Positions 1 through 64,000 of a stretch of DNA of 64,000 bases are shown here, one piece after another. The stretch's first letter is position 1. Every line of letters begins with the position of its first letter. This stretch comes from Geosiphon pyriformis uo1 (taxonomy: Eukaryota; Fungi; Glomeromycota), in assembly GCA_016748015.1 (NCBI GenBank), contig JAAOMT010000672.1:191431-255430 (forward strand), read 5' to 3'. The translations under genes and the position numbers were made by a program. The notes beneath the pieces are model-generated. The model was not told where the DNA came from, did not search any database, and saw only the letters and a program-made list of their open reading frames with translations.

Positions 1-3000
1 TAATTTACGAAAATTTCTTTGTCTTTAACTAAATTATTAATATGTTGATGTTGTTATTAGAGGTTTTTGGTCTCTTTTCTTGAATGTTATTAATATTTGT
101 CTGTTGCTAATTTTACATTTTCTGAAAGCAGTTGAACCTTCAATAACTGAATTTATTTTTAAATTGTCTCTTATAATTTGAACTGCTGGGCTTATAAGTA
201 GAATGGCCAATTCCATGCCAATTACTTTATGTACTTACATTGTAGTAAATGTCAACTCTTTTCCAGAAATTGCTTGTCTAGAAGCTCACTAAAAATGTGT
301 AGTTATTTTGCTGTGAAAGTCAACTCTTCTACAGGAATCTTATCTGTAGGCTACCCTAATAATTATAATTAAAAAAGAAATAGAATTTTATTAAGAGAAA
401 CGTTTTTTATCCAGGCCTGGAGTCACTAACAGATTACTGAAATTGGTAGCTAATCAATTTTAAAATGTTAGTTGTGTTTGAGGAAATTTCAAGTGCAATA
501 ATCAAAGAATTTGGTTTTCAAATATTTAATTTTTATTTGAATGTGTAAAAGATAATTTGTTCTAATTAAGATACTTTAAAGTAAGATATTATGTTAAGAT
601 ACTATAAGAAAATATATTTTCTTGAAGAGAGAAGCTCTTTTTTTATACAACTTATTATAGTACTAGTCTTCGAACTTGCACTTTTTTCTTTGTTACAATT
701 TGGGTAAACTAAGAATATATTTCAATAAACTACAAGTTATTTCACTGAACTATTAATTATTTCGGCCAATTTTCATTAATTTCGGCGAATTTTGACTATG
801 TTAAATAGGTTAGGGTATTGTGTAATTTAATCATCTTAATTTCTATTGTACAAATCGAATTATTGATTAAGTAATGATATTTAATAATTTGATTAAATAA
901 TAAGTGATAATTGAAATGATAATAATATATGCTAATTAATAATAAGAATTATGAAGATAATTTCATGCTAATTAATAGCTAAAATTTTACTGGTAACAAT
1001 GTTTAATCCAACACTTATTATATAAGTTAGGTGTTACTAATCTCAACTTAGCTTGACACATATTTATAAAAACCTGACTATCAGAAAAAATCATAATATT
1101 AAAAAAAGCTAAAACACACTCTAAAACTAGCATTATAATCTGTAACTCAGCCAAAGTTAATAACAGCAAACCATAAACTTCCACTCTTATGTCCAAACTC
1201 AAACTAAAAAAGTAAATGACAATACTACCAACTACCTCAAAAACCCAAATTTTTTAACAAAACCATTAGTGTAGATTGAAATCTCAGACAAAAATACATC
1301 TTTTAATTGAAAATAAACAGTACAAAAGCCAACCAAATCAAACATGTACATATTAGGACTAGAACCAAAAGCAGACTAAAAATTATGAACCAAACCACCA
1401 TCTCTAATAAAATCTAAAATCTGTGCAAACCAAAAAAGAATTAGACTTCTAAATTCAACTATTTTCAATGACAAAAATTCTTTTAAGAAAAACACATCCT
1501 GTGACTATTCAAAAATTAATTCACAAATATAATGCCAAAATGCTTAAGAAATTTATAGATTTGAAAATATTTAACTTAATCCAAAACATCCATTACAGAA
1601 ACTTTATTTTTGAAGTGAAAAACACTGAGCAGATTATTGTACAGACAAATTCCATTGTACAAAAAGATTTGAACAATATTAGCAAGAAAATTGTTTGTCA
1701 AATTGATCTTTAACCTAATTAAAAACCAAAAAAAATTATGAAAAACTCAGCCTAGCATCTGCAAATCCATTAACTTGTGTCAAAAAAACTGACCAAGAAT
1801 ACTGTAAGTATTGGCAAAGTTTATTACTAATGCTATCTTTTTCTTTACTTGAACTTGGTCAAAAAACTTTAAATTATACAGAGATAAATAGTATATAACT
1901 TTATTAGGAAAATTATTTAGCAAATTGGTCTTGGTTTTTAAGCTTTTTATGATTAATCAGTTCTATTTATTGCATATGCTCTTGATAACAAAGCTAAACT
2001 GAGTTCTGTATTCGATAATCAGCTGCAAAACTACAGAAACCAAATAAGAAAATTGTTTGTCTAAAATAACTTTGCACAAAATCATTGATACAAAAAACTT
2101 CATATTTAAATTAACTTTTTTCAAACACAGATTAAAAAGACTTTTGGTTAATAAAAAAATGCCCAAATATCAATAAACTTTGCCAGTATTTGCAACTGAA
2201 ATAAGAAAACCACTAATATCTAAGAAAACATCATTAAATCTTAGGTTTATTGAAATTGCTATTGTTTTTTTTTGTATTTATTGAAATGTTTATAATGTCA
2301 AAAAACTTGCTAACAATATTCAGAATGTTATGTGTTACTGTATAACAATTGCCAATCCAAATTGTATCATTCATAAAAGCATTAATAGCTAAGTATAAAG
2401 TCACACCTGTATTTGTCTTAATCCTACCAGTTCTGAAAGCAAATTTAGAATTTACATGGTACTTAAAAACCAAGTTATGTTTCTTTACTTTACACAAAAA
2501 AGAATCATAAAAAATCCTCCAAAAAAGAGGCAAAAAAACTTCATCCTAATCCAAACTATTATGTATTTTGTAATTATCAAACAAACTAAAGTTTATTATT
2601 ACCCTATTTCTATAGCTATTGTAAATATAACCAAAGAACCTAATAAATTTATTACACATTTTAATTCTTCTTAGACTTTTTTTCAAATGTAATCACTTTA
2701 CTGAATCATAAGCCTTTCTTATATCTTGAAGCACCAACCAAATCTCTTTGCCCTTTTTCAAAGCATTCTTTATTATAGACCCAATAGTAAAAATAAGATA
2801 TTGAGTTGAAATGCTTTTCAACACCAAAAAATTGTTTTTTTGTAGAATATTATGCTTACTGTAGACTTTAGATATTTGATCAGACAAAACTTTTAAAAGA
2901 ATTTTCTTTGTAGTTTCAATAAAAACAATTGGTTTAGTATTTATCAAAACACTCTCCTATTTATAAGGCTTTAGAATCATCAACACCCAAGCCTTTCTTC

Positions 3001-6000
3001 AAACATCAAAAACAGATTCAATATCCAAGCACAAACTGAACAGACATAAAAGAAAATTCAAAACATGTCTATTATACTATTTTTATATTTTATTAAAGAT
3101 ATCAGACAGTTTAGCAGTTTTACTATTAGAAAGCTTATTTACTATCAACAAAAACTTATCAAGGCTAATGTACTTTATAATACCAGAAAATGCTCTATTC
3201 TTAATGTACTTAAGGGATACAAACTGCTTCCTTCAATAAACAGGAATAACATCTCTAATCTTATATTTCCTTGTCCAATTTTTTATAATTGAATTTATTC
3301 TACACTTAATCAAATCAGATTCCAAAATCAAATTGCTATTATTTACTAAATAATTCAATATAACTTTTCTGAAAAACTTTTCTAACATGTTTCTTATTAT
3401 CTAATATTTGTTATTAACAAAAGCTTTTATGCATTTGGCAATAGCAGTTTTAATTCAAGACTTTTTAGCCACTTTAAAATCTAACAACTTACAAAACCTA
3501 TAAAACTTCTTGAAATAAAACAATAATTGCTTGATCAAGATTCTGCTGTATCTACCATTGAAAATGTCTTTAAATTCTACAGCCCAAACAGCATTTAGCC
3601 TGATTTATTTGGAAACTAAAGCTTGAATTTTCATTACATTATCTAACTTATATGTTTTCAGAATTTTAAACACTAGCAATTCCAATTTGTAAAACCTAAA
3701 GAATGCAGTGCACTTGAGAATACCATAATTCTGAAACCATGTTTTTGGAAAAGTGGCATTGGCTGTAGAAATTATTGCTTAACTGAGCAGATTCTACATC
3801 TTATTATCATCAGATTTTTTTTTATAGTTCTTAAAGTCATTGGCTATAGCCAAAGCAGCAACCAGCAACAAATTTTTAAACTTCATCCAGATTTTTTTAA
3901 CAATTCTACTAACTTTGAACTTCTATCTATTCTTAATAGTCTGCTTGTGTACTGAAATAAGTTGAAAATTGAGAAGTTTTTCCAAACCAATATTTACCAA
4001 AACTACTATGTGATTAGTATCAAAAAACTTATTTGGACAATAAATCTGTTGATTAAAAGAAACATTCTTAAGATTAACACTAACTAAAACAAAATTTATG
4101 CACTTTTTAACTTCTTTGGAATTGGATCATATAGGCAATTTACACATTAAAGAACTCTTAAAAAAACTACATAATTCTATATCTAAAAACTTTTTGAAAC
4201 TTGTACTGTGGCCAAAATTATTTTCATTGAAATCCCTTCTGAAAATCATGAAAATGCTATCATAAAATGCTTTAGCTACTATTGAGTTAATATTATATGT
4301 TTGAGTTAATTTTTTTTTCAGAGTAGTCTTAATATACAAACCCAAAATGAAAACCAAGAGACAATTTTTAAAAAGCAAATGTATTGACAAAAGCCAATCA
4401 ACTATTTTTGAGATTTTGTACATATGTTTTGTAATATTATTGTTAATTATCATAGTAATACCAGACTTTAAGTGATTGGAGTTTACACCAAAAGTAAAAA
4501 CTCTAATTTCATTAAACTTGTTTATTATCCAAGGACAAACTTTGCCTTTTAACTTAGTTTCCATAATAATAAAAACAGAATTATTCATATTTTTGTGCTA
4601 ACAAACAATGTTTTTTTGTTTTGCTAAATTGTTTATACCTCTTATATTGCATGTGGCAAATTTTCAAACCAGATTACTTATTAAGTTGAAGGAATCTGAA
4701 TTAGCACACAATTGATTTAATTTTGCTAGAACCAAATTGACAGAAACTTTGAAAACCATCATTTTAAATTCCAATTTACCAACTTTGAAGATTAAAATCT
4801 TTAATTTACTTGCAGCTAAATCTGAAACTGTATTATTAGCAACTAAAGAAGAAAGGATAGATAACATAAGCAGACTGTTTAAAACCATATTCAAATTCAA
4901 TCTTAATTCTGCAAGACCAAATGCAAAGGAAAAAAGAAAGTAAAAAATGGACACCAAAAATGTCAAATCCATAATGCTTAATTTTTGTACAATACCAGAA
5001 ACTTGATTAGCCAACAGCTTCAAAAACCACTTCAAGAAAGACAAGTAAGCATCAATAAAAGAAGTATTTTAAAAAACAGACAAACTTATACTATTGTGTG
5101 ATGTACCAAAAGAAGAGGAGCCAGAACCAGAATCAGAGTGAGTATTGTCAGAAAAAGCAGCAAGTAAAGCCACTTAAATTCAAGACTTGTCACTAAAAAC
5201 AACAGAATAAAAAATAAGAACACTTTTCTTTGTATACAATCTGGTCAACTGAAGATGACTTATATCCAAAACCATTTTTTTAAATGACTTAGAAGGCTTA
5301 AAAACATATGCATCTGTTGCATTATACTTTAAAGCAGAATGTCTGAATTTCTTATACTTTTCACACCAAACCAAATCTATCTTAACCCATAAAAGCTTCA
5401 TATTACCAAAAATTGGCTCTGTACAAAAGACAAACTCCAGTTTTTTGTCTGATTTAAAGCCAATTACAGCACAGCAAATCCAGTTGTCAATATCAAATAA
5501 GTAATTAATAATACATATTTTGCTATTAATTCTTTTTAATAGAGTGTTCAGATAATGAGCTGTTGTTTTCACAAGTAGAGTAAACAAAAGTGCTCTAAAT
5601 TAATCTTTAAAAGCCCAAATCCCATGATTTTCTATAGTCTTAGCTACACACACTAAATTTTTTTCAATAAAAAATAATCATCTGGTCATCAACTGATCTG
5701 TCTAACTTGATTTAGCAAATTCTACTACAGTCTTCTGTTATAGCCCAATTAGTTGCAATTGAATTAACACAATTTTCCCAAACTCAATCACTGCAGTGAT
5801 AATCATATTTTTAAACATATCTATGAAAATTTTCTTAATAATCACAGTCTGATTTGACCTGATTTTTTGTTTCTTAAGATTGCTGTTTACAATAATCCTC
5901 TTTTTTCTGGCCAATAACACAGTCTTTTTTATGCTTTTCTTTGAAGTAAATATTAATTTGATAATTTTCTCAAATTTTGAGAAGATAGTAGCCCTTCCAA

Positions 6001-6600
6001 AACCATTAACAATTAAGAATAATTTTCTAATAAGCTAAGTTTTAACTGTAACCAATTTGTTATTTATTGCTGAAAAATTAATGTTCAAAGCAAAATATTT
6101 CTTAACAAATATCTTTATCTGAGTTTTAGTAACCTTTAAGTTAATCTACTTCTTGTCCAAAAAGATAGATAAATAAAAAGAAAAAGAAACTTCATTATTA
6201 TCTATATCAAAATTGGAAGAACCAATTGGAAAACCAAAAACAGTACCAGTATTGACTTACTTTGTTTTTAAAATATTTGTCATAGAATCAAACATTTTTT
6301 TGTTTTCATTTTCAACCTTATAGTCAACATTACTACTTAAGTAAATCAACCCAAAAGTATTATTATCTGTTTCTATTTTACTAAACTAATCAGCAATGTG
6401 TTTTGATTTATCAAAACTCAAATCTGTTTCATTACTAAAATGTTTAATCTTGTCAAGCAAAGTTTTTTGTTTCTGAACCAAACTTCTATTGACTAAATCT
6501 AAAGCCAAAACTTTAACAAATTTTTTTTTAGTTAAAGAACTATTTATGATAATAGCCAACTCAACTACAAAGGGATTAAGTTCTTAAAAAATATTGAAAT
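1..6600 (-). mobile_element. Decayed non-LTR retrotransposon (LINE) copy 1: ORF1 plus ORF2 (APE endonuclease, RT, RNase H); interrupted by a solo LTR at 52-998 and running off the window start
   Basis: Minus-strand fragments in LINE order. ORF1-like pieces at 4664-5920 include a degenerate knuckle WCEKYKKFRHS. APE motifs KFATCNIRG...METKLKG...RDFNE at ~4127-4660. RT motifs LQDIRKAYDSV (2693-2947) and AFMNDTIWIG (2234-2533). RNase H-like IYTNG...TLAELQII...IFSDSQ (987-1290). Many stops and frameshifts. Confidence 0.85.
52..998 (-). mobile_element. Solo LTR of the Gypsy family found at 8253-17729
   Basis: Starts TGTTATTAG and ends CTGGTAACA (TG...CA). Aligns by eye with the LTR starting at 8253 and with the LTR end at 17729. 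Flanked by a 4-bp direct repeat ATGT (48-51 and 999-1002). Confidence 0.92.
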
Positions 6601-6749
6601 AAAGACCAGAAAAAATAAAAAAACTTCTTTTTTCAAAAATAAACTTTTTAAAAAATTTGGAATGTAGAAAAGAAAAAAGTTTTTTTGTAATTTTATTATA
6701 AATTATGTATTTATATATATAATTATTAAATTTTAATTATTAATTAGAA

Positions 6750-8252
6750 TTACTTTATATATTGTTTTTAATAATTTATAAAATATAATGTATTTAAATT
6801 AAAATTAATATATATTATTTTTAATTTAATATATAAAACAAAAAAAACATTAAATAATTTAATAATTAAAGTAATTAAGACATTAATAAATTTAATAACA
6901 GATTTAATTAATAAAACCAATATAATTAACTTAAACTTTAAAAAAACCAAACAAAAACCAATTAAAAAATTAACAGTTATAATAACAAAAATAATTAAAG
7001 ATATAATAATAATAATAAAAATTAATAAAACAAAAGTCTTAATATAAGATTTAGTATTAATAAAATAGTATTTAAAATCTTAAAAAAAATAAATGATAAT
7101 ATTTGTATTTTAAAGCCAAATAATTTTTATTATAATACTTAAAACAGTATTAATAACTAAAAGTTTTTCACCAAATATATTATTTTTTTTAAAGTATTAA
7201 TTTTGACAATAATAATATTTAAATTTTTTTGAAATTAAAAATAATAATTATATATTGTAATTATTAAGCAAAGTTAAAAAGATAATATAAATATAACTAC
7301 AGATTTAAAAAACCAATTTGCTAATTTTAAAAACTATACTATTAATAAAAAAATTGATTAATTTGGGTTTAAATTTATTATTATAAAAACAATAATTTTA
7401 TTTTAATTAACTAAAAAAAATTTTTAATATTATCTTTTTATTAATACAAATTAACAAGCAAAAACAATATTAACAGCAAAAAAAACTTGAAATAAATAAT
7501 AATATAAAGTTATAAGCTAGTAAACTTTAATTTAAAAAACAATTTTACCAAAAACATTTAAAATAATATTAAAAAAAAATAAAAAGTGAACAAAAAATTA
7601 CAAAAAACTTTGTAATTTTAAAATAAAAAATAATAATTTGTATAGCTATTATAAATATGTTCAAAAAATTTGATAAATTTATTGTATATCTTAATTTTTT
7701 TTAAATTATTATTTAAATATGTTTAATTTATAAAATTGTAAGCTTTGTATATTTTTTGAAAAACCAACTATATTTTTTTATTTTTTCTATAAGATTTTCG
7801 ATTACTAATCTAATAGCAAAAATAAAAAATTGAATTAAAATATTTTTTAATTGAAAAACTGTTATTTTTTAAAATTTTAAATTTGTTATAAGCTGTAAAA
7901 ATCTGATTAAATAAAATTTTTGATAAAATTTTTCTTATAAGCTTAATAAATACAATTAGTTTAATGTTTATTAATATGCTTTTCTATTTATATAATTTTG
8001 AAATTATTGAAACTTGAAACTTTTTTTTAAGTATTAGAAACTGTTTTTTTTAATAAACATATATTTAACAAATTTAAAAGCTAAATTATAACAAACTTAT
8101 TACAATATTTTCATATCTTATTGATAATTCCAAAAAAACTTGCAGGTTTTTTTTTAAGAAAATTTTTAATAATTAACAAAAATTTATTAAAACTAATTTA
8201 GAAAAGCAAACTGTTTCTGCCAATAAAAAAAATTACATTTTTAATTATATGC
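6750..8252 (-). mobile_element. Heavily decayed LINE copy 2, 3' portion (RT region)
   Basis: Extremely AT-rich. Minus-strand remnants YWQKQFAFL, KPASFFGIINKI*KYC and IYKAYN parallel the RT region of LINE copy 1. Joins 17730+ across the ATGC TSD. Confidence 0.6.
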
Positions 8253-9293
8253 TGTTACCGGAGGTTTTTTGGTCTCTTTTCTTAAATGTTGGTAATGTTG
8301 ATTTGCTGTAAATTCACGTTTTCAGGAAGTAGTTGAACCTCCAATAACTGAATTTATCTTCAAATTATCTCCTATAATTTGAACTGCTGGGCTTATAAGT
8401 GGAATGGCCAATTTCTTGCCAGTTACTTTATGTAGTTACGTTGTAGTAAACGTCAACTCTTTCCCAGGAATTGCTCGTCTGGAAGCTCACTAAAAANNNN
8501 NNNNNNNNNNNNNNNNNNNNNNNNNNNNNNNNNNNNNNNNNNNNNNNNNNNNNNNNNNNNNNNNNNNNNNNNNNNNNNNNNNNNNNNNNNNNNNNNNNNN
8601 NNNNNNNNNNNNNNNNNNNNNNNNNNNNNNNNNNNNNNNNNNNNNNNNNNNNNNNNNNNNNNNNNNNNNNNNNNNNNNNNNNNNNNNNNNNNNNNNNNNN
8701 NNNNNNNNNNNNNNNNNNNNNNNNNNNNNNNNNNNNNNNNNNNNNNNNNNNNNNNNNNNNNNNNNNNNNNNNNNNCAAATTATTTGGTATTTATTTCTTT
8801 TTGTGTGTGTAGAAATGGTTCTAAGTAATAAATCTAAAGTAAGATACATTTTCCAGAAGAGAAAAGCTCTTCTTTTATACAACTTGTTGTAGTACTAGTT
8901 TATGAACTTGCACTTTTTTCTCTTTGCCCAAATTCCAGCAAACTAAAGATACATTTTGATGAACTACAAGTTATTTCGCTGAACTATTGATTAATTTGGG
9001 TGAACTATTTATAATTTCGGCGAATTTCTGTAAATTTCGGCAAATTTCTTATAAATTTCGGCGAATTTCTGTAAATTTCGGCGAATTTTTGAATGTTACA
9101 GAGTTCAGGGTATTGTGTAATTTGATCATCTTACTTTCTGTTATACTAATTAGATTATTTTAATTGAATCGTGATATGTGATAATTGATTAAATAATAAA
9201 TGATAATTTGAAATGATATTAATATACTAATGAATTATAGGAATTATAAGGGTAATTTCATGNNNNNNNNNNNNNNNNNNNNNNNNNNNNNNN
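8253..9293 (-). repeat. 3' LTR of the Gypsy element (inner end lies in the N gap; coordinate estimated)
   Basis: 8926-9262 is essentially identical to 17362-17698; 8253-8496 matches solo LTR 52-295. Confidence 0.88.
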
Positions 9294-9329
9294 NNNNNNN
9301 NNNNNNNNNNNNNNNNNNNNNNNNNNNNN

Positions 9330-9845
9330 ATTTTCACAAGTATTAAACAAATCATAGAGTCTAAAAGCTGCTCTAAGTTTGTAGCAAGTGTTTGTTGGTC
9401 CAGCTGCTGTTTTGAATTCATTGTAGATTTGTTTTTGTATAACTTTAGGAGTGAGATTTGTTGCTTCAAGTTCCAGTTTTCGTTCATAAAGTGTTTTTCC
9501 AATTTGAAAGTATTTATAGATAGGGGTGTGTTCATTGTTCTGTTCATTAAGAAGTAGTAGTAGTTTTTGTTGCATTGTAGCATTTAGTGAAATGTTAATA
9601 GGGGCAATTAGCAGATTTTCTTCTAGTGCCTGCTTCAAAAGTCTTGGTAATCTATTTTCAGAGTGACTTCTTGTTTCTCTTCTATAGGGGTGATAGTTCT
9701 GTAAATGATTTGCTACTGAGACTGTGGTTTCTTTCTGAATGTATTTAATTTGACTTCCATTAATCGTTATAGATAAGTCAAGGAGTGTTTTCAAGGCTAA
9801 CATTAATTTTTGGGATATTTGTTGAATATTTCGGGGAATAATCAT
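9330..9845 (-). CDS. Extra ORF3 of the retrotransposon, unknown function (C-terminus lost in gap)
   Basis: ATG-initiated, about 172 open codons, between the end of the integrase frame (~9966) and the 3' LTR, same strand as pol. No recognisable domain. Confidence 0.6.
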
Positions 9846-9965
9846 GATAAAATTGACTAATTATGAAAAGAAAGAATAAAGAAAATTATTTTTTGGATAT
9901 GGAGTTTTTATTTGTTTTTGGGTTTGGGTGTTTTGTAATTATTTACTATTTTTGTTTTTGTGTTT

Positions 9966-11425
9966 TTAGTAGAGAATTATTGTAAAATTTAAGTGTTCAA
10001 TTTTGGTTGTTGTTCTATTATAATTATTGGTTCTAAATTTCGGGGAATATCTTCAGGATTAATTAAAGGGGAATGTGTACCAATTTGTGGAATTAATGGT
10101 TCAAGATTGTTTCTGGAATGATAGTGTTTCAGTCTGTTTCCATGTGCAACTTTTGCTAATATTTTGTTATCAAGTCTTAACTTATATGATCCATTGCCTA
10201 GAATTTCGTGAATATAAAATGGTCCATTCCATTTGTTTTCAAATTTCCCACTCCATTGTTTTTCAGCCTTAGTTCTGTGTAAAAGAACTTTATTTCCAAC
10301 TTTAAATTTGTTGGTAATAGATGGTAATTTGTTGTTATGTCTTTCTTTTTATTGAGCTTGGGAATATTCAATATAAGCTGCTGCTATTCTTCTTTTTCCT
10401 TCCAGTGTACTAAGAAGAGTGTAGGCTCTTTTTTGGAGTGTTTCTTGAAAGTTTTCTTCATTGATTGGTTGCACTGGGTATGTTTTCACTGTGAAATTAA
10501 TTGGTAATGTTGCTGTCCTTCCATAAGTAAGATCAAATGGTGTGTGTTTCATAGTATTTTGTTTTAGTGTTCTGTATGCTAGTAACACTGATGGAATAAA
10601 GATATTCCATTCCTGTTCAAAGTCTGTTAAGACTTTGGCTAAAAATTCACACAATGTTCTGTTAAAACATTCTACAAATCTATTTGTTTGAGGGTGATAA
10701 GGTGATGATAGAAGTCTTTTGACATTGAACCGTTCACAAATTTCTTGTATCAAGTTGTTCACAAAATGTGTTCCTTGATCAGATAAGAGTTCAAATGGGC
10801 ATCCATGTCTACAGATAATGTCTTCATAGATGAATTTTGCTACTGATTTTGCATCTGCTCTTTGGATGGCTCTAGCTTCAGGCCATTTGGTAAGATAATC
10901 CACTGCAACTGCAATATAATGATTTTCTTGGGTTGTGATAGGTAATGGTCCGACTAAATCAATTCCAACTCTGTTAAAAAGTTGTCCAACTTTGATTGGA
11001 TTTAAAGGTTCTGTGGGGTGAGTTCCTCTTCTTTTTTGGCAGTTATCACAAGATTCTACATATTGTTGAATGTTTTTTTGCATGTAAGGCCAAAAATAAT
11101 GTTCAAGGGTTCTTTGAATTGTTCCCTTTTTTCCCAAGTGTGCTGAAGACGGATCTGTGTGCATGTTGTATAAAATTGTTTCTTTTTTATTCTCTTGTAC
11201 TAATCTGAGTGGCTGGTTTGGTTTTCTGTGATTTTTATAATAAATTTTGTTCTGGTGTATGAAATATTGTTTTGATTGGTGTTGTAAGTGGTGTTTTTCA
11301 CTTGGAGACCAGTTTTCTGGCATGGTAAGGGTCTCCAAATAATTTTTAAGATTGCTGTAGTTTCTGGGGTCCCATTCTTGTTTGGTTATTTTGTTGGTAA
11401 GTTGTGGTGGAATTGTTGTTGATAT
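9966..11425 (-). pseudogene. Integrase (HHCC zinc finger, DDE core, GPF motif), one premature stop at 10349
   Basis: H-x6-H...CDNC; GIDLVGP, LLSDQG and VECFNRTL core motifs. The frame continues past the TAA into ...KWNGPFYIHEILGNGSYKL. Confidence 0.92.
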
Positions 11426-12286
11426 TAATCTTGTCTCATTCTTGAGAGGCTATCGACATTGGTATGTAGTTTTCCTGGTTTGTGGTATACAATATATCTG
11501 TAGTCTGCTAGGAAGTCATTTCATCGAGACTGTTTGGCACTTTGTTCAGTTTTCTTTTTATTGAGTTATTTGAGACCAATGTTGTCCGTTATTATGTCAA
11601 ATTCTTTTCCATTTTTCAGATATTGTTAAAAATGTTTAAGAGCCCAAATAACTGCAACAGCTTCTAATTCAGTTGAGCCATATTTGAGTTCTGTTGGCTT
11701 GAGTGTTCTGCTGGCATAGGCAATAACTTGTTCTTGGCCATTTTCATCCAATTGTGATAAGATGGCACCAAATGCTATGTGTGAAGCATCAGTGGCTAAT
11801 TGGAATCGTTTGTTGAAATCTGGGTAAGCAAGAACTGGGGCTGTTGTCAATTTTGTTTTGAGAATTTCAAAAGCTTTTTGTTGTTCTTCAGTCCATTTGT
11901 ATGGTACGTTTTTGTTGATAAGATAATTGAGTGGTTTGGCAATTTCTGAGAATCCTTTTATAAATTTTTGATAGTAAGAGGCTAATTTTACAAATCCTCT
12001 TAGTTCTGTAGTATTTTTGGGGGTTTGAAAGTTTTTGACAGCATTGATTGTTCCTGGATTTGGTTTGATTCTATCTTTACTAACTATGTGTCCAAGAAAG
12101 ATCAAACTTGTTTTTCCAAAGTGACATTTCTCAATATTTAACTTTAATCCTGCTTTCCGTAATTGTTGAAAAACTTCTCGCAAGTGAATAAGATGGGCTT
12201 CAAAGCTTGGTGAGTATACATCAGTATTATCAAGATAAACAACTACTGATTGCCACAAGAGCCCTTCATAGACAACATTCATGAGT
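11425..12286 (-). pseudogene. Reverse transcriptase (C-terminal half) and RNase H
   Basis: VVYLDN (degenerate YxDD), LKLNIEKCHF, FLGHIV, LATDAS, IAYASRTL, ELEAVAV, ITDN, DSLSR. The RT N-terminal half is missing at the 20-N gap 12287-12306. Confidence 0.92.
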
Positions 12287-12661
12287 NNNNNNNNNNNNNN
12301 NNNNNNTTATAATTTCGATGAAATTAGAGACAATTTGAGGGTTTTCATCTTGAAAGATATTGCTGTGTATGATTCCAATTTCTAATTTGTTTAATAAAAC
12401 AATAGGGTAATTATTGGGGTTGTAGAATGTAACTCAAAATTTTTTCATTCCTTTGGGAATATAAACGTTTGGAATTGATATTTCATGCTTCAAACAGATT
12501 TGTTCATTGGATTCAAAGATTTGTTGTGTAGTGGTGGGTTTTGAGCAAGTGTAAATTTCGTGATGTTCTCCAAAAGATGAAATGGTAATTGGCTGAAAAA
12601 GTTGAAAAATCTGGTGAGATTCATTTTGTGTATTAAGAACTATGTTTACTGGGACTGCAAA

Positions 12662-13070
12662 TCATCCAGTTGAACCAAAACCTTGAGTTCCTCTTTCACT
12701 TTTTCCCAATTGTTCTTTGTTGTTTACTGATTGTAAACCCGAAATGTTGATTAAGGGTAAGTAAATTGCTTGAGCAATTTTTTCAGCATGTTCAATTTTG
12801 AATGGTTTGTCTGTCTCATTCTGTAACATGATGGTAATGTCTCCAGTGTATTCTGCATCTATAACTCCTCCTCTAATATTGATTCTTTTGCTTGCCAATG
12901 ATGATCTGGAGGCAATTTGAACCATTGCTCCTGGTGGAATTTCAAGAGCAATTTTTAGATTGATTTTTGTCAAAGACTTTGGTTGGAGAATTAAAGTATC
13001 TTTTCCTAGGTATCTCAAGTCATATCCAGCATCAATTTCGTGTGCTTTTTCTGGTCTGATTCCTTGGTCA
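12662..13070 (-). pseudogene. dUTPase domain within the pol polyprotein
   Basis: All five trimeric dUTPase motifs: DAGYDL, ASRSSLA, GGVIDAEYTG, KIAQAI, RGTQGFGSTG. Confidence 0.93.
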
Positions 13071-13219
13071 TGGTTGTCAAAATATTTAAGTTGTAGAGGT
13101 GGTTGCTTTTCAAGAAGATAGATGGGAGTGGTTGGTAGTTCTTTTATTTGTTCAGATACTCCAAATTCGATTTCATTTTCATCATTCTCATCTGGCAGAG
13201 GAATGCTAAGAACATAACA

Positions 13220-14740
13220 TTCTAAACACCATTGGTCATTACAAGGCATAACATATTCTTCACACAATTGAATGTTCATTTGCTCTAATCATTAAATTTG
13301 AGCTTCTTTGGTCGGATATGTATGGTTTGCAATTTGGTGGTAGGTTTCTACTTCATCTTCATAATTAAATCCAGCTAATTCCATGGTGTACTCAATATAT
13401 TCAGCTTCTTTCATTTGGTGGACATCTTCTTGAGTGGCTCCATTGATTAATGTCATTGCTAGGTCAAAAATCATTTCAGCATCATGAGGGTAGTGGTAAA
13501 GTTTATTGAAAGCACTGCTGTATGCTGCATCAAATGGTGTCCCTCTTCTGACTTTTTCCGAAATTGATAGAGCATATTGACAGGTTTGATCACATATTCC
13601 TCCTCTCATTGCTACATCAATCCAATTGCATTCTTCTGGTAGTATTTCTCCACATGTAAGGCAAGATGTGTTGTCCCATTTTCCACTTCTTTTTGGAGAT
13701 CCAAATCGTTCTCTATGGCATGCTTTGCAAAAGTAACAGATACAAGTTTCATATTCCTCTTCTGGAGAAATACATGCTCCTATTGATGAAAGTTTTTTGT
13801 TGCAATCTTTGCATTTGAGTGGAATATAGAGTGGTTGTTTCTGTGGTTCTGGTGTAGAATATCTAACTTTCTTCCATNNNNNNNNNNNNNNNNNNNNNNN
13901 NNNNNNNNNNNNNNNNNNNNNNNNNNNNNNNNNNNNNNNNNNNNNNNNNNNNNNNNNNNNNNNNNNNNNNNNNNNNNNNNNNNNNNNNNNNNNNNNNNNN
14001 NNNNNNNNNNNNNNNNNNNNNNNNNNNNNNNNNNNNNNNNNNNNNNNNNNNNNNNNNNNNNNNNNNNNNNNNNNNNNNNNNNNNNNNNNNNNNNNNNNNN
14101 NNNNNNNNNNNNNNNNNNNNNNNNNNNNNNNNNNNNNNNNNNNNNNNNNNNNNNNNNNNNNNNNNNNNNNNNNNNNNNNNNNNNNNNNNNNNNNNNNNNN
14201 NNTGTGTTCTTCTTCTGACTTTTTCCGAAATTGATAGAGCATATTGACAGGTTTGATCACATATTCCTCCTCTCATTGCTACATCAATCCAATTGCATTC
14301 TTCTGGTAGTATTTCTCCACATGTAAGGCAAGATGTGTTGTCCCATTTTCCACTTCTTTTTGGAGATCCAAATCGTTCTCTATGGCATGCTTTGCAAAAG
14401 TAACAGATACAAGTTTCATATTCCTCTTCTGGAGAAATACATGCTCCTATTGATGAAAGTTTTTTGTTGCAATCTTTGCATTTGAGTGGAATATAGAGTG
14501 GTTGTTTCTGTGGTTCTGGTGTAGAATATCTAACTTTCTTCCATCCTTTTGATTCTTCGAAAATCTCTTGTTCGGTTTCTTCAGCCCAATTGGATGTTGA
14601 TCCAAGAGCCATGTAGGTTTCAGTAAGTGGCATTTCTTTTTCCTCTTCAAATTCAAATACTGGAGCTTTTTCTGATTGTTTGTTAAAGGTACCACAAGTT
14701 GCAGGTACTATGGTATATTGTCCTTGGTATGAGATTTTAA
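13220..14740 (-). other. Cys-rich insert between protease and dUTPase (partly duplicated by assembly)
   Basis: CKDC...CICYFCKACH...CLTC...CDQTC...PCNDQWCLEC, in frame with the protease and dUTPase segments. Confidence 0.7.
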
Positions 14741-14744
14741 GTTC

Positions 14745-15254
14745 TTAATTTTCCCAGTTCAGGTTTGCATTGGCCTTGAGAAGCCAATCATTTCCGACTA
14801 GAGCTTGATATTGAGGTGCATCCATAACAAAAACTTTAACTGGAATGGTGATTCCATCAATTGAAAAAGGGAAATTATTAATTTCTCCTGCTGGAGTCTT
14901 TTTCATACTATCAGCTGTGACAATAACTGTTTGAGCTGGTCTGTCTACGTTTTGTTTGAGTTGTTGTATCAGCTGGTAAGTGATGATACTTCCAGCTGAT
15001 CCACTATCTAAGATTAAGCAAATGAGTTTTCCTTTCACTGTAGCTTCTGTGTACATGGCAGTAATTGTTTTTTGTTCATTGACTGCTGCATTACTAAGCA
15101 GAAATGGTGATTCATTTGCCTCAAATTCAAATGGAAATATATCTGACAGATTAACATTTTGGGCAATTTGAGCTGGGGGAATAGTGTAGTTGGAAGAGTT
15201 TGATCTTGGTGCTGCAATTTCATCTTCAGAAAGTGCAGTTTGTTGAAAATCCAA
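14745..15254 (-). pseudogene. Retroviral-type aspartic protease domain
   Basis: LILDSGSAGSII active-site motif and ALVGNDWL flap-distal motif. Confidence 0.9.
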
Positions 15255-16838
15255 TTCCTCTGGTATTGTAAGATAACTGGGTTGAGTGTGATAGTGATTG
15301 GGTCTTTGCTGGCCCGAATTTCAGGAAACCAACTGGTTATTTGGATTGATTCTGTTGTGGTTATTCTGCAATTGATTTTGGGGTGTGGATTGGTTATGTT
15401 GAACCAATCTTCTTGCTGGTATCTGATATTGTTGAATGGGTGGTGTCTAATATGGCTGAATTGGTAAAGGTTGCTGATATTGTTGCTGCATTGATTGTGG
15501 AGCTGGTGGATAGTAACTGTTTTAATTTTGTGGTCTTGGTGAATAATAAGTTGGTGGTGGAGATTGGTAATAAGATTGTTGTGGTGAAGAATAATGTTGA
15601 TTACTCCTGTTTTGTTGGTCTCTTTGTAATTTCCTACAATCTCGTTTCCAGTGTCCTAGAATTCCACAATAATGACAATTTTGAGATTGGTTGTTGGATG
15701 ATGATCCAAAATTGTTTTGGTTGCATTGTTGTAGGGGTTAATATCTTTGTGGTTGTTGTTGCTGTTGTTGTTGGTTTGTGAAGTAGCTTTCAACTTTTTT
15801 TGTGAGTTGGTCTATCTTCTTTTCAGCTGCTAAGCTGGTTTCTCCAATTGCAAGGTTTACAAGCTTGATGTGATTTGCTTCTTTCATTGCTATTTCATAG
15901 CTCTTTGCATGTCTAATAGCAGTTGCTAAGTCTGCTGGAGCATGTGGACAGACTTTTTTAATCAGTTTGTCTTTTAATTCTGCTATAAACTGATCCAGAA
16001 TTTGAGCATCAGAATAGTAGTCATTGGTTTCCAATTGTCAGATTTGTCTGAGAAGTTTGTTAAATCTTCCAAGATAGGTCATAACAGATTCAGATGTTTC
16101 TTGTTTGATATTGCAAAAGCAGTTTCTAAGAGTGATAGAGGTATTGTTGTCGGTAAATTGTTGTAGAAAAGCATCTTTGAATGCTTGCCAGTTTTCAAAT
16201 GGTTTTTCTAAATTTTCAAACTATTCTCCTGCTGTTCCTTGGAGAAAGTAAGGAATTGCTTTAAGCATTCTTGCTGCAATCCAACCATTTGCATCTCCTG
16301 CTTTTTGAACTTTGTTAAGCCATTCTTGGGGACTGGTATCATTGTCTTCACCAGTGAATTCTGGGATTTTTGCAATGTAAGCAGTTGCCATTTTTTCTTC
16401 GTTTTCTGGAATCTCTTCTGGTTCTGATTCAGTTTCTTTACTTTCCAAGCTTTTTGAGTGATTACTTTCATTTTCCTGTAAGTAATCAATGATATTGGCA
16501 CTTGTTGATATTGGTTCCTGCTGTTGAGTAGGATTTTTAGGTGACTGAAAATCTTCTGGTCTGGAGAAACGGCTAAGTGGTGAACTTGGTATTTGTGGTT
16601 GAATAAATAAAATTGGAAATGGTGTAATAGAAAGTGGTAATTTGACACTGGTTCCTTGTTTAGGTGTTTGCAAGTGTTTGGCAGTTGTCTTTTGTAGTGT
16701 TGGAGTGTTTGGAGTGGTTCTTGAGTATTGCTTCAATCTTTGTTTGCCTTTATTGCTTGTTTCTGTCTCTGATTCAAAGTCAAAAGAGTATTTAGACTGT
16801 ACTGGGTATTTTTCTTCACAATACTTAATAATATTAAA
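15255..16838 (-). pseudogene. Gag (capsid-like region, CCHC zinc knuckle, Q/P/N-rich linker); start lost in gap
   Basis: IPEFTGED..PQEWL..., ILDQFIAEL..., and CHYCGILGHWKRDC at ~15636-15677. Same frame as the protease, broken only by single stops. Confidence 0.88.
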
Positions 16839-17361
16839 NNNNNNNNNNNNNNNNNNNNNNNNNNNNNNNNNNNNNNNNNNNNNNNNNNNNNNNNNNNNNN
16901 NNNNNNNNNNNNNNNNNNNNNNNNNNNNNNNNNNNNNNNNNNNNNNNNNNNNNNNNNNNNNNNNNNNNNNNNNNNNNNNNNNNNNNNNNNNNNNNNNNNN
17001 NNNNNNNNNNNNNNNNNNNNNNNNNNNNNNNNNNNNNNNNNNNNNNNNNNNNNNNNNNNNNNNNNNNNNNNNNNNNNNNNNNNNNNNNNNNNNNNNNNNN
17101 NNNNNNNNNNNNNNNNNNNNNNNNNNNNNNNNNNNNNNNNNNNNNNNNNNNNNNNNNNNNNNNNNNNNNNNNNNNNNNNNNNNNNNNNNNNNNNNNNNNN
17201 NNNNNNNNNNNNNNNNNNNNNNNNNNNNNNNNNNNNNNNNNNNNNNNNNNNNNNNNNNNNNNNNNNNNNNNNNNNNNNNNNNNNNNNNNNNNNNNNNNNN
17301 NNNNNNNNNNNNNNNNNNNNNNNNNNNNNNNNNNNNNNNNNNNNNNNNNNNNNNNNNNNNN

Positions 17362-17729
17362 GCCCAAATTCCAGCAAACTAAAGATACATTTTGATGAAC
17401 TACAAGTTATTTCGCTGAACTATTGATTAATTTGGGTGAACTATTTATAATTTCGGCGAATTTCTGTAAATTTCGGCAAATTTCTTATAAATTTCGGCGA
17501 ATTTCTGTAAATTTCGGCGAATTTTTGAATGTTACAGAGTTCAGGGTATTGTGTAATTTGATCATCTTACTTTCTGTTATACTAATTAGATTATTTTAAT
17601 TGAATCGTGATATGTGATAATTGATTAAATAATAAATGATAATTTGAAATGATATTAATATACTAATGAATTATAGGAATTATAAGGGTAATTTTATGCT
17701 AATTAATAGCTAAAATTCTACTGGTAACA
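17362..17729 (-). repeat. 5' LTR of the Gypsy element (visible part; the rest and the PBS lie in gap 16839-17361)
   Basis: Matches 8926-9262 and ends in CTGGTAACA followed by TSD ATGC. Confidence 0.92.
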
Positions 17730-19750
17730 ATGCTTTCTAATCCAATTTTTTATAATTAAATTTATTTTGTTCTTAATTATATTAGATTTTAAAACCAATT
17801 TTTTATTGTTAACTAAATAATTTAAAATAACTTTTTAAAAAATATATTTTAATATTTTTAATTATTAAATCTTTGTTATTAATAAAAGTTTTTATATATT
17901 TAATAATAGTGTTCTTAATATATGAGTTTTTAATAATTTTAGAATTAAATATTTTATGATTTTTATAAGTTTTTTTGGCATAAACCAAAAATTGTTTAAT
18001 TATATTATTATTAAAACCAATATTCAAAAGTTTTTGAAAATTTACAATCAAATCTGAATTAAGCTTAATTTATTTATCTGTTAAAATCTAAAACTTTATT
18101 AAATTATTCAACTTAAATACTTTTAAAATTTTAAACACAAACAATTTTAATTTAAAAAATTTAAAAAACACCATATTTTTAACCAAACTATTATCATAAG
18201 ACTATATTTTTAAAAATACAGTATTAACAATATAATATAATATTTTATTAAACAATATTTATATCTTATTAAGATCGAATTTTTTTTTACAAACTTTAAA
18301 ATTATTTACAATTTACAAAATAGTATTTAGAAATAAATTGTTAAACTTTATTTAAACTTCTTTGATAATATTGTTAACTTTATATTTTTATTTATTTTTA
18401 TTGGTTTGCTTATATACAAAATTAAGCTAAAAACTAAAAAATTTTTAAACCAATATTTAAAAACAAAACTAAATAATTGGTATTAAAAAAGTTATTAAAT
18501 TAAAACACTTATTAATTAAAAACTAAGTTTTAAAATTTATTATTAACCAAAATAAAATCTATATATTTTCTTGTATTTTTAAAATTAAATTATATAAACA
18601 ATTTATGTAAACAAAAATCATTAAAAAAATTAATCAAACTCATATACATAAATTTTTTAAAATTAATATTACAACCAAAATTATTTTTATTGAAATTTTT
18701 ACTTAAAATCATAAAAATATTAATGTTTAAAATCTTAATTATTATATAATTAAAATAGTATCAAACCCAAAATAATAATAACTAATTACTTATCTTTAAA
18801 TAATAATTAAATTAATAAAAATCTATTAAAAATCTTAAAAACTTTAAAAATATATTTAACTAAATAATTATTTATAATAATTGTATTTATTTATTTAAAA
18901 TTAGATTTAAAGATAAATATTAATCAAATAATTTCATAAAATTTTGAAAAAGTAAAAAATTTTTCAAATTTATTTACTTAATAAAATAATTTTTTAATTA
19001 GTTTTAATATGTTATTCAAATTTTTTTTTAAAACACCTAATATTTTAATATTTAATACATATAATTTTACAGATATAAAAATCTTTTTTTTTTTAATAAA
19101 CAAGAAATTTAGTGTCTTTTTGATGACTAAAATTAATAAAAAAAGATTTAATACTTTGTTATTACTTGTATTATTAATTAAAAATAGATATAACAATTTT
19201 AATAAATTGTAAATAATAATATAAATATAATACAATATTTTATTATTTATATTTTTATTATCTTTTAAATTATTTAAATTAATATAATAAGTTTTTTCTA
19301 TTAAATTATCTATATTATTAATATCTAAAACATTATTAATACTACTTATCTTGTTGCTTATTTTACTTTTTCATAATCTGTTCAAATTATAATTTGTGTT
19401 TTTTAAAATATTTAAAACCAAAGAATTAGCAAAAATATTGATTATAGTAGTAATGATACCAAGTTTTTTTGTCTTTTTGTTAGTGTTTTTATAAACAAAT
19501 ATGAGTAAAAACCGATTTTTTTTGACATTTAAACAGAATTTTACATTAGTTTTACCAATGTTTAAAGCTTTAGTAAAAGATATTGCCAGTTTTATTATTT
19601 TAAAAGAATTAATATTAACAAAAAAAGTTACAAAGAAAAAATATAAAAAACAAATAAAGTAAAATTTCTAATCAAATTTTTTTTTAATTATTATAGCTAA
19701 AAAATTCAAAAATGATTTTAAAAAAAAAACTCTTTTTTTATACATTTTAA
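17730..19750 (-). mobile_element. Heavily decayed LINE copy 2, 5' portion
   Basis: The 17809-18051 translation (YAKKTYKNHKIFNSK...SYIKNTIIKYIKTF...) and LVLKSNIIKNKINLI..WIRKH parallel LINE copy 1 around 3300-3500. Very AT-rich. Confidence 0.6.
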
Positions 19751-19799
19751 ATAATATTATTTTAAATTTTAAAAAAACTTAATAATTTAACAAAATTTC

Positions 19800-19975
19800 A
19801 ATATAATTTAATTATTATATTTAGTTATATTTGTGTATTGTACAAATCAAGTTATTAATTAAATAATAACTATTAATAATTTGATTAAGTAATAATTGAA
19901 TCATTGATAATGATGAATATGAAATGATAATATATGCTAATTATAGAAATTATAAGGATAGTTTTATGTTAATTT
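19800..19975 (-). repeat. Degenerate LTR fragment of the same Gypsy family
   Basis: TATTGTACAAATCAAGTTATTAATT...GAAATGATAATATATGCTAATTATAGAAATTATAAGGATAGTTTTATGTTAATT matches ~845-973 and ~17640-17704. The terminal ~25 bp is missing. Confidence 0.75.
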
Positions 19976-20326
19976 CAGTTCAAATTTTAACTCAAATAAC
20001 TTTTGATGATGCCATTTCAAACATATGTTTTGTGAAATTGGCTTGTGCGGCATTGAAAGTAATCTTGGATTTCTTAAAGTTAACTTTATATATAGGTTTA
20101 GTAGCTCCTCGTTTTCTTTGTCTGTGTCATCCTTTATTAAAGCACTACAATTGAGCATGTTTATGTACTTTTGACTTTCTTTCATCATTTGTAATAATCC
20201 TTGTAGCTTATGTTGCAATAAAGACACTTTATGCATAGGTATATCGGAACACAGCAATGATTCTTGCAACTTGCCAACTCTGTCGATTTCCAGTGAAGAT
20301 GTTCCAGCTTCAACCACCTTCCACAT
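19964..20326 (-). CDS. Hypothetical ORF or exon of an unknown host gene, ending inside the LTR fragment
   Basis: 120 open codons with gene-like GC content. The stop codon is supplied by the LTR remnant. No recognisable domain. Confidence 0.3.
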   Translation of the reverse strand: MWKVVEAGTSSLEIDRVGKLQESLLCSDIPMHKVSLLQHKLQGLLQMMKESQKYINMLNCSALIKDDTDKENEELLNLYIKLTLRNPRLLSMPHKPISQNICLKWHHQKLFELKFELKLT

Positions 20327-20880
20327 TTTATCAATAATACATCCTTTTTTTGTCTCTTTATATTATAAATTTACTTAATTTGACCCAGATCCACGAACAA
20401 GATAAACAACATTAAATGCAATTAAAGTCCCCACTTTACTAGAACCTAGTAGACCATGACCAAACAGGTCATTAGATATTCAACAAACAGTTCGAACATC
20501 CTTGTTGTGGAGAAGACAAACTACAACTGACATCGCAGTCAAAGTGGTTACAGCCCAAGAGAACCTTTACCCACTGTCTGCGTAAGAAAGATTAAACACT
20601 CGTCTTGGCTTTTTCCCGAAGTAGTAATGCCTTTTCCGCCATATCAGCATTGGACGTCTCAATGATGTCTTGCAAATTTTTAATGTTTGTCCGATGCTTT
20701 TGCATAATCGCTTACGGATCGTCCAACACTAAAGAGACAGTTGAATATCGCAGTCTGCAATGTCATAAAGATCGTGAGAGCAAAAGTTATATTTCCAAAG
20801 ATGCGTGACGTCACAAGTTTTGTTCCAGTACGTTTAAACTAAACTAAAATATTATTATTTGGGATTTGATTGTCAAAAAA

Positions 20881-23800
20881 ATGACCGAAATAGACCAACA
20901 GCAACTTCAGTCTCTCGTTCTTTCCGCAGAGCTTAATTCTGAAAACGAAAATCTTGAGCAATTGGGCCCTATAATCAGGTCCATCTATGACAATGGACGA
21001 CAAGAAGCGTTTCTTGAACAGTTAGCAGTTTTTGTTCGCAAGAAGGAAGGAGAAATAGAGAGGATGTGTAATAGTAACTATCAGGTGTGCTTTTTTGGAA
21101 TTGCAGAAGTATCGAGGGAGTTTAGTTTTTAAGAGGAAGTTAAAGCACGATGTGGAAGTTAGTTTCTTTGTTACCTCTATAAATCAAGTTTAAAAACTCA
21201 AATTCATCAACAAATTTATCGGTAAATCTTCAGGAGTTTGTGCACTCTGTCGACCAACTTCTCAAAGTGAGACAGGGTACGGTTAACCTCAAAAACAAAA
21301 TTATAGATTTGAATTATGACGTTCAATTATCCGGCAAAAAACTCGCATCAAAGGTTGGAAATAAATTTGATGTTTTGCGAACAAAATTACATTTTATTTT
21401 AATGATTATTCTATTTGAACACCCTACGCGATTTATCAAAATAAAAAGAAAAAAGAATTAATTCAAACTCGTAGGATTCAAAAAAATATTGATGAAGCTG
21501 TCGAGACTTTACAGACTTGTCTTTATGTCCTAGATCTCGCGAATCGTGTAAATCTTTTAATCGATGATAAAAAGTATTATTCAGCTTTAAAGGTTGTTAA
21601 ATGACTACTATCAGCCTCCTTTGCTTTCTCATCTATCGTTCCCACCTAATTCTTTATATATTTGCGGCTCAAAATTTGGTTTAAAATCAGACACTGGAAG
21701 AAGTACAGACAGTACACCTTCGCAAAGTAAGCCAGTACGAATTTGCACGGCACATGCGTATGTCTTATTTGATTTTATCTTTGATTCTCTATTCTATTTG
21801 ATGCAATTCGCTTATGTGGCTTTCCCTCTTAGAGGAGTCTATACCCGTGATTCAAAATAATATCAAAGATGCTGTGACGAGAGAAATGAAGGAATGGTTG
21901 TTTAAGTGAGAAAATGATTGGAGAATCTATTAAGAAAAGCCTCCCCTTCAATTCTTCATGTTAACTGTATATTCCCTTTATAGAGTGAGGGAAGTTTCCG
22001 AGAAAGTGGGCAAACTTGCCATGGAGCAATTATTCCTGCGACAAATACGTTGGAAGAAAATAATTGGGCAAAATCCAGATCTTGGATCAGTACTAGTGAA
22101 TTCACCCATTGAATTAGCAATGAATGAAGACAATGAATGCAAGTACATTACTCGGCTCGATTTTTTTGGTTTCATGTGATTTACGATTTTAATCTTTGAT
22201 CCTTCAATGAACAGTTAATGTAGTGAATAACGATCAATTGCAAATTGACTTTAAACCATTATATCAATGTTTGCACATTTACGAAGAACTTGGAAAGCGA
22301 AATGAGTTTAAAATTAATTATGAAGAAGACAGAAGGGTAAATTTGGAATAATGTATTTAACAGATATCGCCTTTATGATTCAATCTATCTTACGCTTTTT
22401 ATAATCTTCTATTAGGCTCAAGCAAATTTGGTCCTTTCTACTACCTTCACGTTAAAAGATGGCGACGAAAAAGGTTTCGAAGCTTTTCTCTTTGAAATTA
22501 TGGGATTCTTTGTAATTGAGCACATTATCGTACAATCGACACACAACTTTCGATCACAACGAGAGGTTGATATTCTATGGGATAGTGTTACTACAAAGGT
22601 CATAAAAATGGTGTCCAATAGTTTGCGTGAATGCCATAAACCAGATCTATTCGTCAGGATCAAACATTTTTTGACAAGTTACATTCAAGTTTTTGAGGTA
22701 AAAATCATAAATTTAATATAAGGTTTTTTGGAAAATTGACATCATCTTATTGAAATTTAGGAATATTCTTACAACACCCATAAATATATGGATTTGCACT
22801 TTAACGTATTCCAAAGATACTCGGAAATGCTTAAAGAAAAATTCGCGGAAGATTTTCATCAAGTATTTCATTTAATAAAAACTTGAAATCGATTTTTTTA
22901 TATTTATACCCAAGAATTGCCTACCCATCTATCTGATGTTTAATTGCTTGGTATAGACTCTCTTGGACGACGATTATATGCCGATGATTGTGAATGCTCC
23001 TGATGAGTATGAAGCTGTGGTCGATGCTTGTTGGTTCAAAGATGACCAACGCGCTATGACTCTTCGGTATTTCTATTAGTTATATTATTTTCTTTTTGTT
23101 GATCATCTGTGAATTCAACTTTTTTCATTTTTATAGTTACCCGAGATCATTACCTTTCTCACAAGCCTACCCATCTTGTTGTTTGGACATAAAAAATTTT
23201 GTAGATCAATTTTATGATTTTGCGGAAGACGCTTCTGCCAAACATAATTATCTGGATGATACTTTGAAAGAAGTTTGTTCATGTTTAATTTCTTATTTAT
23301 TTTGAATTCTTAACTGATAATATCTTACATGGCAATTCTGGGATTGTAGGCGCTGGATTCATTATTAATAGAGCATGTGAATGGTGTTCTGCTAGGCAAA
23401 CTACAAAGCACAAATCTCTCACAAATAGTTCAAATAATCATTAATCTAGAATACTTCGAAAGCATGTGTTCCGAATTAGAAAAGTTACTAAAGGATCGAA
23501 GGCCAGTTTTTATTTATACTAAAGGTCAACCTAGAAAAATCTCATTAACAACCATGAAATTTAATTACCTAACAGATCCTTGCACAGGGGTGGTAGAGTG
23601 CAATTAAATGCACCTAATGAATTTCATCAAACACGTCAAAAAGCTGAAAAAAGAATTTTTGAATTGGTCAATTCAAAGATTGATGATTTTTTGGAACTGG
23701 CTGATTATGACTGGTATTATATTGGTTTTCTTGGTTCAAATAAAAATGCCAATTCACCTTTAATTAAAGATCTTGTCAATTTTATGCAGGGCTCCATTAG

Positions 23801-23881
23801 TCTCTCAATCCCAACCAAGTCCCTTTCTTCAAGGTATGATTTATTTTAAATAACGTTGAGGGAAATTATTTCATCAATTTG

Positions 23882-23912
<31 letters not shown>

Positions 23913-24723
23913 CGTTATAATTCAGATATGGTTGGGTTTTTAACCACTGTCATCAGTTCTACTCTTTATAATCTTCCAATGTCAATTAAGACATTCATCT
24001 ACTTTGACGCACTTGATCACTTATCAACTTCTCTTCACGTATGAATTTTCAATTGCTTCATGTTATCGTGTGTGCCAAATTTTGTAAATCTTATAAAAAA
24101 GTTTGGTAATATATTCAGGATTTGATTTTGAGTCCGGAGGTTAAGAAACTAAATGCCAACGGGGTAGCAAATTTTGACATAGATGTCAAATTCTTGGAAC
24201 AGTTTGCCCAGGGCCTTGATGATCCCAATATCGCGGATGCCTTTATGGAATTACGTCAAGTATTTACTCTATTATTAATCTTTTTGAGGCGTATTCATTA
24301 TTAAAACCGATGGTTTAAAACTTCTTGAACATTTTGATTCTTTTATATAACAGATTGTGACCCTCCTGCAATGTGAAAACATGGAAGAATATTTAACTTC
24401 GTCAACTCGTAACAAAAAGTATTCGCGAATAAAACCGGCAGATGTCGTTAACTTGATCGAGAAGTATGATTTCCATTATTTTCCAGGTTTTGTAGTAAAC
24501 TAATTTCAAATTTATTTACTTTTGCTTCTTATCACTTCAATTTAGGATGCTTAAAGATCAATCAACCATAACTTTGAGCATATTAGAGAGATCTAGAAAG
24601 CGTGGGATGGAGACTGTACTGAAAACTTTGAAACCTGATAAGGTTGACTCGATTGTTGATTCTCTTTTCAGCACACCGCAGTTTTTCGACATTTTCAACA
24701 ACAAAATTCCTCGTCATGAATAA
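20881..24723 (+). CDS. SEC15: Exocyst complex component Sec15/EXOC6 (multi-exon)
   Basis: MTEIDQQQLQ...LEQLGPIIR...KKEGEIERMCNSNYQ|EFVHSVDQLLKVR; IDFKPLYQCLHIY; GFFVIEH; YPRSLPFSQAYP; NLSQIVQIIINLEYFE; RIFELVNSKIDDFLELADYDW. Short introns join these exons in frame; last exon ends ...PRHE*. Confidence 0.93.
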
Positions 24724-25418
24724 ATTTTCCAAATTGAAGCCGAGCAAGAATTATTAATTTAGCATCATTTCTTTCGAAAGTTGAATGTCACAATTCTTTA
24801 ACGTTCTGATTTCATTCTAGGCCATTTTCTCTTAACAGTTTTTGTTTGAACCCCCAAACCCTCTGAATCGCCTGCAGGATTTTTGAATCTCTATAATATT
24901 ATCATCTGTTGGTCTGGAATCATTTGTTTCTTTGATAAAGGTGAATTTTCGATACAAATTATTGTAAATCTGAGGCTAAAAATTAGAGATCAAATAAAAC
25001 AGTTAGAAATGATGCAATGAGGAAATTCGTAAATCTATAAATAATATGATCCAGACGTTCAGCCAACCTAATTAAATATAGGAGTTACTAAATCAAATCA
25101 AAATTTAAGAAAATCCCTGATCAGCCACTATTGGAGTAGGTGAATTTCACACTTGTCTTCATTCGGCCTTTGAAAAAGATCTCGACAATAAATTTTGGTT
25201 GATATCAATAATGACCATTGAATAAATATGAAAAGGAGACTTTCTAAAACTGTATAAGCATAAAAGTATTGAAACTAATTGTACAAAAGAATGGTTGACA
25301 AACGAGTAAGCAACATCTATACTGATGTTGCTTATTGAAACTATGGATAATATTGTTCGTGATAAAGGATTGCCAGCAAATAAAGTGGATGAATGAGAAA
25401 ATGATTTTAAAATCATAA

Positions 25419-28400
25419 TTATGATGTGGGGAATTCTTTATCGTCTTCCGTAGTCTTATCCACAGGTGAAGTCGTTATCTGTGAAGAGAAATAGTTCGGG
25501 GTCAATGATGGGGGAATCAAAGAAGAATCATTAATAGAACGATTTGTCGAAATCAATCTAGGCGATGAAGCAGCACTATCGATAAAAGTTGTTGAGGGCG
25601 AATTGAGAGGCCCTTGTGAATGTTTGCTAATTTTCGAACGACTAGGTCGGCTCTTCAAAGGGGAATCAGCATTTGGCGATATCCCTTCATTTTTTTGAGG
25701 TAAATGAGAAAGAGAAGCGCTCATTGGTTTCATTTCGTTACCAATCCCCCGAGTGTTACAAATACCCTCCGATTTCATCGAACTGATTGAATCTGATCTT
25801 CGGCGAGACTGAACATGTGACGAGGAATTTTCCCAATTTTCCACATCCAGCAAATAAAACTTGACACCTTTAGGTAAATCGAACGGGTTAGAGGCGGGAT
25901 CCTAAATAATTAGAGTGTAGAATAGAAAATTGATTATTCAATTTTCTCCTTTAAAATGTTGGAAGTCCAAAGCGAATATTGCATACCGCACTATCAGCGA
26001 TGCATTCTCTTATATCGACGATTCTCATAACAATCCAATCCCTACTACGTAACTGACTGTTAATCGAGTCGTTAGGGTTCAAAAAGTAATGGGGGGACTT
26101 TATGTTGAAGGCTGCCCAAATCTTGGATGTAGTATTTCGTGTTGGCAAAAACATCGCCAAATCTCCAATTTTGAAACTACGAAATCAGCAATATCTCAGA
26201 TATAATGTATATTTTTAATAAACAAAATAAGTGGATCCAAATGTCAAGAATTACTCACTTTTGGAAAGCTAACTTGTTTTTCGACTCCCAACAGGCTCTC
26301 TTATATTTCTCTAAAAGTGGTAAAACAAAAAAATTACAAATTTGATCGATTGAATAGATCAAAGAATATTATTGGCTTACATACCCTGAGAAGCCTTGTA
26401 TTCTTTCTGATGTTTTCTAGCTAAATTTTCCGCGTCTTTTGGAGATCGTCTGACCAATTCACGAACTTGCTCAAGGTCTACCTTGCTTGCAAGATTGATC
26501 AAAGTCAAGTAGCGTTCTTTAGGCCAATCATCATCGGTTTCCCTCATTTTTGCAAAAAATTGATTTAAATCTTCAGCAAGGTAGCTATCAGACATTGTTC
26601 CTTCAGACGATTTTACTTCATCGTTGTTTACTGGACTTTCTAAACTTTTTTTTTCTGACACAACTGGAATAGCAACCTGCATAGCACTCATTAAGCTGCG
26701 AATATGATCGTAGTAGTTCCAAAGTTTGTTGCTTAATGACCCCGCAAGCATAGTTCTTTCAGCCACTTGATTTTGCAATTTGCTATTCAAATCGTTAAGA
26801 TTTTGGCATGAGGTTTGTGAATCTTTCAAAGACTAAATTGAGGAACCATGATTATGATTGAAATTTCAGATTCTGTCGTCATACTAAATAGTTTTCTATC
26901 AGGAAATACCCTGCGTTTATCCTGTAAATCTTCTTCTATCCTGGTTGTCAGACTTCCAAGCTTTTGAACCATGTTTAATGGATCGACCTTGATAGAGCCA
27001 ACACATAAATGAATAAAAAAATTATTTAGATTTATGACTAGGTTCAAAAAGCTACAGGTATGATATTTACCTCTTCGGATGTAGGAGCTGAGGGATCGAG
27101 AATCTCCAGGTATTCCGTTATAGAATCGGTAAGATCTTTTACCAATTTCTGGGCCTGATCAAATACATTCGTGTAACGCTATATAAAGCCTTGGATAGAA
27201 AATAAATTTTGAGGAAATTTATAAATTTATCATACCTTTTCAAGAGAGACTTCTTTTTCCGCATAAATTCGCTTAGAAAGGTTTACCTTTTCAATGAGCT
27301 ATAACCAAGGGTTAACAGAGCGAAACTAAAATATCCATAACTTTATGAAATCATCCATATTTACCTGTGCATGCTTTTTTCGTGCGTCATCCAGAGCTTC
27401 TTCACGATTTGCAATTTTCATCTTTAAGTTTTCTCTTTCTCTTTCCATCTGAGAAACAAGAAACCTTTAGAATCCCATGTCATTTAATTAGATTCAATTG
27501 AATATGCATTATACACATACATGAGCATAATTTACTTTAGCATTCTCGGCAGCTGCTTGGTGAATTTGACTCATCTTAGTCAATTCTTCGCTTTTTTGTT
27601 TCAACTTTTTCTTTGTGTCCTGTAATTCTTTATCTCTATCCTCCAAATCTTTTTCCATAGTTTCACGTAATTGAATAGCCGCGAGACGTTCAGATTTTAA
27701 TGCTTCTGTTCGTATCCTCAAAGTCTTGGTATCATAATTATATTTTTCTTGGGTTTGGTGGTTTTCTTGAACGGACCTTTCGTATTTCTCGCTCAAATTC
27801 TTGAGGGAAATTTGTAAGTCTTGATTCTCTGCAGCTAAAGAGTTCACCTCTGCAAGTTTTTTTTCATGCTCCTCGTTAGTTCCTTTGAGTTCGGGAATCA
27901 GTGTCTCCAAATACTGGCAATGCTGTTCAATTGATTCATTTTTATCACCAAGATCCTTATAGCGTTGTTCAAGGGTTTCATTTTCTCTCACAGCATCCAG
28001 GTAAGATTTTTCTAATATCTGATTTTTTTTGGATGCCTCTGTAAGAGAGAATTCAAGATCTTGAAAACGCTCTTCCATATCGCTTGCACGTTTTTTTAAT
28101 ACTTCATTCTCTTTCAAGACATTATCGTAATCATGCTTTTGAGAATTGTAGTGAGTTTCAATCTCATCTAATTGAATTCTGAGATATTCTCTTTCACCAG
28201 AGAGCTCAGTATGAGCGGTTTCCGTTTCATGATCTCGGGCTTTCAAATCTTCTATCTTTTTTACTAAATTCTCATTATCACTTATGAGATCCACATATTT
28301 CGTTTCGATCTCGCGATAATGCGCTTCGATGTCATTGACTCGTTCCTCCAAAGCTACCTTTTCCCCTTTGAGATTGTTATGTGCAGATTGCAAATCTTGG

Positions 28401-31400
28401 TACTTTTTTTTCATGTTAGCCAGCTCTTGGTCAGTATTAGCCAACATCTTTGTCGCAGAGGGGTCCAATTTGGGGGGTAAATCCTCAGAATTCTTTGATG
28501 CCTGATAATTTGACTGTAATGTATTCTCAAGGCTTCTTATGCGAGCTTCGTAAGCCTGCATAAAAATGTTAATTTTCAATATAAATTTGATTTAAATAAT
28601 CTCAAGGAACGAATTCATTACCTTTATTTTTGCTTCTGTGTTTTCGAGTTGTTTATTTTTTTCTAAAAGTAACAAGTCAGTATTTGTGTTACCGCCAGAT
28701 ACACCGTCTTCAGAAAAACTTTGTCTGGAAAGACGCTTAGATCGCCGGCCCAATTGGGTTGGAGGTGACAAGACATTTGGAGAACGTGCTATCACAAAAA
28801 TTGAGTTAGATAATTTCGAGGCTAATAAATTGTCAAGCAAGGCAAAGTAGTAAAGAGAGTTACACCGTATACTGACAATCGTAAACGGAAGACGTATGTG
28901 AAATGAAATTTATCCCCTTTTCAGAGAAGACTAAGTGGAAAAGATAAGTCTGATGTCATGATTAAGATATAAAAAATAAATAAATTGAACATAGACTCTT
29001 AATCACTCACAGCGTTTTTCGATGATTCGCATGAATTCCACGTTCATTCCTTCCAATTGGTCAGATGACTTCAATAAGGCATTTTGTAAGGCCGCATAAT
29101 GATCATCTGATGTCTGGTGCCTGATGGATCGCGTAAAAAAACTTGGTGTTTGTTGGGTACTTGATGGTCGAATTTGAGTAATCAAATCGGCAAACTCTAA
29201 TAAAAGAAATTGCTTTTAAATTATGAAATTGACCAAGACCATAAAGTATTTTTCAACCAAAAAAGTACCCTGAATATCTTCTTTAGAGAACTGTGGCAGC
29301 CGATCATCTCTGAGGTTAGGGGTCGATATCTCACAAATTGGTGGATTGTCATCCAAAGCTAAGTTTGATAAGATCGGTTAAAATTTTTTAGCTAAACTGA
29401 TAAAATCAACAAAAGATTAATATCTCTTCATATGCAAACCTGGCACATTCAACTGAAGGACTTTCTTTACCTCGGTTCGATAAACATCCCGTCGCTTTCT
29501 TTCCAAATCGCGAAAATGTGACATTATCTCGGCCAAGGTGTGCGATTTTTGTACAAGAAGCTGTGTAAAAAGGTGAAAGTTAGATAATGAATTTCGAGAA
29601 ATTCTTGGCTGAAAAATACGTACTTTAGTGTATTCTTGTCTTCTAACTATTTCGAGAATAGTCATTCCCTGTTTGTGAAATAAAAAATAGACTTGTGTTA
29701 AAATAGTTTTATTAGGGGTATTTTTTCAAATGTCCCAACAAATCTTACATAAGCAAAAGGTAATTGTTGAACTTGAGCTAAGCGTTTATAGTCTTGATTA
29801 AGAGAGCGAATTTCTGAATTCAAAACGGAAAGCGTGTCAGGTATGCTTGCAATTGAAGATTCCAGGAGTGATATTTGTTGTAAGCTGGATATCAATGTCG
29901 CAGTCATGGTATTCTGCAAAATCAGAAACGTTTGTAAATTTGATAGTCACTTCAAGTATAAATTTGTAACCTCCCATTCACCTTCCAATGGGTAAACATG
30001 TTAACTTGATCGCGTATATACTGATCGCTCTTCTCCATGGCTAAAATTAACCGCAATCATGATAAGAAATGGATTTCATATATAGTATCAATCGTGAAAA
30101 GTACCTGGAATGTAATCCTTGGTATGAATATCGGCAAGATGCTCAAATGCTTCAATTGTTTCAATAGCCTTATCGTATCCTGATGGGGAGTGATGATCTA
30201 AGAGATCATTTACTTTGTTTTGTACGCGTCCTAAATCTAAAAAGGAATCCAGCCAGATTTAGCATATTAATCTTATGAGATGATAACAATAAATTAAAAG
30301 ATTTTATACCTCTCTCCAGTTTTTCATTGTATCTTTTTATAGATTCCAACAATTCACGAACACGTAACATTTTTTTTTCATTCGCTGGAAAGCTATTAAA
30401 GAAAGTCAAATTAAAAGAAGAAAAGATAAACGTTATATTATAAATAAGATATATTACATACTGGCCATCGAACTTTTTCTTTTGCAAAGCCTCGGTTCCA
30501 AACTGTACGGATTGAACACTCTCCTGGAGAGCAGAAATTCTTTCAATGATTTTTTCTATAATAAGTTCAATAAGCACAATTAAAATCAGAGCAACATTAT
30601 TTTTATATAATTGAACAGAAGGTAAATGCCTTCTACAAACCAAATGCTTCTTGTTCTTCTTTAGCAATGTTCAAAGGTTGCCCTTCAGTTACAAAATTTG
30701 CCAAAGTGATCGGCTCATTATTTCGAGATACTATATTGGAGGCTTTCAATATCTCTGGATGAATTGTAATGCGTCGCAAGATAGCAAGATCTTCGGGTAA
30801 ACTAAATCAATCGAATAAGAGAATTTTTTATGAATCCACATAGACTCAATCAGCATGTATCAGAATTTGAAGTAACCTGTTAACTAAACGATTATTTTTT
30901 GCGATTTCAGTTTCAGCGAATCCTTGAAATTCTTCATGGGCGTTCACAATAGAACTACAAATTTTCAACATTAGGTTTGTTCAATGCTTGGGTTAATATA
31001 ATAGAAATCTTATATACAGTCTTTAGGGTTACCGAGTATGGGATTCAAGGTTTGTTAATGCAACCCCCAAAGCCCTAAGCTGCACTTTCTGTTCTTGGAA
31101 AAATCGTTCACAAATATCGGCATGAATCCCAGCAAATTTTACGTAGGACTAGAGTCAATATTTTGTCAAATTAAAATTGTTAATAGTCTCGGGAAGTAAT
31201 TTTTTGATTATGTCAGCTTATCAGGTATTCTAGATTTACCTGGCCTTGAGAATAATGAGCTTCAAACACTCTTACAATTGAAATACATTCTTCAGAAAGG
31301 TTGAAGTTTCGCCAACTGGTACGATTTTTTATAGGTCTCAGACCTACTCGTACTGCCGCAGACGCTAGGGTAAATAATTTTATTCATATTATCAAAGCGA

Positions 31401-31985
31401 TAAATCAATTTGTCAAATTTTAGAATTTATTGAGCTAAATTGTAACAGATTTGAAAGTAATGTTCACTCTACCAATTACAGGTGTTTCTAAGATGGGCTT
31501 TTCGTTAAGATAACTTGTGTTTTTCACGTTTGAAGCATCAAGCAGTTCCCTATCGAAGACAAATATAATATATTCATCCTTTGATAAATTGTGTAAAAAT
31601 TGTAATATTGTTTAAATTAAGATTGAAAAATTCTTGGATAACTATATTTTTTGAACTTGAAACACATTAACACTTTGAATATTTCACCTTGCCGACAGCA
31701 GTGAGGGCCTCTGCCATCATCTTAAACTCAAGCTGCATACCAAAGCTCGTCATAAGTATCTGTGAAGAGATTGGAATGGAAGTAACTTGTTCTAACTCGG
31801 CTTTCAGAGTGTCAAGACTATTGAAAATTTAGAGAATAAAGTCAAATAATAGTTACGACTTAAATGTCACCTATGTTGAGTCTCAAGGATTCATAAGAAT
31901 TTCCAGATTTCAAATCAAATTCCTACCCATCTATTGACCTGCGCAGCATAAGCTGCTTTCCAGTTTCCGCACGGAAAAGTTTCAT
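25419..31985 (-). CDS. ATG11: Autophagy scaffold Atg11 / FIP200 (RB1CC1)-like (multi-exon)
   Basis: N-terminal MKLFRAETGK...QILMTSFG..YIIFVFDRELL; Atg17-like LEIVRRQEY; long coiled coil (27509-28555); C-terminal Atg11 domain FKIGDLAMFLPTRN..WAAFN..PHYFL..DWIVMRIV..NPFDLPKGVKFYLL. Confidence 0.92.
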
Positions 31986-34210
31986 AGTGGTACCTACCAC
32001 CTAAATGGAATTGTTCTAATATACTCTATTCAATCACTAATTAAAGACTTCAAAAGTTATTTCAAGGTACAAAAGAGATTTTTATTAATTCACGAACTAT
32101 TAGTTTCTTTGATCAATGAAAGAAGTGCTGTAAATGGGATATTCAGACTTTCGGACTTTCGGAGAAATAATTTATGGGAGAAGATCTGGTCTGCTGACCT
32201 TATGACAAAGTTAAGGGAGCCTTTCCCGTGAAATTTCCTATTGGTCAAACAATGTTCATTTAAACAATGATGCAAACTTAACTCATGATGCAACTTTTTG
32301 TCTTTCTGACATAAATATATTACAATAACTTTCTTATGAATTGATATAACAAATAACGATGTTTATTTTTATAATATTAATTATTATTATTTCACCATTC
32401 TTATTCTTATTAAGGAATGTTAAATGTTGTTTGATTTAAGTTTAATTGGTCAATATTTTGGGAAATCACAAATTTTGAAGTTGTTTTTTGATTAAGTTTT
32501 GTTTTATAAAAATTTTATTAATTAATCAAAATTATTTTATAGATATTATTATTATAATTTATAAAAAAGTAAATCGAAACAACAATAAACAATATTAAAA
32601 AAATCAAATAAATAATATTAAAAATTTAAAAATACAAAAAAATTTTTTATATTTTTTAAAAAAAAGATAAAATTAATTTATAATTCAAATAAATATTTGA
32701 TGATGTTTGTTAAAATCTTATAAATTTATATATATACAGGAAATAAACAAAAAGAATCTGTAATTTTGTTTTTTACACATTTTATTAATTACATATATAT
32801 AAAAAAACTTGTAAAATATAAAGTTGTATCTCTATTTGGTTCAATTACTGTTTTTATTCTTTAAAGCATAATTTGAATCAAAAATTGCAAAAAAAAAATT
32901 GGTATATTCACTTTTTGTATTAAATTAATTAATTAATTAATAAATAAAATAATAATAATAATAATAATAATAATAATTTAGTCAATGATTAAATTATTAA
33001 TAAAAAATAATATTTTAATATTTTTAATTTTTACATATAAATATTAAATTATAGTATATAAATTAATTGTAATTTATATAATACTTATTTATTACATTTA
33101 TAATTTTATTTTTTTTAGTTATAAATTAAGTAAATAATTAAGATTAATAATTAAATAATAAATTGATAAATTAATTAATAAAAATATATAAGCTAAATAA
33201 ATATTTTAAAATTTATTAAAAAAAAATACAAAATTAATTTAAATTATTAAGTTAAAAAAATAAATAAGAATTAATTATTTAAATTAACAAAATACCATTC
33301 AAAGTTATTAAAATGATTTAAAAAATAAAAAAAATTATCATAAAATATCTTCAAACTTCATACAATTTATCTTTAAAATTTTAATTTTTAAATTTATTCT
33401 AATATAGCTTAATTATTTAGCAAATTACTGGTTATTATAAATTTTAAACAAAAATGTACTTTATTTTTAAATTTTCATTTTCTAATATTTCTATTACTAT
33501 TCTTTAAAATTAAAAAAAGATTTTTTGGTTTTATTTTTTGATTATTTTTAGGCTCTATCAATAATTTAAAAATAATGTTATTAAAATTGAAACGCATTAT
33601 CGCACAAAAAAAACACTTATCCTTTTACAATTTTGGTTTAAAGATTCCAATTTCTAAAGTGAATATTTGATTCTGCAAATTATTTTATAAACTATGTAAA
33701 AAGCTTTTTTTCGCTATTTTGCTGTTTTTTAAATTTGTAATATTTAAAGACCAAGTTTCAAGAGGCATTATTAAAACATACGAAGCTGTCATTTAAAATA
33801 GTTTAAGAATATAAAAATTTCAGACATTCTTTTAAAATTGGGAATTCTCCATGACTGGACAGATCCACTTTATATACCGTATTGAAGTTATTACATCAAC
33901 CCATCAATATATAGCTTTCAACAATTTTCAAATTCAGTTTAAAAACCATTCATTTCCGTATTTTGATGCCAATTTAAAAAATTAAATTCATTTTTTTTTT
34001 ACATGAAAAATGAGGTACGAGTGTTAAAAGTTACCTATTTAGCTAATGAAATTGTCCACTTGGTAATAAACCATTTTCGGCTAGCAAAAGTCCATTTCAG
34101 CAATGGAAAGAAGATTTAAAAGAGTAAAAGGTTGGAACCTATCTCCTATACTATGAATATATTTTATAGTAACCACCAATTATTTAAACAAAGAATTCTC
34201 TAAACGAAAT

Positions 34211-36107
34211 TTACAACTCTTCTTTTACATATTGAGCACTATCTTTTACATATTCAGCACTATCTTGCACTTTATCAGCTGCTTTCTTAACACCAGACTT
34301 GGCAGTATCTTTTGTAGCATCTCTTGCAGAGGCCAATCGATTACGAAGAGCATCGAGGAATTCAGAAATCTTTGCTTCAGTCAAGTCACGAGCATCTTTA
34401 ACACCTTCAAATTTTTCTTTTATCGTTTCTTGCAGAATGTTCGTCTGTTCACGGGTTAAATGTTGAGTATCGGTTATTTGTTGTTCCAACGTATCAATCA
34501 CCTCTTCCATTTTTCCTTTTCTTTTGCGAGTGGTAAATGCGTTTTTGACACCATCAATTATATTGTTCAATTGATCCTGGCCAGCATCTCGTACTTGCGA
34601 GGAAGTATCTCGAACCTGATCAGAGGTGGATTGGTACGCATCTTTCACAGGGTTGAATAAATAGCGGTTAATGGTCTTTGCAATTTCGGCGAATTGTTCC
34701 ACTGTTACGTTCTTTCCTTCACCGATCTTGCGACTAAATTGATCGAGTGCACTTTGAATTTCATGACGCATTCGACTCAAGGTTCCCTCAGCACTCTTGT
34801 AATAATCTTCCACTGAGGAAGTGAGTTGATCGTAAGTTGATCCAATTTCATCAGCGCTGATATTCTTGCTGGCAATCAACTTTTCTCGAAGATCGCCTAA
34901 AATAAGTGTAACCTGAGTTTGGGTTCGAGCTTTAGCGAAGCCAGCAGTGTTACTCATTTCATTGATTTGGTCTTTGAACCAATTGACCGTATCCTTGGAT
35001 AACTTTTTGGAATTTTTATAATCATTTGCAATACGATTAAAAGCTTCCTTGGTTATTTCGTCACGTTTAGCTTGGGCACCAGAATAAGTGTTACTTATCG
35101 AATCGAGGGAGCTGGAAATAGCTTCGTTTCCTTTAGACTTTGTGGTCGCCAATTGCTTTTTAATCTCGTTAAAGGTGGAAGATATTTGATCTTCAGTAAG
35201 ACCTGTCGTATGACGAAGAGTGTCGATGGAGTCGGCAATTTCAGTTACGAAGTCGTCCATCTCGTCAGCAGTGACTTCTTGAGCATTAGTATATTCTGAA
35301 AAAAAAATTTTTTTTTATGATTTTAGTGATTTATGAAACCAACAGTCAGTATATTATCTTAAAAAAATGGTTAACCGCTTACTATCTTTCACATATTCAA
35401 TATATCGCCTGACAAAATCTTGAACTGCGCCCGCACTCGTGCTCGCATCAGTTTTCGCATCGTCCCAATTTGAATTCACCAATTCTAACAAATCATGTTT
35501 CTCGGGAATCCCTTCATAATCGATTCGATGATCGGCGAGCCATTCTTTAAGTTGATGGAGTGACCAAGTGGAAGGCTCCTTGGGGTCTGCGAATGTGATT
35601 TTTAATCGATTCATTTAGGAATTTTGTAAAAAAAAAGGAGTATAAAAAAGGGAAAAAATATAAATTCTACTTACTGTAACTACTTCTAGACGCCCAAACC
35701 GCGACAAATAACGTCAGGAGGGCAAGCAAACCAATAAGCATGTTACGTGTTCTATAATTTTTCATTTTTTCAACTACTAATTCTTGGTATTGTTCTGCTT
35801 TACGTTTCTTGTCTTCAAGATTGAACTTGTCTTTTAGATTATTGATTGTTTCTTGGTAACCGGCGGTTTGTTCTTTGTGGTGGCCGCCGTTCTGTTCTTT
35901 GTGGTGGCCGCCGTTCTGTTCTTTGTGATGGCCGTTCTGTTCTTTGTGATGGCCGTTCTGCTTTTGCACTTGAATGTTCTTGCTAGTATCCAGTTTTTGT
36001 TTATTCGAAGGGTTGGCTTTAAGTACGTCGGGCGACGTAGTAATAGGGTGAGCAGTTATTTCTTCTGAATCTTGTGGTTTAGTCCTACGGCTTGAGACTT
36101 CTTCCAT
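34211..36107 (-). CDS. Ish1/Msc1-like ER/nuclear-envelope membrane protein, 3 exons (36107-35675, 35586-35383, 35295-34211)
   Basis: One TM helix (MLIGLLALLTLFVAVWA), Ish1-like motif TWSLHQLKEWLADHRI...DLLELV, amphipathic LEA-like helices and C-terminal KEEL. GT-AG introns keep frame. Confidence 0.8.
35870..35962 (-). repeat. Coding tandem repeat QNG(G)HHKE x4 (21/24-bp units)
   Basis: GTTCTTTGTG(A/G)TGGCC(GCC)GTTCT repeated four times. Confidence 0.9.
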
Positions 36108-39100
36108 GTTTATATATATGTTCAAGTGTTTTGGGCAATATATAAAATCAGGATCAAAATCAAATTTAGTGTTTTAGCTGTTTGGTTCGCGTATGTGAAA
36201 CTGGCTTTTTTATAATGATAATGGATTCGTCAATGATTAATGACTTTATGGTGACGCTTGACTTTCGTCGATACGCATCATAATAGGGCTTTTTAGCAAG
36301 GGGTGGATCATTGATAAATTTCAAAGGTTGACGAAGATTAAAAAGAAGTTTTACGCCTTTCGTATGAATGATGGGATAATTACATCATTCTTGCGATTTT
36401 AGAAGATCGGTAGGACTTCTAAAAACTCTAAGGAACGAAAAAATCAGAAATTATTTCGGTTTCTTTTCTTTGTCATAACCGGATGACAGTTAGTGATGTA
36501 TATTTGTTTGTTGGTTGCATGAAATTCGTTAGCAAATCGTCATTTGTGAAGATCTGGGAGAAATTAAAATGATTTTCCAAAGGATATGAATTGGGAATTC
36601 ATTTTAAACCGTTTTTAGTCGAAAAAATTTGTGGTTATTTGATCGGGTAACTTAATTTTCTAAAATTCAAAAATAAAATTGACTTTAAAGATTTTTTTTT
36701 TTTTACCTGAATTAAAAAAATTGATTCCAAAAGAATATTTTTCTGTTTCGATGAGAAAATGACTGGGAAAAAGAACAGCCATTTAAATCGGTGATTTCAG
36801 CAGAAATATTTTTGGGACTATATCAAAGAATAAAATTTTTTTTTCCCTTTTTTCGAAATTTTAATTTTTTTTACATGTGAGAACATTTTGATGCATGCGT
36901 GAAATAAGATTGAAAACAAAACCATCAAGATGTTACGTATCAAAAAAAAAAAAAAAAAAAAAAAAAATAATAATAATAATAATAATAATAATAATTCCGT
37001 GTAACAGCCAGCGGGAGCTTATTCAAGATTGAAACCATTATTGAATTGTTTCTATAATGCTTTTTGAATTAATAATTTCACTATGGTAAACCTTTTAGAT
37101 GTTGTTGATAATATGTCACGAGATATTGAAAATAAAGGTAAGTTTATAATTCTAAAAGATAATAATAAATCTATATACAGCGATATGTCGTTCATGACAG
37201 CAAAAAAAAAAACCCTTGATAATGAGGAGGAAGACAGATAATTAGTATACGGACTAGCGTAAAACTTTAATGACGATAAAATGCTAAAGGATGGAAAAGG
37301 CCGAATATGAGACTTTTTTCCATTGAAAAATTAGAAAAAGGTGAGCCAAGTATTTCGAACTTTATTGTTGGATAACAAAGATATGTGTGCATGACGATTT
37401 TATTTTTATTGAGAGCTAATCTCGTTTTATTCAAAACATGAGGAAAGGCTTTTTGATGGAAAATAAGACTTTTAAAATTATTTGCTAACTTTTTTTTTCC
37501 CATAAATGACATCATGAGTTCTAGTAATTTGGTGTCATAATTTGGGGTGTCCTTTTTTACTTTTCATCATTTTAAAAATATAGCAAAAGACTAGATTGTC
37601 CTCAACTGAAATTATAAATGCATTTAATTTCTGAAAAAGTGTTCACTCTATCTATACGAAAGAGAGATTTTCAATTATAGAATTTATCAGTAACATTCGG
37701 CTATCTTGCCACCGGTGGCGACATCAATAAATGGTATTGAACAAAAATTTTTGCGGGTTCTGGGTTAGGTGATGAATCAAAGTTGTATATTCTCTTCAAA
37801 AAATAAATAATTAGAAATTTTTATAACGGGAATAACATAGAGATATTAAAGTTTCTGGATTTTTCAAGTAAATCTACTCCTATCATATCGTTAGCTTTTT
37901 TGATCCATATTCTTGGCACTTTAATTTTTTCCTCCATACATCAATTGAACTAATTTTTAAAGCGAAAATTGCTAAACTTTTGATATGTTAAAAAATTTTA
38001 TAGGGTTATAAATTCGTTTCACCTTTGTCTTTGAAAATTGGATATTTGCAAAAGCCTAACTAATATATATTTTTTTTTCGCGATCATCTGAAACCAATTA
38101 ATTAATAATTGATGTTTATTAATTCAATGTTAAAAGAAGAAAAAATATATATATATATATATATATATCTCAACTGGAAACGATTGGAAATTGTTCATTC
38201 CTTAAATATTGTTCCCTATCATCACAAGATTAAGTTAGTTGCATGGAAGCAAGAAAATAAAGCATTATTTTTTCCAATCCCCAAAGAAACAAACGGTGCA
38301 ATTAGCAATCCCTATAACCTTTTATTGTGTAATCAGCTTTTCATTTACTAACAATCCATGTGTCATCAGCTTAATGAGAAAGACCGAGTATATTGTATCC
38401 AACTTCTTTTTGGTAAAACCCATTATTTTTGCTTATACTATTTTGGAGGTAAAATTTTATGCTCCCAAAGCAAGATTTATATAAATACTATGTAAATATA
38501 CTATCCAAAAACTGGATTTATTTATTTATTTATCTATCTATATAAACCTTTGTCGTATTTAAGTTACAAGATATTTATATATCCAATATATCTAATGACT
38601 TCTCCGAATCTCCCCAACTATAGTTTGATAGAAATATTTTATTATTACGGTATTTTGATCTTAAAAGCAAAAATAATTGTAAGCTTTAAATCATTTTTTT
38701 ATCAAATATAGGATGTTTTGAATTGCACAATACATATTGATTACTAAATCGTTATTGATTTTTTTTTTCAGAGGCTATAGATTCTTTCTTGATTAATAAA
38801 CATCTTTGACTCGAATCAGATTTTTTTTTCTTATGTCAAAAAATTACATAATAGTGATTAATTGTGAAATAAGAAAAGCTTCTACTATTATTCATAATAA
38901 GTAATGCGGTTATTCGTAAACTACGAAATAAGTATTTAATGAATTTTACCAAAAATAAAAAGTTTACAAATAAGTTCTATCAGAAGTAAACTATCAGAAA
39001 ATTATATTAAAATACAAATATAGATAAAATTTTTTCAAGATACCTTTAAATGGTATTAAAAAAGATTTAGCAAAGAAGCTGTTGTTTTCAACACTTTGGA

Positions 39101-39249
39101 ACAACAATAATTTCCTCTCTTTATTGTTGAATTTGAAGCCAATGGATTCACAATACATAAAGATGAAATGGTTATAGTAGAAAACTCTATTTGAATATAA
39201 TAAGTTTCTTGCAACTGCTCCTTATAGGACAGAAGATGAAGTAAATACA

Positions 39250-40200
39250 ACTTGCTTGCATGTTGGTCTAGTGAATAGAACTATTATTCACTTGGGTTTG
39301 ATAAAAGCACTTTACAATGAAGCAGATAAGATTTTAATTTATACCTGTCAAGTTGAAAATGTCATTTTCAAACTTTATACAGACAATCAAAAGGTTGACA
39401 TTGCAAAGCTAATAGTTTACTTGAAGACATTTGTATGTCAAGATGGGATAACTCTCAAAAATATTACTCAATATGAAAAGTGATAAACAAAATATGTAAT
39501 CGCAGACTACCTTATCTCATATCCCTAAAAAAGCCATCAAGTCACGCAATACAACAGAATTTACCACTCAGAAAAAGAGAGTTAGATGTTTGGATACTAC
39601 GCTGGAATGATAATGCGTTTTCGGAATCGGTCACCACTTTACATATTTGGTTGAAAAAGTTTGATCAGTTGTTGGTATTGGGTCACGTGGTGATATGGTG
39701 GTTGGTAATTTTGAAAGTGGTTCGTGGTCATAACGTTCGATTGTGACAAAGCCAAAGGCCAAAAAATATTAAACTGATAGCTATAGCCGTAACTAGAAAT
39801 GAAATAAATATGATTAGCCAGATTGGCAATCGTGACTTGGATGGTTTCCCAGATATACTGATTTCTTGATTCCAAATATTGGATCTGATTCGTTATTTTC
39901 TACAATTTTGTTCTCTGAGTAAAATTACAAAATGTTATATTAAAAACCGGGAGTGTGTCCACATGCTGGTAACATATCTTGTAGCGGGCATCTACCATAA
40001 ATCTATGGATTAATCAAATTGGGCATAACATTTTTTTAGGAAATTTTATTTATTCAACCGACCACACTTCAAAAAATGGCAGAAAACTGAGCAAATAAAG
40101 CAGATCTTCTACATATATGGATATGTGATGGCTCAACAGTAATAAAATTGAAATCTTGTTCCCAGCACCTCTTGGGAAAAGATTAAAAATTTTATGAACT
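39250..40200 (+). pseudogene. Possible degraded gene fragment, product unknown
   Basis: Island of higher GC with abutting ORFs 39256-39483 and 39480-39746 in different frames. No motif recognised. Confidence 0.25.
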
Positions 40201-40644
40201 ATATTTGATTATATATGAACTTTTTTTTTTAAAATAATAATTAAAGTAAAAAGCCGGAATTTTTTCATTAATCAGTTTTTTTTAATAGTTGAACGAAACT
40301 TTTTCGTCACATTTTCTTATATTCTTTGATAATCACGGGCAAAAATAATTTGAAAGTTGAAAAATTAAATATTTAAATAAGACACAAACTTTTGAAATTC
40401 ATAATACTAGAATATTTATTCAATAATAAAGTTTAAAAAATCTATCATTTTATATATATATATATTCTCCATATCTCATTCATTCGAATTATATATTTTT
40501 TTAAATCTATTACATTCAAAATCAAAAAGATTTTTATCAGAGAAAATCTTTATTGAAAATGGATTTTGTAATATATATATATATATATATATAGTTAGAT
40601 GTGATTATATTTTTATTTTTTGCAAAAATTTGAAGTGTACCTTA

Positions 40645-40675
<31 letters not shown>

Positions 40676-41611
40676 TAAATTATTTTTATTAAAATATGAT
40701 AATGTATGCTTAAAATACTAAAAATTTAAATGTAGAAAAAAAATTATTATCATATATATATATACTTTTTAATCATAAAATATCATTTAATTTTTTGATT
40801 AAAAAGAATACAATTTTTTTTTTATTTGGAAAATAATAAACAAAAAATATGAACTTTGAAATATTATTAGTCAACTTTATTTTTTTTATTATTTTTAATA
40901 AAATTTTGAAAAAATTAATATAACTGTAGAATTAACATCATAAATAAAAATTTGAGTGAAAAATTATCATTTCATTATAACCAAAATAATTTTTTCTTGA
41001 GGTTTATTTTCATGAAACTATTTCTAAAAATTTTTGTTATCATTAAACCAATTTCCAATCATTCTTAAAGATTGATAATTTCAATTGAACACGAAAAAGT
41101 CTTGGCCCCTTGAAAGATTAAAAGTAAAACAGATTTTTTATCATCATCATCACCATAAAAAAATATTATTATAACAATAAAAATTTTCAAAGTTAAACGA
41201 TAAACATTGAGCTTAAAGATACTTGGTATCACGAAATACATATACTCTTGCGTTATTACATCCAAAACCAAGATTTTCTAACAAACCAGAATAGTGCAAA
41301 TGAAAAATGATAGACGAATTCTTATACATGTATTTCCTGTTTAATCTCTCTGGTAACATTGTATAACATAATGCATTTACCCAATCAAGTGAAGATTATC
41401 CAGGTCCTTTTTTTTACACTATATATATATTTTTTTTGAAAATCTCTAAAAAGGCTTTTCTCGGTTATCGTTAAATGTGACCATTTGGATATCGTTATCA
41501 TCTTTCGGGGATGGTATCATATTAAAACCTTTGACGAATTGGTACAAGATAATTATTTTTTTTTGATTTTTATTTTTAATTCTTAAATCCCAAAAATTTG
41601 TATTTGTGATT

Positions 41612-41657
<46 letters not shown>

Positions 41658-42312
41658 GAATATCAAGATTTTCACAGATTCTTGATCAAGTCTTTTTATC
41701 CTTATTATGTAATTGTTATCATGTAATGCACTTCAATTCTGAAAATTTTATTAAATTTAAAAATTACATGAAATTTATTGCTGTACGACAAGATAAAAAT
41801 TTTTTTAATCAATAAACAAATCTTACTAATATTACATTCATGGTTTTTATATATTAAAAATGTTTATCAGCTGGTAAAAAAAATAAAACTGATTGATTTA
41901 ATGGATTGAATTTTATTTATATATGTATTTTCGGTTATTTATAATGAAAAAAAAAGAAATTCATTCAAATTGAAAAATCCGAAAAATATTTATTCACAAA
42001 ATATTTTGAATATGCAGCAATAGAATTTCTCGATACATTATAGACATCTTTTTAGATTTAACCAATAATGCCAAAAATATTGTTTGCTCTTATATAAAAT
42101 CAAAGGATTTAATAAAGGAATACAATTTAATCAACAACAACAACAACAACAACAACAAAAAACATTTCACTAAAGAATTCTCAAAAATGAAATTTAGCTA
42201 AAAAAAATTTCTTTTTATTTCACAGCAAATTTAAAATCAATCCAAAATACTCGTTAGAAATTATTTTTTAAAAGTAAATTTTCATTAAATACAATTGAAA
42301 TTTATAAATGAA

Positions 42313-43080
42313 TCAAGTATTATTGATTTCTTTTTGAATATTCATAAACAATGTCATATAACAGAATTGTGCAAGTTTTTGTGGTATATCGGCAAATTTT
42401 TTAAATTCATGATCAACACCTAAAGGAAAATACTGATGCCTTGAAGCCCTAGCGTTATTATATAAATTTTTTGATAAATTGGGATGAACTATTGTATCCT
42501 TTTTTCCATGAATGAAGAATACTGGACGAGGGCAAATGAACACAGGGTTTTGTGATATATCTTGACACTTTTACAAAAAAAGATTGGAAAGAGATTCTTA
42601 GATTCTATGAATGATTAGTAAAATAGTGAAAGGGAATTTCTTAATTCTCACTTGAAACCCCAAGGTAGCGACCCCAGCAACACGTTTTTCATTCTTAACA
42701 TCAGCAGCAACTTGCAGAGCAACTGGTCCTGCAAAACTCCATCCAACTAGCAGAAATCTTTCAAGTTTCATATTCGTCGTCAACCAATTCATTACGGCCT
42801 CGGTATCATTTGCACAAGCACAAAGATTTCCTGGTAAATCAGCCGGCTGACCAAATTTCATTTGTACACCAAAGATTCCTAGTTGGGTGACAATATTGAT
42901 GACTTCTTGGTACAGTTTCACTGGTCCGATATTGTCATTGATGTTTTCTCTTGAGAGGAATATTATGGCTACCTTGTATGCTTCGACGAGTTGAGAAGTT
43001 GGTGCTTGTATGGAAAGTTGAACGTAGTGAATTAATTCTGGTCGGTGTGGGCTGTACGCAACGGGAATCTTTACGCGCAT
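42313..43080 (-). CDS. Small alpha/beta-fold hydrolase, 2 exons (43080-42652, 42567-42313)
   Basis: Nucleophile elbow LVGWSFAG, acid motif FIHGKKDTIV, His motif GVDHEF. GT-AG intron 42651-42568 in phase 0. Confidence 0.87.
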
Positions 43081-43598
43081 TTTAGAACGTGAGGAGAATA
43101 GTTGTAGAAAAAAAAAACAGGGTAGATGAGATAGAGCCAGCGTCGAACACTATTTGTTTTTAAAGAATTTTATTATCAAATGACGTATTAATTTAAGTAA
43201 ATACGCGGTGAATGATGATTATCAATGATTGATTTAGGATCATTTTATATTAGGGAAGAATTTCATCATATTTCTTAAAAAGATTTATTGATCAAAATTC
43301 TAAGGTATTTAGCATTTAGTGTGGCTTTCAATGCACATGAGAAGTTTATTAAATGTACATTTAGTTGGTAAAATGTTGTTGAAACTTTTGATATTTATTG
43401 AGAAAAATGGGTTTAGTTTTCTCAAAACTTCAAAAAATGGCTATTGGTTTTTATTTAGTAAAAATAAGTGATAAGAAAAACCCAGAGTTTTTTGATTTTT
43501 TTATGTACTGTATAACCAGGATAAGATCTATTATAGGTTCATATTGCATTATCTCTATTCATATGAACTCTTTAAATTTAAAAGTTGACAATAAGCAT

Positions 43599-44111
43599 TT
43601 ATTTCATGTTTTTTGAAAAAAATAATAATCTAGAAATGAAGAGCATCATAAAAAAAGGATGGTATCGGAGCATTAAAAGGCCATTACTATTATTATCGCT
43701 ATTATTCCCATTTCTATTTCTATTATCACTCTCAATATTACTTCCAATATTGTCATTACCCTTTTTTTGATCCATTATTTCGCTCACCGCCATTCTCCGT
43801 TATCGTTACCGATATTATTATTAACAATTTTTCTATATCCACTTTCGTTATTGATTCAGTTTCCCACTTCCAATATTATTTGAACCTCCTTTATTGTGTC
43901 CAATGTTTTTCGTTCCACTATTACCGTACCCAACGTTTCCTAATTGAGCATGACAATCAGATTGAAATTTATAGCCATGGCGACGAGTTAAATGGTTGGA
44001 AACCGGAAACGCAGTTACGAATGGGAAAGGTAGGCATAGGGATATAGTTATTAAATTAAGAAGGGTCAAGTAGAAAAGGGTAAATGATTTTGAAGTTTGA
44101 TGAATCATCAT
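43599..44111 (-). pseudogene. Putative secreted Gly/Asn-repeat protein, frame interrupted
   Basis: Hydrophobic N-terminus and a dibasic RR site, then GNVGYGNSGTKNIGHNKGGSNNIGSG. The same style of repeat resumes in other frames (NNNIGNDNG; KGNDNIGSNIESDNRNRNGNNSDNNSNG). Confidence 0.55.
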
Positions 44112-45144
44112 GAAGGTAATATTAGGGACTTTTATAAACTTGCTTTTTAAAAATTATCTATTTATAAGCTTTCTAAGGAATTAATCCCAAAAAAATTGGC
44201 AAAATACATGACTCTCAAAAATTTTTTCAGAGAAATAATTAGAGCGAGAGACATAAAGTTCAAAATGATAAATCATGTTTAAAAAAACTTTCCAAATTTA
44301 GGAATCCATATGTATTTAAAGTGTCTTTAAAAAATTTTATTTTTTTAACAACACAATATATGGTAGAAATACTTGATCAAATTCTAAAAATGTATGATAT
44401 ATAAACAATCCAATAAAAATAAACCAAACCAAAATAAAATAAAATAATAATAATAATAATAATAATTAATTATTATTATAAAAAGTAATAAAATTTCCTC
44501 ATTTTGTTTGTGATCCCAATTTCTTGTTTTATTATCTTAAACATACGCCGGGATTTGTACGCTGTTAACCAAAATTAATAAAGGCAAAATGTGTGCCAAG
44601 AAAATTATAAAGAAAATGAAACGCAAACAATAGCTCTTAGCTAAATACAAAAGGACCAAGACTGCATATTCTAAAAAATAAACATAAAAATTCACTTTTA
44701 CGATAAGCTATAAAAAAAACGATGTATGATATCATACAGAAAGAAAATTTATAATGGTCAGAACTTGGTAATGATCTGGAATGTCTCGTAGAAGAAATCA
44801 AAAGGTCTTTTTAGTATTTTTTGAAAAATACAAAAAAAAATTAATTTTTTTACCATTTTACAAAACAGCATACTGCAAGATAATGAAGTTTTGACTGGTC
44901 TTTTTACTAGACAATTATGGTTAAAAAGAGTTCAAATGATGATTGAACAATAGTTCAATGACGAATTTTCCTTTCTAAATAAGGTTAATTGGCTAATACC
45001 ATGTGACAAATAAGCAAATATAAAATAAATAGATAAAGATGATGATTTACTGGAAAATCAAAACCTTAAACAAAAACTCATTGCGTCAATCCTTGACTTA
45101 TTTCTCACGATATTTTGAAATAATTGGGGAAATTAAAAAATTAA

Positions 45145-45840
45145 ATGGGTTCATCGTCCATGGAAAACAATGAAATTCTCTCTAATGAAAATGATCTAAC
45201 CTCAAAAAACGAATCTCAAGAATCCCTGGATATATTACGTTCATGGTCAAGCATATCAAATCCAGGAATGAATGATGAACATGTGATTGAATATTTAGAT
45301 GATTTCCTGAGTAATCACAAGCAATCTGCTCAAGTTCTTTTTGAAAAAATCGAAGCCGTAGCTTCAACCAATCAAGACTACGCATGTATTCTTGGATTTC
45401 TCTATCATAAGGGATTTGGAACTAATACTAACTTAAGATTGGCCTTTGATTGGTACTTTGTTGCGGCAAAGAATCATGATTCATTCGCTCAAAATCAATT
45501 TGGTTGGCTGTATGCTAAAGGATATGGGACAGAGAGGGATAATGATAAGGCGTTTTATTGGTATGCTGAATCGGCTAAACAGGGACATACTAGTGGAATG
45601 TCTAATTATGGATTCTGTTATGAGACTGAAATTGGAACAAGAAAAGATTTGAAGAAGGCTTTTTATTGGTATAAGCGAAGTGCTGATTTAGGTGATGAAC
45701 TTGGTCAGTGCAATGCTGGAAATTGTTATCTATTAGGAGATGCCACAAATCGCGATGTTCATGCGGCGATTTTAATGTTCCTAAAGGCGAAAAACTCTGG
45801 TGCTTGTTATATTATGGACAATTTGCATTATCTGTTTTAG
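45145..45840 (+). CDS. Sel1-like repeat (SLR) protein, single exon
   Basis: About four Sel1 repeats: LGFLYHKGFGT..AFDWY; AQNQFGWLYAKGYGT..KAFYWY..SA; YGFCYETEIGT..KKAFYWYKRSA; AGNCYLLG. Confidence 0.92.
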   Translation: MGSSSMENNEILSNENDLTSKNESQESLDILRSWSSISNPGMNDEHVIEYLDDFLSNHKQSAQVLFEKIEAVASTNQDYACILGFLYHKGFGTNTNLRLAFDWYFVAAKNHDSFAQNQFGWLYAKGYGTERDNDKAFYWYAESAKQGHTSGMSNYGFCYETEIGTRKDLKKAFYWYKRSADLGDELGQCNAGNCYLLGDATNRDVHAAILMFLKAKNSGACYIMDNLHYLF

Positions 45841-46440
45841 AGGATTTGGGTATTTTTTTTTGATTTAGCCATCTTTGTGATACCTAATCTAAAGAATATT
45901 CTTCAAGTAAGTAGTAGTAGTAGTAGTAGTAGTAGTATTTCCATATCAATTAACTAGATCTTTTGAGTTTGAATTTATAAAGTTAAAGTTTTTTTATGAT
46001 TAATTTCGTCCTGTCTTTATTTGATGAAAACCAAAACAACTAAACAACCAATTAACTCAACTAACCAACTAACTAACTCAACTTAGTCCGTGAAAAAACT
46101 TTAACTTGCCCTTTTTTTTTATTCTATTTAAAAGAAAAATATTTATCAATAATTTTTTCATAAATGAATTTGAAAAAAAGTTCATTAATGATACTGAAAA
46201 AATATTAGACAGATAGTGATGAGACTAAACTCATTAAAAACATAATAAAAAACTTCTTTCCCTCCTAATTTTACAAACCCTATAATGTGCAATTTCTGTT
46301 CATTTGAATTCAGCGTTATCTTTGATTAAAGTTGGAACCTTTTCTGAAATTTAGCTTTTAGCACCATGAAAAAAGAATTTATCCAAAATTTTACTTTTTC
46401 TACTTTTCAAATAATATACTAATAACTACATTAATCAAAT

Positions 46441-46481
<41 letters not shown>

Positions 46482-46966
46482 AATAATGAAATAAAAGAAA
46501 GGGTAATCAGAAAAAAAAATGCACAAATTATTGTTGAAAGAAGAAAACTGTGATTATAATGTCATTTCAAGATATTTTAATTTAAGACATAAAAAACAGA
46601 AATATTAAAAAGTTCAAAAAATAAAAAAATAAAAAAAATTTCATGTAACTTAATGTATTAATTTTTTTTAAAATTACCCATTTTGATAATTAACAGATGT
46701 GAACAAAAAATTTTTAAATTTATAATTTTTTTTTGTTAAAATTTTATTTTTGTGATTAAAATATTGAATTATAAGATTTATCAATCAAGTTATAAAGTTA
46801 TATTAATTGTGTAAAATTTATAAATTAAAATAACAAGTCATTTCATAAATTTATCTTTTTATAAAATTATTCATTCGTGTTTCTTTACACGATTCTTCTT
46901 TCAAAGAAATTATTTTCTTAAATAATCATTAAAACTAAGTAATTATTAAATTGATCTATCGACTGG

Positions 46967-49271
46967 TCAATTTGATATTTGAAGATTTTCTTCATTATCT
47001 TTATCACTGGAAACAATCTTTTCCTTTTCCTCTTTTTCCGGAGCAATCTTTTCATCTTTATTACTGGGATCAACCTTTTCCTCTTTTTCCGAAGCAATCT
47101 TTTCATCTTTATTACTGGAATCAACCTTTTCCTTTTCCTCTTTTTCCGGAGTAATCTTTTCATATTTATCACTGGAATCAACCTTTTCATTTTCATCTTT
47201 TTCCGGAGCAACCGTTTCATTATTTTTCAGCCCTTTCTCGTCTGCTTCGGCTTTAGGGCTTTTTGTAATAGTAATGTGGTTGTCAAAATCTATATCCTTT
47301 GCTTCCTTCCCTAAAGCTGTAGCAATAATGACTCCTAACATGGATATTAGGGTCAATAGTGCCTGCATCATTCCATAATTGGCTTTCCCACTAGAATCCG
47401 GGAACCGCTCACCGAGTGCTGCTATTATCTGAGCTGATGGTGCAGCAACCATGTTGCCAATTTGATATGTGAGACCAGGAAGAGTCCCTCGCATCGACGG
47501 CGGGGAAAGTTCATTTAGATGTGCTGGGATGACACCGAAAGCACCCTAAGAGGATCAAAAGTAGAAATTGAAGATTTTTTCGTAAGATTATATTGTTATA
47601 GTAATGAAAAAAATTTTAAACCAAATATTTAATAGTAAGTTTACCATTGCAAATGCTCGTAAGCCAAAGAAACCTAAAGTCAAAGCGATGGGAATCCGCG
47701 GTAGAACCCACAATGGTATAAAACAACCACTAATCATTGTTGAAATGATAATTGTACGTCGACGGCCCCAGTATTGTGAGAAATATCCACCAGTAGTCCC
47801 ACCTGTGATGGCACCACAACACGCAATGATTGAAATAATTGCAGTAGTTCCTGGAGTTAACCCTATTTGTTCCTTTAGGAATGTCGGGTTCATATCTAAG
47901 GTTGCTGTAATGTGAAAGATATTTCAAATTTGAAAAGACTTATTGAATAAATTAAAAAAAGATTTAAATCGAGATATTGGTGTCAGATTTACAATCAAAA
48001 AACAATTTACCATGAGCGATAAAGGCAAAAAATGACATCAAAATCATCATATACCCAAATCGGCGCCAATCCTTTTTCGTCATTGATTGTATCCCAGAGA
48101 AAAGTTTACTTTTCTTTTGTTCCTGATTTAGTTGTTTTTTGGCTTCCTGTTGTTGCTGCCAAATCTTGGATTCTGGAACAAAGAAATATACAATGGGAAT
48201 CAAAATTGCTGGAAAACTACCAATCCAATAAACGGCTCGCCAACCAAAATTTGATATGATGGCGTAATAGAACACTGCTGAAAGCAAGTATCCGGTAGAG
48301 TAACCTGCCTGTAGAATCCCAGAGAAGATTCTAGATAAAATTATTATTCTAGGATAAGCATTGGTTTTCAAATGAAGTTTTAAATTCGAAAACCTCAAAC
48401 TATATCTAACAATAATGAAACTTTGTTTTACCCACGACATTCAGACGGCAAGGCTTCCATAGCCAATGCTGCACTTAATCCCCATTCACCACCCAGCGCT
48501 AGGCCAAATATTGATCTAATTAGAACAAATATCGGATAGTTTGGTGCGAACCCAGATGCCAACTGGGTGGAAGTATATAATAAAATATTGAGCATAAAGG
48601 GAATTTTTCGACCCCATTTATCTGCGGCCAATCCAAAAAACAAAGCACCAATCGGCCCCGTTAGTAATGTTATAGTTGTTCTATGGTGGTTTAGGAAAAT
48701 TGAAAATCAAAAAAAATCAAAGAGGGTTATAAAAATGAATCAAGAAAATCTTTTGTGACAGTTACATACGTTATAGCAATTATCGAAGGAGGCTGATTGA
48801 AATCTTTGGCAATATATGGTAACGCGAATGCAAGTATATGAAAATTAAATGCTACCAAGGCCCAGCCGAGGAAAGCACATGCAAATGTCAATGCTTTAAA
48901 AAGATCAGTTCAGAAATGCAGCAAATAGTTAATATCAATTATTTGAGGAGGTTGTTGATAAAGAATCTTTAAGTTTATCACCTTGAGTTCGGTTCAAAGA
49001 CCCTAGTAATTTCCATGGTGTCTGTGATTTTTCTGCCTTTGATTTTAATTTTTCAGTCTTTACAATCTCTGGAGAAATTTTTTCTTTACATTTATCTTGT
49101 TTCTGTTGATTTTAGATTTTACAATGAAATTTTTTCCTCAAAAAAAAAAAAAAAATCCATTTTTGGCAACGTATTTTGCCGTATAACCAATAAAAATATT
49201 TATATTGATTAAAAACTAAATTTTACCTCCTTGGGTACTACTACTTCAGTTTTCGCCTTTTCAAAAGACAT
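46967..49271 (-). CDS. MFS transporter, JEN1/sialate:H+ symporter-like carboxylate permease (multi-exon)
   Basis: GLAADKWGRK motif A, LALGGEWG, EALP..RG..SGILQAGY..GY, VPESK.W, SQYWGRR, FGVIPAHLNELSP..RGTLPGLTYQIGN. A first exon MSFEKAKTEVVVPKE was inferred from splice sites. Confidence 0.88.
46990..47215 (-). repeat. Coding tandem repeat in the transporter C-tail (EKIAPEKEEKEKVDSSNKD-like, ~4 units)
   Basis: Units of ~51-57 bp are visible in both DNA and translation. Confidence 0.88.
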
Positions 49272-49435
49272 GAAGGAATTTTTTTCAATGAAAATAAAAA
49301 TTAATGTACGTTATCTACGATTCCAAAATTTAATGCTTGGAAAAAAACAAATTTTTTTGAAAGATAGGTTTAAAACCTTGTATTTAAAACAGTTTTTATC
49401 CAAACTAGAGTAGAAATATTCATGATAAGATGTCC

Positions 49436-49504
<69 letters not shown>

Positions 49505-49941
49505 GACATGTCTAGATGTTTTATGATGAAAGGTTACAAGCATTTTTGTAAAGGTAAATAAACATGCTTTAAAATACATGTCACTCGAAGAAATATTTAT
49601 TAAATTTTGTTGGTGAAATGAGATTACAATCTTAAAGATTGTCAAAACAGTCTCTGATAATAAATTCGGAGTTCCGGTTGATCTTATGGATCTGATCGAA
49701 TTTATTTTGTTATTTCTGTTTTCAAAATAGATCTTTGTCGGAAATTTTCAAATTCCATTACTCATGATATCAATGTTGTTAATAAACAGTGATTTTTAAG
49801 ATCATGAAGAGATGTGAGCTAACTGATTAAAAAAATTATTTGACTCTAGCAAAAAAATTCTTAATCTATAAAAAAAGAATATTTATTATATAAACAAAAA
49901 TAAAAAAATTACATATGAATAATTTAAAAATTTTATCATCT

Positions 49942-49991
<50 letters not shown>

Positions 49992-50725
49992 NNNNNNNNN
50001 NNNNNNNNNNNNNNNNNNNNNNNNNNNNNNNNNNNNNNNNNNNNNNNNNNNNNNNNNNNNNNNNNNNNNNNNNNNNNNNNNNNNNNNNNNNNNNNNNNNN
50101 NNNNNNNNNNNNNNNNNNNNNNNNNNNNNNNNNNNNNNNNNNNNNNNNNNNNNNNNNNNNNNNNNNNNNNNNNNNNNNNNNNNNNNNNNNNNNNNNNNNN
50201 NNNNNNNNNNNNNNNNNNNNNNNNNNNNNNNNNNNNNNNNNNNNNNNNNNNNNNNNNNNNNNNNNNNNNNNNNNNNNNNNNNNNNNNNNNNNNNNNNNNN
50301 NNNNNNNNNNNNNNNNNNNNNNNNNNNNNNNNNNNNNNNNNNNNNNNNNNNNNNNNNNNNNNNNNNNNNNNNNNNNNNNNNNNNNNNNNNNNNNNNNNNN
50401 NNNNNNNNNNNNNNNNNNNNNNNNNNNNNNNNNNNNNNNNNNNNNNNNNNNNNNNNNNNNNNNNNNNNNNNNNNNNNNNNNNNNNNNNNNNNNNNNNNNN
50501 NNNNNNNNNNNNNNNNNNNNNNNNNNNNNNNNNNNNNNNNNNNNNNNNNNNNNNNNNNNNNNNNNNNNNNNNNNNNNNNNNNNNNNNNNNNNNNNNNNNN
50601 NNNNNNNNNNNNNNNNNNNNNNNNNNNNNNNNNNNNNNNNNNNNNNNNNNNNNNNNNNNNNNNNNNNNNNNNNNNNNNNNNNNNNNNNNNNNNNNNNNNN
50701 NNNNNNNNNNNNNNNNNNNNNNNNN

Positions 50726-50766
<41 letters not shown>

Positions 50767-52496
50767 AACAAAAAAAACAACAACAAATCAAAACTTGTTT
50801 CAATTGAAAAAATTGTATTACCTTGTGGCCGAAAAAAAAAGATTTGATAATTCAAAAATAGATGATATTCAAATGTAAAAAATAAATTTCATTAAACATT
50901 TTTTAACTTTTATAATCATGGATTTTTAATTCAAATTTTCCAAATAGTACACCATCTTTTTTTTATGGTTCAGGGGCAGAACTTGAATAAAATATTTATC
51001 ATATTGCTTAGTATACTTGGATCTTTTTACTTTTCCTTGTTTTCTAAAAAGTGTTTTTATTAATTATATGAACCAATTATTGCAATTTACGGGCATCCTT
51101 GAATTCAGATAATTATTGATCAATACAATTAATACATACTAGAGCAGAGCAGGTTCGTACCTCGCGGTATGTAATTTATCAATGTGAGTTTTCTTTCAGT
51201 ACCAATTGAAGAAATATATTTTTTTTTTCCAATAAATTATTCTGAACTCAAATAAAGTTTAACCCGCGAATTAAAAAAATTCTTTATTAATTATGGCAAA
51301 CAAACAGAAAAGAAATTTCAAAAAACTTAATTCAATTGAGATAATATCCAATCTAGCCACATTCAATAATTTGCCACATAAATATATTTTTAGATACAAA
51401 ATGTGCTAAAGACAAAAATAGAAAACAAATTAATGAAAATAATAAAAATAGTTCTATCTTGTATTTAATCTCCAGCCATGCTGCCACATGCTTTATTTAA
51501 GAACTCCGATGTGTTTCCAATGAGAAATCCCAACTGATGACAATCATTTATATGCATATATCAAAATTTTTTTTTTTAGCTTCTAATTATTGGAGCATTT
51601 TAATCGTGAATTGACGCAATCAAAAATTAAAAAATGCTTATATTCCAAAAATCTTCACCTAAATTAATAAAGTTAAGCAATCTAAAACTTAATTAAAAAC
51701 TACCCTATCTCAAAATACTAAAAAAACCAATAATGTTTACATAATAATTTTAAATTTTGATATTCTCAAAAGTAAACTATGAATCTATTGCAAAATCAGG
51801 AGAACAATGGTTGAATTTTAACTCGGAAGCTAAATTTATTCTCAAACGACGGCGATGGTGGTTAAATTAAAAAGTTTCAAAATTTATTTCCAAAACCTTA
51901 TTTATTGAATATATCAGAATTTGAAAAAATTTTGGAGAGCAAAAAAGTACCATCATTGAAACAATCAATCCACCGGGTGCAACTAAGGAGAATTATATAT
52001 GAATTTTTAATTTATACCCTTTCATGCATCAAAGGCCGATCCGCCAAGAAAGAAAGCCGTAGCACTAACTAATATGTGATGTTGATGATGATTTTCCCCG
52101 TCATAAGCGATGTACCAAGTTTCACAAAGAACTAAAATTGAACTTTTAGGATAGGTCAATAAACTCGAGACTGTGATATTCTCGAAATTATTATTAACAA
52201 TATTTTTCGAGGTTTTAATGTCGGTTTGAATGAAGATAAGATTTTAAACTCAAAAATTACCTTTCCCTAACGAGGTAATAAGGAAAACAAAAATCCTTTC
52301 TTTGAAGATCTAATGATAGTTTCTTTGTTTACTCGTAGGTACTGCCGCAAGCAGATATTGGGAATTGAAAATTTCAATAAAATCTATAAAAGACTTAAGA
52401 TTCTTCAAATTGTGAACTCGTGGTTCTTGTCGAAAAGAATTGCCAATCACCACACATTTAAATTTTTCACGAATATCAAAAAATAATTTTACTGAA

Positions 52497-53588
52497 ATGT
52501 ATAGCAACAAACAGCTTTCCTCCAACAAGACAACTAACTTCTTCGACACGGTTGCTTACAATATGATAGATGATAAGCATAATGATAATGATTCGATCGA
52601 TCAAAGAAGAAATGAACCTTCCGATTTTTCAGGCTCATCAATGAACTTAAATACGGCAATCGACAATAATTACAATCATGAAATTATTAACATGACTATA
52701 GATTTTCAAAAAAATTTTGCATTTAAACCTACTTTCCCACCACAAATATCTCCTCAAGATCTTTTAACTCCTAAATTAAGTGCTTTAGACGTAAGACCTT
52801 CCAAACCACCAAACGCATTTATTATATATCGCGTGGCTGCCGTGAAAGAGTTAAAAGCTCATGGTTGTGGTGCTATTCAAATGACGAAACTTTCAGGAAG
52901 AATTTCCGACTGCTGGAAGCAAGAACCAGAAAATGTGAAAGCATTTTACAAAAGTTTGGCTAAAGAAGCAACGAGATTATATAAAGAAATGTTTCCAAGA
53001 AAAAGAGGAAGAAATCCAAAGAGGCAACGTATTGTTCCTGATCCTTTATATCAGGATGTTTCAAAGATTAGAAATTCTGATACATCTACTACCGCTTTAA
53101 TTACTCAAACTTCATATCTGGAAAATTCTTTGCAAAATGTTCAACCCCAATCGCAATCACAACCTCAACCTCAACCTCAACCTCAATCACAGTCACAGTC
53201 TTGGCAAGATATGATATCGACTCTTAGGCCAAATTTCGAATTAGATCGTCAAGTTCACCAAACCATGACCGCAAACAGCGAATCTTTTGAAGTTGAAACT
53301 GGTAATGAATTCGGGTTGAGTTCTTTTACCCACGATTTCAATAACAATATTCACCAGCCTGTTTCAGTTCGTGCAGCCGAAACTCATTCTTCGCTTCAAA
53401 ATACGCCCTCTCCCTTAAGTGGGCCAATTCAAGAACCCTCGACTGATGACTGTTTTCATTTTGTGAGTTTAACTCATTATCATCAGGAAGTCTTCAAATT
53501 TCATTTCCATTTGTTACATCATGGGAACCCTTTTAATAGCATCGCGGATGCTCAAAACTCTGTTCTGTTCAAATTCCACATAGTATAA
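52497..53588 (+). CDS. HMG-box (MATA_HMG-type) transcription factor, single exon
   Basis: RPSKPPNAFIIYR...QMTKLSGRISDCWKQEPENVKAFYKSLA..A..LY..MFP, preceded by FKPTFPPQISPQDLL and followed by a basic NLS-like RKRGRNPKR and a QP/QS repeat. First ATG at 52497. Confidence 0.92.
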   Translation: MYSNKQLSSNKTTNFFDTVAYNMIDDKHNDNDSIDQRRNEPSDFSGSSMNLNTAIDNNYNHEIINMTIDFQKNFAFKPTFPPQISPQDLLTPKLSALDVRPSKPPNAFIIYRVAAVKELKAHGCGAIQMTKLSGRISDCWKQEPENVKAFYKSLAKEATRLYKEMFPRKRGRNPKRQRIVPDPLYQDVSKIRNSDTSTTALITQTSYLENSLQNVQPQSQSQPQPQPQPQSQSQSWQDMISTLRPNFELDRQVHQTMTANSESFEVETGNEFGLSSFTHDFNNNIHQPVSVRAAETHSSLQNTPSPLSGPIQEPSTDDCFHFVSLTHYHQEVFKFHFHLLHHGNPFNSIADAQNSVLFKFHIV

Positions 53589-55800
53589 AAATCATTTATT
53601 GGTCATTTCTTCAACCAAATTAATTAAAAACTTTATAAAATCGAACTATCCAGATAGATAAAAAGGTGATCTAAATTTATGAAAAAAAACTAAACTAAAA
53701 TGTTACCCGATTTATGCTAATGAAACTAAAAAAATTATGATTTTTATTATGTCAAAATGAACAGATATTTTCTCAAATTTTCATTGTTAAATTAGAGTCC
53801 CTATCTGGTTGTTGAAAATTGAAACTATGCCGAATTTTCGTTTAACCATTTTTCAATTTTCATGTTTAAGAAAAAAATAAAAAACTCGACAATAAAATTT
53901 TTTTGAGTTTAAAGACTATCCATTTTGTTCATTTGAAAAAATCTAAAATTTAACCAATCAGTAGACTCTTTCGATTATTAAATAGATTTGTCTACAAATA
54001 CGCACCCCTAACTTTGTGAAATATTAAGATGATTTAAACGAGATCCTGTGACAATGGGATGCATTAATACTATTATAATTCTTATCTTGTGAATATCACA
54101 CAAAATCAGCCACAATGCAAACGCAGAAATATAATGATTAGACTTCACTTCAAAGCTCCCCGATGTTGAAAACTCGGGATAAAGAAATGTGAAAAATATA
54201 AATGTAGATTTTTTCACCTGATAATGGTCAGATCTCAGTGACAGAGGTTTTTTTTTTTTTTTATAAAGAATGACAAATTCAAAGATTTTTTAGAAATTGG
54301 CTGATGGTAACAGTCAAATCTTGATAGCAAAATATTATTGAGGTCACTATAAAATTCATGATAGTAATTGTTAACTTGATCTGTTCTTTCCCACAAAAGA
54401 AAAAGGAAATTGGTAGAATTCAAAGTTTGGATTAAATCCGATTAAAATTAAAACTTGTGAGAGAGTTTTGAATAACATTAGGAAATCTTTGTAACATGAA
54501 TTACCTGTATATTTTAATTGCTCCAATAAATTTTTATATATAAATTTTACAATAGCACTTTGAATAAGATATCTTTATATGATTTTAATTTAAATTATTC
54601 CTTGAACTCTTAATTTTTCGTACAAAAAGATTTGCAAAAAAACCAGACTTTTGACAGTATGTTTGTATCACAATTTTTCGTAATATGTTTCACTTATTGT
54701 AATTCACGATATATGATATATGATATATATATATCAATTGTTTCTTTTTAAAAAAAAAAAATTAAATAATGTACTTTTTTTTGTCATAATAATTGTTCTA
54801 CTAAAAGTTTATTTCTTCTGAAAATATAATTTCATTATGGATGTAAAAATTTTTTTTTGTCGGTAGATGACAAAGAAAATTATAAAATGAATTTTTAATA
54901 AAAATAAAGTTATTTACAAAATTTATTCATTAAAATATTTTTGAAATAAAATAAGTATTAAATTTCTTTATAAGAAAAAATAATTTAATTTTGAATTTTT
55001 GCTTTTTTTTTTAATAAAAAAAAAATTTTTTTCTTATATCTAAATATGATAAAAAATTTTTATTTTTAAATTTTAATCCTTTTTCATTTATTAATATTTA
55101 GCAGTTAAATTTAAAAAAATTTTAATTACCAAATAATAAACTGAAATTTTAATAATAATAAAAATTTAAACCTATTTTTATACAAAATTTTTTACATTTA
55201 TTTTTTTAGGCTAAAAATTTAAACTTTTAATTCAGATCAATTTAACATTTTTAAAAGTAAAAGTTTGTAAAATTTTGACAATTTTAAAGTAATTTTATAT
55301 TTGTTAGTTTAGTCTAAATGAAAATAAATAAAGGTTCTAATTTTGAAAGAAAAGTATATTTCTTTTAGAATAAAATCTTTATTTGTAAAATTTTTGTTAT
55401 TGAAAAAAAGCTTTGTTTTTAAGAAAAAAAAATTAAATACTTGTTTTGACTGTCATATTATGTTGAAGTAAGTGGTTTCAATATATTATATTTGTGTATA
55501 TTATTTTTTTTTTTTAAATGTTTTAGAAAAATAAATTTTTATTAATTTTATTTTTTTTATATTAATATTATTATTATTATTATAATTAAAATGGTGTAAT
55601 ATTATTTATAAATATTTATAAATAACAATTTTAATAAAATATTAACAAATTATATACTTATTTAAAAAATATATGTATACAAAAATTACTTGATATATAA
55701 AACTGAGAATCAAGGCTTTATTGAAAAATAATTAAAATAGCATTTATAAAAAAAAAAAAAAAAGGTAAATAAATGCAAGTNNNNNNNNNNNNNNNNNNNN

Positions 55801-56172
<372 letters not shown>

Positions 56173-56352
56173 AAATTTGGGTTTATATCCAAACCGGGAT
56201 ACATGTTAAAAAACATTTTTATACTAAATGTTGATCAATAACCTTGTGATTGATAATTTTCGGGAAAAAAAGTAATTAAAACCACCTTTAAAAATGGTTA
56301 CACACTTTAAAGCAAAATTTAAAAAATTCCCCCTTGAAAAGCATGTCTGTCT

Positions 56353-56391
56353 GGGGGGAGGGAGGGAGGGAGGGAGGGAGGGAGGGGGGGG
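56353..56391 (+). repeat. (GGGA)n G-rich tract, G-quadruplex-capable
   Basis: GGGGGGAGGGAGGGAGGGAGGGAGGGAGGGAGGGGGGGG. Confidence 0.85.
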
Positions 56392-58041
56392 ATAAGAAAA
56401 ATATCCCTTTCATTTGTAAATATTTCTTTCACAAAATTTTTTTTTAGCACACCAAACAAATATATAAAAAATCGGAAAGTAAAAACTATCTTTAGGATCT
56501 AGGTGATTATTGAAGCAATTCACAAAAAATGATTAAACTTCCCTTAAAAATCTTCAATATAAGACAAAAGTTTAAAACTTTGCATTTTCAAGGAAAATCA
56601 ATTAATAAAAGAATGATAATATCNNNNNNNNNNNNNNNNNNNNAAAAAAAAAAAAAAAAAAGGTAAATAAATGCAAGTATTACATAATAATAATAATAAT
56701 AATAATAATTTAATACATAAATATTTGTTATTACAAATTTGTAAAATGGATTTGTAATTTATATGATTATTTTATTGTCTGAGTTTCACCCTCAAGAAAT
56801 GATTAAAGATGAACAATTATGTATTTGTTCAAAGACTGCATGAGCAATATGCATTTAATTACGGTTTTTTTTTTTTTGCTTTTTTTCAACATTTTACACA
56901 TAGTTGTGGATTCTGCAGTTTATATTTATTACAGTTTAGGTGGATCAAAAATATTTTGTTGCTCCCAATGCAAAATAGAGCTTTGATAAGGATATTAATA
57001 GTATTCGTAACATTCTCCTTTCCACCATCTTATTAAAAATGAATCGGTTTAGACTGACGTAGGAGTCTACTTTCTTATAAAACTTGTGTATTATCTAAAT
57101 TGGACTTACATAGTAAAATGGAGTTTAATTAGAAATGTGTAGATTTTAATGTAGGAGTAACTATTAAAATATTTAAAGCAATTTAATTGAGATTGGTATT
57201 AAAAAAAAAAAGAAGGTACATCTAAACAAAATTATGCTCATAAACTTCAATTACACTTTGCTGTTTCATGTAAGGCGAAACCATGGTAGATAGAAAAAAT
57301 TTAATACGAATTAGTAATTAATCGTCAAAATTTATTATGTGCAGAAAAAACACAATTTTTAAAGCAACTTTTGAAATTGAACGAGAATTCTTTTTTAAAA
57401 GTTGTAATAAGAGAAACCTCGTTTATCTAAAACATGACATAAAAACTTGAACTAATGGTAAAATATAGATGTGAGATTAATGTAAAAAAATTTAAAGGGA
57501 CTCTTTAGCCTATCGTTGTTTAGGGTGCAAAAAAAAAATCGGAAAAAGTGAAAATCATCAGATTTTATTTTTTTTTTGTCTTTCAAAATTCTCATTACGA
57601 GATTTACTCATTTTATTAAAAATAAAAAAAATTAAAAGACCTTCTTCAGTCAAGTATATTATGAATTTCTCATTTATGAATCTCGAATTTTTATTTTAAA
57701 AATGTTTAGTGCGTGTTTTTTTTTTTTTTTTCAATAATCTTTTTAAATGTTTACAAAAAAAGCTTCTATATATTTAGTGACTCAATATTAATTACTCAAG
57801 TGCACTCGAAATGTGATAACCTAATTGGGGCATTTAGTGAAAAGAAAAATTTAGCCAAAAAAATGTTTTTGTAAAATTCTTGAAGGTCAAAATTATGTTT
57901 GAAATGTTAACGAATGGCAAAAAATTGCTTGGAAAATCCGTTCGTCTGAAACCAAAGTATAACTTTATTAGATTATTTCAATTAGTACTTTGCATATTGT
58001 ACATTCTTTTTATTGCCAATGGATGTTTGTATTTATTAAAG

Positions 58042-58101
58042 TTTGTTCATGTTATGTTTGTTCATGTTATATTTGTTCATGTTATGTTTGTTCATGTTAT
58101 G
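58042..58101. repeat. 15-bp tandem repeat TTTGTTCATGTTAT(G/A) x4
   Basis: Direct reading. Confidence 0.92.
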
Positions 58102-58817
58102 GTGGTGGGATTAATTTTTTTTCTCTAGGTGTTGAAGAATCAGTTGAATGGTTACTTAAACTTGTCATCGTTATCATAGTTGAGGCTAAAACCCTATTTT
58201 TATTAAGTAAAAAATAAAAAATAAAAAATAAAAAATAAAAAATAAAAAATAAAAAAATAAAAAATAAGAATATAAGAAATATAAAAAATTGATTTTCAAT
58301 AAATTCAATTACCTAGAATTAAATGTTCCCCCTATTTTTATCTATGTCACAAAAATCTCTTCACACATGTTTTCATCCTTGGAAGAAGATAACAAGTAAA
58401 ACTTTGATATATAATTTTTTTACTTTTGCCAAAATCCCGAATTTTTTTTCGCTAGTTACTGAGATTTTCAAAAGTTAAACTAATTTCTGAGCACATTTTC
58501 GCTTATGAAGAGCAAAGTTGAAAAGTGGTTTTATGTACTCAAACTTCAAGGGCACCTTTCGCAGTGCCGAGCAACAGTTAGTTCTGAAAATCAACTTTAA
58601 AAATTATCAGTATTTCTAGGTAATGAACAACGCTGAACAAGAAATGCTCGAATTAAAAGGAATTCACCGAAATTCTGTCACTTGGAATGAAAGAATGGGA
58701 ATCAAGAAGACGAACAGTAATTTTCTCTAGGATTTTTTGACTTTAAAAAAAAATTGATTATCATGATATCGGAATAGGTTATCAACATGTGATTTCATCT
58801 GCTTCATTAGAGAGAAC

Positions 58818-59243
<426 letters not shown>

Positions 59244-59279
59244 AATTTGGGTTTATATCNNNNNNNNNNNNNNNNNNNN

Positions 59280-59295
59280 GATGTGTATAAGAGAC

Positions 59296-59297
<2 letters not shown>
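59280..59297 (+). other. Nextera/Tn5 mosaic-end adapter remnant (sequencing artefact)
   Basis: GATGTGTATAAGAGACAG is 18 of the 19 nt of the mosaic end AGATGTGTATAAGAGACAG and sits directly at a contig edge. Confidence 0.95.
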
Positions 59298-59373
<76 letters not shown>

Positions 59374-59392
59374 TTTTTTTGTTTTTTTTCTT

Positions 59393-59424
<32 letters not shown>
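59298..59424. repeat. (CT)n followed by poly-T
   Basis: Direct reading. Confidence 0.95.
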
Positions 59425-59430
<6 letters not shown>

Positions 59431-59835
59431 GTTTTTCTAACTTTATCAATTTCGAACTGAAATAGCCCTCACATACCGTGAAAATCCAAAGATTTTATTT
59501 CTCAATTTTTCTTTTTCTTTTTCTTTTCTTTTCTTTTTTCTTTTTTCTTTTTTCTTTTTTTTATATTGCAATTTATATTCCTCTATAAACGAAATTCTAA
59601 AATTTCACATGATTCAATGAAAATTAATATTTTTAAATTTACAAAGTTTCAGGACCCCAGAGTTTTTAAAAAAAATACCCAGAAAAAATCTTAAAATCTT
59701 GAATAATTTGAAACAACCATTATGCAATAGTGTATAATTGTTGTTTAAATCATATCTTTTTTGTGCGCTTTAGCATATATATATATATATAAATTCTTAC
59801 TCATGAATGAAAACACTTTCTGACGATTCATGACT

Positions 59836-59865
59836 ATGATGATGATGATGATGATTATGATGATT

Positions 59866-59904
<39 letters not shown>
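59836..59904. repeat. (GAT)n microsatellite
   Basis: Direct reading. Confidence 0.95.
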
Positions 59905-60293
59905 CATAGATTTTATAATAAATAAAAATTTGGGACAATTTTTACAGTTTTGTGAACAAAAACTAAAATTTTTAGACTTATGCCCGATAAATTTGCATAA
60001 AAATCTGCAAGGCAGGTTTATTGAGACCCAAAGGTTTTAAATGATTTGTATTTATACAAATTAGGAATTCCTTTAAATCCAGAAAGAAATAAAATAGGGG
60101 ATTTTCAAATGTTGGTCCAGTAATTCTTCGTTTTTCCTCATGAACTTTAAAAACAACTTTTCTCCCGAGATCCCACTAAACTATAAAGAGTTCTAATGAA
60201 GCTTATTTTTTTAAAATCGAGATATCAATCTCGAAACCTTGATCTTTTGGACAATGTGAAAAATTGTTCATTTGGGATTTGATAACAAAAGAA

Positions 60294-60328
<35 letters not shown>

Positions 60329-61014
60329 CAAAAAAAACACTAANNNNNNNNNNNNNNNNNNNNNNNNNNNNNNNNNNNNNNNNNNNNNNNNNNNNNNNNN
60401 NNNNNNNNNNNNNNNNNNNNNNNNNNNNNNNNNNNNNNNNNNNNNNNNNNNNNNNNNNNNNNNNNNNNNNNNNNNNNNNNNNNNNNNNNNNNNNNNNNNN
60501 NNNNNNNNNNNNNNNNNNNNNNNNNNNNNNNNNNNNNNNNNNNNNNNNNNNNNNNNNNNNNNNNNNNNNNNNNNNNNNNNNNNNNNNNNNNNNNNNNNNN
60601 NNNNNNNNNNNNNNNAAAAAAAAAAAAAAAAAAAAAAAAGACAAACAAACCTGATGACCTAGTGTGAAGCAATGTCCAACGCTGATGATACACTAATAAA
60701 GATTCATTTTAACTTGCTCAATAACTGAAATCCTTCCGAATTCTTCCTATACTTTTTTTATTTTTTGTTTGAGACTAATTTTCTTCTAAAGTATAAATAA
60801 GGGGATCCTGAAGGGTTAACTTCCATATAATCAACTCTTTTGAAAGAAAAATTTTCCTTTTTATACATTTTTAAAAAAAAACTCTTTTATACATTTTAAA
60901 AACATTACAAAAGTATTTTTAGATAGTTAAAAATCTTCTTTATGGTGTTTTCAGATAATTATTTTCAAAAATTATTTTTTACTAAAACACAATTGCGAAA
61001 AAATACTTTCAACT

Positions 61015-61208
61015 TCGAAACCTTGAATCTTTTGGTAATAAACACTTTATAAATCCAAAACCTTTGAAACTTTTAGTAATAAACACATTTTAAATCCAAA
61101 ACCTTTGAGTCTTTGGCAAAAACCCCTTTTTAAATTGGAAATCTTGAGTCTTTGACAAAAATTCCTTTAAATTGGAAATACCTTGAGTGTTTTTGACAAT
61201 TTTGAAAA
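61015..61208. repeat. Degenerate ~40-bp minisatellite, about 5 units
   Basis: Recurring AAACC(T)TTGA(A/G)TCTTT(T)G(G)...AAA(C)AC...TTTAAAT(CC/TG). Confidence 0.75.
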
Positions 61209-62243
61209 AAAGATATAAATATATTTGTGAAGGATATTTTTTGGTAGGTTAAAACATTCAATTACCTTAAATACTTTTTTCCATTTTCCATTTTTCAGAA
61301 TTTTTTACACTTTCTTTCTTTTTCAGCTATGCCTATACGAAAATCCTTCAAAATCTCTTTGATGGATTTGTCGAGTCGACTTTTTTACTTTTCGTTGTCG
61401 ACAATGAATTTTATGGTTATTTTGAAATTCTGTTGGCTTCGTAATTGGGATCCAATCCTAATTGATACAGAGGTTCAATGGGCTATTAAAATTTGTGAAA
61501 AATAAAAAGGATTCTTGTAGTTTTTTTGGTAAGTTTTCGTTCTCTAAAATTTTACTTTTCTAGAATGATATTCAAAAGGCTAAATTTATGCTTCTTACTA
61601 ATCAGCTGTTTTAATTTATCGTATCCCACACCATTCAAGTCTATTCCTTAGACTATAAGAAATCAAACAACTTTCTCCCCAGCTCGGTTGGGGGGTTCAA
61701 GAATTACATAACTCAAAGATGTGAAGGGTTGGTTTGTTACATACACATCAGTGTTTAAAGATTACACAGCAACTTTTGTACACCATACAAATGTTTCTCG
61801 ACATAATAAGAAATGATAGTCGATTTCAATACTCAACAGGGTCAAATATTAAACATTATTTGGCAATTGATTAAAAATAAAATTGAAAAAAAGATTGGTA
61901 TCGAGTTCTTTATTTACACTAGTTCATAATGTTCAAAGGTATTTTATACTCTTAAAACAAAATTTCAGGTGATAGCTTTTAATCATTATCAGAAATATAG
62001 GTTCATTTAAAAAAGATTCTGACTTTTAAAATAATTACTTTCATTCAAAAAATATTATATCTATGCTTAATAATATATATTAAATAAATAAATAAATATA
62101 TATATATATGTTGAGATTTAATATTTGCAATCGCACCTGAGAAACTATGAATTTCAATTAAAAAGGTTCATACTGAAACTAGGGGCTATATGATAAGTGC
62201 ATATTTATGAACTAAAAAGGGAATTATGATATCAGCTAGCAAG

Positions 62244-62281
<38 letters not shown>

Positions 62282-62348
62282 ATTACTTACTATTACTACT
62301 TCTACTATTACTATTACTACTACTACTTATTACTTACTACTACTACTG

Positions 62349-62397
<49 letters not shown>

Positions 62398-62447
62398 TAC
62401 TACTACTACTACTTATTACTTACTATTACTACTTCTACTACTACTAT

Positions 62448-62485
<38 letters not shown>

Positions 62486-62499
62486 TTACTTACTATTAC
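62244..62499. repeat. (CTA/TTA)n microsatellite
   Basis: Direct reading. Confidence 0.95.
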
Positions 62500-62755
62500 A
62501 TTTTACCGAGAACCAAAGTTCAAGATTACGGGTAAATACGAAATTAGACAGAGTTTTAGAAATGGTAATGTATGACTTGCAAAAAAAAAAAATCAAAGTT
62601 CAGTATGAATTTCTCCTTTAAAATTTAAATAAGGAAAACAACGAGAATAAAAAGAAATGATATTCAAATTTGAATTTTTTTTTAAAAAGAATCTGGCTAA
62701 ATAACAAACTTTAAAATGGAGAACATTAAAAAGATGGGGGTTTTTTTTTTTGAAT

Positions 62756-62866
62756 CACACACACAACACACACAACACACACAACACACACAACACACAC
62801 AACACACACAACACACACAACACACACAACACACACAACACACACAACACACACACACACACACAC
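62756..62866. repeat. (CACACACAA)n 9-bp repeat grading into (CA)n
   Basis: Direct reading. Confidence 0.95.
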
Positions 62867-64000
62867 CGAAACAAATGAAAAAAAAAATGGTAGAGATCAT
62901 CAATTTTCCGTAACAAACGATAGATAAAAAAAGTTCCATGATTTGCATATAGGATTGAAAAACAATACAATTACAGTGACCATTTTAGTATCATGTTGTC
63001 TAACATAAGAGCATGCATTTTTTTTCTTAAGAAAAATAAAAACTAGTTAAAGGAGTTTTCATTTAAAATTATCTCCTTTTAATTTGGATCTTATCTCCAT
63101 TTAATTCGGATTTTTAATATTATCACCCCAAAAGATGTTTTTAGAAAAAAAAAATTATTAATTAAAAATATATATTTTTCTGGTTGATCCTAACAAGATT
63201 TTTTTTCCAAAAGCCCAACTAAGCTCCACCCAATTGAGAGATTCAGAATTTTTTTTTTTACGCCACCAAAATTAAAAGTTTTTGTAAAAAAATTTTTTGT
63301 GAAACTTTTGGTAACAGAAATTTTGAGGTTTAATTTTTTTTTTTTTTTTTAAAAAAAAAAANNNNNNNNNNNNNNNNNNNNNNNNNNNNNNNNNNNNNNN
63401 NNNNNNNNNNNNNNNNNNNNNNNNNNNNNNNNNNNNNNNNNNNNNNNNNNNNNNNNNNNNNNNNNNNNNNNNNNNNNNNNNNNNNNNNNNNNNNNNNNNN
63501 NNNNNNNNNNNNNNNNNNNNNNNNNNNNNNNNNNNNNNNNNNNNNNNNNNNNNNNNNNNNNNNNNNNNNNNNNNNNNNNNNNNNNNNNNNNNNNNNNNNN
63601 NNNNNNNNNNNNNNNNNNNNNNNNNNNNNNNNNNNNNNNNNNNNNNNNNNNNNNNNNNNNNNNNNNNNNNNNNNNNNNNNNNNTCTTTGTTTCATAGGTT
63701 GCATTTGCATTTGCATTTGTCCTAGGATTTTTTTTTTTTTTTTCCGGTATGAATTGTTTTTGTTTCATAAATATTTAAAATTAATAATTAATAATTAAAA
63801 TTAAAACTCAAACAAAAGAAAGAAAGAAAGAAAGAAAGAAAAAAAAAACTTTATTTTAGTAAATTATTATAATATTTAGGAAATTTTAATGAAACTTAAT
63901 ATATATAAATAAATAAGTTCCCTGCTTTCATAAATATTATACTTTATATTCCAATTGTAAAGAAACAAAAAAAAAAGAAAAAAAGAAAAAAAAAAAAAAA

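Follow-up and report, generated by a model that had tools for sequence, protein, structure and literature searches.

The stretch of DNA analysed here (the window, 64,000 nucleotides of a Geosiphon pyriformis contig) contains a decayed LTR retrotransposon of the Ty3/Gypsy type on the minus strand at 8253-17729, whose unusual feature is a layout with a separate integrase gene. LTR retrotransposons normally package integrase by its fusion to Pol. The canonical layout, with integrase at the C-terminal end of a single Pol polyprotein, is matched neither by the window element nor by any of the 13 close relatives that include RNase H. We consider it probable that the window copy, itself dead, belongs to a multi-copy Gypsy-type element of a widespread lineage in mycorrhizal and related fungi, whose integrase gene would be translated separately (from its own RNA or by internal entry) and whose integrase would be loaded apart from Gag-Pol. 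The integrase is thus likely to be made and packaged by a route foreign to standard retrotransposons.

The LTRs are direct repeats bounded by TG and CA, a short TSD flanks the element, and gag is followed by domains in the order PR-RT-RH-IN (Pfam), as in Ty3/Gypsy elements. Along the minus strand, the Pfam order is gag, CCHC knuckle, aspartic protease, dUTPase, the C-terminal half of RT, RNase H, integrase H2C2/rve and a Tf2-type SH3 (GPY/F) region. An earlier note, made from the sequence alone, had described intact termini, a TSD and a gag-PR-Cys-dUTPase-RT-RH layout. These observations hold: the termini are TGTTACC...GGTAACA, the 4-bp TSD is ATGC on both sides, and the Pfam order agrees with the layout, with the N-terminal half of RT lying in a gap. 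The parts are as follows:

17730..17733, no strand: TSD ATGC, 5' LTR side
17362..17729, minus: visible start of the 5' LTR (TGTTACC...)
16839-17361: N gap with the rest of the 5' LTR, the primer-binding site and the gag start
15525..16838, minus: gag, with a long N-terminal part, capsid and CCHC knuckle; broken by stops
16041-16220, minus: Retrotrans_gag capsid match (Pfam)
about 15630-15680, minus: CCHC knuckle
14784..15047, minus: aspartic protease (Pfam), in the same frame as gag
14204..14544, minus: start of the Cys-rich insert, second print beside an N gap, likely an assembly artefact
13061..13876, minus: Cys-rich insert, about 270 aa
12665..13054, minus: dUTPase domain, trimeric type (Pfam)
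12307..12661, minus: dUTPase-RT spacer without Pfam match; a 20-N gap over the N-terminal half of RT comes next
11428..12285, minus: C-terminal half of RT and RNase H (Pfam)
11427-11425, minus: pol stop TAA, four codons past the RNase H end motif
11376..11424, minus: RNase H-integrase spacer from pol stop to integrase ATG, 49 nt, CAA-rich and G-poor
9989..11375, minus: stand-alone integrase ORF, with YPYY-like N-terminus, H2C2, DDE core and GPY/F region, no chromodomain
11375, minus: integrase ATG, with one surplus G right after it; premature stop at 10351
9330..9845, minus: ORF3, 172 visible codons, free of stops
8253..9262, minus: 3' LTR, about 1 kb, ending ...GGTAACA; its start lies in the gap 9263-9329, with an internal gap at 8497-8775
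8249..8252, no strand: TSD ATGC, 3' LTR side
52..998, minus: solo LTR of the element family, 947 nt, with its own 4-bp TSD (ATGT on the plus strand)

The window copy is dead, with 15 premature stops. Five N gaps within it conceal most of the 5' LTR, the primer site, the gag start, the N-terminal half of RT and the final ~64 codons of ORF3. TGG-led sites, candidates for primer binding, come after the LTR in the four relatives inspected (L001, L004, L016 and L018); in the window this place falls in an N gap. The copy has decayed via transitions with loss of CpG; all 11 stops from gag through the spacer coincide with Q, R or W in sister proteins, and the observed/expected CpG ratio is 0.17 in the element versus 0.88 and 1.09 in host genes. 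The two LTRs are identical at 336 of 337 comparable nucleotides despite the decayed interior, and the scaffold may therefore be a mosaic of several copies. The family is multi-copy and very abundant in G. pyriformis, and the solo LTR in the window aligns with the element LTR at 70–86% in the aligned pieces. Almost nothing of the element is present in runs X2 and X3. The description in the earlier note needed correction for the five gaps, the Cys-rich stretch printed twice, the dead state of the copy and the mismatch between LTRs and interior.

The integrase frame differs from that of RNase H, as had been claimed, with the pol stop between them and an ATG of its own. Among the closest metagenome relatives (loci with at least 40% integrase identity and an RNase H upstream), the integrase is split off as its own ORF after a stop in 13 of 13, with a Met at the homologous position in 11; the integrase of split relatives is found in all three frames relative to pol. 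RNase H and integrase are fused in 24 of 34 more distant loci and in five further distant elements. Many database representatives are Met-started integrases of 410–450 aa, and the G. pyriformis proteins P0270 and P0174 start with MDPRNY and MDFRNY, aligning to residue 27 of the window integrase. In run X1, 12 contigs lack one nucleotide at 11371, a deletion seen in 39% of the X1 depth there. The integrase C-terminus stops about 40 aa past the GPY/F region and contains no detectable chromodomain (Chromo, E 0.1), a domain that the same library does detect in other integrases. No relative was found in the viral collection with a single-integrase query, and viral and prokaryote scans with the integrase alignment returned nothing other than distant fused elements and transposase-like matches from bacteria. 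Named hosts of the lineage include Rhizophagus, Paraglomus, Diversisporales and Lichtheimia. The suggestion of a distinct lineage is supported, and the separate integrase and ORF3 extend far beyond the G. pyriformis genome. A literature search, with the Repbase and GyDB catalogues outside its scope, found no description of a separate-integrase lineage.

The distance from the RNase H stop to the integrase start varies from -11 to +727 nt among close split relatives. An overlap of pol stop and integrase ATG occurs in three of 15 split loci (-1, -8 and -11; L004, with TAATG, L021 and L006), while a true spacer is present in 12, four of which measure 278–727 nt. The final ~60 nt before the integrase start lack an ATG in 11 of the 12 spacers. 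The start context has a purine at -3 in 18 of 23 cases and a G at +4 in 18 of 23. A stem-loop pattern occurs eight times in 1.09 Mb, in all eight cases immediately upstream of an integrase start; in its alignment 70 of 70 cells are paired and both sides have changed in 5 of 10 pairs, the main helix having been picked by the search pattern. The stem-loop was found neither in the window copy nor in most relatives, and Rfam gave no credible match to it.

The integrase is very probably translated independently of Pol, and a separate RNA or internal entry appears somewhat more plausible than stop-restart. Restarting, by which ribosomes that finish pol on the full-length RNA would resume at the integrase AUG, is unlikely though worth keeping in view: it would suit the stop/start overlap in three loci and the single ATG in the eight short spacers (30–110 nt), where about six are expected. 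However, most split loci have a spacer, the four long ones hold 3–12 upstream ATGs, about the same as shuffles, which disfavours scanning from the pol stop, and conserved RNA structure adjoins the integrase ATG in eight loci. It is improbable that the spacer is an intron whose splicing re-fuses RNase H and integrase into an ordinary Pol polyprotein. A predicted Rhizophagus gene model (P0470) does link the two, omitting the integrase N-terminus, but its neighbour P0471 is annotated as a Met-started integrase, the Met has a fixed position in a good start context, 7 of 12 spacers have no YAG in their last 60 nt, and loci with a stop-start overlap have no space for an intron. Mere decay or assembly error in a dead, ordinary Gypsy copy might be suspected from the premature stops, gaps, duplicated piece and surplus base at the integrase start in the window; this explanation is largely refuted because all 13 relatives, whose pol and integrase frames are long and open, are split in the same way, and the many Met-started database integrases also speak against it, leaving it a very slim chance.

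An equally slim chance attaches to an infectious, retrovirus-like element with ORF3 as its envelope or movement protein. ORF3 occupies the env position, and dUTPase is present in retroviruses too (PMC2774666, in excerpt), but a search for a transmembrane segment in four ORF3 proteins found none (highest 19-residue hydropathy 0.6–1.0) and the ORF3 model (pLDDT 89) shows a small, soluble bundle of helices. ORF3 proteins form a conserved family, soluble and helical, and not an envelope; in this respect the window family differs from errantivirus-type Gypsy elements. The third ORF before the 3' LTR, reported in the earlier note, is confirmed; in intact sister copies it has 235 aa, crosses the polypurine tract and ends inside the 3' LTR. 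ORF3 has no Pfam match. It matches 140 proteins, and all 120 listed are from G. pyriformis. The family is present in 11 of 18 relatives with sufficient downstream DNA (seven show no member), and 10 of its 11 members were recovered by leave-one-out. A profile built without Geosiphon rows recovers 88 of the 120 Geosiphon ORF3s; among the remaining earlier proteins and locus ORFs it matches none, and the truncated window ORF3 is likewise unmatched. Geosiphon ORF3 is only distantly linked to the wider family (hhalign probability 28.9, E 0.0006). The good model has no fold match (best Z 5.0, rmsd 4.3 over 82 residues; no Foldseek match at E 0.001), which does not prove a new fold. The model from the Geosiphon-only alignment is poor (pLDDT 47) and without structural match, and an Atlas search with ORF3 gave no usable match. 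A weak resemblance to DUF1016_N (5 of 48, best E 0.015) did not hold in the wider family (1 of 13). Geosiphon ORF3 carries no net positive charge (24 K+R, 24 D+E).

In the separate-translation scheme that we prefer, the pol frame terminates after RNase H. Translation of integrase would begin at its own start codon, either on a shorter RNA or through internal ribosome entry, and the protein would enter the particle separately from the Gag-Pol polyprotein by binding genomic RNA. There is perhaps an even chance that it is loaded in this way, as foamy-virus Pol is; in those viruses an enzyme is likewise made apart from Gag and packaged through genomic RNA, but the whole of Pol is separate there, on a spliced mRNA, whereas here it is integrase alone, and the two are analogous rather than related (PMC7828637, in excerpt). 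By analogy, and from its solubility, we tentatively suggest that ORF3 could be a nucleic-acid-binding helper in the export or packaging of the full-length RNA. Bdelloid Juno, Vesta and TelKA also combine dUTPase with a non-envelope ORF3 (PMC5408684, in excerpt), and the Cer1 accessory protein CERV exports genomic RNA (PMC10309623, in excerpt); the ORF3s in those excerpts are of env, GDSL or DEDDy types, while the window ORF3 has no Pfam match.

From gag through PR, Cys-rich insert, dUTPase and (RT) to RH, the element forms one long frame once decay stops are discounted. The Cys-rich and dUTPase modules placed inside pol by the earlier note are both there, the latter by Pfam. dUTPase normally limits uracil in cDNA, which is its likely role here; the spacer at 12307-12661 has what we take to be a dUTPase-like look. 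The Cys-rich insert contains 16 Cys in CxxC-type clusters and is likely, by prediction, to bind zinc. It has no match in Pfam, PHROG or the relative loci and no relative in the viral collection; it matches 288 proteins, of which all 120 listed are from G. pyriformis. With 288 Cys-rich and 140 ORF3 protein matches, the extra modules are family-wide and not limited to the window copy. Two prints of the Cys-rich stretch (13537-13877 and 14204-14544, 339 of 341 nt alike) flank a gap, most likely as an unmerged contig overlap. dUTPase and Cys-rich insert are missing in all seven relatives with the PR-RT region covered, and are by this comparison local additions. Gene models first suggested that gag begins inside the LTR. 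We dropped this idea because further models connect other LTR segments to that gag exon, a pattern that resembles predicted splicing.

A dUTPase between PR and RT is already known in fungal Gypsy elements: PosPlaTy3-5 of Postia placenta shares it with the window element, and others are cited for Phanerochaete and Tuber (Tmt1), with independent gains (PMC2864245, in excerpt). The earlier view of virus-like accessory genes as a novelty does not stand, given this precedent and an ORF3 without membrane segment. The excerpted survey describes elements with a single Gag-Pol ORF or with two ORFs for Gag and Pol, and neither a separate integrase gene nor a Cys-rich insert, both of which distinguish the window element. 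Its lack of a C-terminal chromodomain is a further difference from these dUTPase-bearing elements and from chromoviruses.

The integrase resembles those of the non-chromovirus Gypsy grouping with a YPYY motif (Athila/Tat, Cer1, Gypsy-1-I_RO and DGLT-A; PMC2836005, in excerpt) in a Y-P-Y-Y-like stretch before H2C2, seen by eye in the alignment, GPY/F and TGTNR termini; it differs as a free-standing ORF, a distinction drawn from published descriptions. Ginger1, in the same excerpt, shares a free-standing, Met-started Gypsy-type integrase with H2C2, DDE and GPY/F, a 4-bp TSD and TGTNR ends; its YPYY motif may have a counterpart in the pattern seen here by eye. In contrast to Ginger1, the window element has LTRs, gag and RT, no Ulp1/OTU domain, 7-bp inverted ends instead of TIRs of 40–270 bp, and TSDs of ATGC (element) and ATGT (solo LTR) instead of CCGG/CCGT. 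In RT-RH and concatenated trees of Gypsy-type rows, without named reference elements (the concatenated tree leaving out 12 of 71 rows for long branches, RT downstream of IN or near-duplication), the split-integrase state requires three changes on each, and an AU test does not reject monophyly of the split group (p 0.615). One tree places two Ulp1-bearing proteins inside the split group (SH-aLRT 89, 86, 89); this possible nesting of Ginger1 did not recur in a second tree (four changes; AU p 0.405 for a split group excluding the Ulp1-bearing proteins). It is doubtful, though conceivable, that this is a deep Mucoromycota Gypsy lineage with Pol-uncoupled integrase, its own leader RNA structure, a new-fold ORF3 exporting or packaging RNA and integrase, and a free-standing YPYY integrase gene as the intermediate that gave rise to Ginger1 DNA transposons.

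LTR elements make up 41.2% of the G. pyriformis genome (PMC11952901, in excerpt). More than 100 proteins annotated as 'hypothetical' in this fungus are ORF3 of the element, with consequences for counts of gene families. A Gypsy integrase that stands alone beside RT offers a simple path to Ginger1 transposons, an origin step called unclear in the excerpt of PMC2836005. A lineage without integrase-Pol fusion needs other solutions for stoichiometry and packaging, and these are testable because members occur in the model fungus Rhizophagus irregularis.

The element occupies 8253–17729 of the window on the minus strand and ends in TGTTACC and GGTAACA, with ATGC duplicated on either side; the intact termini and target site duplication (TSD) reported in the earlier note are thus confirmed. 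The LTR length (947 nt) was obtained from another family member, a solo LTR at 52–998, which has its own 4-bp duplication, ATGT. Both duplications read ATGY, a possible target preference. The minus-strand Pfam order is gag, CCHC, protease, dUTPase, C-terminal half of RT, RNase H, integrase and a Tf2-type SH3 region, and no Pfam match was obtained for the Cys-rich insert or ORF3. Five N gaps conceal where gag starts and where ORF3 ends, together with the primer site and the N-terminal half of RT. The Cys-rich stretch is found twice, on either side of one gap, and this duplication is most likely an artefact.

The window copy contains 15 premature stops. All 11 stops from gag through the spacer are attributed to single transitions, because the corresponding residue in most sister proteins is Gln, Arg or Trp. 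With decay discounted, gag to RNase H is one frame over the visible part. The CpG observed/expected ratio is 0.17 in the element, compared to 0.88 and 1.09 for regions with host genes, and transitions are most of the differences among 59,461 contigs of sequencing run X1. We infer that the decay was driven by methylation. The LTR pair is identical at 336 of 337 nt. Such similarity does not fit the decay of the interior and may reflect either a mosaic assembly or an insertion that took place late, from a template that was no longer functional.

The integrase forms its own ORF after the pol stop. Many of its closest single-domain database relatives, including P0270 from G. pyriformis, start with a methionine located exactly at query residue 27. 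The window integrase has an ATG followed by one extra G, which is absent from 12 X1 contigs (39% of depth). From a metagenome scan, 80 of 466 confirmed loci were kept, and the upstream RNase H is included in 47. Among these 47, every locus with at least 40% integrase identity has the split arrangement (13/13), as the earlier note had described for the window, with a Met at the homologous position in 11. Below 40% identity, 24 of 34 loci have the integrase fused to RNase H and 10 are split; two of the latter, L027 and L036, look like lineage members, and in the remaining eight any Met is more than 7 codons away from the homologous position. Direct terminal repeats are present in L004 and L018. 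Named hosts of Met-started integrases are Rhizophagus irregularis, Paraglomus brasilianum and Lichtheimia ornata (the last from protein alone), and one more named match comes from a Caulerpa protein set and lies outside the core group in one tree. Eukaryotic retrotransposon contigs were also seen within prokaryotic genome bins (the P0272 protein cluster, L090 and L091), one lineage integrase being labelled as a Nitrososphaeraceae archaeon; this placement is likely contamination.

The distance from the pol stop to the integrase ATG varies between −11 and +727 nt across relatives, in all three frames, and is 49 nt in the window. The stop and the ATG overlap in 3 of 15 split loci, in agreement with resumption at the integrase ATG by ribosomes that have ended pol; four long spacers contain 3–12 upstream ATGs, close to chance, which disagrees with such a restart. 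The final 60 nt of the spacer are free of ATG in 11 of 12 cases, and the integrase start context is strong. We favor expression of the integrase from a separate RNA or by internal entry. Directly upstream of the integrase start, eight loci (L007, L009, L011, L013, L015, L016, L022 and L023) have a stem closing a CANNGTGA loop, within a conserved three-helix RNA motif consisting of GTGAAAGC-NNAA-GT followed by the 5-bp stem that closes CANNGTGA. The motif pairs covary, where the main helix had been selected for pairing and the outer pair 4–40 had not. The motif has no match in Rfam, and the stem-loop pattern has no other occurrence in the 1.09 Mb scanned and is absent from the window. The integrase could be loaded via genomic RNA, by analogy with foamy-virus Pol, which is packaged through genomic RNA according to the available portion of PMC7828637.

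The dUTPase domain aligns over its full length with solved trimeric dUTPases and is absent from seven relatives that include the PR-RT region. A dUTPase at the same position is already published for PosPlaTy3-5 (PMC2864245, available in part). At 14 of the 16 cysteine positions in the Cys-rich insert, 81–100% of sister proteins keep the residue, and replacements are usually by Tyr; given this conservation, the insert would probably bind zinc. Its profile found no match in the first 80 loci.

The gag N-terminus of relatives has a common unannotated domain with CxxC and FWxW motifs, without a match in Pfam or PHROG:
L001, 3157–3780, CxxC/FWxW domain
L016, 6801–7436, CxxC/FWxW domain
L025, 3144–3506, CxxC/FWxW domain
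L004, start of ORF1, CxxC/FWxW domain
L018, start of ORF1, CxxC/FWxW domain

Other insertions occur in relatives (L016 3497–4438, L018 4945–6702, L024 1–1400 and L004 7404–8255). RNase H is followed by long tails that are acidic or rich in Cys and His, gag is preceded by a repeat rich in Cys, and the region between integrase and ORF3 has an additional ORF that by eye resembles a coiled coil. An in-frame TGA-CTA is located between protease and RT in L008 (870–875), L021 (1585–1590) and L018 (3358–3363); UGA-CUA can act as a readthrough signal. Elsewhere in the window, decayed minus-strand frames at 4127–5599 may represent a non-LTR retrotransposon endonuclease region, and the host genes at 45145–45840, 46967–48440, 52416–53588 and 25419–30670 putatively encode Sel1-repeat, MFS transporter, HMG-box and long coiled-coil proteins, respectively.

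The earlier note had considered that the extra modules might exist only in this copy, which is not the case for the Cys-rich insert or ORF3. The Cys-rich query matched 288 of 459 candidates and the ORF3 query 140 of 212, each including at least 120 G. pyriformis proteins (all 120 matches listed); none of the matches listed is identical to the window sequences. Among the 120 Cys-rich proteins, the alignment extends to the dUTPase in 67–69, the protease in 102–104 and the capsid in 56, and 19 have an ORF3 protein at most two locus tags away, compared to a chance expectation of 3.1 (maximum 11; 2000 shifts). These matches point to G. pyriformis as the most likely source of the window, or perhaps a close relative. 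Intact ORF3 copies have 221–239 residues and a C-terminal MLPVEF, which is the LTR start translated in frame.

Among the 18 relatives whose downstream sequence reaches 450 nt or more, 11 have an ORF3 homologue 3′ of the integrase, and leave-one-out searches regain 10 of these homologues; named members are from Cetraspora, Diversispora and Dentiscutata. When 3874 sequences were searched with a profile without Geosiphon rows, the matches at E≤0.5 (best 6.8e-6) comprised 88 of the 120 ORF3 proteins from Geosiphon, and no further protein or locus ORF was retrieved; hhalign of Geosiphon ORF3 against the wider family gave a probability of 28.9. The family model is all-helical (pLDDT 89) and had no match in structure searches; it was computed for the L011 sequence rather than for that in the window. 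No membrane segment was found in ORF3 proteins. Our best guess is that ORF3 may be a helper in RNA export or packaging, analogous to CERV, the accessory protein of Cer1 (PMC10309623, available in part).

A Gypsy lineage whose integrase is a separate ORF is not described in the literature covered, which includes the available portions of PMC3248453, PMC11952901, PMC5408684 and PMC2774666; further sources may bear on novelty, among them Repbase and GyDB, the genome paper on Geosiphon, the papers on Phanerochaete and Tuber, and the supplements to PMC2864245. Split elements cluster in the RT-RH and concatenated trees (3 changes vs ∼13.5 when shuffled). They do not form a supported clade, and three fused proteins are placed among them; a tree holding the split elements together is not rejected. 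In one tree, two Ulp1-bearing proteins resembling Ginger1, a group of DNA transposons with a Gypsy-type integrase, and two of their kin are nested among the split integrases, a placement that was not robust in further tree analysis. The path from Gypsy to Ginger1 is left open in the available part of PMC2836005, and the split-integrase lineage is a candidate for a step on this path.
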